The notes below the pieces were generated by a model. That model did not search any database, was not told the origin of the DNA, and saw nothing but the letters and a program-made list of their open reading frames with translations. DNA of 64,000 bases from positions 138,386,001 to 138,450,000 of the forward strand of contig CM059431.1 in NCBI GenBank assembly GCA_030390025.1, written 5' to 3'. Shown here one piece after another: positions 1-64,000 of this stretch. Made by a program: the position numbers and the translations under genes. Source of the DNA: Squalus acanthias (lineage: Eukaryota). The stretch's first letter is position 1. Each line of letters opens with the position of its first letter.

Positions 1-282
1 AACTCGCTCCTGCACTCAGTATTTGGCCATTTAACTCATTGCTTGTGGGACCTTTTCTTTACAAATTGGCTGCCGCGTTTCAACAGTGAATACACTTAAA
101 AATATTTCATTGTCCTCTAAACACTTTGCGACGCCCAGCAAGGTGCCATTTAACTGCAAGATCTTCTGTCTTTCCCGGTATCAAGATGTTACAGGTTCTT
201 CTTCCACCCATGTTATCCTTCAAGTATTCCTTACAACATTATGTACAAAAATAATCCTGAACATTTTCTTGCCATCTTTTGC

Positions 283-2680
283 TGATGATGGTAGCCTTGA
301 GGAGGAGTTCATAGAGTGTATCCGGGATGATTTCCTAGAACATTATATAATGAAACCAACCAGGGAGCAGGCTATCTTGGATCTGGTACTGTGCAATGAG
401 ACATAATGAATAAATGATCTCATAGTAAAGGATCCTCTCGGAAAGAGTGATCATGGCATGGTTGAATTTCAAAGTCAGTTGGAGGGTGAGAAAGTTGTAT
501 CTCAAACCAGTGTCCTGATCTTAAACAAAGATGGCATGAGGGCAGAACTGGCTAAAGTGGACTGGAAAAATAAGTTAAAGGTAAGACAGTTGAAATGCAG
601 TGGTGGACATTTAAGGAGATATTTCATAACTCTCATCAAAAATATATTCCAGTGAGAAAGAAAGATTTTAAGAGAAGGGAGCACCATTCTTGGCTAACTA
701 AGGAAGTAAAGGGTGGTATCAAATTGAAAACGAAGACATACAATGTTGCCAAGTTTGGTGGGAGGCCAGAGGATTGGGAATTTTTTAAAAACCAGCAAAG
801 GATGACTAATAAATTAACAGAGAGAAGATGAATTATGAGAGTAAACTGGAAAGGAATATTAAAACAGATAGCAAGAGCTTCTACAGGTATATAAAAAGGA
901 AGAGAGCAGCTAAAGTAAACGTTGGTCCCTTAGAGGATGAGACTGGGGAATTAATATAGAGGAACGGGGAAATGGCAGAGACTCTGAACAAATATTTTGT
1001 ATCTGTCTTCATGGTAGAAGACACTAACAACATCCCAATAATGGATAATCAAGGGGCCACAGGGAGGGGGAACTAAAGACAATCACTACCACTAAGGAAA
1101 AAGTAATTGCTGAAATAATGAGACTAAAAGACGACAAGTCCCCTGGACCAGATGGCCTGCATCCCAGGGTCTTAAAATAAGTGGTTGCAGAGATAGTGGT
1201 TGCAATATACCAAAATTCCCTGGTCTCTGGAGAGGGCCCAGCGGATTGGAAAACCGCAAATGTAACACCCCTATTTAAGAAAGGAAGGAGACAGAAAGCA
1301 GGAAACTATAGACCAGTTAGCCTAACATCTGTCGTTGGGAAAACGCTGGAGTCCTTCATTAAGGAAGTAGTAGCAGGGCATTTAGAAAAACATACTGCAG
1401 TCAAGCAGAGTCAGCATGGTTTTAGGAAAGGGAATTCATGTTTAACACATTTGCTGGAGTTCTTGAGGATGTAACGTGCAGGGTGGACAAAGGTGAGCCA
1501 GTGGATGTGGTGCATTTGGATTTCCAGAAGGCATTCGACAAGGTGCCACATAAAAGGTTACTGCATAAGATAAGAGCTCACGGAATTGGGGGTAATATAT
1601 TAGCATGGATAGAGAATTGGCTAACTAAAATAAAGCAGAGAATCGGGATAAATGGTCCATTTTCCGGTTGGCAAACGGTAACTAGTGGGGTGCCACAGGG
1701 ATCGGTGCTGGGGCCCCAACTATTTACAATCTACATTAATGACTAGGATGAAGGGTCCAAGTGTAATGTAGCCAAGTTTGTGTATGATACAAAGATGGGT
1801 GGGAAAGCAAGTTGTGCAGAGGACTCAAATAATCTGCAAAGGGATTATAGATAGGCTAAGTGAGTGGGCAAACATTTGGCAGATGGAGTATAATGTGGGA
1901 AAGTGCGAGGTTATCCACTTTGGCAGGAAAAATAAAAAAGCAAATTATTATTTAAATGGAGAGAGATTGCAAAATGCTACAGTTCAGAGGGACCTGGGGG
2001 TCCTTGTGCATGAAACACAAAGTTAGCATGCAGGTACAGCAATTAATCAAAAAGGCAAATGGAATGTTGGGCTTTATTGCAAGGGGGTTGGAGTTAAAAA
2101 GCAGGGAAGTCCTGCTACAACTGTACAGTGTATTGGTGAGAGCGCACCTTGAGTACTGCGTACAGTTTTGGTCTCCTTATTTAAGGAAGGATATACTTGC
2201 ATTGGAGGCAGTTCAGAGACAATTCACTAGGTTAATTTCAGAGATGAGGGGGTTGACTTATGAAGAAAGGTTGAGCAGGTTGGGCCTATACTCATTGGAA
2301 TTTAGAAGAATGAGAGGTGATCATAATGAAACATGTAAGATACTAAGCGGACTCGACAAGGTAGATGCAGAGAGGATGTTTCCTCTCCTGGGAGTTTCAG
2401 AATAAAGGTCGCCCTTTTAGATCTAAGATGAGGAGGAATTTCTTCTCTCAGAGGGTTGTAAATCTGTGGAATTCTCTGCCCCAGAGAGCCGTGGAGGCTG
2501 GGTCATTAAATACATTTAAGGCGGAGATAGACAGATTTTTGCAAGATAAGGGAGTGAAGGGTTATGGGGAGCGGACTGGGAAGTGACTTTGAGCCCAAGA
2601 TCAGCCATGATCTTATCGAATGGCAGAGCAGGCTCAAGGGCTCAAGTGGCCTATTCCTGCTCCTATTTCTTATGTTTTTA
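283..2680 (+). mobile_element. 5'-truncated CR1-clade (HER1-like) LINE, degenerate ORF2 (endonuclease end + reverse transcriptase) and 3' tail
   Basis: ORF pieces with [74 protein letters not shown]; several stops and frameshifts; tail ctcctatttcttatg. Confidence 0.95.
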
Positions 2681-2699
2681 TACCGACTTGGACATACAT

Positions 2700-2876
2700 C
2701 ACCGTATCTTCATCGTCGCTGTGTCAAAATCCTATAACATCCTAACTAACAGGACAGTGGGAGTACCTTTGCCACATGGACTGCAGCGGTTGAAGAAGAT
2801 GGCGGCCCACCACCACGTTCTCAAGGGGCAACTTGGGATGGACAATAAACTTGGCCTTGCTAGCGATGCCCATGAG
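2700..2876 (+). mobile_element. 3' end fragment of a second LINE family (same family as 59360-61300)
   Basis: ttcatcgtcgctgtgtcaaaa...gactgcagcggttgaagaag...gggatggacaataaa matches the tail at 61130-61300. Confidence 0.6.
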
Positions 2877-3074
2877 ACTGACATTAAAACAGTACAACTC
2901 ATAAATGTACTTTTGAACACATTTCCCGGTTAGTAATGCTAGCGTAATCATACGTGTGATCTTCCTGCAGGTTTTAACAATTTTTCTCGGAATAGTGACA
3001 GGAACTAATCTTCATCTTCGAGAAAAAGGATAATGTTTGAAACCTAGTTTTGAAAAAAAAATTCCTCCAACTAA

Positions 3075-3635
3075 TTATTGGGAAGAATGAAACCAATGTC
3101 TTTGGTCCCCGCCACAAACTCCATTCCCTCGCCACTGACTCCATCCCTCTCCCTGACAACTCTCTGTGGCTGACCTAAACCGTTCGCAACATTGGGTTCG
3201 TATTTGACACTGAGATGAGCTTCTGACTCGCAGACCAACATTGACGCGGTCTGGCAATGCCTCAATTTTAAAATGTTCATCCTCGGGCTCAAATCCCCCA
3301 TGGCCTCGCCCCCTCTCTATCTCTGTAACGTCCTCCAGCACTACAACCCTCCGAGATCTCTGCGCTCCTCCAATTAAGGCCGATTGTTCATCCCCGATTC
3401 TAATTGCTCCACCATTGGTGGCCGTGCTTTCAGCTGTCTGAGCCCTAAGCTGTGGAATTCCCTCCCTGAACCTCTCCACCTCTCACTCTTCTCCTTTCAG
3501 ATGCTCCTAAAAACCTACCTTTCTCAACAAGCGTTTGATCACCTGTCCTAATATCTCCTTCTGTGGCTCGGTGTCACAGTTAGTTTGATAACGCCCCTGG
3601 GAACCACCTTGTGACGTTTCACTACGTTAAATGCA
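3075..3635 (+). mobile_element. L2-clade LINE 3' fragment
   Basis: catggcctcgccccctctctatctctg...gccgtgctttcagctgtctgagccctaagctgtggaattccctccct (LAPxYL / RAFS-x-LWNSLP type L2 tail). Related pieces at about 26225-26780 (-) and 50170-50320 (+). Confidence 0.7.
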
Positions 3636-3649
3636 CTATGTCATTCTAT

Positions 3650-3662
3650 CGCCCTCTGCTGG
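3650..3662 (-). promoter_or_regulatory. CTCF core motif match
   Basis: Reverse complement CCAGCAGAGGGCG fits the CTCF core consensus; motif only, no occupancy evidence. Confidence 0.3.
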
Positions 3663-3949
3663 TGACTCTCTGTATCACTCACTGTACTCAGTCACACCTT
3701 TATCTATATCCCTCTGTTTGGATCTTTCTGTTTCACTCACTGAACTCAGTTATACCTTAATCATAGAATCAGAGAACGGTACAGCACAGAAAGATGCCAT
3801 ACGGCCCATCGTGTCTTTGTCCATTCAGCTGCCCTTTGGCACTGCAAGTTTTTCCACTTTACATATATATCCAATTCCATTTTAAATGTTACTATTGAAT
3901 TTGCTTCCAAACAGTGAAAAGATTCACCTAATAAGCTGGCTCATTAAGC

Positions 3950-4370
3950 GTGTTAGTTGTGCCTCAGTTGGTAGCAATCTTGATTCAGAACCTTGCGTTA
4001 AAGTTCTGCTCCAGAAACTTGAGCACATAATTCTAGGCTGACACTTCAGTGCAGTGCTGAGGGAGCGGCGCACTGTCTTTTGGAGAGAACTTAGAATTAA
4101 TGTGCTAAAGCGAGGCCCCGTCTGCTCTCTCGGGTGGAAGTAAACAATGCCACTATTTCAAAGAAAATTAGGGGAGTTCTCCCCAGTGACCTGGCCAATA
4201 TTTTCCCCCTGACATCCTAAAAACGGATGATCTGGTTATTCATCTCATTGCTGTTTGTTGGACCTTGCTGTGCACAAAGTGACTGTAACGTTTCCTACAT
4301 TGTAGCATTGAACACACTTCAAAAAGTACTTAATTGGCTGTAAATCGCTGAGGTGGTGAAATGCGCTGTA
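3950..4370 (+). mobile_element. tRNA-headed Deu-domain SINE (SacSINE1-like)
   Basis: tRNA-like head (gcctcagttggtagca), then ggctgacacttcagtgcagtgctgagggag and ggaccttgctgtgcacaaa...cttcaaaaagtacttaattggctgtaaa. Partial copies at 1-150, about 11870-12260 and 30520-30720. Confidence 0.7.
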
Positions 4371-5019
4371 TGTAGGAAATATCTCTGTCTGTCTGATTTT
4401 CATTCATTCTTCTTTCTTCTTTCATCAGTGCTGTTGCTGAGTGGGGCGCTCGCTGCTTCCATTGTTGGTGATTTATAAATTAGATTCTGTTGACAGGTTC
4501 CTATGAATTGCTGGAGGGGGATTGGCTCCACTTGACGGGAAGTTCTCAGCCGTGGATTAATTTTTACTGGAGATTGACGCCGAGCCATTGTTAAGGCGCC
4601 TCTCCCCTGCATTGGGTAAGTAGGTTGCCGTGTCCCATTGGGCACCTGTCAGGCAAGATCCGTGTCTGGTTACTTCAGAAGGAAGTGGCCGAGATAAGGC
4701 TGCCAATTATAGGGCATCTGCTGCGAAGGGGAATCCATGGCTAACTTTTAACATCTCATTATTCCACCAATATCACTGAACACTGAGAACTTCTATTGAA
4801 GCCAGAGTTTAGGAAAAAGACCAGGAGTATGTCTCTTTACACAGAGGGGAGATTGACAGCTTGACAATACCTTACCAAAGTCAAACTGGCTAAGAGGTAA
4901 AATATGATTTAACCGCTGCACCTGTGAGGTACAGGTCGAGAGTGAAACTGTACCGTGCGCTGTTCATCCCACACCCTGAGGCTAAGATTATCCTTCGACA
5001 GCAGTGCAAAAAGGGTGGA

Positions 5020-7790
5020 ATCGCATCGGCCGCCCCTACACTCCCCGCCTGATATTCAGTCACATTATCGGCCCCTACATTCCCCGCCTGATGTTTAGTC
5101 CCATTATCGGCCGCCCTACACTCCCTGCCTGATATTCAGTCCCATTATCGGCCGCCCTACACTCACCGCCTGATATTCAGTCCCATTATCGACCCCTACA
5201 CTCCCCGCCTGATATTCAGTCCCATTATCGGCCCCTACACTCCCCGCCTGATATTCGGTCCCATTATCGGCCCCTACACTCCCCGCCTGATATTCAGTCC
5301 CATTATCGGCCCCTACACTCCCCGCCTGATATTCAGTCCCATTATCGGCCCCTACACTCCACGCCTGATATTCAGTCCCATTATCATCCCTACAGTACCC
5401 GCCTGATATTCAGTCACATTATCGGCCCCTACATTCCCCGCCTGATGTTTAGTCCCATTATCGGCCCCTACACTCCACGCCTGATATTTAGTCCCATTAT
5501 CGGCCGCCCTACACTCCCTGCCTGATATTCAGTCCCATTATCGGCCACCCTACACTCACCGCCTGATATTCAGTCCCGTTATCGGTCGCCCTACACTCAC
5601 CGCCTGCTTTTCAGTCCCATTATCGGCCCCTACATTCCCCGCCTGATATTCAGTCCCATTATCGGCCCCTACACTCCCCGCCTGATATTCAGTCCCACTA
5701 TCGGCCCCTACACTCCCCGCCTGATATTCAGTCCCATTATCGGCCGCCCTACACTCACCGCCTGATATTCAGTCCCGTTATCGGTCGCCCTACACTCCCT
5801 GCCTGATATTCAGTCCCATTATCGGCCGCCCTACACTCACCGCCTGATATTCAGTCCCGTTATCGGTCGCCCTACACTCACCGCCTGATATTCAGTCCCA
5901 TTATCGGCCCCTACATTCCCCGCCTGATATTCAGTCCCATTATCGGCCCCTACACTCCCCGCCTGATATTCAGTCCCATTATCGACCCCTACACTCCCCG
6001 CCTGATATTCAGTCCCATTATCGGCCCCTACACTCCCCGCCTGATATTCGGTCCCATTATCGGCCCCTACACTCCCCGCCTGATATTCAGTCCCATTATC
6101 GGCCCCTACACTCCCCGCCTGATATTCAGTCCCATTATCGGCCCCTACACTCCACGCCTGATATTCAGTCCCATTATCATCCCTACAGTACCCGCCTGAT
6201 ATTCAGTCACATTATCGGCCCCTACATTCCCCGCCTGATGTTTAGTCCCATTATCGGCCGCCCTACACTCCCTGCCTGATATTCAGTCCCATTATCGGCC
6301 ACCCTACACTCACCGCCTGATATTCAGTCCCGTTATCGGTCGCCCTACACTCACCGCCTGCTTTTCAGTCCCATTATCGGCCCCTACATTCCCCGCCTGA
6401 TATTCAGTCCCATTATCGGCCCCTACACTCCCCGCCTGATATTTAGTCCCATTATCGGTCGCCCTACACTCCCCGCCTGATATTCAGTCCCACTATCGGC
6501 CCCTACACTCCCCGCCTGATATTCAGTCCCATTATCGGCCCCTACACTCCCCGCCTGATATTCAGTCCCATTATCGGCCCCTACACTCCACGCCTGATAT
6601 TCAGTCCCATTATCATCCCTACAGTACCCGCCTGATATTCAGTCACATTATCGGCCCCTACATTCCCCGCCTGATGTTTAGTCCCATTATCGGCCGCCCT
6701 ACACTCCCTGCCTGATATTCAGTCCCATTATCGGCCACCCTACACTCACCGCCTGATATTCAGTCCCGTTATCGGTCGCCCTACACTCACCGCCTGCTTT
6801 TCAGTCCCATTATCGGCCCCTACATTCCCCGCCTGATATTCAGTCCCATTATCGGCCCCTACACTCCCCGCCTGATATTCAGTCCCACTATCGGCCCCTA
6901 CACTCCCCGCCTGATATTCAGTCCCATTATCGGCCGCCCTACACTCACCGCCTGATATTCAGTCCCGTTATCGGTCGCCCTACACTCACCGCCTGATATT
7001 CAGTCCCATTATCGGCCCCTACATTCCCCGCCTGATATTCAGTCCCATTATCGGCCCCTACACTCCCCGCCTGATATTCAGTCCCATTATCGACCCCTAC
7101 ACTCCCCGCCTGATATTCAGTCCCATTATCGGCCCCTACACTCCCCGCCTGATATTCGGTCCCATTATCGGCCCCTACACTCCCCGCCTGATATTCAGTC
7201 CCATTATCGGCCCCTACACTCCCCGCCTGATATTCAGTCCCATTATCGGCCCCTACACTCCACGCCTGATATTCAGTCCCATTATCATCCCTACAGTACC
7301 CGCCTGATATTCAGTCACATTATCGGCCCCTACATTCCCCGCCTGATGTTTAGTCCCATTATCGGCCGCCCTACACTCCCTGCCTGATATTCAGTCCCAT
7401 TATCGGCCACCCTACACTCACCGCCTGATATTCAGTCCCGTTATCGGTCGCCCTACACTCACCGCCTGCTTTTCAGTCCCATTATCGGCCCCTACATTCC
7501 CCGCCTGATATTCAGTCCCATTATCGGCCCCTACACTCCCCGCCTGATATTCAGTCCCACTATCGGCCCCTACACTCCCCGCCTGATATTCAGTCCCATT
7601 ATCGGCCCCTACACTCCCCGCCTGATATTTAGTCCCATTATCGGTCGCCCTACACTCCCCGCCTGATATACAGTCCCACTATCGGCCCCTACACTCCCCG
7701 CCTGATATTCAGTCCCATTATCGGCCCCTACACTCCACGCCTGATATTCAGTCCCATTATCGGCCGCCCGACGCTCCCCGCCTGATATTG
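5020..7790. repeat. 39/41-bp minisatellite (about 70 units) with higher-order blocks
   Basis: Unit cactccccgcctgatattcagtcccattatcggccccta (39 bp) with a 41-bp variant ...cggccgcccta. Confidence 0.97.
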
Positions 7791-8101
7791 AGCTCCATTA
7801 GCTTCACTAGAATTGAATATGAAGCGGCGGGTACAACAGGCAGCCGATGCGATAGAGCCCCTGTAGAGCTGACCTCCAAGAGGAATTTGTACACATGAAT
7901 TTGAATTTCGGTAGATGTTCTAAACGACCGATGTGGAATTAGCTGCCTGATTTTCCTTAAAATTGAATGGAAAGGGATGGAAAATCGGATGCAGACTTTA
8001 ACAGGCGGCTGTTTCGATTGAGCCTCTGATCCTCTTCCAATATTGCGGTGGGATATTTAGTGTCCACCGGGGAGGGCAGGCGAGGCAACGATTTAACATC
8101 T

Positions 8102-8149
8102 CATCAGACTTTTAATCTGATTGTCAGGGTTCAAGTCCCTGTTCGGGCG
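8102..8149 (+). pseudogene. tRNA-Lys(TTT) 3'-half fragment
   Basis: catcagacttttaatctga-ttgtc-agggttcaagtccctgttcgggcg is the anticodon arm, T arm and 3' acceptor strand of vertebrate tRNA-Lys(UUU); the 5' half is absent. Confidence 0.8.
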
Positions 8150-8299
8150 CTGCTTTTAAATCCAGATTCTCAATCCCCACTTTCTTGCAGCCCCATGAAA
8201 CAGAGCAATTCACCCTGATATTTGCTGCAGTTTTGTTTTAACTCAGAACCACAATGGGTTAAATTCATTGGATAGGCCGCATAAACTAGCCTTGAATTC

Positions 8300-8700
8300 C
8301 CTTGTATTTAGAAGATTGAGGGTGATCTCATCGAGATGTTTGAAATTATAAAATGTTCCGATGGGGCAGATAGGGAGAAACAATTTCTTTGGTGGGGGAA
8401 TCTAGAACAAGGGAAAACAAACTTAAAACTGGAGCCAGGCTGTTGAGGAGTGAAATCAGGAAGTGTTTTTTCACAGACTGGGTAGTGGAAAAATGCAACT
8501 CGCTCCCCCAAAAGGCTGTGGATGCTGGGGGTCAATTGTAGATTTCAGGACTGAGACCAACATGTTTCTCTAGGTCAGGGCACCGCCGGATATGGAGCAA
8601 AGGCGGGTGAATGGAGCTGAGGTGCAGATCAGCCATGATCTGACTGAAGAGCCGATCAGGTTCAAGGAGCTGAATAACCTGCTCCTGTTTTTAATGTTCC
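8300..8700 (+). mobile_element. CR1 LINE 3' fragment
   Basis: tttagaagattgaggggtgatctcatcgag...cagccatgatctgactgaa tail typical of the CR1 copies in this window. Confidence 0.75.
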
Positions 8701-8939
8701 GAAACACATTTCCTACACCGCTGTTCCTGAAAGACTGCGCAAAACAAAGCAAGTTAAACACTCGGTGGCATTGAGTGAGAAACCGTGAGGCTGCCTCAGT
8801 TTACAGGGATTCTTTCTGGTGCCTGGCAGTGAGCGCGGAGTGGGTGTAACCTGCTGTTTAGATGAAATTAATTGAATTACAGTGACGGAGCACTCCCGAT
8901 ATGACCCGATTTCTGGTATCACCACAGCCTGCTTCACTC

Positions 8940-9102
8940 CATCACACTTAAAGCCCGCCTCCGACCGTCGCGTTAAAAGGTGAACCAGCCCACTGACCCA
9001 AACCGTCCAGTTTCCCGGTTACAGTCCGAGTCATGCTGCCCAGTCTACCTCCCTACTGCACTCAGGAGGGTCTAACACAGGGCCCGCGGCTCGCGGTCAA
9101 CA
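8940..9102 (+). promoter_or_regulatory. Putative promoter/5'UTR of the transcobalamin-like gene
   Basis: CpG-containing unique sequence with GC-box-like cccgcctcc and TATA-like ttaaaa (about 8973) upstream of ATG 9103. Confidence 0.35.
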
Positions 9103-9172
9103 ATGCCCCCGGTGATGACCCTCACATTCCTGCTCTTCAGTGCCTCGTACCCGGCAACATCCCAGCAATGCA
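9103..9172 (+). CDS. Exon 1, transcobalamin/intrinsic factor-family gene (signal peptide)
   Basis: acaATG; MPPVMTLTFLLFSASYPATSQQC, a hydrophobic signal-like stretch followed by the family's N-terminal Cys; donor A|gtaagt, phase 1, in frame with exon 2. Confidence 0.8.
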
Positions 9173-9254
9173 GTAAGTGCGATTTGTTGTTTAGTGCCCA
9201 ATGTTTAATCTAAACCTGATCTTTATCGTTTAGCTGAGTTTTTATCGTAATTTA

Positions 9255-9960
9255 GAATCATAGAATTATAGAAACTTAGAATCTTATAGTACAGAAGGAG
9301 CCCATTCGGCCCATCGTACCTCTGCCTGCTCTTTGAAAGTGTAATTAGTCCCAGTCACCCTGCTCTTTCCCCAAAGCCCTGCATTTTTCTCCCCTCAAGA
9401 ACACATCCAAACCCCTTTTGACAGTTACTATAGAAGATGCTTCCAGCACCGTTTCAGGGAGTGCATTCCAGACAGCAACAACATCGCTGCATTCAAAAAA
9501 TCTCCTCATTTACCCTCTGGTTCTTTTGCCAATTACCTTAAATCTGTGTGATCGCCATGCTCCTGCCAGTGGAAGAAGTTTCTCCTTATTTACTCTATCA
9601 AACACCTCCATAATATTGATCACCTCTATTAAATCTCCCTTTAATACTCTCTGCTCTAAGGAGAACAACCCCAGCTTGTCTAGTCTCTCCACATAACTGA
9701 AATCTCTCATCCCTGCCAGCATTCTGGTAAATCTCCTCTGCACCCTCTCCAAGGCCTTGACTAAAGTTTGTTGCCCAGAATTGGACACAATGCACTAACT
9801 GAGGCATGACTAATGATTTATAAATGTTTGCCACAAATTCTTTGCTTTTCTACACTGTGCCTCTATTTGGAAAGCCAAGGATCCCGTCATTTTTTTAAAG
9901 ATTTGTCAATAAGTCCGTCCACCTTCAAAGATTTGTGAACGTGAACCCGAGGTCTCTCTC
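9255..9960 (-). mobile_element. CR1 LINE 3' fragment (intron 1)
   Basis: ORF 9510-9788(-) LERVQRRFTRM...LGLFSLEQRVLKGDLIEV. Confidence 0.85.
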
Positions 9961-10281
9961 TTCCTGCGCCCCGAATACACTTGTACTATTTGCTTTCTAT
10001 TACCTCTCCTCATTCCTCTTTCAAATTGCACCATTTCAGCTTTTTCTGCATTGAATGTCATCTACAATGTGACTGCCCATTGCACCAGTCTGTCTGTGTC
10101 CTCCTGAAGTCTGCTACTATCCTCCTCACTGTTTACTACAATACATGTTCTTACTGTATGTTCATATGTTATGTTCACCGGCCACATGCGCCTTCTGATT
10201 ATCCTCAAGCTCTTTAAGTGTTACTGCTATCTTAATGTTCATTACTCGCGAGTGGATTAATCATTGGGTTGTGGATTCCAG

Positions 10282-10464
10282 CGGCTCCAGATAATCAGCA
10301 GAAATCACTTCTCCGGAGTATAGAGAGGAAACTGAGTGATCTGTCCGTGGAGCCAGACCCCGGGGCTTTCATTGCCCTGCGCCTGGGGAGTGAGCATGAT
10401 CTGCAGAGTGAACAAGACATTCTCCGAAGGCTGAGTGAGGCGGCTGTTAGAAAGGTTGGATCAG
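10282..10464 (+). CDS. Exon 2, transcobalamin-family alpha domain
   Basis: ttccag| acceptor, G|gtaagg donor, 183 nt, phase 1-1; DPGAFIALRLG resembles the NPSIxxxLRL motif. An alternative in-phase acceptor lies 9 nt downstream. Confidence 0.85.
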
Positions 10465-11136
10465 GTAAGGAGTCAACTATTAGGTAATGTGGATGTATCT
10501 GGATTAAATCTTTATTACTGTTGACAGGATGAGTGGCTGGCAAACTATTGTTAATGAAGGAAATTTGAATCTAGGAATGGCCCCATGATAATAGTGACCC
10601 AACTTCTAGCCCGTTCATGTCGTATTGCTATGTTTGACATCAAAACGTAACATTTGAGATAGAGTTTAAGTGTAATTTGAGACTTTACACATGGTCAGTG
10701 TAGCGTGCTTGGGAGGAACAGGTGATTTTGGACCTATGGTTCACAAAGCTCTCCAGCACCGCCTCGTGTCTGTGTCTGTTGTAAACTAATTTATAGGGAC
10801 TGATTACTATGATTATACAACAACCCCATTGTCATGCGACTACAAGGATAGTAGAAGCAGAATTAGATGCACCTTGGTCTTCAGTCTCCCCAGAAATTCC
10901 AATGTTCCGAATAGAGGATTTCGTCCATTTAAAATAAACAGGGTCATTTAAAAATAACAGCGAATATGACTGTCGATGGCGCCTATTTTGTGAGAGCCAA
11001 TGTTGAAAGTTGACACACCTCATGCAATTCTACATCTTTTCCCCAGTGCAGTTCACTTTATTACAGTCTACAATTTCACAACCATTTGAATCAGGATCCC
11101 AGGAATTAACTTGCAGCAATGTGCCATTGAAGTTTC

Positions 11137-11352
11137 TGTATATGTTTGCGTGTGTTTGTGTGTATATGTTTATGTGTGTGTGTGTTTCAATGTTTCTTTG
11201 TGTATATCTTTCTGTGGGTTTCTTTGCGATTGTGTGTGTGTATGTCTATGCGTTTCTGTGTGTCTCTGCTTCTGTATGCATATGTGTTTATGTGTGTGTA
11301 TACGTATCTGTTTGTGTTTATATGTGTATGTGTGTGCATATATATCCGAGTC

Positions 11353-11385
<33 letters not shown>

Positions 11386-11460
11386 TTGAGAAAGAGAAAG
11401 AGTGAGATGGAGAAAGAGGGAAACAGACACATACAGAGGAAGATGAAGAGAGGGAGGGAG
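11137..11460. repeat. Degenerate (TG)n followed by purine-rich (AG)n microsatellite
   Basis: Seen directly; explains the spurious Cys/Val- and His/Thr-rich ORFs here. Confidence 0.95.
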
Positions 11461-12383
11461 GGAGACTTCTCGCTGGAATTCTGCCCTCAGGTGAATGGGC
11501 CGAGCTGACATTTATTGCACCACCTTTGTTCCTGATACTATGATGGGAATTTTAGCAGCTCTAAACATTCCCTTGTTCTTCCACCTGAACCCTATATCCC
11601 CCATCCTGCACGGTGGTTCTGCTTCTTACTCTCTCGTTGTTTTGAAATCAGAAATCATTACACTGTCCCCTGCTCGAAATTGCATTAGCTGCCCTTTTAC
11701 ACCACGCTTCATTTTCCTTTCCAATGGAGGTGAAAATCGGGCGGGATCTTTAATCGGCGGCCTAATCGGAGTCGCCTATTTTACAACATCGTTTAAATCT
11801 AAAATTATCCCCAGAATCTTTTCTTGTGGAATTTGAAGATGACACGGCTTTATTGGAACAAGAAGGGAGAGTGCTGCCAGGGTCTTGGCCAACATTTATT
11901 CCCCAGCTAACACCTAAAGTAGTTTAAAGAGAGAGGAGAGTGAAGGGGAAGAAACTTACATTTCTCTTGTGCAGTTGTTTCACAGCCAATGAAATGCGGC
12001 CACTCTTCTTTCATAGACAACCTCGACAACCAATTGGACACAAGATGCCACAAGTACCAATGAGATACATTACCAGTTAATCCATGTACCGTGTCGCTGG
12101 TTAAGAATTTAGAACTGGTTACCTGGCTATTCACTTCTTTGCTGTTTGTGGGATATTGCTGTCCACAAAATGGCTCCAGAATTGGTCGATATAACAAGGG
12201 TGTCTGCACTTCAAATAATTTATTACACGTGAAGCACTTTGAGTCGTTTTTGAGAGTTAAAATGAGGTGGAATATTAATACAAGTCTTCAGAGTGTAGAG
12301 GAGGGATTTATAATCACAAACCAGTTAGGTATTGATGTACCCAGTCAGAACAAACTGAATCTCGTTTGTTCCTCTGCCGCCAG

Positions 12384-12554
12384 GTGAACACTTCCGCATA
12401 GACCAGTTGGTTTTCTACATCTTAGCCTTCAGATCCTCTTGTCGGAACTCAGCCAAGATATCAGCAGAGAACAAGGAGGTGAATTTGGTGGAGGTGCTAC
12501 GTGAGAGGCTCTACAGTGAACTGCATCAAATACCTAGGATAACAACTTCTAAAG
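12384..12554 (+). CDS. Exon 3, transcobalamin-family alpha domain (absent from ORF track)
   Basis: ttgttcctctgccgccag| acceptor, G|gtaagt donor, 171 nt; GEHFRIDQLVFYILAFRSSCRNS...NLVEVLRERL matches the GQLALYxLALRxxC / LVxxL motifs. Confidence 0.9.
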
Positions 12555-12634
12555 GTAAGTTTCGACTCATGCTTTAGGCATGTTATTTGCACAGAGATTG
12601 AGATGCATCTTTCAGCAAACACAAGCTGAAAACC

Positions 12635-14290
12635 ACCAATCACACTCACATCTCTGTCTGTACCTCTCTCCATAACCAGGAATCACACTCACATCTCAGT
12701 CTGTACCTCTCTCCATAAACTTCAATCAAACTCACATCTCAGTCTCTACCTGTCCCCATAACCAGGAATCACACTCACATCTCAGTCTGTACCTCTCTCC
12801 ATAACCTCCAATCACACTCCCATCTCAGTCTGTACCTCTCTCCATAACCAGGAATCACACTCACATCTCAGTCTGTACCTGTGCCCATAACCTCCAATCA
12901 CACTCACATCTCAGTCTGTACCTCTCTCCATAAACAGGAATCACACTCCCATCTCAGTCTGTACCTGTCTCCATAACCTCCAATCACACTCACATCTCAG
13001 TCTGTACCTCTCTCCATAACCTACAATCACAGTCACATCTCAGTCTGTACCTCTCTTCATAACCAGGAATCACACCCCCATCTCAGTCTGTACCTGTCCC
13101 CATAACCACCAATCACACTCACATCTCAGTCTGTACCTCTCTCCATAAACAGGAATCACACTCCCATCTCAGTCTGTACCTGTCCCCATAACCTCCAATC
13201 ACACTCACATCTCAGTCTGTACCTCTCTCCATAAACAGGAATCACACTCCCATCTCAGTCTGTACCTGTCCCCATAACCTCCAATCACACTCACATCTCA
13301 GTCTGTACCTGTCTCCACAACCTCCAATCACACTCACAGCTCAGTCTGTACCTGTCCCCATAACCTCCAATCACACTCACATCTCAGTCTGTACCTGTCC
13401 CCATAACCTCCAATCACACTCACATCTCATTCTGTACCTGTCCCCATAACCTCCAATCACACTCACATCTCAGTCTGTACCTTTCTTCATAACCTCCAAT
13501 CACACTCACATCTCAGGCTGTACCTGTTCCCATAACCTCCAATCACACTCACATCTCATTCTGTACCTGCCCCCTTAACCTCCAATCACACTCACATCTC
13601 AGTCTGTACCTGTCCCCAAATCTCCAATCACACTCACATCTCAGTCTGTACCTCTCTCCATAAACTCCAATCACACTCACATCTCAGTCTGTACCTCTCT
13701 CCATAACCTCCAATCACACTCACATCTCAGTCTGTACCTCTCTCCATAACCTCCAATCACACTCACATCTCAGTCTGTACCTCTCTCCATAACCAGGAAT
13801 CACACTCCCATCTCAGTCTGTACCTCTCTCCATAACCTCCAATCACACTCCCATCTCAGTCTGTACCTGTCCCCATAACCTCCAATCACACTCACATCTC
13901 AGTCCATACCTCTCTACATAACCTCCAATTACACTCACATCTCAGTCTGTACCTCTCTCCATAACCAGGAATCACACTCCCATCTCAGTCTGTACCTGTC
14001 CCTATAACCTCCAATCACACTCACATCTCAGACTGTACCAGTCCCTATAAACTGCAGTCACACTCACATCTCAGTCTATAACTGTCGCTGTAACATCCAA
14101 TCACACTCACATCTCAGTCTATAACTGTCGCTATAACATCCAATCATACTCACATCTCAGTCTGTAACTTTCGCTATAACATCCAATCACACTCACATCT
14201 CAGTCTGTACCTGTCCCTCTAACCTCCAATCACTCTCACATCTCAGTCTGTACCTGTCCCTATAACCTCCAATCACACCCAATCTGTATC
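12635..14290. repeat. 43-bp intronic minisatellite
   Basis: Unit aatcacactcacatctcagtctgtacctctctccataacctcc. Confidence 0.97.
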
Positions 14291-14377
14291 TCCCGCCATA
14301 ACCTCCAGCCTCATTCTCACCTCATTCTGCTTTAATCGCAACAATTTCCGGTTCTATTCCCATAACAGTCGGCGGCT

Positions 14378-14650
14378 CCCCATAACCTCCAATCCCACTG
14401 CCTTCTCAGTTCATAACTGTCCCTGTAAACACCAATAGAATTACTTTCACAGTTTGTATCTCTCCCCATAACCTCCAATCCCACTGCCTTCTCAGTTCAT
14501 ACATGTCCCTGTAAACACCAATAGAATTAATCTCACAGTTTGTATCTCTCCCCATAACCTCCAATCCCACTGCCTTCTCAGTTCATACATGTCCCTGTAA
14601 ACACCAATAGAATTACTCTCACAGTTTGTATCTCTCCCCATAACCTCCAA
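14378..14650. repeat. 86-bp tandem repeat (3 units), diverged dimer of the 43-bp unit
   Basis: cataacctccaa recurs at 14381, 14467, 14553 and 14639. Confidence 0.85.
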
Positions 14651-14879
14651 ACACATTAAAGTGCAAATATTTATCCAGCACTTTTTAGAAGAACCAATTG
14701 ACTCCAGGCCTAAAGGGAATTGGAATGCTGACTCCTGGTTTATAAAGGCAATGATTTATGATTATATCCGTGAAATAAACCATTGTAGCATGTATTTATT
14801 CATCTATTATTATCTATGTTATTTATCAAGAAAGGCTGGTCTCGCTGGGGCTCTTTCATCTGGAAAAGAGATGATTGAG

Positions 14880-15570
14880 AAGTGAGCTAACAGAGCTCTT
14901 TAAAATGATGAAGTGTTTCTACAGGGTAGAAGTAGAGTAGATGTTTCCACTTGTAGAGGAGATTATAATTAGGGACCATAAATATAAGGTAGTCGATACT
15001 TCTTCTTTCGTATGGTAGTAGCAAAGCAAATCCAATGTCAATATCTAAATCAGATATCAATGCCAAAAATTCCAGTATAACAGCGTGGATTTCTTACAAC
15101 GAAGGTTCACCAGACTGGTTCCTGGGATGGGGGGATTGTCCTATGACGTCTGATTGACTAGACTAGGACAATATTCTCTAGAGTTTAGAAGAATGAGAGA
15201 TGATCTAATTGAAACATACAACATTCTTACAGGGCTTGACTGGGTAGATGTAGGGAGGATGTTTCCCCTGGCTGGGGAGTCCAGAACCAGGGGTCACAGT
15301 CTCAAAATAAGGGGTCTGCCATTTAGGACTGAAATGAGAAGAAATGTCTTCACTCAGAGGGTGGCGAATCTTTGGAATTGGCTGAGTCGTTGAGTACATT
15401 CAAGACAGAGATCGATAGATTTTTGAATATTAAGGGAATCAAGAGATATGGGGATAATGCAGGAAAGTTGAGATGAGGTAGATGTACAGCAAAAATCTTA
15501 TTGAATTGTGGAGCAGGCTCGAAGAACCAAATGGCCTAATCCTGCTCCTATTTCTTATGTTCTTATTTAT
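14880..15570 (+). mobile_element. CR1 LINE 3' fragments
   Basis: ORF 15154 YSLEFRRMRDDLIETYNILTGLD...FRTEMRRN; tail cctgctcctatttcttatgttcttat. Confidence 0.85.
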
Positions 15571-15589
15571 GCTGCCTACGAATTTCCTC

Positions 15590-16025
15590 TGAGGGCAGTG
15601 CAAATGCTGTTCTCCAGGGTCTGATTAGGAGCTTCACAGTCTGCCTCATGATGGGGATGTTTTAATCTTCCATCTAATTAGAAGGTGGCGACCGGTTCTG
15701 AGGCGGTTGATGGTTGTCCACTGTTTGCGAGGAAGGTTTGATCCTTCAGGTTGTACTCTGGGATCCTCTATAAGCAATCCATTCCGTACGTCACAACGTT
15801 TCCAAGCATTTCGCCATCAGTCATCAAGGCTGAGGGGAGATCGCTGAAGGGCTTTGGCGACGGTCCAATATAGCCTTCTAGATTAGAGACGGTTTGGTGC
15901 TAGATTGTTCAAGTCGGCCTGGATTGGCATGTCTTTGCTGGTGTAGCGGTTGTATTCTATGGACACTGCATATTCGCGGCTTAGGTGTGGTGGTGTGATG
16001 TTTGCAAGCACGGGCAGCCAAGGTG
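15590..16025 (-). mobile_element. C-terminal fragment of a non-CR1 LINE (I-group/Vingi-like)
   Basis: Minus strand reads WLPVLANITPPHLSR and WTTINRLRTG...W...DCEAPNQT, resembling the C-terminus and Zn-knuckle of such elements; clade assignment from memory. Confidence 0.5.
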
Positions 16026-16559
16026 TTGGTGTCGATAAAATCGTACTGGTGATAATTCTCATAGTAGAATTCAGCTGGACATCATCGGATTTGTCATGTG
16101 TACTTGATAGCCATGCCGGAGAGCATTAGTCCGCTGTAGATTCACTACTAAAAAACAATGGGGGATTCAGGAGAAACTTATTTTCCCGAAGAGTGGCGAG
16201 AATGTGGAAATTGCTAACACATGAGAAGTTGAGGCGAATTGTATAGATGTATTTAAGGCGAAGTTAGACAAGTTCATGAGGGAGAAAGGAATAAGCTCCC
16301 TCGGGTAAGCTGCTCGACTGAGATGAAGTAAGGTAGGAGGAGGCTCATGTGGAGCATAATTAGACCTGTTGGGCCGAATAGCCTCCTTCTGTGCTGTAAA
16401 TTCTACACCAATTCTATTTATTCATTTAAATCCTTGGCCTGATTTCTGGCACGCAGAGAGGATCGGGGACGAACTAGTGAGGAATTCTCAAATCTGTTGC
16501 TCCCGTTTGTCAGATGTGGAGCATATCACTAAGATTGGAGACTGTCACTGTATTTACAG

Positions 16560-16715
16560 AAAACGCTGGATATGCTCTAAAGGCCTTTACTGAAGCCAGC
16601 CTGGCGATCCTGGCGCTGTGTCAGGAGGAGGAACTTGTCCCGGGCTTTCTCATTCATAATTTCATCCGGGCTCATCTCAGGAAGATCGCTCATCACGGGA
16701 AAGAATTAACAGTAG
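16560..16715 (+). CDS. Exon 4, transcobalamin-family alpha domain
   Basis: tatttacag| acceptor, G|gtatgt donor, 156 nt; ASLAILALCQ matches the xLxILALC motif; ends LTV, leading into the D-T of exon 5. Confidence 0.9.
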
Positions 16716-16756
16716 GTATGTCTGAGCAGACAAGATGTTTCATTTTATAGTTTCAA

Positions 16757-18345
16757 AAATATCCATTTGATGGAGTTTTTAAAGAGGTTACCTGGGTTCA
16801 CAGGTTATGGTCGGTGAAGATATCCATTTGATGGAGTTTTGAAAGCGGTTACCCGGGGGGTTCAGAGGTTACGGTTAGTGAAGATATCCATTTGATGTAG
16901 TTTTGAAAGAGGTTACCTGAGTTCACAGGTTACGGTCGGTGAAGATATCCATTTGATGGAGTTTTAGAAAGAGGTTACCGGGGTTCACAGGTTACGGTCG
17001 GTTAAGATATATATTTGATGGAGTTATAGAAAGAGGTTATCTGGGTTCACAGGTGACGGTCAGTGAAGATATCCATTTGATGCAGTTTTGAAAGAGGTTA
17101 CCTGTGTTCACAGGTTACAGTCGATGAAGATATCCATTTGATGGAGTTTTGAAAGAGGTTACCTGTGTTCACAGGTTACGGTCGGTGAAGATATCCATTT
17201 GATGCAGTTTTGAAAGAGGTTACCTGTGTTCACAGGTTACGGTCGGTGAAGATATCCATTTGATGGAGTTTTGAATGAGGTTACCTGGGTTCACAGGTTA
17301 CGGTCGGTGAAGATATCCATTTGATGGCATTTTGAATGAGGTTACCAGGGTTCACAGGTTACGGTCGATGAAGATATCCATTTGTTGGATTTGTAGAAAG
17401 AGGTTACCGGGGATCACAGGTTATGGTCGGTGACGATATCCATTTGATGGAGTTTTGAAAGTGGTTACCTGGGTTCAGAGGTTACGGTCGATGAAGATAT
17501 CCATTTGATGGAGTTTTGAATGAGGTTACCAGGGTTCACAGGTTACGGTCGGTGAAGATATCCATTTGATGGAGTTTTGAATGAGGTTACTGGGGTTCAC
17601 AGGTTACGGTTAGTGAAGATATCCATTTGATGGAGTTATAGAAAGAGGTTACCGGTGTTCACAGATTACAGTCAGTGAAGATATCCATTTGATGCAGTTT
17701 TGAAAGAGGTTACCTGGGTTAACAGGTTACGGTCGGTGAAGATATCCATTTGGTGGAGTTTTGAATGAGGTTACCTGGGTTCACGGGTTACGATTGGTGA
17801 AGATATCAATTTGATGGAGTTCTGAAAGAGGTTACCTGTGTTCACAGGTTATGGTCGGTGAAGATATCCATTTGGTGGAGTTTTGAAAGAGGTTACCTGG
17901 GTTAACAGGTTACGATTGGTGAAGATATCCATTTGATGGAGTTTTGAATGAGGTTACCTGGGTTCACAGGTTACGCTTGGTGAAGATATCCATTTGATGG
18001 AGTTTTGAATGAGGTTACCTGGGTTCACAGGTTATGGTCGGTGAAGATATCCATTTGATGGAGTTCTGAAAGAGGTTACCGGGGTTCACAGGTTACGGTC
18101 GGTGAAGATATCCATTTGATGCAGTTTTGAAAGAGGTTACCTGTGTTCCCAGGTTACGGTCGGTGAAGATATCCATTTGATGGAGTTTTGAATGAGGTTA
18201 GCTGGTTTCACGGGTTACGGTCGGTGAAGATATCCATTTGATGCAGTTTTGAAAGAGGTTACTGGGTTCACCGGTTACGTTTGGTGAAGATATCCATTTG
18301 ATGGAGTTCGGAAAGAGTTTACTTGCGTTCACCGGTTACGATTGA
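16757..18345. repeat. 61-bp intronic minisatellite
   Basis: Unit atatccatttgatggagttttgaaagaggttacctgggttcacaggttacggtcggtgaag, about 26 copies. Confidence 0.97.
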
Positions 18346-18828
18346 TGAAGAGTGCTGGGAGGGAGTCCATTGGACACCGGTTGTGAGGAAAATGATGGGA
18401 AATTTGGGAAGCATCTCTTCATCCATGGGTGATCGGATCGCTTGTGCATAGGAGGCTTCGGATATCATAGAATCATCTAAACTTATAGAAGGAGGCCTGT
18501 CGGCCAATCGTACCTGTGGTGGCTCTTTGAAATAGCTCCCCAATTAATCCCACTCTCCCTTCTCTTTCCCCATAGGCCAGAACCCTGTATTTGTATCCTT
18601 ATCAAGTATATATCAAATTTCCTTTTCAAAGTCACCATTGAATCTGCTTCCATCACCCGTTCAGGCAGTGCATTCCAGATTATAACAACTCCCTGTGTAA
18701 AGAAACAAAAATGACTCCCCATCTCCCCTCAGATTCTTTTGCCAATATCGTACATCTGTGTCCTCTCGTTACCGACCCTCCTGTCAAATTTACTCATGAA
18801 CCGATGGTAATTGTTTCCTGTGTTGTAG

Positions 18829-19004
18829 ATACAATGGCCACCGCGGCACTTAGTCTGAGGTGTTTATTACACTCGCAACAACCAAGAGGCAGATCTCGGC
18901 TTGACATCGCAAAGGCTTTAATGTGGATAATGAGGCGGATTCTAAGTGAAGTGAGAGAGGACGGGACCATTGGGAGCTTGAGCAGTACAGGGCTGGCCAT
19001 GCAG
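18829..19004 (+). CDS. Exon 5, transcobalamin-family alpha domain
   Basis: ttcctgtgttgtag| acceptor, CAG|gtattg donor; DTMATAALSLRCL...ILSEVREDGTIGSLSSTGLAMQ matches VDTxAMAxLAxxC and GxxGNxYSTGLAMQ. Confidence 0.92.
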
Positions 19005-19944
19005 GTATTGTGATGTGAAATTAGAAAATAGGATTCTGATTTAATTAGAGCTAAGGGCAGTTAGTAATTAACAGCTTCTTCACAACATATTAAGCGATAG
19101 ACCTTAAACAATTAGAGCATAGAAACGATTTTGCAGTATTGGTGTATCGGTGTTTAATGTGTTCAGATGACGTTCAGTGTGAAGTATTGCAAGTAGTGGA
19201 AGATTCTGAGACACCTCGATATCTTTCATGGGATAGAACTCGCCAGGAGCGGAGGGCATTGGTTAAAATAGATTTAAGGGATGATTTTAACTTTTGGTGA
19301 AGGTGTAAAATGGGTAATATCCAATTGCTCTTCAATTTACAGGCGCCAGATTTTACCTTCCATGGATTCAATGCAAAGGAAAATCGGGCATGGTATACAA
19401 TGGCCGGTTAATTCAAAATTGGCCATTGTACATCATCGCTCACAGTTAAAGTAATCACAACAGAATGCGAATGATTCAATGTTCATCAAATCAATACACT
19501 GAAGTGGCGATAAACAATGTAAACAGGATGTTGAGTTATATTGAGAAACTGGTTGACTTCAAATTCCAAGAGGACAATCTTTAAATGGAATGTTCAGTAC
19601 AGAAACAGGTCATTCGTGTGTTTGTGGGCCACACGAGGCTCCTCCCGCCCTACTAACCCTATCACCATATCCTTCTATTCCTTTCTCCTTCATATATATT
19701 TCCCTTAAATCAATCTTTGTTATTCGCTTCCTATGCTACTCCTTGTGATAGCGAGTTACAACTTCTATCCACTCTCTAGTGAAGAAGTTTCTCCTAAATT
19801 CCTTGTTGGGTTTATGAGTGGCTATCTTATATGTATGGACCCTAGTTTTGGACTCACCCTGCAAGTGGAGACATCTTCTCTACGTTTACCTTATGAAATC
19901 CATTCATAATTTTGAAGAGCTCTTTTAGTTTACCTTTCAGTAAT

Positions 19945-20660
19945 AGAATCATAGAGTAATAGATTCATAACGGCACAGAACGAGGCCATTCGGCCCATCG
20001 AGTCCAATCCGGCTCTCTGTAGAACATCCAGTCAGTCCCATTCCCCCGCTCCATCCCCGTAGCCCTGCAAGTTTATTCCATCAAGTGCCTACCCAGTCTC
20101 CCCGTGAAAGCATTGAGTGTCTCCGCTTCCACAACTTTCGTCGGCAGCGAATTCCAGGTCTTCGCCACTCGCCGCATAAAAAATGTTTTTCCTCACATCC
20201 CCCATTGTACCTCTTGCACAAAACCTTAAATCTTTGTCCCCTAGTCCTTGTACCATCAACTAGTGGGATAAGCCTTTCCCCGTCTAGCCTATCCAAACCC
20301 GTCATAATCTTGTAAATCGCCATCAAATCATCCCTCAACCTCCTTTGCTCTAATGAAAACAAATCCAACTTCTCCAAACTGTCCTTGTAGCTAAGATACC
20401 CCATCCCCGGAACCATTATGGTAAATCTCCTCTGCATTCTCTCAAGGTCCTTCATATCCTTCCTAAACTGTGGTGACCACAACTGGATGCAACACGCCAG
20501 TTGTGGTCTAACCAGCGCTTCAAAGAGGCTGAGCATAACTTTTCTACTTTTCTACTCAATACCTTTATTTATGACATTGGCATTGCTAACCACTCTCTCA
20601 ATATGTCCTGCCACCTTCAGGGAACTATGACATTAACTCCCACGTCCCTGGGTCACTGCA
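19945..20660 (-). mobile_element. CR1 LINE 3' fragment (intron 5)
   Basis: ORF 20081-20536(-) ALVRPQLACCIQLWSP...FSLEQRRLRDDL. Similar tail fragments at 18465-18790 and 19590-19940. Confidence 0.85.
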
Positions 20661-20845
20661 CACTCTTTAAGGTGTAAAACGGGTGATGGCGAATCTGCAG
20701 CCCGATCTCTCCCGATTTTTATTTCCATTCAATCCCACTTTATATTACGGTGCTTTGAAACAGAGTTCATATGTGCTCAGACTAAATGATCTCCGGATCA
20801 TTAAAATTAAAAATTAAAATTAGTGTTACTTTCTTTACACTGCAG

Positions 20846-21038
20846 GCCCTGGACGAAAACATAAACGTGTTCACCTCACGTGTCTATAATTGCACCAAAT
20901 CTGTGCAGAAAATGGTGCATGAAATTTCTCGGGGAAACTGGGAAAACCTTACAACAATGTCACAGGTGGCGATAGCCCTGGGAGGAAAAAGTTACCTGGA
21001 CGTGAACAAGATAACCTGTCCTGTATATAAAGGGAAGG
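20846..21038 (+). CDS. Exon 6, end of transcobalamin-family alpha domain
   Basis: ttctttacactgcag| acceptor; ALDE...YNCTKSV...GNWENLTTMSQVAIALGGKSYLDVNKITC matches the GxFxNxxxxxQxxPxLxGKTYLDV..xC motif. The donor G|gtacag is weak but gives the phase 1 needed for exon 7. Confidence 0.85.
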
Positions 21039-21071
21039 GTACAGCAACAGACCGGACTAAGTATGGGGGAC

Positions 21072-21250
21072 GGTGAAATTCGACATTGGCCAGTTCGCAA
21101 AACGTACGGTGTTGCATCAGGTGTCCGATATCCGCTCCCCCCCATATTCGGTCCCATTGACTTCAAAAGAACTGGATATCGGGCGTGTCCATAATGGTTG
21201 GTGAGAGCGATTCCTCCTGTCTCGCGTCCCCATCCTTATCGAATTTCACC
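21072..21250. mobile_element. Palindromic MITE-like element
   Basis: Perfect 12-bp terminal inverted repeat ggtgaaattcga/tcgaatttcacc with an internally self-complementary body. Confidence 0.65.
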
Positions 21251-22263
21251 ACGCCTCTCAGCTTTAAGAACTCCCTAGGAGGGGTTAATAAGGGAGAATG
21301 TGGCGGGAAGGTTACACGGCCCGAACAAAAACTGCAACGAAAATAACGGAAGGAAAATTGGGCAGGTTTCGTTCCCAGAATGCAAAGCTCAGCTCCAGAA
21401 TTTCCTGGATGCGCTGCTCCCAGGCTGTACAGATGGGAAGCTACTCACATTGGGTTAGGAATCAAAATGAAGAAGAAATAGCAAATGAAAATGAATCCTG
21501 GAAGGATAGAGTGTAGAATTAGGCCATTCGACCCATAGTGCCTGTGTCGGCGCTTCGAAAGAGCAATCCAATTAGTTCCAGTGCCCTGCCCTCTCCCCAT
21601 AGCCCTGCAGTTTTCCTCTATAAATATTTATCCAAATCCCCTTTGAAAGTTACTATTAAATCTGCTTCCACCCCACTTTCAGTCAGTGCATTCCAGATCC
21701 TAACAATTCATCATTGTTAGTTTTAAATCACTGTCCAGTTTCATGATATTTTCTCCTGGGTATTTGCCAGGAGCACTGAAGCGGGGATTTTACCCATTCA
21801 ACCCTTGACCTTCCTGAATCCTTTATGTTTGCTCAGTTTTCTCAGCGAAAAAATTGGAAGCCCTGAGCCATCTGCTTGGCCTCACTCCCAACGGGAGGTT
21901 CACCAATGTAGATATCCTCAGGGATCTTCACATATGACAATGGTCACATTAACTGGAATGCAGAGCTGGTTTGTGCCTGAGCTCCACTTTTCACAGGCGC
22001 TGATTTTGAGCGTGTCTCTAGAAGTTGTGGGTGAAATTGGATAAGTGCAAAGGCGCAAAACAGGCGTTATGTCATCGGTCTCCCGTTTCTTTCTTTATAA
22101 ACCCCGATATTCATTCCACTATTTCCAACAGAACCGGATATCAGGCGTGTTGCAAAACGGCTGGCAAATGCGATTCTCCCTGTTTTCCATCTTTGCCCAA
22201 GTCCAACTTTACTGCCCGTTGCCTCCCATGATCTTTTGACATTGTTTCTCCTACTTCGCACAG

Positions 22264-23108
22264 TGACAACTATGACCAGAGCGCATTCCGCGACCAATGG
22301 GCTGCCGACGCTCACCGAATCCCAGAATCCACTTTCTCTCAACTCCAGGATTGTGAACCACCGCATCAAAAGTACAACCACGTCCATGAGAAGTTCAACT
22401 GCTCCTCGATCGCCCATTCACCCTGCATCAATGGAAACCTCCTCTTCACTTGGTAGAGTAGGTCCACACCCCAGTTCAACAGCACAGCCTCCAACTTCTA
22501 CAGCATCCTTAGGGGCTTTCAGTTTATCCACAATTATGGATTCTTGGATCAGTGCGATTGTGCCCTTCATGACCAGTGTGACCATTCCTATCGTGACCAG
22601 TACGATGGCACCCGTCATGAACAGTGCGACTGTGCCCATCGTGACTAGTGAGACTGTACCCACCGTGACCAGTGAGACTGTGCCCATCGTGACGAGTGAG
22701 ACTGCACCCATCGTGACCAGTAAGACTGTACCCATCGTGACCAGTGAGACTGTGCCCGCCGTGACCAGTAAGACTGTACCCATCGTGATCAGTGAGACTG
22801 TGCCCATCGTGATCAGTGAGACTGTGCCCATCCTGACCAGTGAGACTGTGCCCGCCGTGACCAGTAAGACTGTACCCATCGTGATCAGTGAGACTGTGCC
22901 CATCGTGACCAGTGAGACTGTACCCATCGTGACCAGTGTGACTGTACCCATCGTGACCAGTGAGAATGTACCCATCGTGATCAGTGAGACTGTGCCCATC
23001 GTGACCAATGAGACTGTACCCATCGTGACCAGTGAGACTCTGCCCATCGTGACCAGTGAGACTGCACCGATCGTGACCAATGAGACTGTACCGATCGTGA
23101 CCAGTTAG
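22264..23108 (+). CDS. Exon 7 open portion: Ser/Thr/Pro-rich mucin-like tail with 8-aa repeats (VTSETVPI), ending at a TAG
   Basis: Pyrimidine-rich acceptor ttgtttctcctacttcgcacag|, phase 1, in frame with ORF 22236-23108. Spliced CDS 70+183+171+156+176+193+845 = 1794 nt = 597 aa + stop. Confidence 0.7.
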
Positions 23109-24200
23109 ACTGTGCCCATCGTGACCAATGAGACTGTGCCCACCGTGACCAGTGAGACTTTGCCCATCGTGATCAGTGAGACTCTGCCCATCGTGAACAG
23201 TGAGACTGTGCCCATCGTCACCAGTGAGAATGTGCCCATCGTGACCAGTGAGACTGTGCCCATCGTGACCACTGAGACTGTGCCCATCGTGACCACTGAG
23301 ACTGTGCCCATCGTGACCAATGAGAATCTGCCCATCGTGACCAGTGAGACTGTGCCCATCGTGACCAATGAGAATCTGCCCATCGTGACCACTGAGACTG
23401 TGCCCATCGTGACCAATGAGAATCTGCCCATCGTGATCAGTGAGACTGTGTCCATCGTGACCAGTGAGACTGTGCCCATCGTGACCAATGAGACTGTGCC
23501 CATCGTGACCACTGAGACTGTGCCCATCGTGACCACTGAGACTGTGCCCATCGTGACCAGTGAGACTGTCCCCATCGTGACCACTGAGACTGTGCCCATC
23601 GTGACCACTGAGACTGTGCCCATCTTGACCACTGAGACTGTGCCCATCGTGTCAGTGAGAATCTGAACATCGTGACCACTGAGACTGTGCCCATCGTGAC
23701 CAGTGAGACTGTGCCCATCGTGACCAGTGAGACTGTGCCCATCGTGACCAGTGAGACTGTGCCCATCGTGACCAATGAGAATCTGCCCATCGTGACCAGT
23801 GACACTGTGCCCATCGTGACCGGTGAGACTCTGCCGATCGTGACCAATGAGACGGTGCCCATCGTGACCAATGAGACGGTGCCCATCGTGACCGGTGAGA
23901 CTCTGCCCATCGTGACCAATGAGACGGTGCCCATCGTGACCGGTGAGACTGTGCCCATCGTGACCAATGAGAATCTGCCCATCGTGACCAGTGAGACTGT
24001 GCCCATCGTGAACAGTGAGACGGTGCCCATCTTGACCGGTGAGACTGTGCCCATCGTGACCAGTGAGACTCTGCCCATCATGACCAGTGAGAATGTGCCC
24101 ATCGTGACCACTGAGACTGTGCCCATCGTGAGCAGTGCGAGTGTGCCCAGACTGACCAGTGAGACTGTACCTATCGTGAGCAGTGCGAGTGTGCCCAGCT
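22560..24200. repeat. 24-bp coding-type tandem repeat
   Basis: Unit gtgaccagtgagactgtgcccatc. Confidence 0.95.
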
Positions 24201-24419
24201 TGTCCAGTGCGAATGTGCCTCCGTCTTCCAACAAGGTAAAGGCACCATCATCGACCTAAAACAACAATGTGTTTCCACCCTCCCTGACAGGTAGAACCAT
24301 GCAACAGTCATCAGCTGTCACTATGAGACCAATGCTGCTTCCGGCTTTACATTCAGCATTGACATTAACTTTTGCGGTGTCTAAAAAATCCAAGGTCAGT
24401 GCTAGAGTCCGTTCATCAT

Positions 24420-24960
24420 CTATAAAGCAGACTACTCCATCCCAGGTGAATACAGCACCATCGACCTCTATAAATCAGACTACACCATCCCAGGTCAATA
24501 CATCACCATCATCGTCTATAAAACAGACTACACCATCCCAGGTCAATACAGCGCCATCATCATCTATAAATCAGACTCCACCATCCCAGGTCAATACAAC
24601 ACCATCATCATCTATAAATGAGACTCCACCATCCCAGGTCAATACAGCACTATCATCATCTATAAAGCAGACTACTCCATCCCAGGTGAATACAGCACCA
24701 TCGACCTCTATAAATCAGACTACAACATCCGAGGTCAATACAGCACCATCATCGTCTATAAAGCAGACTACACCATCCCAGGCCAGTACAGCACCATCAT
24801 CATCTATAAATCAGACTACACCATCCCAGGTCAGTACAGCACCATCATCATCTATTAATTAGGCTACACTATCCCAGTTCAGAATAGTACCACTCTCATC
24901 CACTAATCAGGCTACAGCACTCCAGATCAGTATTACAGCACGTTCATCATCTCTAAGTCA
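24420..24960. repeat. 48-bp coding-type tandem repeat (QTTPSQVNTAPSSSIN)
   Basis: Seen directly; ORF 24269-24862. Confidence 0.9.
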
Positions 24961-25089
24961 GGCTACATCATTCACAGGCCAGTAGAGAAGCAGCTTCATC
25001 ATCTATTGATTCGGATACATCATCTCTCAATTTCAATAGCACCTCACTATATTTCAGCATAGATTCTTCTTCCCTGATGAGAAGAATAG

Positions 25090-25740
25090 CACCTTCACCA
25101 TCTTCTAAATCAGATACATCTTCTCTGGTCAGTTCAATAACACCTTTACCATCTACTAAATAAGATACACCTCCTCTGGTCAGTACAATAACACCTTCAC
25201 TATCTACTAAATCAGATACATCTTCTCTGGTCAGTACAATAACACCTTTACCTCTACTAAATCAGATACATCTTCTCTGGTCCGTACAGTAGCACCTTCA
25301 CCATCTACTACATGAGATACATCTTCTCTGGTCAGTACAATAACACCCTCACCATCTACTAAATCAGATACACCTACTCTGGTCAGTACACTAGCACCTT
25401 CACCATCTACTAAATCAGATACATCTTCACTGGTCAGTACAATAACACTCTCACCATCTATTAAATCAGATACAGCTTCTCTGGTCAGTACAATAACACC
25501 CTCACCATCTACTAAATCAGATACATCTTCTCTGGTCAGTACAATAACACCCTCACCATCTAAGAAATCAGATACATCTTCTCTGGTCAGTTCAATAGCC
25601 ACTTCACCATCTACTAAATCAGATACATCTTCTCTGGTCAGTACAATAAGACCCTCACCATCTACTAAATCAGATACATCTTCTCTGGTCAGTACAATAA
25701 CAATCTCACCATCTACTAAATCAGATACATCATCTCTGGT
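25090..25740. repeat. 51-bp coding-type tandem repeat (STKSDTSSLVSTITPSP)
   Basis: Unit tctactaaatcagatacatcttctctggtcagtacaataacaccctcacca. Confidence 0.9.
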
Positions 25741-26224
25741 CATATCAACCTGTGTAGCGTCATTAGTGATACCAATAACTGTTACAGAAGAATCAATTCC
25801 CCAAGTATTTAGGTTAAATATGCCATTACCTTTTACACATTTAACAAGTGCATCATTGCTACCAAATTGACACAATACCCTGAATGGATTGGGCGTGTTC
25901 GGATTTTCAGAGTCTGATTTATAGGTCGATAGGTATTTGAAATAAACTATTAGTTTCTCCTTATATAACCAAAGTTTCAGTATTGAAATACAACATGATA
26001 AACTATATTAAAATAAAATATCACCGTTTAACGATGGCGTGCATTGTCTTCTTGGCAGTAAAAGAAATGTCATTCAGTAGATTATTTGCCATTTTTTTAG
26101 AATGGGTTTCTAAATAATTAATGTTGCAATAGGAAGACAAAAAAGAAAAAAACATCTATTGCTATAATTGTGAAGTTAAACCAGAATTGCTACAAACATT
26201 CAGCATCTGTGGATACACAGACAC

Positions 26225-26780
26225 AACAACAATAACAAATAGGAATTTAAGCAGCGACTTTAATGTAATGAAACATCCAAGGAATCCACAGGATCGTCAT
26301 CAGATCAGAATTTAACACCAAGACACATAATGAGATAATAGGACAGATGATCAAAAGCTTGGTAAAATAGATAGGCTTTAAGGAGTGTTTTAAAGACGGA
26401 AACAGAGAATTAGAGAGCGGAGAGGTTTAGGGAGGGAATTCGAGAGCTGAGGACCTCGGCAGCTGAAGGCACGAATGCCAATGGTGGAGCGATTGGAATC
26501 AGGGATGCGCAAGAGGCCGGAATTGGTCGAGTGCAGAGGTCTCGGAGAGTTGCAGGACTAGAGGAGGTAACTGAGATAGGGCCATGGAGGCATTTGAAAA
26601 AAATTGCTGAGAATTTTAAAATCGATGTGTTGCCTGACCGGGAGCCAATATAGGTGAGCGAGCACAGGGGTGATGAGCGAACGGGACTTCGTGCGCGTTA
26701 TGATACGGATAACAGAGTTTTGGATGAAAGCAATTTTACGGAGATTGCAAGATGGGATGTTGGCCAGGAGAGCATTGAAA
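26225..26780 (-). mobile_element. L2-clade LINE 3' fragment
   Basis: ORF 26558-26824(-) IQNSVIRIITRTKSRSLITPVLAHLYWLPVRQHIDFKIL, the typical L2 RT C-terminus. Confidence 0.85.
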
Positions 26781-28199
26781 AGGCACGTTAATATTTCAAT
26801 GCTGAGCCTCAGACAACATTTCAATTTGCTTCCAGGGAGAATTTGAAGCTGAGCAGCACATGGGAGTCCGAGAGACTGAGCAGCGGACTGTGTTCATTGA
26901 ACAGTTCGCTGTCCATCTGGTTTAGTGACATGGAGTTATATAGAGTTTATAGCACAGAAAGAACCCACTCGGCCTAACTGGCCGGTGTCGGCATTTATGC
27001 TCCAGACGAGCCTCTTCCAACCCCTCTTCATTTAAGACTATCTGCATATCCTTTTATTCTTTCTGTCTCTTGTGCTTATACAGCTTCCCCTAAAATGCAT
27101 GCATACTAATTGCCTCAAATACACCATGTTGTAGCAAGTTCCGCATTCTAACCAAACTCTGGGTAAATAAGTTGCTCCTGAATTCCCTATTGGATTTATT
27201 TGTGACAATCTGATATTGATGGCTCCTAGTTATGGACTATCCGATAAGTGAAAACATTTTCTCTCCATCTACTCTATCGAACCTTTCACAATCTTAAAGA
27301 CTCTTATCAGGTCACGCCTCGGCCTTCTCTATTCTGGAGAAAGCCTTGGGCGAGTACAGACATCAAACTCTGTGAAGATCCGGAAAGTAGTTGAACTGTC
27401 CTCTCCTGATGGTGCTGCACTCCACACTGCTATAACTTGCCATTCTAGTTGAATGCGATTCTGTAATTGTAGTAACGCTGCATCAAGAGCAATTTAAAAA
27501 TTGTTAGATATACATTACAACTATTCTCAAGTCACATTAATGCTTTAGAATATAATGCAGTATATGGATGTCTGCTGGTCGTTACTGACATTATAAACAC
27601 GGAAGGAGGAATTTCTAAATTCCCTGATTCAAGCAATACGTATAAAAACGTTTTGAAAGCAGGCTTTCATGATTTTATTAGTAATAGCAATCAGAGGAAA
27701 CTATCCTACCACGTGCACGATGATGCTAACATGTAAGATAAAGGAAAGATAATTTCATAAATTTTTATCTCAGTTATTTATTCTGTCCACATGCTTTAAA
27801 AAAGTAATGCGGAAAAATAAAGCCCATTTCTGTCGATTGATGGATTGTTTCCATTGAGTAATTATTCTCCAATTGTTCTTAACATGACAGTTTGGACTTG
27901 TTAGCAAGGTCAAGTTAGCTGGCGAGGGTGTTGATTCATTAATATTTCACTGCTGAATGGGACAAGGCAGAGAGATGTTCCCACCCACCATTGTTCAAAC
28001 GCATAAGGGTGTGAATCTAATCAAGGCCGCTTACACTTTTCTGATAATAATTATATATCGATGTCAAGGAAGTACTCGGGAGGTTAGCGTTGAATAGGAT
28101 CCCTAAATTTTTCAAACGTCGACTTAAAAGTGAAAAATATGAAGCATTTGAATTGTGAGCTCATGAATTTGATTCTTTCTGAGTCATCGCCAGTAATCA

Positions 28200-28585
28200 T
28201 GGATGACTATGGTTTCGAATCTGACCTCGGGTGACTGTCTGTGTGGAGTTTGCACATTCTCCCCGTGTCTGCGTGGGTTTCCTCCGGGTGCTCCGGTTTC
28301 CTCCCACAGTCCAAAAATGTGTGGGTTAGGTTGATTTGGCTATGATAAATTGACCCTTAGTGTTAGGGGGGGTTTAAATATGTGGGGTTATGGGGATAGG
28401 ATGGGATATGTTAGGGGGAATTAAATATGTGGGGTTACGGGGGTAGGGTGGGATATGTGTACTGTGGGGATTAAAGCAGGGACAGGGTACTGGATTTGGA
28501 TGATCAGCCATGATCGTATTGAATGGTGGAGCAGGCTCGACGGGCCGAATGGCCTACTCCTGCTCCTAGATTCTATGTTTCTATG
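28200..28585 (+). mobile_element. HE1-type V-SINE
   Basis: V-domain gtggagtttgcacattctccccgtgtctgcgtgggtttcctccgggtgctccggtttcctcccaca plus CR1-derived tail and ttctatgtttctatg. Confidence 0.88.
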
Positions 28586-29232
28586 ACTAGTCAAGGAGCA
28601 CATGCATCAGAGAGAAGGTAAAAATGTCCCTACTCTTCCTGAACTTTACATACAATACCTCAACATCATGTTAGTATCCCGGTTGCAGTGAAGGTGATCA
28701 AGGTGGCTACTTTACGAAGGAATTATTAGCCGAGTAAATATTTAGGGCCATCGAGTTCGCCTTCTACCATCCTGGGATTCACACGATACCGCGATAATAG
28801 AGTTGTTGACTGTTAATTGCAATCGATCTTTATTAATTAGTCTACAACAGACCCAGACATGAGGTGAGGAAAACGCTCAGTGGTAGAGAGCTTTGGGTAT
28901 CATAGTTTCAAAATATTACCTGTTTCTCCCAAGCATGCTACACCTACCACATATCATGTCTAAAATTACCCATATACTCTATCCCAAAGTTTGATATTAT
29001 GAAAGAAATCTATCTAATTTTATTCAATATATCAATACTAATTACTCCCTCCGTCTCCCTCGGGAGCCTGTTGAATAGATTAACCACTCGCTCACTGAAA
29101 TGTTGATTAGGCAGATAAGTTTTGAATTTAACCCCTTCAAGTGCAGGTCATATCCTTTGGCTCTACTGCCTTGCACAACGTGAACTGGTTTTTCATGGTC
29201 AACTTTATCTAGTCCCATTAGGACTCTAAAAG

Positions 29233-30400
29233 TGTAGGCTTCGCAAAATCCCCCAGAAACTCGAACAGAGCCCTAAAGGGAGTGATCTTTTGGACTTTTC
29301 ATACAAACTTGGGATGATGGGGCCTAAGTGAAGTGATTTGATGTAAAAACCTAAAGATCAGGGAAGAAAAACCTGAGGAAACTGATTTTTTTTTAATCTC
29401 ATTGTTGGGAGAGACATTTTTTCACAGACACCAGCTGCGAGGGGCGTGGCCGGTCAGTGAACAGATCAAGCTGTCTGGGAATTGTTTGAGACAAAGCAAA
29501 ACTCACAAACACATTCAAATATGGATCCCCAGGGGCAAACAAGATGCTGGAAATCTAAAAACGATTCAATGACAATATAACTTCGATCACACAGTTTCAT
29601 AGCCATTATCCCATCAAAAAAAACAATCAACCAGGTATCCAGAGAACAGATTTAAAAGCCCGCCAACAGAAGGACAATAGGGTGGAGATTTGGCGCATAG
29701 ATAAGGCAGTGTTTTAAATCGGAAAACGATTAACACTAAGCAAAAACCATCGGAACTGGCAAGCCCGCCAAAAACTAGACAATTGGACTAAGCAAGGGTC
29801 ATTTACAATCAAAAAGGAATTCGTTTTAGTAAGGGGTTCTTGGGCGTGAAAAAGAAACAGTATAATTTGAGAGCCTGTGCCATAATTTCTCTCTCTTTTG
29901 GACTGACTGACGATGCGGACACAGCTCTCTCCCTGCTCCAGCAAAACTTACCACAGGCCACGAGGAAGAAGGCCAGAAGACCAGCACGCAAGAAGAAACC
30001 AGAGCGACTGCCGCAGTGGCCATCAGACACCTCGCAGCAACAAGGGCCTTACGGAGTCCTTTTAAATAAAAGACTCTAATATCCTGTCAAGGATTCGTTG
30101 GTGAGCATTATCCCTGATCTCCTGAAACCAAAAACCTAGCCAGATAGTGGGATCTTTGGGAGAGATAAGGTTTTGTTTGATATATTGTCATTTCCCTCGC
30201 TTGTACCGTGTGTTCCCCGAATCTGTGTTTAAGTAATAAGTGTGTTTCAAGTTTGTTACCTTTTTCTTTTAATAAAGTAAAATTCTTTCATCAGAACCTG
30301 TTTACTGCAATTTTGTTCACAACCCCTAAATAAGCCCAAAGTATAGGAACCGGAGGGGTGTTGGAGCAATTCGAACCGCTCACTTAAGATACCCCTTACA
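29233..30400 (+). mobile_element. Solo LTR (1168 bp) with 4-bp TSD AAAG, inserted in a CR1 fragment
   Basis: Starts TGTAGG, ends CCTTACA; AAAG on both sides; removing it rejoins a minus-strand CR1 tail; internal tataa (29861) and AATAAA signals. Confidence 0.8.
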
Positions 30401-31029
30401 AAAGCAGGATTCATATCTCCTCTCAATCTTCTCTTTTCCAGTGACACAATACCCACCCTGATCACCTTCACAGAATGAGATCTCCGATTTACATGACGAA
30501 CAATCAATATTGTCTCATGGCCAATATTTATCACTCAGTCAAAATCACTAAAAACAGATTATCTGGTCATTATCACATTGCTCTTTGTGGGAGCTTGTTG
30601 GGCGCAAATTGGCTCCCGCATTCCCTACATTACAACAGTGACTACACTTCAAAAAGTACTTAATTGGCTGTAAAGTGCTTTGGTTCGTCCGGTGCTCGTA
30701 ACAGGCGCTATATAAATGCAAAGCTTTCGTTCCATTAACAATTAATATTGGCGATATTAAATAGGATGGCATCGATATTTAAAAGGAAGGGGAAGGCGTG
30801 TAAGTTAGGCACTAATCCATTCGCATCGCCACAATGTTGTACTGACTTGTGAGAAGTTTTGCCACTGCCCTGTGCTCAGATCATAATACGAACACTTCGG
30901 GGTGAATTTTCAGGAGGGTTTCCTGGTCGTCCGCCGTATATGTTCAAGGCATTTACACCCAAGATTTCTGTGGGCCATCCGTCAAAGCTATCGCGGACGG
31001 TCGAGTGAGCCTCGCGGATATTCGACCTC

Positions 31030-32510
31030 TTATCTCCCTAAGGTCACCCCTTTGAGACTTGTTCTGTGACAGAGCTTCTGACGGCAGAGCTTTCTTGATT
31101 CCAAAGTGGATGACTTCACACTAGCTCACATTGAACTCCAATTGACCTAGTTTTCCCCAGTCACTTATTCCGATGGCCAAAACTGAACGCAGCACTCCCG
31201 ATGGGACTATTCAATGTTCTATACATCGGAAGCATAACTTCCTGCCCATTGGACCCGAGCGCTCTTGAGAAAAGTGAAATTGGACACATGAAACACGAGC
31301 AATTCACGATGATATTTCCTGCTGTCTCAAAAAAACTGTTTTCGAAATTTTGCAGGAAAGCCTGATCCTTCTCAGTCTTGAAAGCTCCAAGTGTCCCAAG
31401 CTTCCACAGTCTTCTTGAGGACTGAGATCCAGATTTCCAACAACCCTTTGTGTGAAGATGTGCTTCATGAATTCGCTCCATAATGGCCTCGATCAAATTT
31501 TAAGATTATTTCACCTCTTTTTGATTTCGGTATAATTCTGGTGAATCTGTGCTGCAACCCCTCCAAAGCCAATATATCCTTCATGAGATGTGGTGCTTGA
31601 AAGTGAATGCAGTACTCCCGATGGGACTTTGCAAGCTTCTATTCAACTGAAAAATAACAATCATTGTATTCCAGCACCCTTGAGAAAAAGTAAGACATTC
31701 CATTAGCTGTTTTCATTGTTTCCTCTTTATGTCCATTAGCTTTAAAAGATTAAGTACTCAGATTTCCAAACGCTGCTTCCCTTTGCTGGCTTTGCACCTT
31801 TTAGAAAATTCTCCGATTTATAATTCTTGGTTCCAAAATGATGGACTTCACATTTTCCGAAACCAAGCTCCTGTTAATATAGTTTTCCCAACTAACTTAA
31901 TCTGTCTCAGTCCCTCAGAAACTTCCCGCTCTCTTTACAAAGAATTACCCTCCTTCCGAACTGAGTATCATCTTCAAACTTAATTAGGCAGCTTAGTATT
32001 GCTTCATCCAAGTCATTAATAAAATGAATTTGAGGCCCCACTACATATCTCTGGGAAACAGCACTTGTCAGATCAGACGCGGCTGTTGAAGAGAGTGTGG
32101 GAGGAGGGAGGGAGAGTGTTTGTGAAGCTAATACTGTGGGAGGCAGTGTGTGAGTGAAATGCTCCGGATAGGCGGCGCTACGACATCTGCCGTATCAAAT
32201 CACTTTTAGATTTGAACACCGTGATCAGATTACCAATCAATCTTCTATACTCAATGGAATAAGAACCTGGTATCCGCGAGGTGTCCTCATAATGTAACCC
32301 GCCAAGCTCCGTTGAATCTGTGCGGGACCCTCTGCGGGACCCTCTGCAACGCCAGTATACCTTCCTGGGGAAAGCTGCCCAAATTTGAATGAAGTACTGG
32401 GAATGATCGTGGCTCCGAACAACTGAAGCATCACCTCCGTCGCATTCCAACACCCTGAAGAAATAGACCAATACTAAATTTACTTTTTCCATTGTCTTTT
32501 GTTTATGCCT
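31030..32510 (-). mobile_element. Old, degraded CR1 fragments
   Basis: Minus-strand remnants such as YSIEYRRLIGNLITVFK and EVMLPMYRTL. Confidence 0.6.
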
Positions 32511-32511
32511 A

Positions 32512-33930
32512 GTAAGGAGGGAGAGAGAAAACGGGGAACTACAGAGCAGTTAGCCTGACATCAGTAGTAGGGAAAATGCTAGAATCTACTATTAAGGGCG
32601 TGGTAACAGGGCACTTAGAAAATAACAATAGGATTGGGCAGAGTCAACAATGATTTTTGAAAGGGAAATCGTGTTTGACAAACCTGTTAGAATTTTTTGA
32701 GTTTATAACTAACAGAATAGATATTTGGGAACCAGTGGATCTGGTTTATGTGAATTTTCAGAAGGCATTCGATAACGTGCCACACAAGAGGTTATTCAAC
32801 AAAATTAGGGCTCTTGGGACTGGGGATATATACTAGCATGGATTGAGGATTGGTTACCGGACAGAAAACTGAGAGTAAGAATAAACGGGTCATTTTCGTG
32901 TTGGCGGGCTGTAACTAGTGGGGTACCGCAAGCATCAGTGCTTGGGCCTCAGCTGTTCACAATCTACTTCAATGATGTGGATGAGGGGACCAAATGTAAC
33001 ATATCCAAGTTTGCTGATGATACAAAGTTGGGTGGGAATGTAAGTTGTGAGGAGGCTGCAAGGAGGCTTCAAGGGGATATAGACAGTGTATGTGAATGGG
33101 CAAGATCATGGCAAATCGAATAAAATGTGGAAAAATGTGATGTTATCCATTTTGGTAGGCAAAATAGAAAAGCAGTGTATTTTTAAAATGGTGAGAGATT
33201 GGGAAATGTTGGTGTTCAGAGGGAGCTGGGTGTCCTTGTAGACGCATCACTTAAAGTTAACATGCAGGTTCAGCAAGCAATTAGGAAAGCAAATGGTATT
33301 AAAAGAGGATTTGAGTATAAGAATAAAGACGTCTTACTACAAATATATTGGGCCCTGGTGAGACCACACCTGGAGTATTGTGTACAGTTTTGGCCTCCTT
33401 ACCTGAGGAAGGATATATTTGCCATAGAGGGAGTACAAGGAAGGTTCACCAGACTGGTTCCTGGATTGAGGGGATTGTCCTATGAGGACAGATTGAATAC
33501 ACTAGACCTATATTCTCTAGAGTTTAGAAGAATGAAGGGTGAGCTCATTGAAATAAACAACATTCTTACAGGACTTGACAGTGTAGATGCAGGGAGGATG
33601 TTTCCCCTGGCTGGGGAGTCTAGAACCATGGGTCACCGTCTCAGAATAAGGGATCGGCCATTTAGGACTGAGATGAGGAGAAATTTCTTCACTCAGAGGA
33701 TATGAATCTCTGGAATTCTCTACCCAAGAGGGCTGTGGAGGCTCAGTCGTTGAGTATATTCAAGACAGTGATCGATAGATTTTTGAATATTAAGGGAATC
33801 AAGGGATATAGGGATAGTACATGTAAGTCGAGATGAGATACAAAATCAGCCATGATCTTATTGAATGGCGGAGCATGCTTGAAGGGCCAAATGGCCTACT
33901 CCTGCTCCTATTTCTTTTGATCTGATGTAC
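32512..33930 (+). mobile_element. CR1 LINE RT and 3' end fragment
   Basis: SKFADDTKLGG, HLEYCVQFWPP, YSLEFRRMKG; 3' tail present. Confidence 0.93.
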
Positions 33931-34324
33931 TTGTTTTCAATGATTTAAGAACTTGAAATTCTGAATCCCATGCTCCACTACAGTTTCTAGCTTAATAGCC
34001 TTTAGAATATACTCCGAGTTATCTTTCTTGGTTTATTGTGGATGATTCACACTTGCTGACATTTAACACCATTTGATATAGTTTTGCTAACTCATTTAAT
34101 CTTTCTATGTCTCTTTGTAATTTCTCGATCTTAGTGGCACTACTTACGCTTCAACCTAACTTAGTGTCATTTTCAAACTTGGATACATGGCGGTCTATTC
34201 TTTCATTGAAGTCATTAATAAATATGGTGAAAATGTCAGGCCCCAGTACAGAAACCTGGGAGTCAGCACTTTTCACAAAGGAATGTTGGAATCGGATCTA
34301 TACCAGAATTTTAGTGTATGGACA

Positions 34325-37300
34325 TCACCATTAATGCTAGAGAGGAGCGTCACCAGTAATGCTAAATTAGGGTTGACACAAGTATATTAGATAAGGTGCA
34401 GCACCAATAATGTTAGAGTAGGCTCACCAAGAGTAATATTATAGTATGTTCACCACCAGTAATGTTAGCGAAGGGTCAGCACCAGTAATGTTAGAGTAGG
34501 ATCATCAAGAGTAACGTTAATGTAGCGCTGGTACCGTTAGCGCTTCAGTCGGGTCAATAGCAGCAAAATTAGAGTAGATTCATCATCACTAATGTAAGAG
34601 CGGGGTCACCACCGGTAATGTTAGAGTAGGATCACCACCAGTAATGTTAGAGTAGGATCACCACCAGTAATGTCAGAGTAGGATCACCACCAGTAATGTT
34701 GGGTCAACATCAGCAATTTTACTGTCGGGTCATCAGCAGTAATGTTAGAGTAGAGTCGCCAATAGTAACGTTAGAATAGAGGCAACACCACTAACGTTAG
34801 AGTCGGGTCACCACCACTAATGTTAGAGTAGTGTCACCACCAATAATGTTAGAATAGATTCAAAACCTTTAATGTTAGTGTACAGTCACAACTTTATTAA
34901 TGTTAGAGTAGGGTCAACATCAGTTATGTTAGAGTACAGTCACCACCAGTAATGATAGAGTAAGGTCAACAACATGTAATGTTAGTGTAGAGTCACCACG
35001 CGTAACGTTGGAGAAGGGTCAACACCAGTAATTTAGTGTAGCATCATCAAGAATAAAATTACAGTAGCACAGGTACAATTAATGATTCAGTAGGGTCAAT
35101 ATCAGTAAAATTACAGTAGATTCACCACCACTAATGTAAGAGCGGGGTCACCACCAGTAATGTTACAATAGAGTCACCACCATAACTGTTAGTACAGAGA
35201 CAACACCAGTAATGTTAGATTAGAGTCACCACCAACTGTAATGCTCGAGTAGGATCGCCATCATTAATATTAGAGTAGAATCACCACCAGTAATGTTACA
35301 GTAGGATCACCACCAGTAATGTTAGAGTAGGATCACCAACAGCAATGTTAGAGTAAGATCACCACCAGTAATGTTTGAGTAGAGTCACCACCAATAATGT
35401 TAGAGTAGGATCACCACCAGTAATGTTAGAGTAGGATCACCACCAGTAATGTTAGAGTAGAGTCACCACCAGTAATGTTAGAGTAGAGTCACCACCAGTA
35501 ATGTTAGAGTAGGATCACAACCAGTAATGTTAGATTAGGATCACCACCAGTAATGTTAGAGTAGGATCACCACCAGTAATGTTAGAGTAGGATCACCACC
35601 AGTAATGTTAGAGTAGGGTCACCACCAGTAATGTTAGAGAAGAGCCAAAAGCAGTAATGTTAGAGTCGAGTCACCACCAGTAAGGTTAGAGTAGAGTCAC
35701 CACAAGTTATGTTAGAGGAGAGTCACCACCAATAATGAGAGGGTAGAGTCACCACCAGTAATGTTAGAGTTGGGTCACCATTGGTAATGTTAGAGTAGGG
35801 TGACCACCATAATGTTAGAGTAGGACTACAGTCAGTAATGTCAGAGTAGAGTCACCAGCAGTAACGTTAGAGTAGCGTCCCCACCAGCAGTGTTAGAGTA
35901 GGATCACCAGTAGCAAAGTTAGAATAGTGTTCTGAGCAGTAATATCAGAGCAGGATCGCCACCAGTAATATTAGAGAACGACAAAACTAGTAATGTTATA
36001 GTAGAGTCACCACCATCAATTTTAATGTAGTTTCATCAACAGTAATGTTGGACTGGAGTCGCCACTAGTAATTTCAGAATAGGATCAACACCAGTAATGT
36101 CAGTGTACAGTCACCTATTTATTCATGTTAGAGTGGTGTCATCACCATAGAGTAGAGTCACCAGCAGTAATGTTAGAGAAGCGCAACCACCAGGTATGTT
36201 ACAGTAGAGTCACCACCAGTAAGGTTAGATTACGTTCGCAACCAGTAATGGTAGAGTAAGGTTACCACCCGTAATGTTAGATTAGGGTCATCACCAGTAA
36301 TGTTAGAGTAGAATCACCACCAGTAATGTGAGAGTAGGTTCAGCACCAGTAATGTTAGACCAGAGTCACCACCAGTAATGTCAGAGTAGGGTCACCATCA
36401 GTAATGTTAGAGTAGTGTCATCACCAATAATGGTAGTGTAGGTCGACTACCAGTAACGTTAGTGTAGAGTCACCATCAGTGATGTTAGAGTGGAGTCACC
36501 ACCAGTGATGTTGTAGTAGTGTGGCCACCAGTAATGTTTTATTAGGTGCATCACTAATAATATTAGGGTAGGGTCATCACCAGTAGTGTTCGAGTAGGGT
36601 CACCACCAGTGATGATATGGTCACCACCAGTAATGTTAGAGTAGAGTGACCACCAGTTATGTTAGAGTAGGGTCACCACTAGCAATGTTAGAGTAGGATC
36701 ACCAGCAGTAATGTTAGAATAGTGTCACCAGCAGTAATGTCAGAGCAGGATCACAACCGATATAATTAGAGAAGCGACAACACCAGAAATGTTAGCGTTC
36801 AGTCACTAGCAGTAATGTTAGAGTAGAGTCATTAGCTGTAATGTTATATTTGGTACAACACGAATAATGTTAGAGTAGGGTCATCCCCAGTAATGTCCGA
36901 GTAGGATCACGACCAGTAATGATAGAATAGTGTCACCTTAAGCAATTTTAGAGTAGGCTCATCAACAGTAATGTTAGTGTGTAGTCGCCACCATTACGTT
37001 TAGCATAGTGTCTACATCAGTAATGTTAGATTAGGGTCATCACCAGTAATGTTAGAATAGGGTCACCATCAGTAATGTTAGAATACAGTCACCACCAGTT
37101 ATGTTAGAGTAGAGTCACCACCAATAATGTTAGAGTAGGTTCACCATCAGTAAGGTTAGATTAGGTTTGCCTCCAGTAATGTTGCAGTAGGGTCACCACC
37201 AGTAATGTTAGAGTAGAATCAGCACCAGTAATGTTAGAATAGGGTCACAATGAGTAATGTTAGTGCATATTCACAACCAGTAACGTTACAGTTGATTCAT

Positions 37301-37535
37301 CACCAATAATGTTAGATTAGCGTCCCCAACAGTAATGTTAGAGTAGGATCCTCAGCAGTAATGTTAGAGTAGCGTCACCAGCAGCAATGTCAGGGCAGGC
37401 ACACCACCAGTAATTTTAGACACCAGCAGTAATGTTAGAGTAGAGTAAACACCAGTACTGTTAGTGTAGAGTCAACACCAGTAAAGTTATATTAGTAGCA
37501 CCACGAATAATGTTAGAGTTGGGTCATTACCATTA
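34325..37535. repeat. 26-bp satellite, block 1
   Basis: Consensus accaccagtaatgttagagtagggtc; diverged edges, homogeneous core at about 35280-35640. Confidence 0.96.
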
Positions 37536-38360
37536 GTCCTCTATCTCTAATTACACAGTTACTGTGTTCCCCTAAATTACCCTGTCCTCTATCTCTAATT
37601 ACACAGTTACTGTGTTCCCCTAAATTACCCTGTCCTCTATCTCTAATTACACAGTTACTGTGTTCCCCTAAATTACCCTGTCCTCTATCTCTAATTACAC
37701 AGTTACTGTGTTCCCCTAAATTACCCTGCCCTCTATCTCTAATTACACGGTTACTGTGTTCCCCTAAATTACCCTGTCCTCTATCTCTAATTACACAGTT
37801 ACTGTGTTCCCCTAAATTACCCTGTCCTCTATCTCTAATTACACAGTTACTGTGTTCCCCTAAATTACCCTGTCCTCTATCTCTAATTACACAGTTACTG
37901 TGTTCCTCTAAATTACCCTGCCTCTCTCTCTAATTACACAATTACTGGGTTCCCCTAAATTACCCTGCCCTCTATCTCTAATTACACGGTTACTGTGTTC
38001 CCCTAAATTACCCTGTCCTCTATCACTAATTACGCAGTTAATGTGTCCCCTAAATTACCCTGTCCTCTATCTCTAATTACAGTTACTGTGTTCCCCGAAA
38101 TTACCCTGTCCTCTATCACTAATTACGCAGTTAATGTGTCCCCTAAATTACCCTGTCCTCTATCTCTAATTACACAGTTACTATGTTCTCCTAAATTACC
38201 CTGTCCTCTCTCTCGAATTACACAGTTACTGTGTTTCCCTAAATTACCCTGTCCTCTATCTCTAATTACACAGTTACTGTGTTCCTCTAAATTACGCTGT
38301 CCTCTCTGTCTAATTACACAATTACTGTGTTCCCCTAAATTACACAGTCCTCTGTCTCAG
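37536..38360. repeat. 48-bp tandem repeat directly 5' of the CR1 ORF1
   Basis: Unit gtcctctatctctaattacacagttactgtgttcccctaaattaccct, about 17 highly similar copies. Confidence 0.95.
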
Positions 38361-38389
38361 GGATTTCAAGTATACAAGGGCCCTTCAGT

Positions 38390-41300
38390 AAAACATATAA
38401 TTTAATTGTAATTTGTGGTATTGATTTGAGATAATTTAAATTAATTAAAGGATAAGTCATGGCAGCCCCGCTCAGCCCCGTGGCATTCTCCTCCTGCACT
38501 ATGTGGGAAATCAGGGACACTTCCTGTGTCCCTGTTGACCAGGTGTGCGGGAAGTGTATCCAGCTGCAGCTACTGGCAGACCGCATTGCGGCGCTGGAGC
38601 TGCGAATGGATGCATACTGGAGCATTCGCGATGCTGAGGACATCGTGGATAGCACGTTTAGGGAGTTGGTCACACCGCAGATAAAGGCTGCACAGGCAGG
38701 AAGGGAATGGGTGACCTCCAGGCAGAGTAGTACGCGGGAGAGCTATAGTGATAGGGGATTCTATTGTAAGGGTAATAGATAGGCGTTTCTGCGGCCGCAA
38801 ACGAGACTCCAGGATGGTATGTTGCCTCCCTGGTGCAAGGGTCCAGGATGTCTCGGCGCGGCTGCAGGGCATTTTGGAGGGGGAGGGTGAACAGCCAGTT
38901 GTCGTGGTGCATACAGGTACCAACGATATAGGTAAAAAACGGGATGAGGTCCTAAAAGCTGAATATAGGGACTTAGGAGGTAAATTAAAAAATAGGACCT
39001 CAAAGGTAGTACTAGTCAGAGTTGAAATAGAAGGATATTTCAGATGAATACGTGGCTAGAGGAATGGTGCAAGGGAGAGGGATTCATATTCCTGGGATAT
39101 TGGAACCGGTTCTGGGGGAGGCGGGACCAGTACAAACTGAACGGTTTGCACCTGGGCAGGACTGGGACTGATGTCCTAGGGGGAGTGTTTGCTGGTGCTG
39201 TTGGGAAGTGTTTAAACTTAAATGGCAGGGGGTTAGGAACCTTTGCACGGAAACAGAGGAAAGGGAAGCATGAATATAAGCAAAAGACAGGAAGGAGAAA
39301 AGCATAAAATGGAAAGCAGAGAAATCAAGGGTGTAAATCAAACAGTGCTACAGTAGATAATAATTCTAAAAGGACTAAGAGTGTAAGAAAAACAAGCCTG
39401 AAGGCTTTGGGCTAAAAATTCGGCTGCTTGCACCTCCCATTAGCGCCTTAAGAGGGCGCTAATGGGGCGCAAAGCAGCTAACGCCCGGGCGCAGCGCCGC
39501 CCACGCCTCCCACAAAATTCAGCAGGAGGTTAGCGGCGGCGCCAGCCGGTAGCGCCTTGTGGTGCTGCGCCGCCGGCGATGACGTCATCGCCGTGCGCAG
39601 CACCCCGCTCACGCTCCAGCCGCGATCTTTAGTCGCGCCCCCTGATTTACCGCCAGACGCTATGTGCGACGGGTTCAGGGGGGCGTACGTGCGGCCGGGG
39701 CGGCGATATTTAAAGGGGAGGTGGCAGGCGGCCATTTTTGTTGCTGGCCGCCTGCCAGCACCTGCCCCCGTTGCTGTCCCCGGCCCCCGTGAAGCCCCCC
39801 CACCGTGAAGTGCCGGCTGCGCTCCAAGCGCCCGGCACTTCTCTTGAGTGCCGGGCTCTTTTGCCGGCACTCCCCATCCCTGGGGGCCCAGCTGGGCCCC
39901 GGTTCGTGCTGCGCAGGGCCCCTCCCCTTTAAGAAGGGGAGGAAGGCCTGCAATACCGCGGCGTGACGTGCCGCAGTGCCTGGCGCTGCGGCACGTAGCG
40001 CCAGGATATTCCCTCGCAGCGCCCCAAGAGGGATGCGGGGTCCTTCCAGTAGCGCCCCACTTCCCTCTTGGGGCGCAACCACTGAAGTTCCGGCGCGGGG
40101 GCGCTAATTTTTTCAGGGCGCTAAACGTAGTGCCCCGGCGAGGTTAGCGCCCCAAATGGGGCAATACTGAAATTTTAGCCCTTTGTGTCTTAATGCGAGG
40201 AGCATTCGTAATAAGGTGGATGAATTAGCTGTGCAAATAGATGTAAACGGATATGATATAATTGGGATTATGGAGATATGGCTCCAGGGTGACCAAGGCT
40301 GGGAATTCAACATCCAATATTCAATATTCAGGAAGGACAGAAAAAAGGAAAAGGAGGTGGTGTAGCATTGCTGGTTATAGGGGAGATTAACACAATAGTA
40401 AGGAAGGATATTAGATCTGATGATGTGGAATCTGTATGGGTAGAGCTGAGAAATACCAAGGGGCAGAAAATGTTAGTGGGAGTTGTATACAGACCCCCAA
40501 AACAGTAATGCTGAGGTTGGGGATGGCATTAAATGGGAAATTAGAGACGCGTGCAATAAGGACACAGCAGTTATCAAGGGTGCATTTAATTTACATATAG
40601 ATTGGGATAACCAAATTAGTAACAGTACTGTGGAGGAGGAATTCCTAGAGTGTATACGGGATGGTTTCCTGGTCCAATATGTTGAGGAACCAACTGGAGA
40701 TCAGGCCATCTTAGACTGGGTATTATGTATTGAGAAAGGATTAATTAGCAATCTTGTTGTGCGAGGCCCCTTCCGGAGGAGCGATCATAATATGATAGAA
40801 TTCTTCATTAAGATGGAGAGTAAAGTAGTTGACTCAGAGACTAGGGTCCTGAATTGAAATAAAGGGAACTATGATGGTATGACGCGCGAGTTGGCTAGGG
40901 TGGATTGGGGAGCGTTACTTAAAGGGTTTCCGGTGGATAGGCAATGGCAAACATTTAAAATCGCATGGATGAACTACAGAATTTGGTCATCCATGTTTGA
41001 CATAAAAATAAAACAAAAAAGGTGACTCAACCGTGGGTAACAAGGGAAATTAGGGATAGCATAAGATCCAAGGAGAGGACATATAAATTGGCCAGAAAAA
41101 GCAGCAAACCTGAGGATTGGGAGCAGTTTAGAAATCAGCAAAGGAGGACAAAGGGATTAATTAAGAGGGGGAAAATAGAATATGAGAGTAAGCTTTCAGT
41201 GAACATAAAAACTGACTGTAAAAGCTTCTATAGATATGTGAAGAGAAAACGATTGGTGAAGTCAAGCGTAGGTCCCTTGGAGTCAGAATCAGTGGAATTT

Positions 41301-43032
41301 ATAATGGGGAACAAAGAAATGGCTGACGAATTAAACACATACTTTGGTTCTGTCTTCACAAAGAAGGACACAAATAAACTCCCAGAGATGTCGGGGAACA
41401 TAGGGTCTCATGAGAGGGAGGAATTGAATGAAATCACTATTTGTAGGGAAATGGTGTTAGGGAAATTGACGGGTTTGAAGGCCGATAAATCCCCAGGGCC
41501 TGATAATCTACATCCTAGGGTACTTAAGGAAGTGGCCCTAGAAATAGTAGATGCATTGTTGGTATTCTTTCAAAATTCTATAAATTCAGGAACAGTTCCC
41601 GTGGATTGGAGGGTAGCTAATGCAAACCCACTATTTAAAAAAGGTGGTCGAGAATAAACGGGGAACTGACATCGGTAGTGGGCAAAATGCTAGAGTCCAT
41701 TATAAAAGATGTAATAGCAGAGCACATGGAAAACAGTGACAGGATCGGACAAAGTCAACATGGAATTACAAAAGTGAAATCATGCCTGAATAATCTACTG
41801 GAATTTTTTGAGGTTGTAACTGGTAGAATAGATAAGGGAGAAACAGTGGATGTGGTGTATTTGGACTTTCAGAAGGCTTTCGATAAGGTCCCGCATTAGA
41901 GATTAGCGTGCAAAGTTAAATCACATGGGATTGGGGGTGAGGTACTGATTTGGATAGAGAACTGGTTGGCTGAAAGGAAGCAAAGAGTTGGAATAAACGG
42001 GTGTTTTTCCGAGTGCCATTCAGCGACTAGTGGGGTACCACAGGGATCGGTGCTAGGACCCCAGCTATTCACAATATATATTAATGATCTAGACGAGGGA
42101 ACTAGATGTAATATCTCTAAGTTTGCAGACGACACAAAGATGGCTGGGCGTGTGTGCTGTGAGGAAGATGCAGAGAAACTCCAGTATGATTTGGACAGGT
42201 TGGGTGATTGGGCAGATGCATGGCAGATGCAGTATAATGTGGATAAATGCGAGGTTATCCACTTTGGTGGCAAAAACAGGAAGGCAGATTATTATCTGAA
42301 AGGCAATAGATTGGAAAAAGGGGAAGTGCAACGAGATCTGGGAGTCCTTGTGCACCAGTCGCTGAAGGTAAGCATGCAGCTGCAGCAGGCGGTTAAGAAG
42401 GCAAATGGTATGTTGGCCTGCATAGCGAGAGGATTCGAGTACAGGAGCAAGGATGTCTTGCTGCAGTTGTACAAGGCCTTGGTGAGACCACACCTTGAGT
42501 ATTGTGTGCAGTTTTAGTCGCCTTATCTGAGGAACGATGTTCTCGCCATGGAGGGAGTGCAGCGAAGATTTACCAGACTGATACCTGGGATGGCAGGAAT
42601 GACATATGAAGAGATTGGGTCGATTAGGCTTATATTTGATAGAGTTTCGAAGAATGAGAGGGGATCTCATTGAAACTTATAAAATTAGAACAGGACTAGA
42701 CAGACTAGATGCAGGAAGGATGTTCCCTGTGGCGGGGGAGTCCAGAACCAGGGGTCACAGTCTAAGGATAAGGGGTAAGCCATTTAGGACTGAGATCAGG
42801 AGGAATTTCTTCACCCAGAGAGTGGTGAACCTGTGGAATTCTCTAACACAGAAGGCAGTTCAGGCCATTTCATTAAATATATTCAAGAAGGAATTAGATA
42901 TATTTCTTAAGGCTAAAGGGATCAAGGGATATGGGGAGAAAGCAGGCACAGGGTACTGAATTTGGATGATCAGCCATGATCTCATTAAATGGCGGAGCAG
43001 GCTTGAGGGGCCGAATGGCCTACTCCTGCTCC
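38390..43032 (+). mobile_element. Near full-length, inactivated CR1 LINE: ORF1 (Zn-finger/leucine zipper + SGNH esterase) and ORF2 (APE endonuclease + RT)
   Basis: ORF1 from ATG 38459: SSCTMWE...CGKC, IGDSIVR, CLPGARV, VVHTGTNDI, GLHL. ORF2: [37 protein letters not shown]. Tail (ttctatg)n; stops and frameshifts throughout. Confidence 0.95.
39409..40181. mobile_element. GC-rich non-autonomous DNA transposon (PIF/Harbinger-like MITE) nested in the CR1
   Basis: Termini gggctaaaa...ttttagccc, 3-bp TSD TTT; removal restores the CR1 reading LKALCLNARSIRNK. Confidence 0.8.
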
Positions 43033-43539
43033 TATCTTCTATGCTTCTATGAAAGACAGTATACTACACATGGCACAATTTTGAAAATTGTAAATGATCA
43101 GAGATACCTTGATGTCCATATACACAAATCCTTCAATGTGGCAGGATAATTTGACAAGTTTGTTAAAAATCAAATGATTTATTTGTGTTTATAAATAGAG
43201 GGATAGAATAAAACAACAAAGTCATAATGCTAGAAATTTATAAAAATCTGGTAAAGCATCAGCTGGAGCATTGTTGACAATTCCAACACCACACTTCAGG
43301 AATGATGTAAAGGTCTTGAAAAGGGAACAGAGGAGTTTTAACACGATGTTAACAGGGATGAGGGACTTCAGTTATGATGAGAAGTTGGTAAAGTCAGGAC
43401 AGTTCTCCTTGGAACAGGGAAGTTAAGAGGTGACCTAATAGAGGTTTTCAAGATAATGTGAGGTTTGATAGAGTAGATACAGAAATACTATTCCCTCTGG
43501 CGAGTGGGTCAATAACTAGAGATATTGGCTAGTTTTATA

Positions 43540-45450
43540 TACCAGTGAATTCCCAGTCAAATTTACGCATCAAAGGCCAGGTTTGATGCCAGATGCTAAA
43601 CTTCTTCCAATAGCTTGTTAGACTCTCACCTCAGCAAAATCCTCGACTGAAGAGATTCTCAGTAAACATCCTGACATTTCAAATAATTGTTGAAGCTTCC
43701 CGTTTCTGGTCTTCGACACTGGGGGTCTTGAACCCAACCTAACGACCTTTCTCCAGTCCCAGTTAATGTAGTGATAATTCGAATTCTCTCACTCCACCTT
43801 CCTAGGTTACTGATCAATCAAAGAAACTTTTAACATAAATATGATTCATCTTGATTATAGAATCTGTCAAAGAAAAACAATGGGACTGTGTTTGTGATTA
43901 TTAATATATTTAATTTGTAAATATTACAACGTGTTTGAATTACTTATTTAATGTTAAATCGTACTTTTATTTTCCCCTATTTCTAGGCAATACAATCACA
44001 CAATATCTGCTGCCAAATCCAGCTCCGTCCACAGTGACATCCCACTGATGGTGTGCAACTAGGGGCAGGAACCTGTCTCTAGGTGACATCACAAAGGACA
44101 CAGTAGCCTATCACACTGCGTCCAGGAATAATGTCACAAAGCAGCCGGAGCCCCTCCCATTCGATATGATCCAGGATCACATGACCAGGCTCTGCTCCTA
44201 GTGTGAATTTCGTTTTAACAAGAAGGAGCAACAGAGACAATAATTGGAGGGATCATCAGTGGTATCAAGCGGTTGAATCGTCGGGATAGGAACAGCACGG
44301 GTAAGAGATAGGGCAATGTTCTCTCAACACTGTGGTATGGCATGGGTGAGATACAGAGTAAAACTCCCTTTACACTGTTCCATCAAACACTCCCAGAGCA
44401 GGTACAGCACGGGTTATATATAGTGTAAAGCTCCCGGTACAATGTCCAATCAAACACTCCCAGGGTAGGTACAGCACGGGTTAAATACAGAGTATAGCTT
44501 CCTTTCTACTGTACCATCTAATATTCCCAGGGCAGGTACTGTCAGGTTAAATACAGTGTAAATTTCGCTGTATTTTGGTTCATCAGGCACAGTCAACTCA
44601 GATACAGCCTCTGCTCAATACAGCGTAACCTCCTCTGACACTATCCAATGAAGCAAACCAACTCAGGCACAGCACGGTACGGTTACAGGATAGAATTCAG
44701 TGTTCATGTAATTCTTAAGCGCTCCCAGGTGAGATGTGGACATGTTTCACACACGAGTGAATCCCCAGTCAAATTTGCTGCATCAAAGGCCAAGCCTTGT
44801 GGCAAATGTTGAATAGCTGCCGATACCGGGTTCGACTCTCATCTCGGCAAAATCCTGGACTGATTGGATTCTCAGTTAAGTTCCCCACCCTTCCAATCAT
44901 TGCTGAAGTTATCTGTATTATCCGGTGTTTGAAGCTGGGCGTCATGACATCTCCAGTTATGTTCTGTGAACCCAATGACGTTTGTCCGGTCCCAGGTAAT
45001 GTTGTGATGATTCGACTTCTCTCTTTCTCCACCTTCCTGAGATTCTGCTGACTCCAAGAAACTAACAATATAAATATGATTAATATTAATTCCATAAACT
45101 GTGATCGGAATACAATGTGAGTAATTTTCCAACTATGAATATATTTAATTTAAATATATTTACAATTAATGACATTTGGTTGAATTATTCATTTAATATT
45201 AAATTGTTCTTGTCTTTCCTTATCCCTATTTATGAGGCTATACTCACTCACAATATCCGCTGCCAACTCCAGCTCCGCCCAGAGTAACTCACCACTGATG
45301 GTGCGTAACCAGGGGCGGAAACCTGTCTCCAGGTGACGTCAGAATGGAGCCAAGAGCCAATCATACAGCAGCCAGGAACAATGTCACAAAGCAGCCGGAG
45401 CTGCGTCCAGTCGAGGTGTCACAGGGTCACATGACAATACTCTTCTCCTG
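43540..45450. repeat. Diverged tandem duplication of an about 680-bp non-TE segment (43540-44215 and 44755-45450)
   Basis: Collinear shared words: cccagtcaaattt..catcaaaggcca, ctccaccttcct, cacaatatc.gctgccaa.tccagctccg, aatgtcacaaagcagccggagc. Confidence 0.85.
44290..44700. repeat. About 67-bp degenerate tandem repeat (also 45870-46100)
   Basis: catcaaacactcccag.gcaggtacagcacgggtta.atacagagtaaagctcc units. Confidence 0.85.
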
Positions 45451-46109
45451 ATGTGCAGTCTCACTGAGAATAAACTCAAGTTGTACATTCAGACCTGTCT
45501 CCGACCCTATTCCAAAGTACTCCGACTCCGTTCCCAAGGAGCACAGCTTCGCAAAATTTCCACTTAAGCATTTCCCTCCCATCCTCCAAATATGAAGACC
45601 CACTATTCAATGTTCACGTTTTGAGTTATACACCCCAAATGCTCCCTCGCATAATATCAGGCAGTGTGTCTCGCTCTTGCCTCGGAAGTGAGAGGCAGTT
45701 TGAGGTAATGGTGCTTGGATGAAGATATAACAAGCTGCTCTGCGTTCTAAAACCAGTCTATTCCCTGTATCAGGAGGGGCGTCAGAGGCAATGTGGAGGG
45801 GTCATCAGGGCTCGAAATGGGTTGGTCCATTGGAGCTATAATAGTGGTGAAATCATGGGCAATAATAGATAAAGCTCCGTCTAAACTGCCCCATCAAACA
45901 CTCGCAGTTAAGTTACGGCACGAGATAGATGCAGAGTAAATCTACCTCCACACCGTCCCATCAAACACTCCCAGGTCAGGTGCAGCATGGGTTACATACA
46001 GTATAAAGCATACTTAAACTGCCCATCAAACACTCCCACGTCAGGTCCAGCAGGGGTAGATACAGAGTAAAGCTCTCTCTACACTGTTCCATCCACCATT
46101 CTCAGCGCA

Positions 46110-46990
46110 TCATTGTCAGCAGTGTAGATGGAAGCATAAAGTTACAAAGAGATATTAATAGATTAAGGGAATGGGTAAACGGTGGCAAATGGCATTCAAT
46201 GCAGGCAAATATGGGGTCATCATCTTTGAACCTAAAATGAATAGAACAGAATAAATTCTCAAAATTTAAAGTCTAAAAACAGTGGAGGTCCAAAGACACT
46301 TGGTGGTCCATGTACAAAGATCATTAACATGACATGGATAGTAACAACAAATAATCAAAAAGTCTAATTGAATGCTGACCTTTATATCCAGAGAGTAGAG
46401 TACAAGGAGGTAGAAGTTATGCTACAGGTATGCAAAGCCCTGGTTAGACCACACCTGGAGTACTGTGAGCAGTTCTGGGCACCACACCTAGGAAGGATAT
46501 ATTGGCCTTGGAGGGAGTGCAGCCTAGATTTACCGAAATCATACCTGGACTCCAAGGGTTACATTAAGAGGAGAGGTTACACAGACTATGGATGTAGTCT
46601 CAGTTATTTAGAAGACTAAGGGGTGATTTAATTGATGTTTTAAAGATTTTCAGAGGAACTGAAGGGATAGATAGAGACACGATTTCCGCTGGATGGGGAG
46701 TCTAATACTTGGGGGCATAGTCTAAAAATTAGAGCCATGCCTTTCAGGAGCAAAGTTAGAAAAAACTCTCCACGGAAAGGTCGTTAGAAGTTTGGAATTC
46801 TCTTCCGCAAATGGCAATGGGTCAATTATTAATTTTAACTATAAGATTGATTGGTTTCTGTTAACCTATGTTATTAATGGGCATGGGCCAAAGGTGGGTA
46901 TATGGATTTAGGTCACAGAGCAGCCAGGATCTCATTGAATGGTAGAACAGGCTGGAGGGGCTAAATTGCCTACTCTTGGTCCTCTGTTCC
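46110..46990 (+). mobile_element. CR1 LINE 3' fragment
   Basis: ORF 46368 KALVRPHLEYCEQFWAPHL. Confidence 0.85.
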
Positions 46991-47840
46991 TAAGTTCCTG
47001 TACTAACATAGGTAGGATGGAGAATGACAAACTTCATATAAGAAAGCGTGCAGATGTGTTTGGAGGGAAAACAGTGGAGGGAACTTCAGTTATCAGTAGT
47101 ATTGGTAAACTAGAGGGAAGCAACGGAGATTTCCAGGAAGATGCTAAGTAACAGCGAGAGGCATCGACAGAACTTATTTGGGCATTATAGGGGACAGAAG
47201 AACTGTTAGGAAGATAGGAACTTGGCACAGACGAGAAAATCAGAGGATTTAGTGCAGTTTCAGCACTGGACATATTTTGGACGCTCCATTTGAGCTGAAA
47301 AGGGGGCTGGTACAGCCAGTACTGACAAGGAATGACGATTGGTGGGCCCAGCGATGGGAACAGACAGTACATGAAGGACACAGTGATCTATGGATCAATT
47401 TGAACGAATTAAATAAACAACATTTAAATTGCACAATCAAAGATCAAGATGAAGTGATGCAACACAATCATTATAAAATCAGCAGCAGCTGTCTTCAATC
47501 TGGGCGCCTGACTCTCGAAGCTCTAAGCTTAAACATGGAGAGTGCGACAGGGGGCACTGACTTGGAAAGAGAGCAGAATATGAGATATTATAAAGAAGTT
47601 GTGGTTCAGCCCTTTTGATTCAGAAAGAGTAGAACAATGAACAATCAAATATGATTGACACAGAACGGATTGAAAGAATGCTAGATGGCGAGAAACGACA
47701 CTGTAGTTGTAGATAATGTAACATATTAGGTTTAATATGCACCAGTAGGGATTGGTCTAATATTTACAAAATGTCAAACTTCATATCAAAAAGCGACACT
47801 AATAGAGCGAAAAGTGAGAGGTTAACTGGAACTGTTTATT

Positions 47841-47878
47841 TCACCCGACGAAGGAGCAGCAGCTCCGAAAGCTTGTGA
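47841..47878 (+). ncRNA. Penelope-type minimal type-I hammerhead ribozyme motif, core mutated
   Basis: tcac-CCGACGA-aggagc-agca-gctcc-GAAA-gctt-gtga: stem I TCAC/GTGA, stem II GGAGC/GCTCC, palindromic AAGCTT; the core has CCGA instead of CUGA. Confidence 0.65.
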
Positions 47879-48638
47879 TTTCAAATAAAACTGTTGGACT
47901 ATAACCTGGTGTTGTGCGACTTCTCATTTTTGTAAATACTGACGCAAAGTACTTATTTAGCAAGTCCACCATTTCCTTATTTTCATTTATAACATCACAA
48001 TTATCACTTTTTAAGGGGCACACAATGCTCTTAAAAAGCCATGTTGATATTATATAATTTTTACAAGATTTTTTTGTTGATTGTGATAAACCTTGAAAGT
48101 TTTTATATTCCATTTTTGTAGCTCTTACTGTCTGTTTTGTCACCCTTTGCTGAGATTTGTGTCTCTCCCATTCGACAGGATATGTGCTTTTTTTGCATTA
48201 GGGAATGCTTTTTCTTTTATTTTTATGTTGTCCCTTAACTATTTACTCGTTCTTAGTTATTTTTGGAAGTGAAACTCTTGCACCTCAGGGTTATAAACTG
48301 CTCCTGTATCACGTAAAATTATTTAGTGGACACATTACACTGATTTTCTGTCGTTTTACACGTTAACATGTTTGTCCATTTTACTGTGGACAGGCTCTGT
48401 CTCATCACGCTGAAGTCGGACATACCTAAATCTAAAATCTTAGTAGCTTTTTCTCGTTTCTCCCTTTCAAACAACACTTTGAAATTGATCATATTATCAG
48501 CCCTATTAGATAAATTCATCGTTCGGCTGTAAATAAATCTGGCCCTACACTCGTTATTTAATCTAATATGGCCTGCCCCCTTGTTGGTTCCAAGATATAT
48601 TGTGGCAGAAAAAATGTCCACCCTCAAACATACTCCAG

Positions 48639-48828
48639 CAATGGCCTTAAAAATGTATCAAATATTTCAATTTTATAATGCATCACAATGGGACAATCGC
48701 GTTCCTCGCTGGTTAAGGGGGAAGTTATGTATTGAGGGTTTTTTAAGAAGAAAGCACAATCTATACATAAACTTACATAATTTATTTCCGTTAAGAAATG
48801 GACTCTGTTTCCAAACCAGTTGATTTGG
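48639..48828 (-). pseudogene. GCNT1-like (core-2/I-branching GT14) fragment, copy 2
   Basis: Minus strand [50 protein letters not shown] resembles the GCNT stretch Y..xTxDC..F....YI..PLSxEExxFPIAYSxVxHxKIE; truncated. Confidence 0.8.
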
Positions 48829-48829
48829 A

Positions 48830-49100
48830 TTGACGGATGATTTGATGGATGGTGGACTGTTGGATCGATGGATGGATGGATTGACGGATGGATGGATGGA
48901 TGGATGGATGGATGGATGGATGTTTAAATGATTGGATGGATGGATGAATGGATGGTTGGATGGATGGATGGAAGGATGAATGGATGGATAGATGAATGGA
49001 TGTATGGATGGATGGATGGAATGACACGTGTATGGGTGAGACGACTGATGGTTTTATTGATGGATTGACTGTTGGATGTACGGGTGGATGGATGGATGAG
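48830..49100. repeat. (GGAT)n microsatellite
   Basis: Seen directly. Confidence 0.95.
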
Positions 49101-49261
49101 AACTTGGGTGGGTAGCTAGAGAGATAGGTAAACTGTCAGATATCTTAAAAGTGTGAGACAGCAATATAAACAGACAGTCACACTAACAACATACCCCTTT
49201 CTCTGCTGTTGGAGGATGAGCTGTTATTACATTCTCACCTTTGACAGAAATGAGTTATTTG

Positions 49262-49870
49262 ATTATCTTTACATTAGTTTTGATAGTTAAATTCAGTCCA
49301 TGTAGATTCATGAGCTATGTCCAGTGGACTGTGCTTCTCCCATGTATTTGGGGACGGCGTGAAGCTTGAACCATAAACCGCAGTTGAAGCTTTCCAATCT
49401 ACTGGCGATAAATACATTCTCAAAAGAGGACGTGATGGCTGCGACTGCCCAATGAAATGGTTCCAGAGCCTTCCTGTCCACATAGACAGAGTACACATTC
49501 TGTGGCATATAAATGGTCATTAAAAGTAAAAGTTAATAATTCAATTTTAAAATGTGTCGCAAATGGTTTTCGCACTGGGAAAATCGCGTTCCTCGTTGGT
49601 TAAGGATCTATTTCCAATAAGAGACGGACTTTGCTTCCGAATCCAGTTCAATTGGTAAATTTTCTAACGATTTCCTCGCAGCTACTGATTATTGGAAAGC
49701 AATTTGAACTTGTTTCAATGATAGCAAAAGCATCATGACGAATCTCTGCACGTCTTTGTGGGTTTCCACGACCATGTTTGCAAACTGGTTGAGAATATGT
49801 TCGCGTTTCTGACCAGGTGCAGTGATGCTAAATAACACACTATAAACATAATCACACTGAGTTTTTAATA
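49262..49870 (-). pseudogene. GCNT1-like beta-1,6-N-acetylglucosaminyltransferase pseudogene, 5' half, copy 1
   Basis: TM-like LSVIMFIVCYLASL; SLTNEERDFP; IYMPQNVYSVYVD...AITSSFENVFIASRLES; LMNLHGLNLTIKTN (compare LINLCGMDFPIKTN). Stops, frameshifts and a deletion; C-terminal half not seen. Confidence 0.85.
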
Positions 49871-50654
49871 ACTTTAATGTCCAGTATTCAGTTAGAGGTA
49901 AGTTGTGTCCTTCTGGGTTGAATCCTTATATTGTGTAATCTAGGTTCGGGTTGTCATGTTTTGCAACTTTGAAATTTGTGCTCAAATCAATGTCTTCTCG
50001 GCCTTTGTTGATTCTTTAAGAGCGAGGATGGGTGAACTAATTCCTGGATGTGTCGTCACCGAAAACAATTCCCATCGGTAGGCTCTTTCACTGAAAATAA
50101 AATGCCTACCTTTGAAAAAAAAACGACTTCAGTACAAATCACTTCTCCTCAGATAACACACAGTTAGTTCACATGCTTGTTTTCAAATCCATCCACGGCC
50201 TCGCCCCTCACATTTTACACACCTGTCCTAATATCTCCTTATGTGGCTCGGTATCACGCTCCTGGGAAGCGCCTTGGGATGTTTAACTATGTTGAAGGCG
50301 CTGTATAAATGCACTTTGTCTTTGTTGTTGCAGAAAGTGAAGAGGCTGTTTTAGGATTATTAACCATAACACAAACATTAAAATAACAGCCCCTATATAA
50401 CAGGGCCTCTTGACATGGTTAGGTCTCAGCAAAGATGTGATAAAATAATAAGCCAATTTACTGATAATCCAAAGTAAACAGTATTTTGCAGGTATTTTTC
50501 CTAACGTTCTGAGACATCGTCGTTGGGGAATAACGGCTAGGTTTGGCATGGTTGGGTTATAAAGGACTGGAAATTTAAATACTAGGTTTTCAGTAGAGAT
50601 CAATGATTCCAATGGCCTGACGTCCTGGAAAGGCAAGAGTTGGAGCGGGAGAAT

Positions 50655-50950
50655 CACAGAATGCCCACAGTGCAGATAGAGGCCATTTCTGCCCATCGAG
50701 CCTGCACCGACACATATTCTACCCTATCCCCGTAACCACACGTATTTAATCCCCCAAACACTAAGGGTCAATTTATCATAGCCAAATCAACCCAACCCGC
50801 ACATCTTTGGACTGTGGGAGGAAACCGGAGCACCCGGAGGAAACCCAAGCAGACACAGGGAGAATGTGCAAACTCCACACAGACAGTCACCCGAGGCCGG
50901 ATTCGAACCCGGGTCCCTGGCGCTGTGAGGCAACAGTGCTACCTGCCACT
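50655..50950 (-). mobile_element. HE1-type V-SINE
   Basis: Reverse complement of the V-domain (tgtgggaggaaaccggagcacccggaggaaaccca) plus tRNA-like head (ggattcgaacccggg). Confidence 0.88.
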
Positions 50951-51289
50951 GTGTTGCCCTGGATGCTCTGAATGGACGATGGGTGTTGATTTTAAAACAG
51001 GAAGGATGAAGAATGACAGGCTGAGCCTGTCAGATATTTCAAAGTTATGGATAACTTGAGTTAACCATTGTTTTAGTAACTTTGAAAATTGAATATGTGG
51101 CAAATTCGATAGTCCCATTTTACAGAATAGATGAAAGGCAAAATTGCCCGGATGGACTTCGTTTTTTGAAAAATAGAATAAAAATATTTTTTGTGACTTG
51201 CTGCGCCCCGACAACTATCAGAAAAAAAATCCTAACATGAATGCGTGTTCACTTAATTCTTGCTGTTGTTGCATCTTGTTATTTTGTGC

Positions 51290-51597
51290 ATGAAGTGCGC
51301 ACAGACATGCGCGCGCACACATTCCATTGAGAAGTACCTGCCCCTAGTGGTGAGCCGGAAATAAACTGCTTCAAACAAGAACTGCAACAAAAGTGTTGTT
51401 TAACCAAAAATATCAACAGAAGCCGCATTTTCTCACGGAACTGGCGCCGGATTGTTGATATTTTTGATATTATTAAACATTAGAAATCAAAACAAAGAGA
51501 ACGGCGCTCGAACAAGACTCTTGATCAATTCTGGCTTCATTCTTTTTTTAAACAATAAATTACAGGAAGGATGTTGGATCAATGACAAACAGTAAGT
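51290..51597 (+). promoter_or_regulatory. Possible promoter and non-coding first exon for the B3GALT5-like gene
   Basis: NRF1-like catgcgcgcgc, ETS-like ccggaaat, donor A|gtaagt at 51591/51592; matching acceptor ttttacag| at 54496 just before ATG 54509. Confidence 0.35.
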
Positions 51598-51954
51598 GAG
51601 ACGGCGACCACGTATTCCATTGGTGACAGTACAAGTATTTACAAAGGAGGTCCGTCTCTATGGTAACTCATTGAAAATTGGCCAGACATCGGGAATGTGA
51701 CAATCCAGCAAGTTAAATCCCCAAACTGTGATTACATCAGCGGCTATTACTGCATCTGTGTAGCTGAGGTCGTCAGAAGCCCTCAGTCATCGGAAACGAG
51801 CAAGCTGGTGATGTATTAAATGCGGAGATTTATAACACATAAGGGAGCTGAGAATTGCTGAACTCTGATTCCTTCTATGTGTTGACAGCAGCGACTGCAG
51901 GATGCCGCTTTTTCATGTCTGGAGCTGAAACACGGAAACTGCAATACTTGATCG

Positions 51955-52036
51955 GTAGTCGTGACCATGTGGGGAAGAAGATAGATTAGAAATCCATTGG
52001 GGTCTCCCCGCGTAGGTTCAAGCTCTGAAAGCTACT
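51955..52036 (+). pseudogene. tRNA-Ser(AGA) pseudogene, full length but degenerate
   Basis: gtagtcgtg...tagaaatccattggggtctccccgcgtaggttca...ctac follows vertebrate tRNA-Ser(AGA) over 82 nt; D and T arms mutated. Confidence 0.8.
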
Positions 52037-52199
52037 GGCCTCCTCTTTCCCTTGAACAACATTCAGTGTTTGGCCTCAATCCACACGGAGCAGACGAGTG
52101 AGACATTCGGTCTGTCGGGGATATTGGAAAGATTGCTGGAGTGGTTGTGCACGGGGTAAATCAGCCACACTTTAGACTCTCCCTGTCTAATTCATTTCA

Positions 52200-54400
52200 C
52201 ATCCTTTGAGTAGCAGTTTTAAATAAGGAAAATATTACTGTACTAGAAAGAGAGAATGTCCTTGAGGGATCAAAGGCATAATCTATTTGTTTGGAATTGA
52301 GAAACAAGAAATAAACTATTACGTTACTTGATGTATTTTATAGGCCAGCAACTAGTAGGAAGGAGATAGAGGAGCAGATTTGCAAAGAAATCACTCGGAG
52401 GTGCAAAAACTATAGACGAGTAATAACGGGAGAGTTTAACTATCCCAATTGTAAATGAGGCAGTGATTGGGTTAAGGGAAGAGAAGGGGGGAATCTTTGA
52501 AGTGTGTTGAGGAGAATTTTCTTCAACAGTGTGTTTCCTGCCCAGCGAGGAACGGGGCAGTGCAGGATGTGGTCCTGGGGAATGAAGCGGGTCAGGCGGA
52601 GAATGCCACAGTTGGAGTGCATCTCGGGAATAGTGATCAAAGTATCATAAACATTAAATTCGTTATTGAGAAGGACAAGGACCAATCTAGAATTTAAAAA
52701 TAACTTGACTTCTCGAGTGCTAATTTTAATGAATTGAGGAGGGATCTGGCCCGGGTAAATTGGAGCCAAACACTGGCAGGTAAAAATGTATTGGAGCATT
52801 TGGCGACCTTTAACGATGAGATGGTTCGGGAAAAGTTAGGTACATTTTTACAAGGGTGAAAGGGAGGGCAATCAAAGCCATTGCTCCCTGGATGATGATG
52901 GGTTTAGAGAGTAAGATGAAGCAGCGAAGGGGGCATATGACAGATGTCAATGTGATAATACAAGGGAGAATCAGGCTGAATATAAAACGTGCAGAGGAGA
53001 AGTGAAAATGAAATAAGAGAGGCAAAGAGACAGTACGAGAATAGATTGACAACTAACATTAAAGGAAATCCAAAGTTCTATAGACATATTAACAGTAAAA
53101 GGGTTGTCAGAGGAGCATTGGGGCCAAAATAGAAAACTATCGGTGGAGGCAGAAGGACTGGCTGAGGTAGTAAATGAGTACTTTATTTCGGTGTTTACCA
53201 AGGAAGCGGAGTTCACTAAAGCTATGGTATACAGTAGGCAGCTTGGATACTGGATGAGATAAAAATAGATATAGAAGAGGTACTAGAAAGGCTGGCGGTA
53301 ATTAAAGTGGACTAGTGTCCCGGTCCGGATTGGATGCATCCTAGGTTGTTGGGGGAAGTAAGGGTAGAAATTCTAGAGATGCTGCCCACAATCTTCCAAT
53401 TCTCCTTAGATACAGGAGTGGTGCCAAAGCACTGGGGGATGGCAAATGCTACACCATTTTTCAAAAAATTGGACCAGGTTAAACCTGGCAATTACAGGTC
53501 AGTCAGTTTAACTGCGCTGGTGAGGAATGCTTTATAACAATAATCCGGCAGAAAAGTAACAGCCAGTTATACCAGCATGGACTAAGAAAGAGAGACAGCA
53601 GGGATATTTTAGGAACAAATCGTGTTTGACAAAGCTGATTCATTAATTTGAAGAGTTAACAGAGAGGGTGGGTGAGGGCAGTGCACTTTATGTTGGATGT
53701 ATGCACTTCTAAAAGGCATGGCTGAGGTACTAGCTGAGTACTTTCCATCTATTTTTACCAAGGAAGAAAATACTGCCATATTCAATAGGTGGTTATGATC
53801 TAGAATGCAGTCCCTGAAAGGATGGTGGAGGCAGACTCAATCCTGGCTTTCAAAAGGGAATTGGATAAAGACCTGAAAGAAAAAAATGCAGGGCTGCAGG
53901 GAAAGGGCGGGGGAGTGGGACAAGCTGAAGTGCGCTTGCAGAGAGCCGGCCCGGGGTCGACGGGACGAATGGACTCCTTCTGTGCTTTAATGGTTACGTG
54001 ATTCTATGATTCTATTCTATGAACAGGACATATTCGATAGACTTGGATGTATAGAAGATTAAGAGATGGTTAAAGTAGTTGATAGGGTAGAAAGAGACAA
54101 AGTATTTCCTTTGGTGGGTAGTCCACAGAAAAGGGCCATGACATTAAATTTAGAGCTAGGCCGTTCAGGGGTGATTTCTGGAAACAATTGTTCACACACA
54201 GGGTAGTTTAAATCTGGAATTCTCTCCCTCAAATAGTTGTTGAAGCTGGGGGTCAATGAAGGCTTCAAATCTCAGATTGATATGTTTTATTTTGGATTAC
54301 TGCACCACGGTGGGTAAATGGAGTTCAGATACAGATCAGACATGATCTAATTGAATGGCAGAACATGTTCGAGGGGCTGATTGGCCTCCTCCTACTTCTA
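52200..54400 (+). mobile_element. Old CR1 ORF2 fragments (nested/deleted)
   Basis: EENFLQQCVS..P.RNGAVQDVVLGNE, HPRLLGEV, PGNYRSVSLT and two CR1 3' tails. Confidence 0.85.
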
Positions 54401-54508
54401 TCCACTTGATACAGCCAAACAATCTTAAACTGGAAAGTGTTTCCAGTTGCAATACTCGGATTTCACCCTATTCAATGTGTTTAATTTATTTTACAGGTGA
54501 TTCAAAAT

Positions 54509-55460
54509 ATGAAGCTATTTTCTGGTAAAATATGTTGTTTCAACTTACGTCCAAAGAAACGTTCATTTGTTTGTGTCCCTTTTGCTGATACTTATTATAA
54601 TCGAATATTTAAGCCGCAACATTTCTGAACATTCTCATTACCCAGAGCTAAATGACGCTTCCTTCTTAATGCGACCCGACAGCAGGTGTGACGTCAGTCC
54701 CCCATTCCTGGTCCTACTCGTCAGCAGTGCACAGGACCAGTTCGAAGTTAGCTCGGCGATTGGCCAGACCAGGGGCAGGGAGCGGACAACACATGGCAAG
54801 AGGGTAGTGACCTACTTCCTGCTCGGGTACAGCCGGGAATATCAGGAGCATCTTCTAGAGGAAGTTTGCTGCACAAAGACATCATACAGAAAGAGTTCAG
54901 CGATACTTATTACAACCTGACCACCAAGGTGCTGATGGGCCTGGAATGGGTGAGACGATTTGTTCCGTCCGCCTCCTTTGTGATGAAAACCGATTCAGAC
55001 ATGTTTGTCAACGTTGATTATCTGAGAGAGCTCTTGTCGCGAACCAATCGCAGGAATATCTTCAACGGCTACATACAGAGCCATGCAAGACCCGTCAGGG
55101 AAAAAATCCCGTAAATGGTGCGTGAGTGAACAGGAATACCCTCTAGAATGGTATCCACCGTACTGCTCCGGCACTGGGCACGTGCTCTCGACCGATGTCG
55201 CCTGCCGAGTTTGCAACGTTTCTAAGAGCGTCCCCAAATTGAAAATCGATGACGTTTTCATCGGTCTCTGCCTGGCTGAGTTGAAGATAGAGCCGGTGGA
55301 AATTCACTCGCGCAAAATATTCCAGGAATCAAAGGTCCCGTTTTCAGTTTGTGCCTTTCGGAAACTCGTGACCACTCACAAGGTTAAACCCTACGAGGTG
55401 CTAATCTACTGGAAAACACTGGCAGATGCGGCAACTGAGGCCTGCCCTGGAGATACGTGA
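54509..55460 (+). pseudogene. B3GALT5: Beta-1,3-galactosyltransferase 5-like (GT31), single coding exon with three frameshifts
   Basis: TM anchor; PPFLVLLVSS; TYFLLG; DIIQKEFSDTYYNLTTKVLMGLEWV; FVMKTDSDMFVNVDYL; KWCVSEQEYP..YPPYCSGTG; NVSKSVP; DDVFIGLCL; FSVCAFRKLV. Frame changes near 54565, 54865 and 55105. Confidence 0.9.
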
Positions 55461-57419
55461 AGGAGGCCACCTTGAAGAGGCTTGTCATTTGCCCCGCCAA
55501 GTGTCACTTGCCCTCATACCGTTTAATGCAGCATCATTACACCCTTACGAGATATCATTATTGCTGCTGCTGGTGTGCAGGCATAATACTCACTGCACCT
55601 CCAAAACAACCTGTATAAAGTGCTTTAAAATGTTTCTGGGAGATGTGACAAGGTGTTAGGTTTACCTGTCCTATATCGGAATTTGTACATCTATTTTAAT
55701 TTCCTCCATTCGCTTCACTTTTATTAAGGATACCTCCTGTATGAACGGGCCATGCTGTAATTACACGCTTCTTCCTATGGTGGTGCTGTAGAGCCTCAGT
55801 TTGACGTCTCCCAGCTCCTCGAAATATACCACGGAAAAGCCAAATCCACATCTCTGTTTTTGAAGTTGTTATTTACCTCGGTTTCTGAACATAAATAATA
55901 ACATAAAATCAAGAAACGTAAAGATGTTTATTTTTAAGGGAATTAGCAATTGAAGCAGATGGAAGGTGAGGTGAATTTGTCTCTCGCAGTGAGTTGTTAT
56001 AGAAACATAGAAACATAGAAAATAGGTACAGGAGTAGACCATTCGGTCCTTCGAGCCTGCACCGCCATTCAATGCGTTCATGGCTGAACATGCTACCTCA
56101 GTACCCCATTCCTGCTTTCTCGCCATACCCCTTGATCCCCCTAGTTGTGAGTGTTATATCTAACTTATGATCTGGAATGCAGTGCTCTGAAAGGGTGGTG
56201 GAAGCAGTTTCTATAGTAACTTGGAAAATTAATTGGATAAATCCTAAAGGGGAAAATGTGCAGGGCTAGGGGGAAGAAGCAGGGGAGCGGGAATAAATGG
56301 AGGCACTTTCACAGAGCCGGCACAGGAACGATTTTCTTGATCATCCAATCAAATTAATCAAAGAGCTTGTTGAAAATAATGTCTGTCATTTTTTTCAGTA
56401 ACTGAATGTCTAATCTTCAAAATAACGTTCTAAATAAAAACAAAAACTTCATTTTCGCATCAACATCATTAAATCTAATGATTGCATTGTTTTTAATATT
56501 TATTTGAGGGTCTTGCATGAAGATTTACCTTCAAAGCCTCAGCATGTCTCAAAACTTGTGTTTACATGAATAGTTTTAACCTCTGAATAGTTGAATAAAT
56601 CTTTCAAAGACACATGTACATTCTGAGTTGTTCGAATTTCTGGATACCAGAAAGGCATGTTTCGTATTTCCCCCAACTACCGAACTCCAGAGCAGTTCTC
56701 TGTGTTCACAAACCTTTAGGCCACATTCGCAATGCTGCCTGATCCCAGGTCTTGCCCAGTGCTCTAACACCCTTAGATCCCCAATCATTTTCCCAAGGTC
56801 ATAATACTAATGCTAAACCGTGAGACCTCAATGTACACAAAAATACATCGATGTTCCAACACGGAAACAATCCATTCCGCCCAACCAGTCAATGGCTTTC
56901 TTTATCTTCCACACGAGCAAATAGCTCCAATCATATTGACCCGCCCTGTTCAAACTCTTTTGCGAATTTGAAGGTAATTGACAGAAGAACCTGGGGCGAC
57001 ATGAGGGAACTTTTTTTGCACAGAGAGTTGTTCTGATCGGGAATGCAATACTTGAAAGGGTGGTGGGGGCAGTTTCAATATTAAATTGCAAAATGGAATT
57101 GGAAACGACGTTAATTGCTGCTGCAAAATCCGCCCTACGGGATGTTATGAAACAAGGAGAGTTTCTTTTGTTCCGTTACACGTGTTAAATGCCCATGTGC
57201 TCCTAATTTATAGGAGAGGGGAGTCTCTCACTTTTTCCCCATTAAATTAGGTCTACAACGACTTCAGATATAATTTGCGTAAAATCATTTGCGGAGATTA
57301 CGGAAGTTCCCTCCAAGAGCGGGGCCTCACACAGAGGGACGATTATTCGAAATTCACAGATTCATTGTCCCCGTTTACACATAAGCTGATGCCACGATAA
57401 GGGACAGCTCGATCAGGCT

Positions 57420-58430
57420 GCAAATGAATGAATGGAAAGCGAGGTTTGTCGTGGTTCATGTCGGGAACAGCGACAAATGGCAAAAAGGGAGGAGTTCTTG
57501 TTGAGGGAGTATGTGGAGTCAGGAGCTAAATTAAAAACCAGGTCTTCAAGGGTTCTAATCTCAGGATTATTACCCGGGCCACGTGCTAATTACCATAGAG
57601 GTAAACAGACCAGGAAGCTGAACACGTGGCTGGATGAGTGGTGTGGGAGGGAGGGGATCCATTTCATGGGACACTTTTAAAAGTACTGGGCCAAGAGATA
57701 GCTGTACCGTTGGCACAGGCTGTACCTGAACCGGGCTGAAACCAAGTTCCTAGTGGAAAGGATAAGTAGCCTGGCAAAAATTGGCATTAAACAATTAAAT
57801 GGGGTGGGGGAGGGCTCAGTGATAAACAACAGTAAAAATGATAATTCAACGATAATAAGGATAAGAGCAGATTTCAGGTCACCACGTGATACTCCAGTGA
57901 AGGGAATACTAAAATAATTAAAGTAGTTACAGCAGGCGAGACACATAAGAAAGGTGTTAATTTAAACGATGTAAGAAAGAAAGCATTTGGTAAAAGAAGT
58001 GTGTTATATACTAATGTATGGGGAGTAAGAAACAAATTGAATGAATTGGAGCCTCAAATATGTCAAATGGATCCGAGTTTGCTGATGATACAAAGTTGGG
58101 TGTGAAAGTAAGGTGTGAGGCAGATGCAAAGATGATGCAAAGCGGTATAGACAGGTTAAGTGAGTGGGAAAGCACATGGCAGATTGAATATAACATGGAG
58201 AAGTGTGAAGTTATCCACTTTGGTAAGAAAAATTGAAAAACAGAATATTTTTAACTGGTGAGAAAACTGGTCATCTTGGAATTCATAGGGAACTGGGTGT
58301 CCTTGAACACTGCAAGTTAGCCTGCAGGTGGAGCAAGCAATTAGGAAAGCAAATGGTATATTAGCTTTTATTACACCAAGGATTGGAGTATCAGAGTAAA
58401 TAAGTGTTACTGCAATTATCTAAGTCCTTG
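57420..58430 (+). mobile_element. CR1 ORF1-esterase and RT remnants
   Basis: VLISGLLP...LNTWLDEWCGREG; FADDTKLG. Confidence 0.8.
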
Positions 58431-58780
58431 CTGGGCTCTGCAGTCATTGAGAATGGGGATGTTCATGGAGCCATCTCCTCCGGTTAATTGTTTAATTGTC
58501 CACAACCATTCATGACAGGGTGTGGCAGGACTGCAGAGCTTTGATCTGATCCATTTGTTGTGGGGTCGCTTAGCTCAGTCTTTATCATGCTGCGCCGCTA
58601 TTTAGCATGCACGTAGTCCAGTGCTGTAGCGTCACCAGATTGGCACCACATTTTCAGGTACGTCCGGTGCTGCTCCTGGCCTGCTCTTCTACACTCTTCA
58701 TTGAACCAGGTATGTTCCCCTGGTTTGATGGTAATGGCAGAGTGATGGATATGCCGGGCCATTATTAGATCGCACAGGAA
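58430..58780 (-). mobile_element. LINE ORF2 internal fragment
   Basis: ORF 58598-58849(-) ITIKPGEHTWFNEECRRA, the PWFxxxC linker motif of LINE ORF2. Confidence 0.6.
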
Positions 58781-59359
58781 ACCTGGTTCCAATGATTCGA
58801 GGTTGAACCGTACTGGGGAGAGTAATTTCACTTTATGCAGCACAGGCAAGGCTTAATACATTCCAGTATTCGCACAGCAGTTTACAGAGGACACATGAGA
58901 ATTATATTACTCCGTTATCCTATGGATAGAAACGCAACTGTGATTAAGCTGCGCCCTGTGATTCTGGACTCTCTTCTCTCATTGTCTCCCGGGTGTCTCC
59001 GTGAATCTTCCTGAAATCGTCACAATTTGTGTCTATTAAAATCCCCTTGTTATGCCCTAACTCTCACTCAAAACCTTTCATATGGAGTCCTATTGAACCA
59101 ATCGCATGCTGACACCTAAAAGCCCCCAAATCCAATCACAGAGATGCCACATCCGCACCAACTTGGCTTACGCAGGTTCTAGACTTATGACACACTTACA
59201 TCTTCTGCTTTTGACCATCAAGACTCATATTTGTGGTAGTTATGGCAGAACAACGGAACATGTCTCCAGGGGGAAGAGATATGGCGTCCTTGCTGTTTCT
59301 GTCAAAGGTTTATGTTTTAGTTTCACTGCAGACATCATAACATTCCAACACAGCGGCAG

Positions 59360-61300
59360 CGACACCTGACCTTGCTTCCCCGGCTAGCTGCACTCTTGGA
59401 GGTTTGTCCTGCTGGTTGGACAGCACATACCCACTGATAGTGATGGAGGAGCCTTGGACGTTTGCTGCTGGACTCGGCTTGTGGCAGGAGGTGAGAGAAC
59501 CAACACGAGGATGAAACCTACTTGACCTCGTCCTCACCAGCTACCTGTTGCAGATGCATCTGACTATGACAGCATTGGTAGCAGTGACCGCCGCATAATC
59601 CCTGTGGAGATGGAATCCCGTCTTCCCACTGAGGACACCCACCATCGTGTTGCGTGGCACTACCACCGTGCTAAATGGGATAGATTCAGAAAAGATCTAG
59701 CACCTCAAAGATGGGCTCCGTGAGGCGTGTGGACCATCAGCAGCAGCAGAATAGTATTCTGCCAGAATCTGTAAACTCATGGCGCGGCAAGAATGCCGTT
59801 GACAGATCGGACGCCTGCCCTGGAGAAGGGCCTCTGCAGGGGAGGGGGGGGGGGGACGCCTGCCCTGGAGAAGGGCCTCTGCGGGGGAGGGGGGGAGAGT
59901 TCCGCTTTCTGAAGAGCCTCCGCCCGCAGAAAACCCTGAGACATCTCAGGCCTGGTAAAAGTAGGCGTGAGGCCGGATTTTACCATCATAAGATTTGAAA
60001 AAAGTTAAAAAAAATTCCACTCATTTATCATTTAAAAATACTTTAAAAAAAGGTAAGTTTATTTTTAGCCCCGTAAAAAACTTTAATTATTTTATGCAAA
60101 AAATAAATTTATTGTAATTTCAACTAGTTTTAAAAATGTTATTTTTTTATCTATTTAATGGTTTACAGTGTTTCTTGAGTGATCTCCATTCTAAAATTGA
60201 AAGGTCTATCTGTCAAGTTTATGAAGGGAGATTCTCTTCGTTGATTCGCTCCCCATGACCCACGTGATCCCAGGGACGCTTGCAAACCGCATGCGCTCCT
60301 GGGATACCTGGGCCCTGCGCATTTCGAGTTGGAGAGGCCCAGGGGCGGAAGTGTCCGGACCTTGGCAGCCCTCAGGTAAGTTAGTAGATTCTTTCCAGAT
60401 TGGAGGCCTCCGCACGCGGGAAACCTCCGATCGGAAAGTACGGCCAATTTTGTTTAGTTCCTTTCGCAGTTCCGAGGATAATGAAGCCCAGATGCAGCGA
60501 GACAAGGACAACTTGCAGGTTTGGTCTGATAAATGGCAAGTAACATTCCTGACACACATATGCCAGGCAATGACATTCTCCAAAAAGAGTGAGTCTAAAC
60601 ATCTCCCGATGACATTCAACGGCAATATCATCGTCGAATCTTCCAACACCAACATCACAGCGGCCACCATTGACCAGAGATGTAACTGGACGAGCCACAT
60701 AAATAATGTGGCTGCAAGAGCAAGTCAGAGGCTGCGTAGTCGGCAGCGAGTTACTGACCTCCTGACTCCCCAAGGCCTTTCTTTCATCTACTAGCCACTA
60801 CTCTGGAGATCGGTGGATCAATCTCCAATTGCCTGGATGAGTGCAGCTAGAACAACACTCAAAAAACTCGAGACTATCCACGACAAACAGCTCCTTGATT
60901 GGCACACATCCACCAACTTAAAAGTTCACTCCATCCAACACTGGCGCACCATGGCTGCATTGTGTACCATCTACAAGATGCATTGCAGCAACTCGCCAAG
61001 GCTTCTTCTGCAGCACCCTCCAAACCCAGGACCTCTAAGACCTAGAAGGACAAGCGCAACAGGTGCATGTTAACACCTGCACATGCCTCACCAAGTAACA
61101 CACCATCCTGACTTATAAATTTATCACCGTTCCTTCATAGTCGCTGGGTCAAACACATGGAACTCCCTTCCTAACAGCATGGTGGGCGTAGTTTCAACCG
61201 ACTGCAGCGGTTCAAGCAGGCCGATCACCAACACATTTTCCAGGGGAATTAGGGATGGGCAATAAATTGTGGCCTTGACAGAGACGCCCACATCCCATGA
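59360..61300 (+). mobile_element. Internally deleted LINE (endonuclease end, RT end and 3' tail) interrupted by an unrelated insertion at about 59785-60450
   Basis: EPTRG.NLLDLVLT, IGSSD.RII, NLQVWSDKWQVTF, WTSHINNVAARASQRL. Confidence 0.75.
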
Positions 61301-62711
61301 TCAAATAAATGTTAGAATAGGGTCACAACCAGTAAAGTTAGAGGAGTGTCAACTCCAGTAACGTTAGTGTAGATTCACAACCAGCAACGTTAGAGTAGAT
61401 TCACAACCAGTAACGTTAGAGTAGAGTCACAACCAATAATGTTAGAGCAGAATCACCACAAGTAACGTTACTGTAGAGTCATCACCAGTAAGAAGAGTAT
61501 GGTCTCCACCAGTAAATTTAGAGTAGGATCACCAAAGGCAATGTTAAAGCAGTCATTACCAGTAATGTTAGAGTAGTGGCATCACCAGTAATGTTAGAGT
61601 AGAGTCACTACCAGTAATGTTAGAGTTGGGTTACCACCAGTAATGCTAGATTAAGTTCACCATAATTAAAGTTACTGCAGAATTACCACCAGTAATGTTA
61701 GTTCAGGGTCACCTCCAGCAATCGTAGAGTAGAGTCACCACCATTAATGTTAGATTAGTGTCACCACCAGTAATGTTAGAGCAGAGTCACTACCAGTAAT
61801 GTTAGAGTTCGATCACGACCAGTAATGTTAGAGTGGGCTGACCACCATTAATTTTAGAGTCTGGTCAAAACCAGTAATGTTAAATTAGGGTCACTATCAG
61901 TAATGTTAGAGCACGGTCACCACGAGTAATGTTAGAGTAATGTCACCATCAGTAATGTTAAATTAGAGGCACCTCCAGTAATGTTAGAGTTGGATCACGA
62001 CCAGTATATTAAAAGATAGTCACCACAAGTAATGTAAGAGCAGCGTCACCATCACTAATGTTAGAGTAGGGTTAGCACCACTAATGTTGGAGTAGATTCC
62101 TCACCAGTAATTTTAGTGTAGAGTCATCACCAGTAATGTTAGAATAGGGTCACCATCAGTAATTTTAGATTAGAGTCACCACCAGCAACGTTAAATTCGG
62201 GTCACCACCGATTATGTTACAGCAGAATCAAGTATTTCGCACAGAAGACATCGGAGCAGGAACAGGCCATTCGCACTTTCCAGCCTGCTCCGCATTTCAA
62301 TAAGGTCATGGCTGAACTTGTACATCAACTCCACTATTCAGCCCTATATCTTCATCCGTTGATTTCCTTTCTATCCAAAATCTATCGATTTCTCTCTTGA
62401 ATGTATCCAACGACTGACCATCCGCAGCTCTTTGTGGTAGAGCATTCAAAAGATTCACAAAGTTTTCTGTGAATACATTTCTCTTCATCTCAGTCAAAAA
62501 GGTTATTGTCAGCTCACCACCGGTAATGTGAGAGTAGGGTTACCAACAGTAATATTAGATTAGCGTCATCACCAGTCATTTTAGAGTAGGGTCACCAAAA
62601 GTTATGTTAGAATAGGCTCAACACAAGTAAGGTTAGAGAGAAGTCATCACCAGTAATGTTATACAGGAGTTCTCACCAGTAATATTAGAGCAGGAACACC
62701 AGCAGTAATAT

Positions 62712-63080
62712 GAAAGCAAAATATGCGGATGCTGGAAATCTGAAATAAAACAAGAAATGCTGGAAACACTGATCAGGTCGGGCAGCATCTGTAGAAAGAA
62801 AAACAGAGTTAACGTTTCAAGTCGATGACCCTTCGTCAGAACTGGAAAAAGTTGGAAATAAAAAAGGTTTTTAAGCAAGTGCAGGGGCAGGGAGAGTGGG
62901 GAGGAGAGGAAAGAACAAAGGGGAAGGTCTGTGATCGGAAGGAAAGCAGGGGGGGATTAAGAGGTTAAAGGGATGATGGAGCAAGGCAAAAGGAGATGGT
63001 TATAGGACAAGTTAAGAAACAAAGATGAGTCTAGATGAAGGGTAAATGGCAATAGCAGAATCATTAACAGCTGCCATGTG
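62712..63080 (-). mobile_element. Penelope-like element terminal-repeat fragment
   Basis: gcggatgctggaaatctgaaataaaa...ggcagcatctgtagaaagaaaaacagagttaacgtttc, containing a hammerhead motif on the minus strand. Confidence 0.65.
62807..62843 (-). ncRNA. Penelope-type minimal type-I hammerhead ribozyme motif, intact core
   Basis: Minus strand agtt-CTGACGA-agggtc-atc-gactt-GAAA-cgtt-aact: stem I AGTT/AACT, stem II GGGTC/GACTT, palindromic AACGTT, GUU cleavage triplet. Confidence 0.75.
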
Positions 63081-64000
63081 AAACTCCACCAGTAATGTTA
63101 GATTACGTTCATCACCAGTAATGATAGAGTAGTTTCACCGCTAGTAATGTTAAAGTAGGGTCATCACCAGACAGGTGTCCTCAACATTAAAGCAGGGACA
63201 CCACCAGTAATGTTAGATTAGGATTATCAGCAGTAATTATAGAGTCGAGTCAGAACTAGTGATGTTAGAGTAGGGTCACCACCAGTAATGTTAGAGTAGC
63301 GTACTACCAGTAACGTTGGAATAGGGTCAGCAGCAGTAAAGTTTGAGTAGGATCACCGCCATTAATGTTAGAGTAGAGTCACCTCCATTAATGTTAGATT
63401 ATGGTCACCACAAGCAATGTTACCGTAGAGTCATCAATATTTATGTTAGAGAAGATACTCTACCAGATATGTTAGGTTTTGTTCACCACCAGTAATGTTA
63501 GTGTCGGGTCACCACAAGATATGTTAGATTAGGCACACCACCAGTTAAGCAGGAGTAGGCTCATCATCAGTAATAGTAGAGTAGGATCACCATCAGTAAT
63601 GTTAGAATAGGGTCTTCACCTGTAATGCTAGAGTAGAGTCACCATCAGTAATGATAGAGTAGGGTCAGCACCAGTAATGTTAGAGTAGGGTTACCATAAT
63701 TAATGATACAGTAGGGACATTACCAGTAATGTTAGCGTAGGGTCACCATCAGTAACTTTAGAGTAGGCCCAGCACCTCTCACGTTAGAGATGAGTCATCA
63801 CCGGTCATGTAAGGGTAGGCTTACCACCAGTAATATTAGTGTAGGGTCACCACCAGTAGGTTTGGAGTTGAGTCACCACCAGTAATGATAAAGAGGAGTC
63901 ATCACCAGTATTGTTAGTGTAGGGTCACCAGCAGTAATGTTAGAGTAGAGTCACCACCAGTAATGTTAGAGTACAGTCACCACCAGAAATATTAGTGTAG

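Follow-up and report, generated by a model that had tools for sequence, protein, structure and literature searches.

The 64-kb stretch of Squalus acanthias DNA analysed here (the window) appears to carry a gene copy from an elasmobranch branch of the transcobalamin/intrinsic factor/haptocorrin family that lacks the beta domain; its product is probably secreted and O-glycosylated, and its head most likely no longer clamps B12. Our confidence in this overall reading is somewhat better than even. Observed directly were the arrangement of the exons, a complete alpha domain, the lack of a beta domain, the family of paralogs and the loss of the corrin-contact motif. In the proposed model, the gene would comprise seven exons: the first six would encode a signal-peptide-like start and an alpha6/alpha6-barrel alpha domain, and exon 7 would join them in phase 1. 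The product would be a secreted mucin-like glycoprotein, heavily O-glycosylated and N-glycosylated at NET sequons, with the alpha barrel as its globular head. The known carriers TCN1 (haptocorrin), CBLIF (intrinsic factor) and TCN2 (transcobalamin), defined by Pfam PF01122 and PF14478, share with the window family the complete alpha6/alpha6-barrel alpha domain, the three disulfide pairs and the secretory start. In contrast to them, the window family lacks the beta domain (DUF4430, PF14478), which closes the clamp in the carriers, has hundreds to about 1,900 tandem-repeat residues at the position of the interdomain linker, lacks the TNYYQ motif, and includes at least 13 recent paralogs.

Exons 1–6 extend from position 9103 to 21038 of the window (+ strand), with canonical splice sites and consistent phases, and their spliced product of 316 aa consists of a signal-peptide-like start and a complete alpha domain. 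An alpha-domain HMM derived from 39 transcobalamin/intrinsic-factor/haptocorrin members (405–460 aa) aligns with this product end to end (positions 6–310 of 313, that is 305 positions; 238.5 bits, E 4.3e-75), and Pfam PF01122 matches exons 2, 4, 5 and 6 individually (E 4e-4, 2e-3, 2.5e-12, and 9.4e-11, respectively). Exon 1 (9103–9172, +) contains the ATG, the signal-peptide-like start MPPVMTLTFLLFSASYPATSQQC and the Cys23 codon, and is in phase 1 at its donor GTAAGT; this start lines up with the first Cys and the hydrophobic N-terminal region of the alpha HMM. Exon 2 (10282–10464, +; 183 nt, phase 1 to 1), bounded by AG and GTAAGG sites, covers positions 21–81 of the PF01122 profile and is 66% identical to the Mustelus relative P0001 (tblastn, E 1.5e-19). 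Exon 3 (12384–12554, +; 171 nt, phase 1 to 1; boundaries CAG/GT... and AAAG/GTAAGT) carries Cys104 and also matches P0001 (tblastn, E 4e-15). Cys162 and the pentapeptide KAFTE, at the site of the family motif TNYYQ, are encoded by exon 4 (16560–16715, +; 156 nt, phase 1 to 1), while Cys205 and an STGLAMQ motif are encoded by exon 5 (18829–19004, +; 176 nt, phase 1 to 0), which is 79% identical to P0001. Exon 6 (20846–21038, +) supplies Cys268 and Cys310 and ends at a weak in-phase donor, G/GTACAG. Minisatellites occupy parts of intron 3 (12631–14650; units of 43 and 86 bp, neither divisible by 3) and intron 4 (16759–18351; 61-bp unit).

The cysteines at positions 23, 104, 162, 205, 268 and 310 of the product correspond to the six conserved Cys columns of the family. 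All the residues needed for the three conserved alpha-domain disulfides are in place, and their pairing is predicted by carrying over the pairs of rat TC (21–268, 116–310, and 165–208, as given in PMC11107200). The closest relative, P0001, is 71% identical to the window alpha domain, and its predicted structure (pLDDT 85.3, pTM 0.84) has intrinsic factor, haptocorrin or transcobalamin as all of its 14 best listed PDB matches (E 1e-10 to 7e-8, TM 0.65–0.71). An earlier note on this DNA had described six in-phase exons, a signal peptide, a complete alpha domain and six Cys, and the splice sites, the alpha HMM and PF01122 bear this description out.

The same note had seen no beta-domain-like exon in the remaining 38 kb, and the searches agree with it. 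By tblastn with 95 family proteins, no match to the beta region was found in the 64 kb, while the positive control at canonical loci worked. A beta HMM built from 38 of the 39 proteins of the alpha HMM was applied to the six-frame ORFs (7,745 in total) of the window, of 12 paralog stretches and of three canonical loci; its five ORF matches (E 7e-15 to 3e-5) all fall within two canonical loci. It matched nothing in the window, 43 kb downstream included, nor within 10 kb downstream of any of the 12 paralogs, against E values of 7e-15 and 1.7e-14 at the canonical loci. A whole-genome query with the beta domain gave six matches, all beside canonical alpha exons on the contigs C1824, C474 and C13, and none on C7, the contig of the window; in this candidate-limited search no stand-alone beta gene was seen, all six matches lying on contigs with canonical alpha exons. 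The reading as an ordinary two-domain carrier, with beta exons that were overlooked or lie outside the window, is thus very improbable and already largely refuted. It could appeal to the long introns of this genome and to the canonical locus C12, where no beta exon was found within 10 kb either, but the missing beta signal downstream of the window gene and its 12 paralogs and anywhere on C7 speaks against it, as do the phase-1 acceptor and the repeat exon, which sit at the linker position.

Relatives of the window gene are found in other elasmobranchs. In a quick tree, the window sequence, Mustelus P0001 and the Narcine bancroftii protein XP_069792302.1, an automatic model of 993 aa named 'mucin-2-like', form a clade with 100% SH-aLRT, to which a group of Pristiophorus and stingrays is sister (SH-aLRT 91). 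This clade in turn belongs to a chondrichthyan-rich group of weak support (SH-aLRT 86), among whose members are the little skate 'transcobalamin 1', an elephant-shark TCN1-like protein and one long-branched lungfish row. Like the window gene, the Narcine model combines an alpha domain (49% identical to that of the Mustelus relative) with a S/T/P/V-rich tail, here of 627 aa, and has no beta domain; its name reflects the composition of the tail only. P0001 is an alpha-only model; its alignment ahead of the stop reaches as far as the junction Val. The models of Pristiophorus japonicus, Hypanus sabinus, Hemitrygon akajei and Cetorhinus maximus likewise have the full alpha domain and lack the beta domain; unlike the window gene, they have no repeat tail in the model (annotation may be incomplete) and keep a TNYYQ-like motif (TDFYQ, TDYDQ, TDYHQ). 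No paper describing an alpha-head/mucin-tail family or XP_069792302.1 was found in the literature. The suggestion that no vertebrate protein of this architecture had been described holds to that extent; however, an already annotated family was among the observations named as counting against it, and the automatic Narcine annotation touches this point.

The TNYYQ motif is involved in hydrogen bonding to the corrin (PMC4350170). Its site reads KAFTE in the window (0/5 identical), KTFNE in P0001, and KVLTE in the Narcine protein, and the S-S/T-G contact stretch beside it is replaced in all three members of the clade. Most of the aligned canonical two-domain sequences keep or nearly keep TNYYQ; P0010 and P0014 depart further. 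Because the beta domain is absent and KAFTE stands at the TNYYQ site, the alpha head of this clade, which has lost the motif, most likely no longer clamps cobalamin. The earlier note had proposed three possible roles, as a mucus component, a clamp in trans or a decoy. The loss of TNYYQ also argues against the clamp in trans, in which the alpha head would still take part in B12 handling by assembling with a beta protein and cobalamin, holding B12 in mucus so that it is captured or kept from microbes. This seems to us quite improbable. Human TC alpha and beta domains expressed apart assemble only upon cobalamin addition (PMC5599065), isolated domains are reportedly able to bind Cbl (PMC11107200), and beta-only proteins exist in teleosts (PMC4350170; PMC7918649). 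Nevertheless, both contact stretches are replaced in three of three clade members, human TC-alpha was purified without bound Cbl (PMC5599065), and the candidate-limited genome search revealed no stand-alone beta gene as a partner.

At least 13 exon-5/exon-6 pairs of the window subtype are present in the genome, eight of them on C7, a chromosome-scale contig, between 137.85 and 143.73 Mb, and five on unplaced contigs; some of the latter copies could be haplotigs, not paralogs. All 12 other copies can be aligned with the window across the region spanning exon 6 and the repeat arrays (90–93% identity) and keep the layout of exon 6, intron, exon 7 and array. Donor and acceptor of intron 6 are both kept in 10 of these 12 paralogs, and in two both are lost. 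Exons 3–6 are intact in the six copies examined, with a pooled pN/pS of 0.40, values of 0.21–0.47 for pairs with pS above 5%, and about 1 for the closest copies; exon 6 shows half the divergence of intron 6 (2.6% vs. 4.9%). The tail frame is open from the acceptor in five of the 13 copies, for 1883, 1385, 1366, 1073 and 1026 codons, and is cut within 5–582 codons in seven, the window among them. Intact copies encode 8-aa tail units followed by 16-aa S/T/P-rich units.

In the window copy, the junction between head and tail is altered. The exon-6 donor AAG/GTAAGG, ending at 21032 and present in 10 of the 12 paralogs, is mutated from GT to GG, and therefore the weak in-phase donor at 21038, 6 nt downstream, remains. 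The exon 7 acceptor, TCGCACAG followed by TG at 22263/22264, is in phase 1 and matches exon 6, and its AG is kept in 10 of the 12 paralogs. The acceptor proposed earlier at 22263 is hence confirmed; of the proposed 21038–22264 junction the phase agrees, but its donor is weak and the family donor has been lost. Translated, exon 7 yields Thr/Val/Ser/Pro/Ile-rich tandem repeats. A non-repetitive S/T/P-rich stretch (22264–22549, +) is followed by array 1 (22550–24219, +; 24-bp unit, 69.6 copies, consensus ETVPIVTS), array 2 (24413–24971, +; 48-bp unit, 11.6 copies, about SSSINQTTPSQVNTAP; stops at 24860–24862 and 24983–24985), array 3 (25085–25742, +; 51-bp unit, 12.9 copies, about TKSDTSSLVSTITPSPS; S/T/P frame ending at 25870) and an AATAAA at 25941. 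The spliced frame stops after 281 codons inside array 1, at a TAG (23106–23108) that arose from GAG within a repeat unit; another 185 open codons lead to a 1-nt deletion near 23651 and a TGA at 23664–23666. Arrays 2 and 3 are not in this frame, and more stops occur there: array 2, which shares the frame of array 1 in intact paralogs, is out of frame with exon 7 here, and the S/T/P frame of array 3 differs from that of array 2. The repeats and the AATAAA reported earlier are thus present, but not one open exon up to 25870.

The window tail contains 46% S+T+P, compared with 42% in the 1883-aa copy, and Val+Ile make up 26–30% of the tails. In Pfam searches, the first tail ORF (335 aa) matched no family, and the ORFs of arrays 2 and 3 gave only sub-threshold, chance-level matches to unrelated families. 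The tail does not resemble that of a gel-forming mucin of the MUC2 type, which polymerises through VWD/C8/TIL and cystine-knot domains: Pfam gave no match to these, and the tail has no Cys-rich part.

These lesions raise the serious possibility, to which we give less than even weight, that the window copy is a pseudogene and the family evolves by birth and death, in which case the architecture would be real in sister copies and nothing functional would be made here. The destroyed strong donor, the TAG at 23106 and the frameshift near 23651 fit this explanation, and so do the pN/pS of about 1 among the closest copies and the clear lesions of several sister copies (one with a frameshift in exon 6, one with Cys23 changed to Tyr, and one without the 3′ end of exon 2). 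On the other side, none of the six alpha-domain exons is disrupted, the six Cys are all retained and the splice sites are canonical, a cryptic in-phase donor lies 6 nt downstream, and 281 aa of tail would still form a substantial mucin-like stalk. The pseudogene explanation overlaps with the preferred reading of a beta-less secreted branch and is compatible with it. Because the strong donor is lost and the TAG trims the tail, the window copy is damaged, yielding at best a short-tailed (281 aa) or an alpha-only product, and may be turning into a pseudogene.

None of the sequencing runs listed is recorded as RNA. The unique part of exon 7 has a pN/pS of 1.03, with no indel in 283 nt across the 13 copies, and the repeat units (n = 1,473) have a pN/pS of 1.3, with variation mostly at codon position 2; no constraint at the amino-acid level is evident in the tail. 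Since minus-strand frames of the arrays are open for up to 1568 codons, and copies with an early tail stop have 1362–1525 further open codons downstream of it, the scarcity of stops in the unit accounts in part for the open frames. Noncoding arrays, that is, minisatellites in the 3′ UTR or in intergenic DNA, would leave a short secreted alpha-only protein of about 320–330 aa, ending by read-through into intron 6 (stop at 21074–21076) or after a few exon 7 codons. We judge this unlikely, yet it is a live alternative because the Pristiophorus, Hypanus and Hemitrygon models stop right after the alpha domain; the Mustelus model also ends at or just past it. The several other minisatellites of the window, two of them with a unit length that is a multiple of 3 (39 and 48 bp), and the nonsense codon (at least one) and frameshift of the window tail point in the same direction as the pN/pS values and the open minus strand. 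Translation of the tail is favored by the acceptor and its pyrimidine tract, kept in 10 of the 12 paralogs and always jointly with the donor, and by the spliced frame: the consensus unit has a stop in each of the other + strand frames but none in this one, which in paralogs extends over the unique part, array 1, a junction and array 2 and reaches up to 1883 codons. In addition, of the seven G positions in the unit, the one at which a G>T change creates a stop shows this change least often (4 vs. 7–42).

The Narcine tail, with its similar V-P-x-V-T motif, also argues for translation. It matches the window array by tblastn (E 1e-12) and with a Smith–Waterman score of 206, against 83 ± 12 for shuffles, none of 200 reaching 206. 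The unique part of the window tail shows no similarity to the Narcine tail (z 1.1–2.0), and the degenerate longer repeats of the latter differ from the crisp 8-aa units of the window. The idea of an alpha-only module on a mucin-like tail hence stands at the family level (layout in 12 of 12 paralogs, open tail in 5 of 13 copies, Narcine model) but not in the form described for the window copy, whose tail frame is broken. The multi-copy family, the broken tail and the existing 'mucin-2-like' annotation had escaped the earlier note.

Among described proteins, the teleost beta-only TCNL proteins (DUF4430-only) resemble the window family in being half of a carrier retained as a free-standing secreted protein (PMC4350170; PMC7918649). 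They are its mirror image: TCNL proteins keep the beta domain with its cobalamin-binding residues, whereas what the window family retains is the alpha domain, from which the contact motif is gone. In the elasmobranch branch, the alpha head has most likely been recruited to bind another partner in mucosal or secretory fluid.

The window (G000:C7:138386001-138450000, in a genome of 3.7 Gb) contains a beta-less gene that encodes a complete alpha domain and has a repeat exon in matching phase. Its alpha domain is encoded by six exons on the plus strand. Exons 2 (10282-10464), 4 (16560-16715), 5 (18829-19004) and 6 (20846-21038) are each matched individually by Pfam PF01122 in a profile search of the window and are bounded by AG/GT sites, and the other two exons are 1 (9103-9172) and 3 (12384-12554). 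The in-phase splicing described in the earlier note was reproduced, with AG acceptors, GT donors and consistent phases (1, 1, 1, 1, 0, then 1). The claim of a complete alpha domain also stands: the 316-aa spliced product covers positions 6-310 of a 313-position HMM (238.5 bits, E 4.3e-75), custom-built from 39 family members of 405-460 aa. Six cysteines (Cys 23, 104, 162, 205, 268 and 310) lie on conserved Cys columns in both the HMM and the alignment, as had been proposed, and correspond to the disulfide cysteines of rat transcobalamin (TC), given as 21-268, 116-310 and 165-208 (PMC11107200). The start of the product, MPPVMTLTFLLFSASYPATSQQC, aligns to the family signal region and would serve as a signal peptide, the alignment being observed and the function predicted. 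The structure model of P0001, a Mustelus asterias protein 71% identical to the window alpha domain over 292 columns, has a pLDDT of 85.3, and its best 14 listed PDB matches are exclusively intrinsic factor, haptocorrin or transcobalamin.

The absence of a beta domain, first noticed by eye, was borne out by a tblastn comparison of the window with 95 family proteins, which gave zero beta-region matches; at E < 0.01, the only matches outside the alpha exons were those of repeat tails to the arrays. As a positive control, the same tblastn recovers the beta exons at two canonical loci of the genome, with E values down to 9e-14. The Pfam DUF4430 profile returned from the whole genome one weak match only (E 2.9); it is too short for exon-wise search and was therefore replaced by a protein query and a custom beta HMM. 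The beta-domain query found six matches in the whole genome; they lie on C1824, C474 and C13, with none on C7, the contig of the window. The beta HMM, applied to 7,745 six-frame ORFs from the window, the 12 paralog stretches and three canonical loci, gave five matches, all in the same two canonical loci as the tblastn control and none in the window or the paralog stretches.

The alpha domain is joined to exon 7 through the acceptor TCGCACAG/ at 22263 (the slash marks the splice boundary), whose phase 1 agrees with exon 6 as anticipated. The exon 6 donor originally chosen (G/GTACAG, exon end 21038) does give phase 1 but is a weak site. In 10 of the 12 paralogs, a donor AAG/GTAAGG is found six bases upstream of 21038, GG replaces that GT in the window, and phase 1 results from either site. 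Three tandem arrays follow the acceptor, with units of 24, 48 and 51 bp; in the spliced frame, array 1 reads as ETVPIVTS-type units, and the window tail has an S+T+P content of 46% and numerous NET sequons. The earlier note implied a tail open to 25870, which proved incorrect: the spliced frame stops 281 codons after the acceptor, at a TAG (23106-23108; GAG>TAG inside a unit), a 1-nt deletion near 23651 leads to a TGA at 23664-23666, and the frames of arrays 2 and 3 are different ones that contain additional stops. The AATAAA reported downstream of the tail is present at 25941. This window copy is damaged and may give a short-tailed or alpha-only product, or nothing. Reading of the sequence, in the window copy only, also revealed a 76-nt GT..AG interval at 24982-25057 (CA/GTAGAG ... 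TATTTCAG/C), the excision of which would drop the TAG at 24983-24985 and link the frame of array 2 to the S/T/P frame of array 3. Further along the plus strand, LINE fragments are found at 40477-42517 (endonuclease/reverse transcriptase PF14529 and RVT_1 PF00078). A galactosyltransferase of B3GALT/B3GNT type (PF01762; E 2.8e-19 and 2.7e-15) at 54513-55460 (+) is divided between overlapping ORFs that differ in frame. It lies some 29 kb downstream from the mucin-like gene and has the appearance of a single-exon glycosyltransferase gene, or pseudogene, with a frameshift.

The window gene belongs to a multi-copy family. A whole-genome PF01122 search detected 13 exon 5-exon 6 pairs of the window subtype. 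C7 carries eight of them, at 137.85-143.73 Mb; the other five lie on unplaced contigs, and some of these may be haplotigs. The alignments of the 12 other copies to the window all extend from exon 6 across the arrays, at 90-93% identity, and array length varies greatly between copies. Downstream of the acceptor, this frame extends for 1883, 1385, 1366, 1073, 1026 and 784 codons in six paralogs, for 582, 409, 313 and 310 codons in four, and for 61 and 5 codons in the remaining two. Lesions are common among the copies. Two paralogs, L018 (G000:C3500) and L020 (G000:C1065), have lost both the donor (GT>TT) and the acceptor (AG>AT) of intron 6 and are probably sister pseudogenes; exon 6 is frameshifted in one copy, Cys23 is changed to Tyr in one, and the 3' end of exon 2 is missing in another.

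For the upstream exons, six copies were compared (the window and five of the 12 paralogs), and exons 3-6 are undamaged in all of them. Pooled pN/pS for the alpha domain is 0.40, with values of 0.21 to 0.47 for pairs with pS > 5% and of about 1 for the closest pairs; the family of 13 copies is young, with purifying selection on the alpha domain across its deeper splits. Divergence among copies amounts to 2.6% in exon 6, 4.3% in the unique part of exon 7 and 4.9% in intron 6. No constraint at the amino-acid level was seen in the tail: the unique part of exon 7 has a pN/pS of 1.03, and the value over 1,473 repeat units is 1.3. Weak signs of a kept tail frame are the zero indels in the unique part (283 nt), against seven in the 1225-nt intron, and the rarity of the one G>T change that creates a stop, which is less frequent than any other G>T within the repeat unit. 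Two other candidate signs carry little weight. The divisibility of the unit lengths (24, 48 and 51) by 3 is a weak indication of coding because two other arrays of the window, of 39 and 48 bp, share this property in a region unusually rich in tandem arrays; large minisatellites lie outside the gene at 5032-7800, 34302-38358 and 61308-64000, with units of 39, 26, 48 and 26/52/78 bp. ORF length is equally weak as a sign of selection, since long open frames occur on the minus strand of the arrays as well and the post-stop stretches are just as open.

Five sequencing runs were returned, none listed as a confirmed RNA source and the RNA nature of each being a guess, and the two that overlap the stretch contain 5-9% of the sampled words. 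In the four runs mapped to 18700-22560, depth comes mostly from interspersed repeats in introns 5 and 6, and no exon junction appears among the joints listed for that interval, which are repeat-to-repeat. Two records are of note but do not amount to evidence. Record 8 of run X1 (153 letters, 0 differences) is continuous across the acceptor, from 22125 to 22277, and is therefore genomic or unspliced. Run X2 is the sole one with depth, albeit low, in the exon 5 and exon 6 bins. Its record 16 (193 letters, depth 2.6) matches 22262-22362 apart from two differences, the match ending exactly at the acceptor; a paralog contig with exon 6 spliced to exon 7 would look like this, but such a joint is absent from those listed.

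HMMER retrieved 86 family proteins from 1.84 billion representatives, or 95 with cluster members added; word-based protein searches had recovered one relative and the queries themselves only, and all-against-all HMMER was needed for the rest. By the custom HMM, the beta domain is present in 61 of the 95 and absent from 34. The nearest relative is P0001, annotated as 'cobalamin binding intrinsic factor-like' (330 aa), which stops two residues past the exon 6 junction. The second is XP_069792302.1 of the electric ray Narcine bancroftii, a 993-aa 'mucin-2-like' model with an alpha domain at 68-366 followed by a 627-aa S/T/P/V tail; this model has the same build as the window gene. Its tail matches array 1 of the window (tblastn E 1e-12; Smith-Waterman z 10.4 vs 5.1 for an unrelated repeat control), with no match to the unique part of the window tail, and it was the only long alpha-plus-tail protein returned by the search. 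In a quick tree with SH-aLRT supports, window, Mustelus and Narcine form a clade (100%) that is sister (91%) to beta-less Pristiophorus and stingray models, both clades falling inside a weakly supported group (SH-aLRT 86) with little skate 'transcobalamin 1', an elephant-shark TCN1-like protein and one long-branched lungfish row. Complete-alpha, beta-less gene models also occur outside the window clade, amphibian and lungfish ones included, and may be truncated predictions: P0020/P0095 (Leptobrachium), P0034 (Protopterus), P0007 (Cetorhinus), P0005/P0091 (stingrays) and P0004 (Pristiophorus). P0009, a 450-aa 'cobalamin binding intrinsic factor-like' protein of Heterodontus francisci, may be an intermediate toward the repeat tail. 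P0048, a hypothetical protein of Chiloscyllium punctatum (442 aa), combines an alpha fragment resembling exons 2-3 (49% identity to P0001) with a T/S/P/V-rich tail that matches the window array (E 1e-6), and is probably a poor prediction at a related bamboo shark locus.

The alpha-domain motif TNYYQ hydrogen-bonds the corrin ring (PMC4350170). At this position the alignment has KAFTE in the window, KTFNE in Mustelus and KVLTE in Narcine, and all three clade members read I-D in place of the adjacent S-S/T-G stretch. Among the aligned canonical two-domain sequences, most retain TNYYQ or a near form, with P0010 and P0014 departing further. Judged from these residues, the corrin motif has been lost in the window clade. 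Human TC-alpha was purified without bound cobalamin, and TC alpha and beta assembled only after cobalamin addition (PMC5599065). The CD320 contact on TC involved the alpha domain only (PMC4947154); a lone alpha domain can therefore be a protein-binding surface. The product of the window gene would be a secreted, glycosylated mucin-like protein, whose head would have a role other than B12 clamping.

To our knowledge, every described vertebrate B12 carrier clamps the vitamin between alpha and beta domains. Free beta-only proteins occur in teleosts, and we know of no description of an alpha domain without a beta partner, attached to a mucin-like stalk and here present in at least 13 copies. The earlier note knew of no described vertebrate protein with this architecture; no paper describing an alpha-only or alpha-plus-mucin member came up in the literature search, but the automatic annotation in Narcine exists. 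The 2014 survey of chondrichthyan binders, in its available text, gives two-domain carriers only, all three skate carriers being two-domain (PMC4350170). We consider it improbable that elasmobranchs have made a new kind of mucosal protein out of half of a B12 clamp, with a dozen fast-changing copies that display an alpha barrel on a glycosylated stalk. Such a protein would either capture beta-domain-bound corrinoids in trans (a split clamp, tethered so as to take up B12 or withhold it) or recognise a wholly new ligand or receptor. If true, in either form, it would be the first vertebrate alpha-only family member with its own function. If the family is not expressed, the copies would be young decaying duplicates that matter for annotation only, and the model names 'mucin-2-like' and 'intrinsic factor-like' would mislead. 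If it is expressed, it would clearly illustrate how a vitamin-carrier fold can lose a domain and then be put to another use, and would offer a natural test of what a lone alpha domain is able to do.
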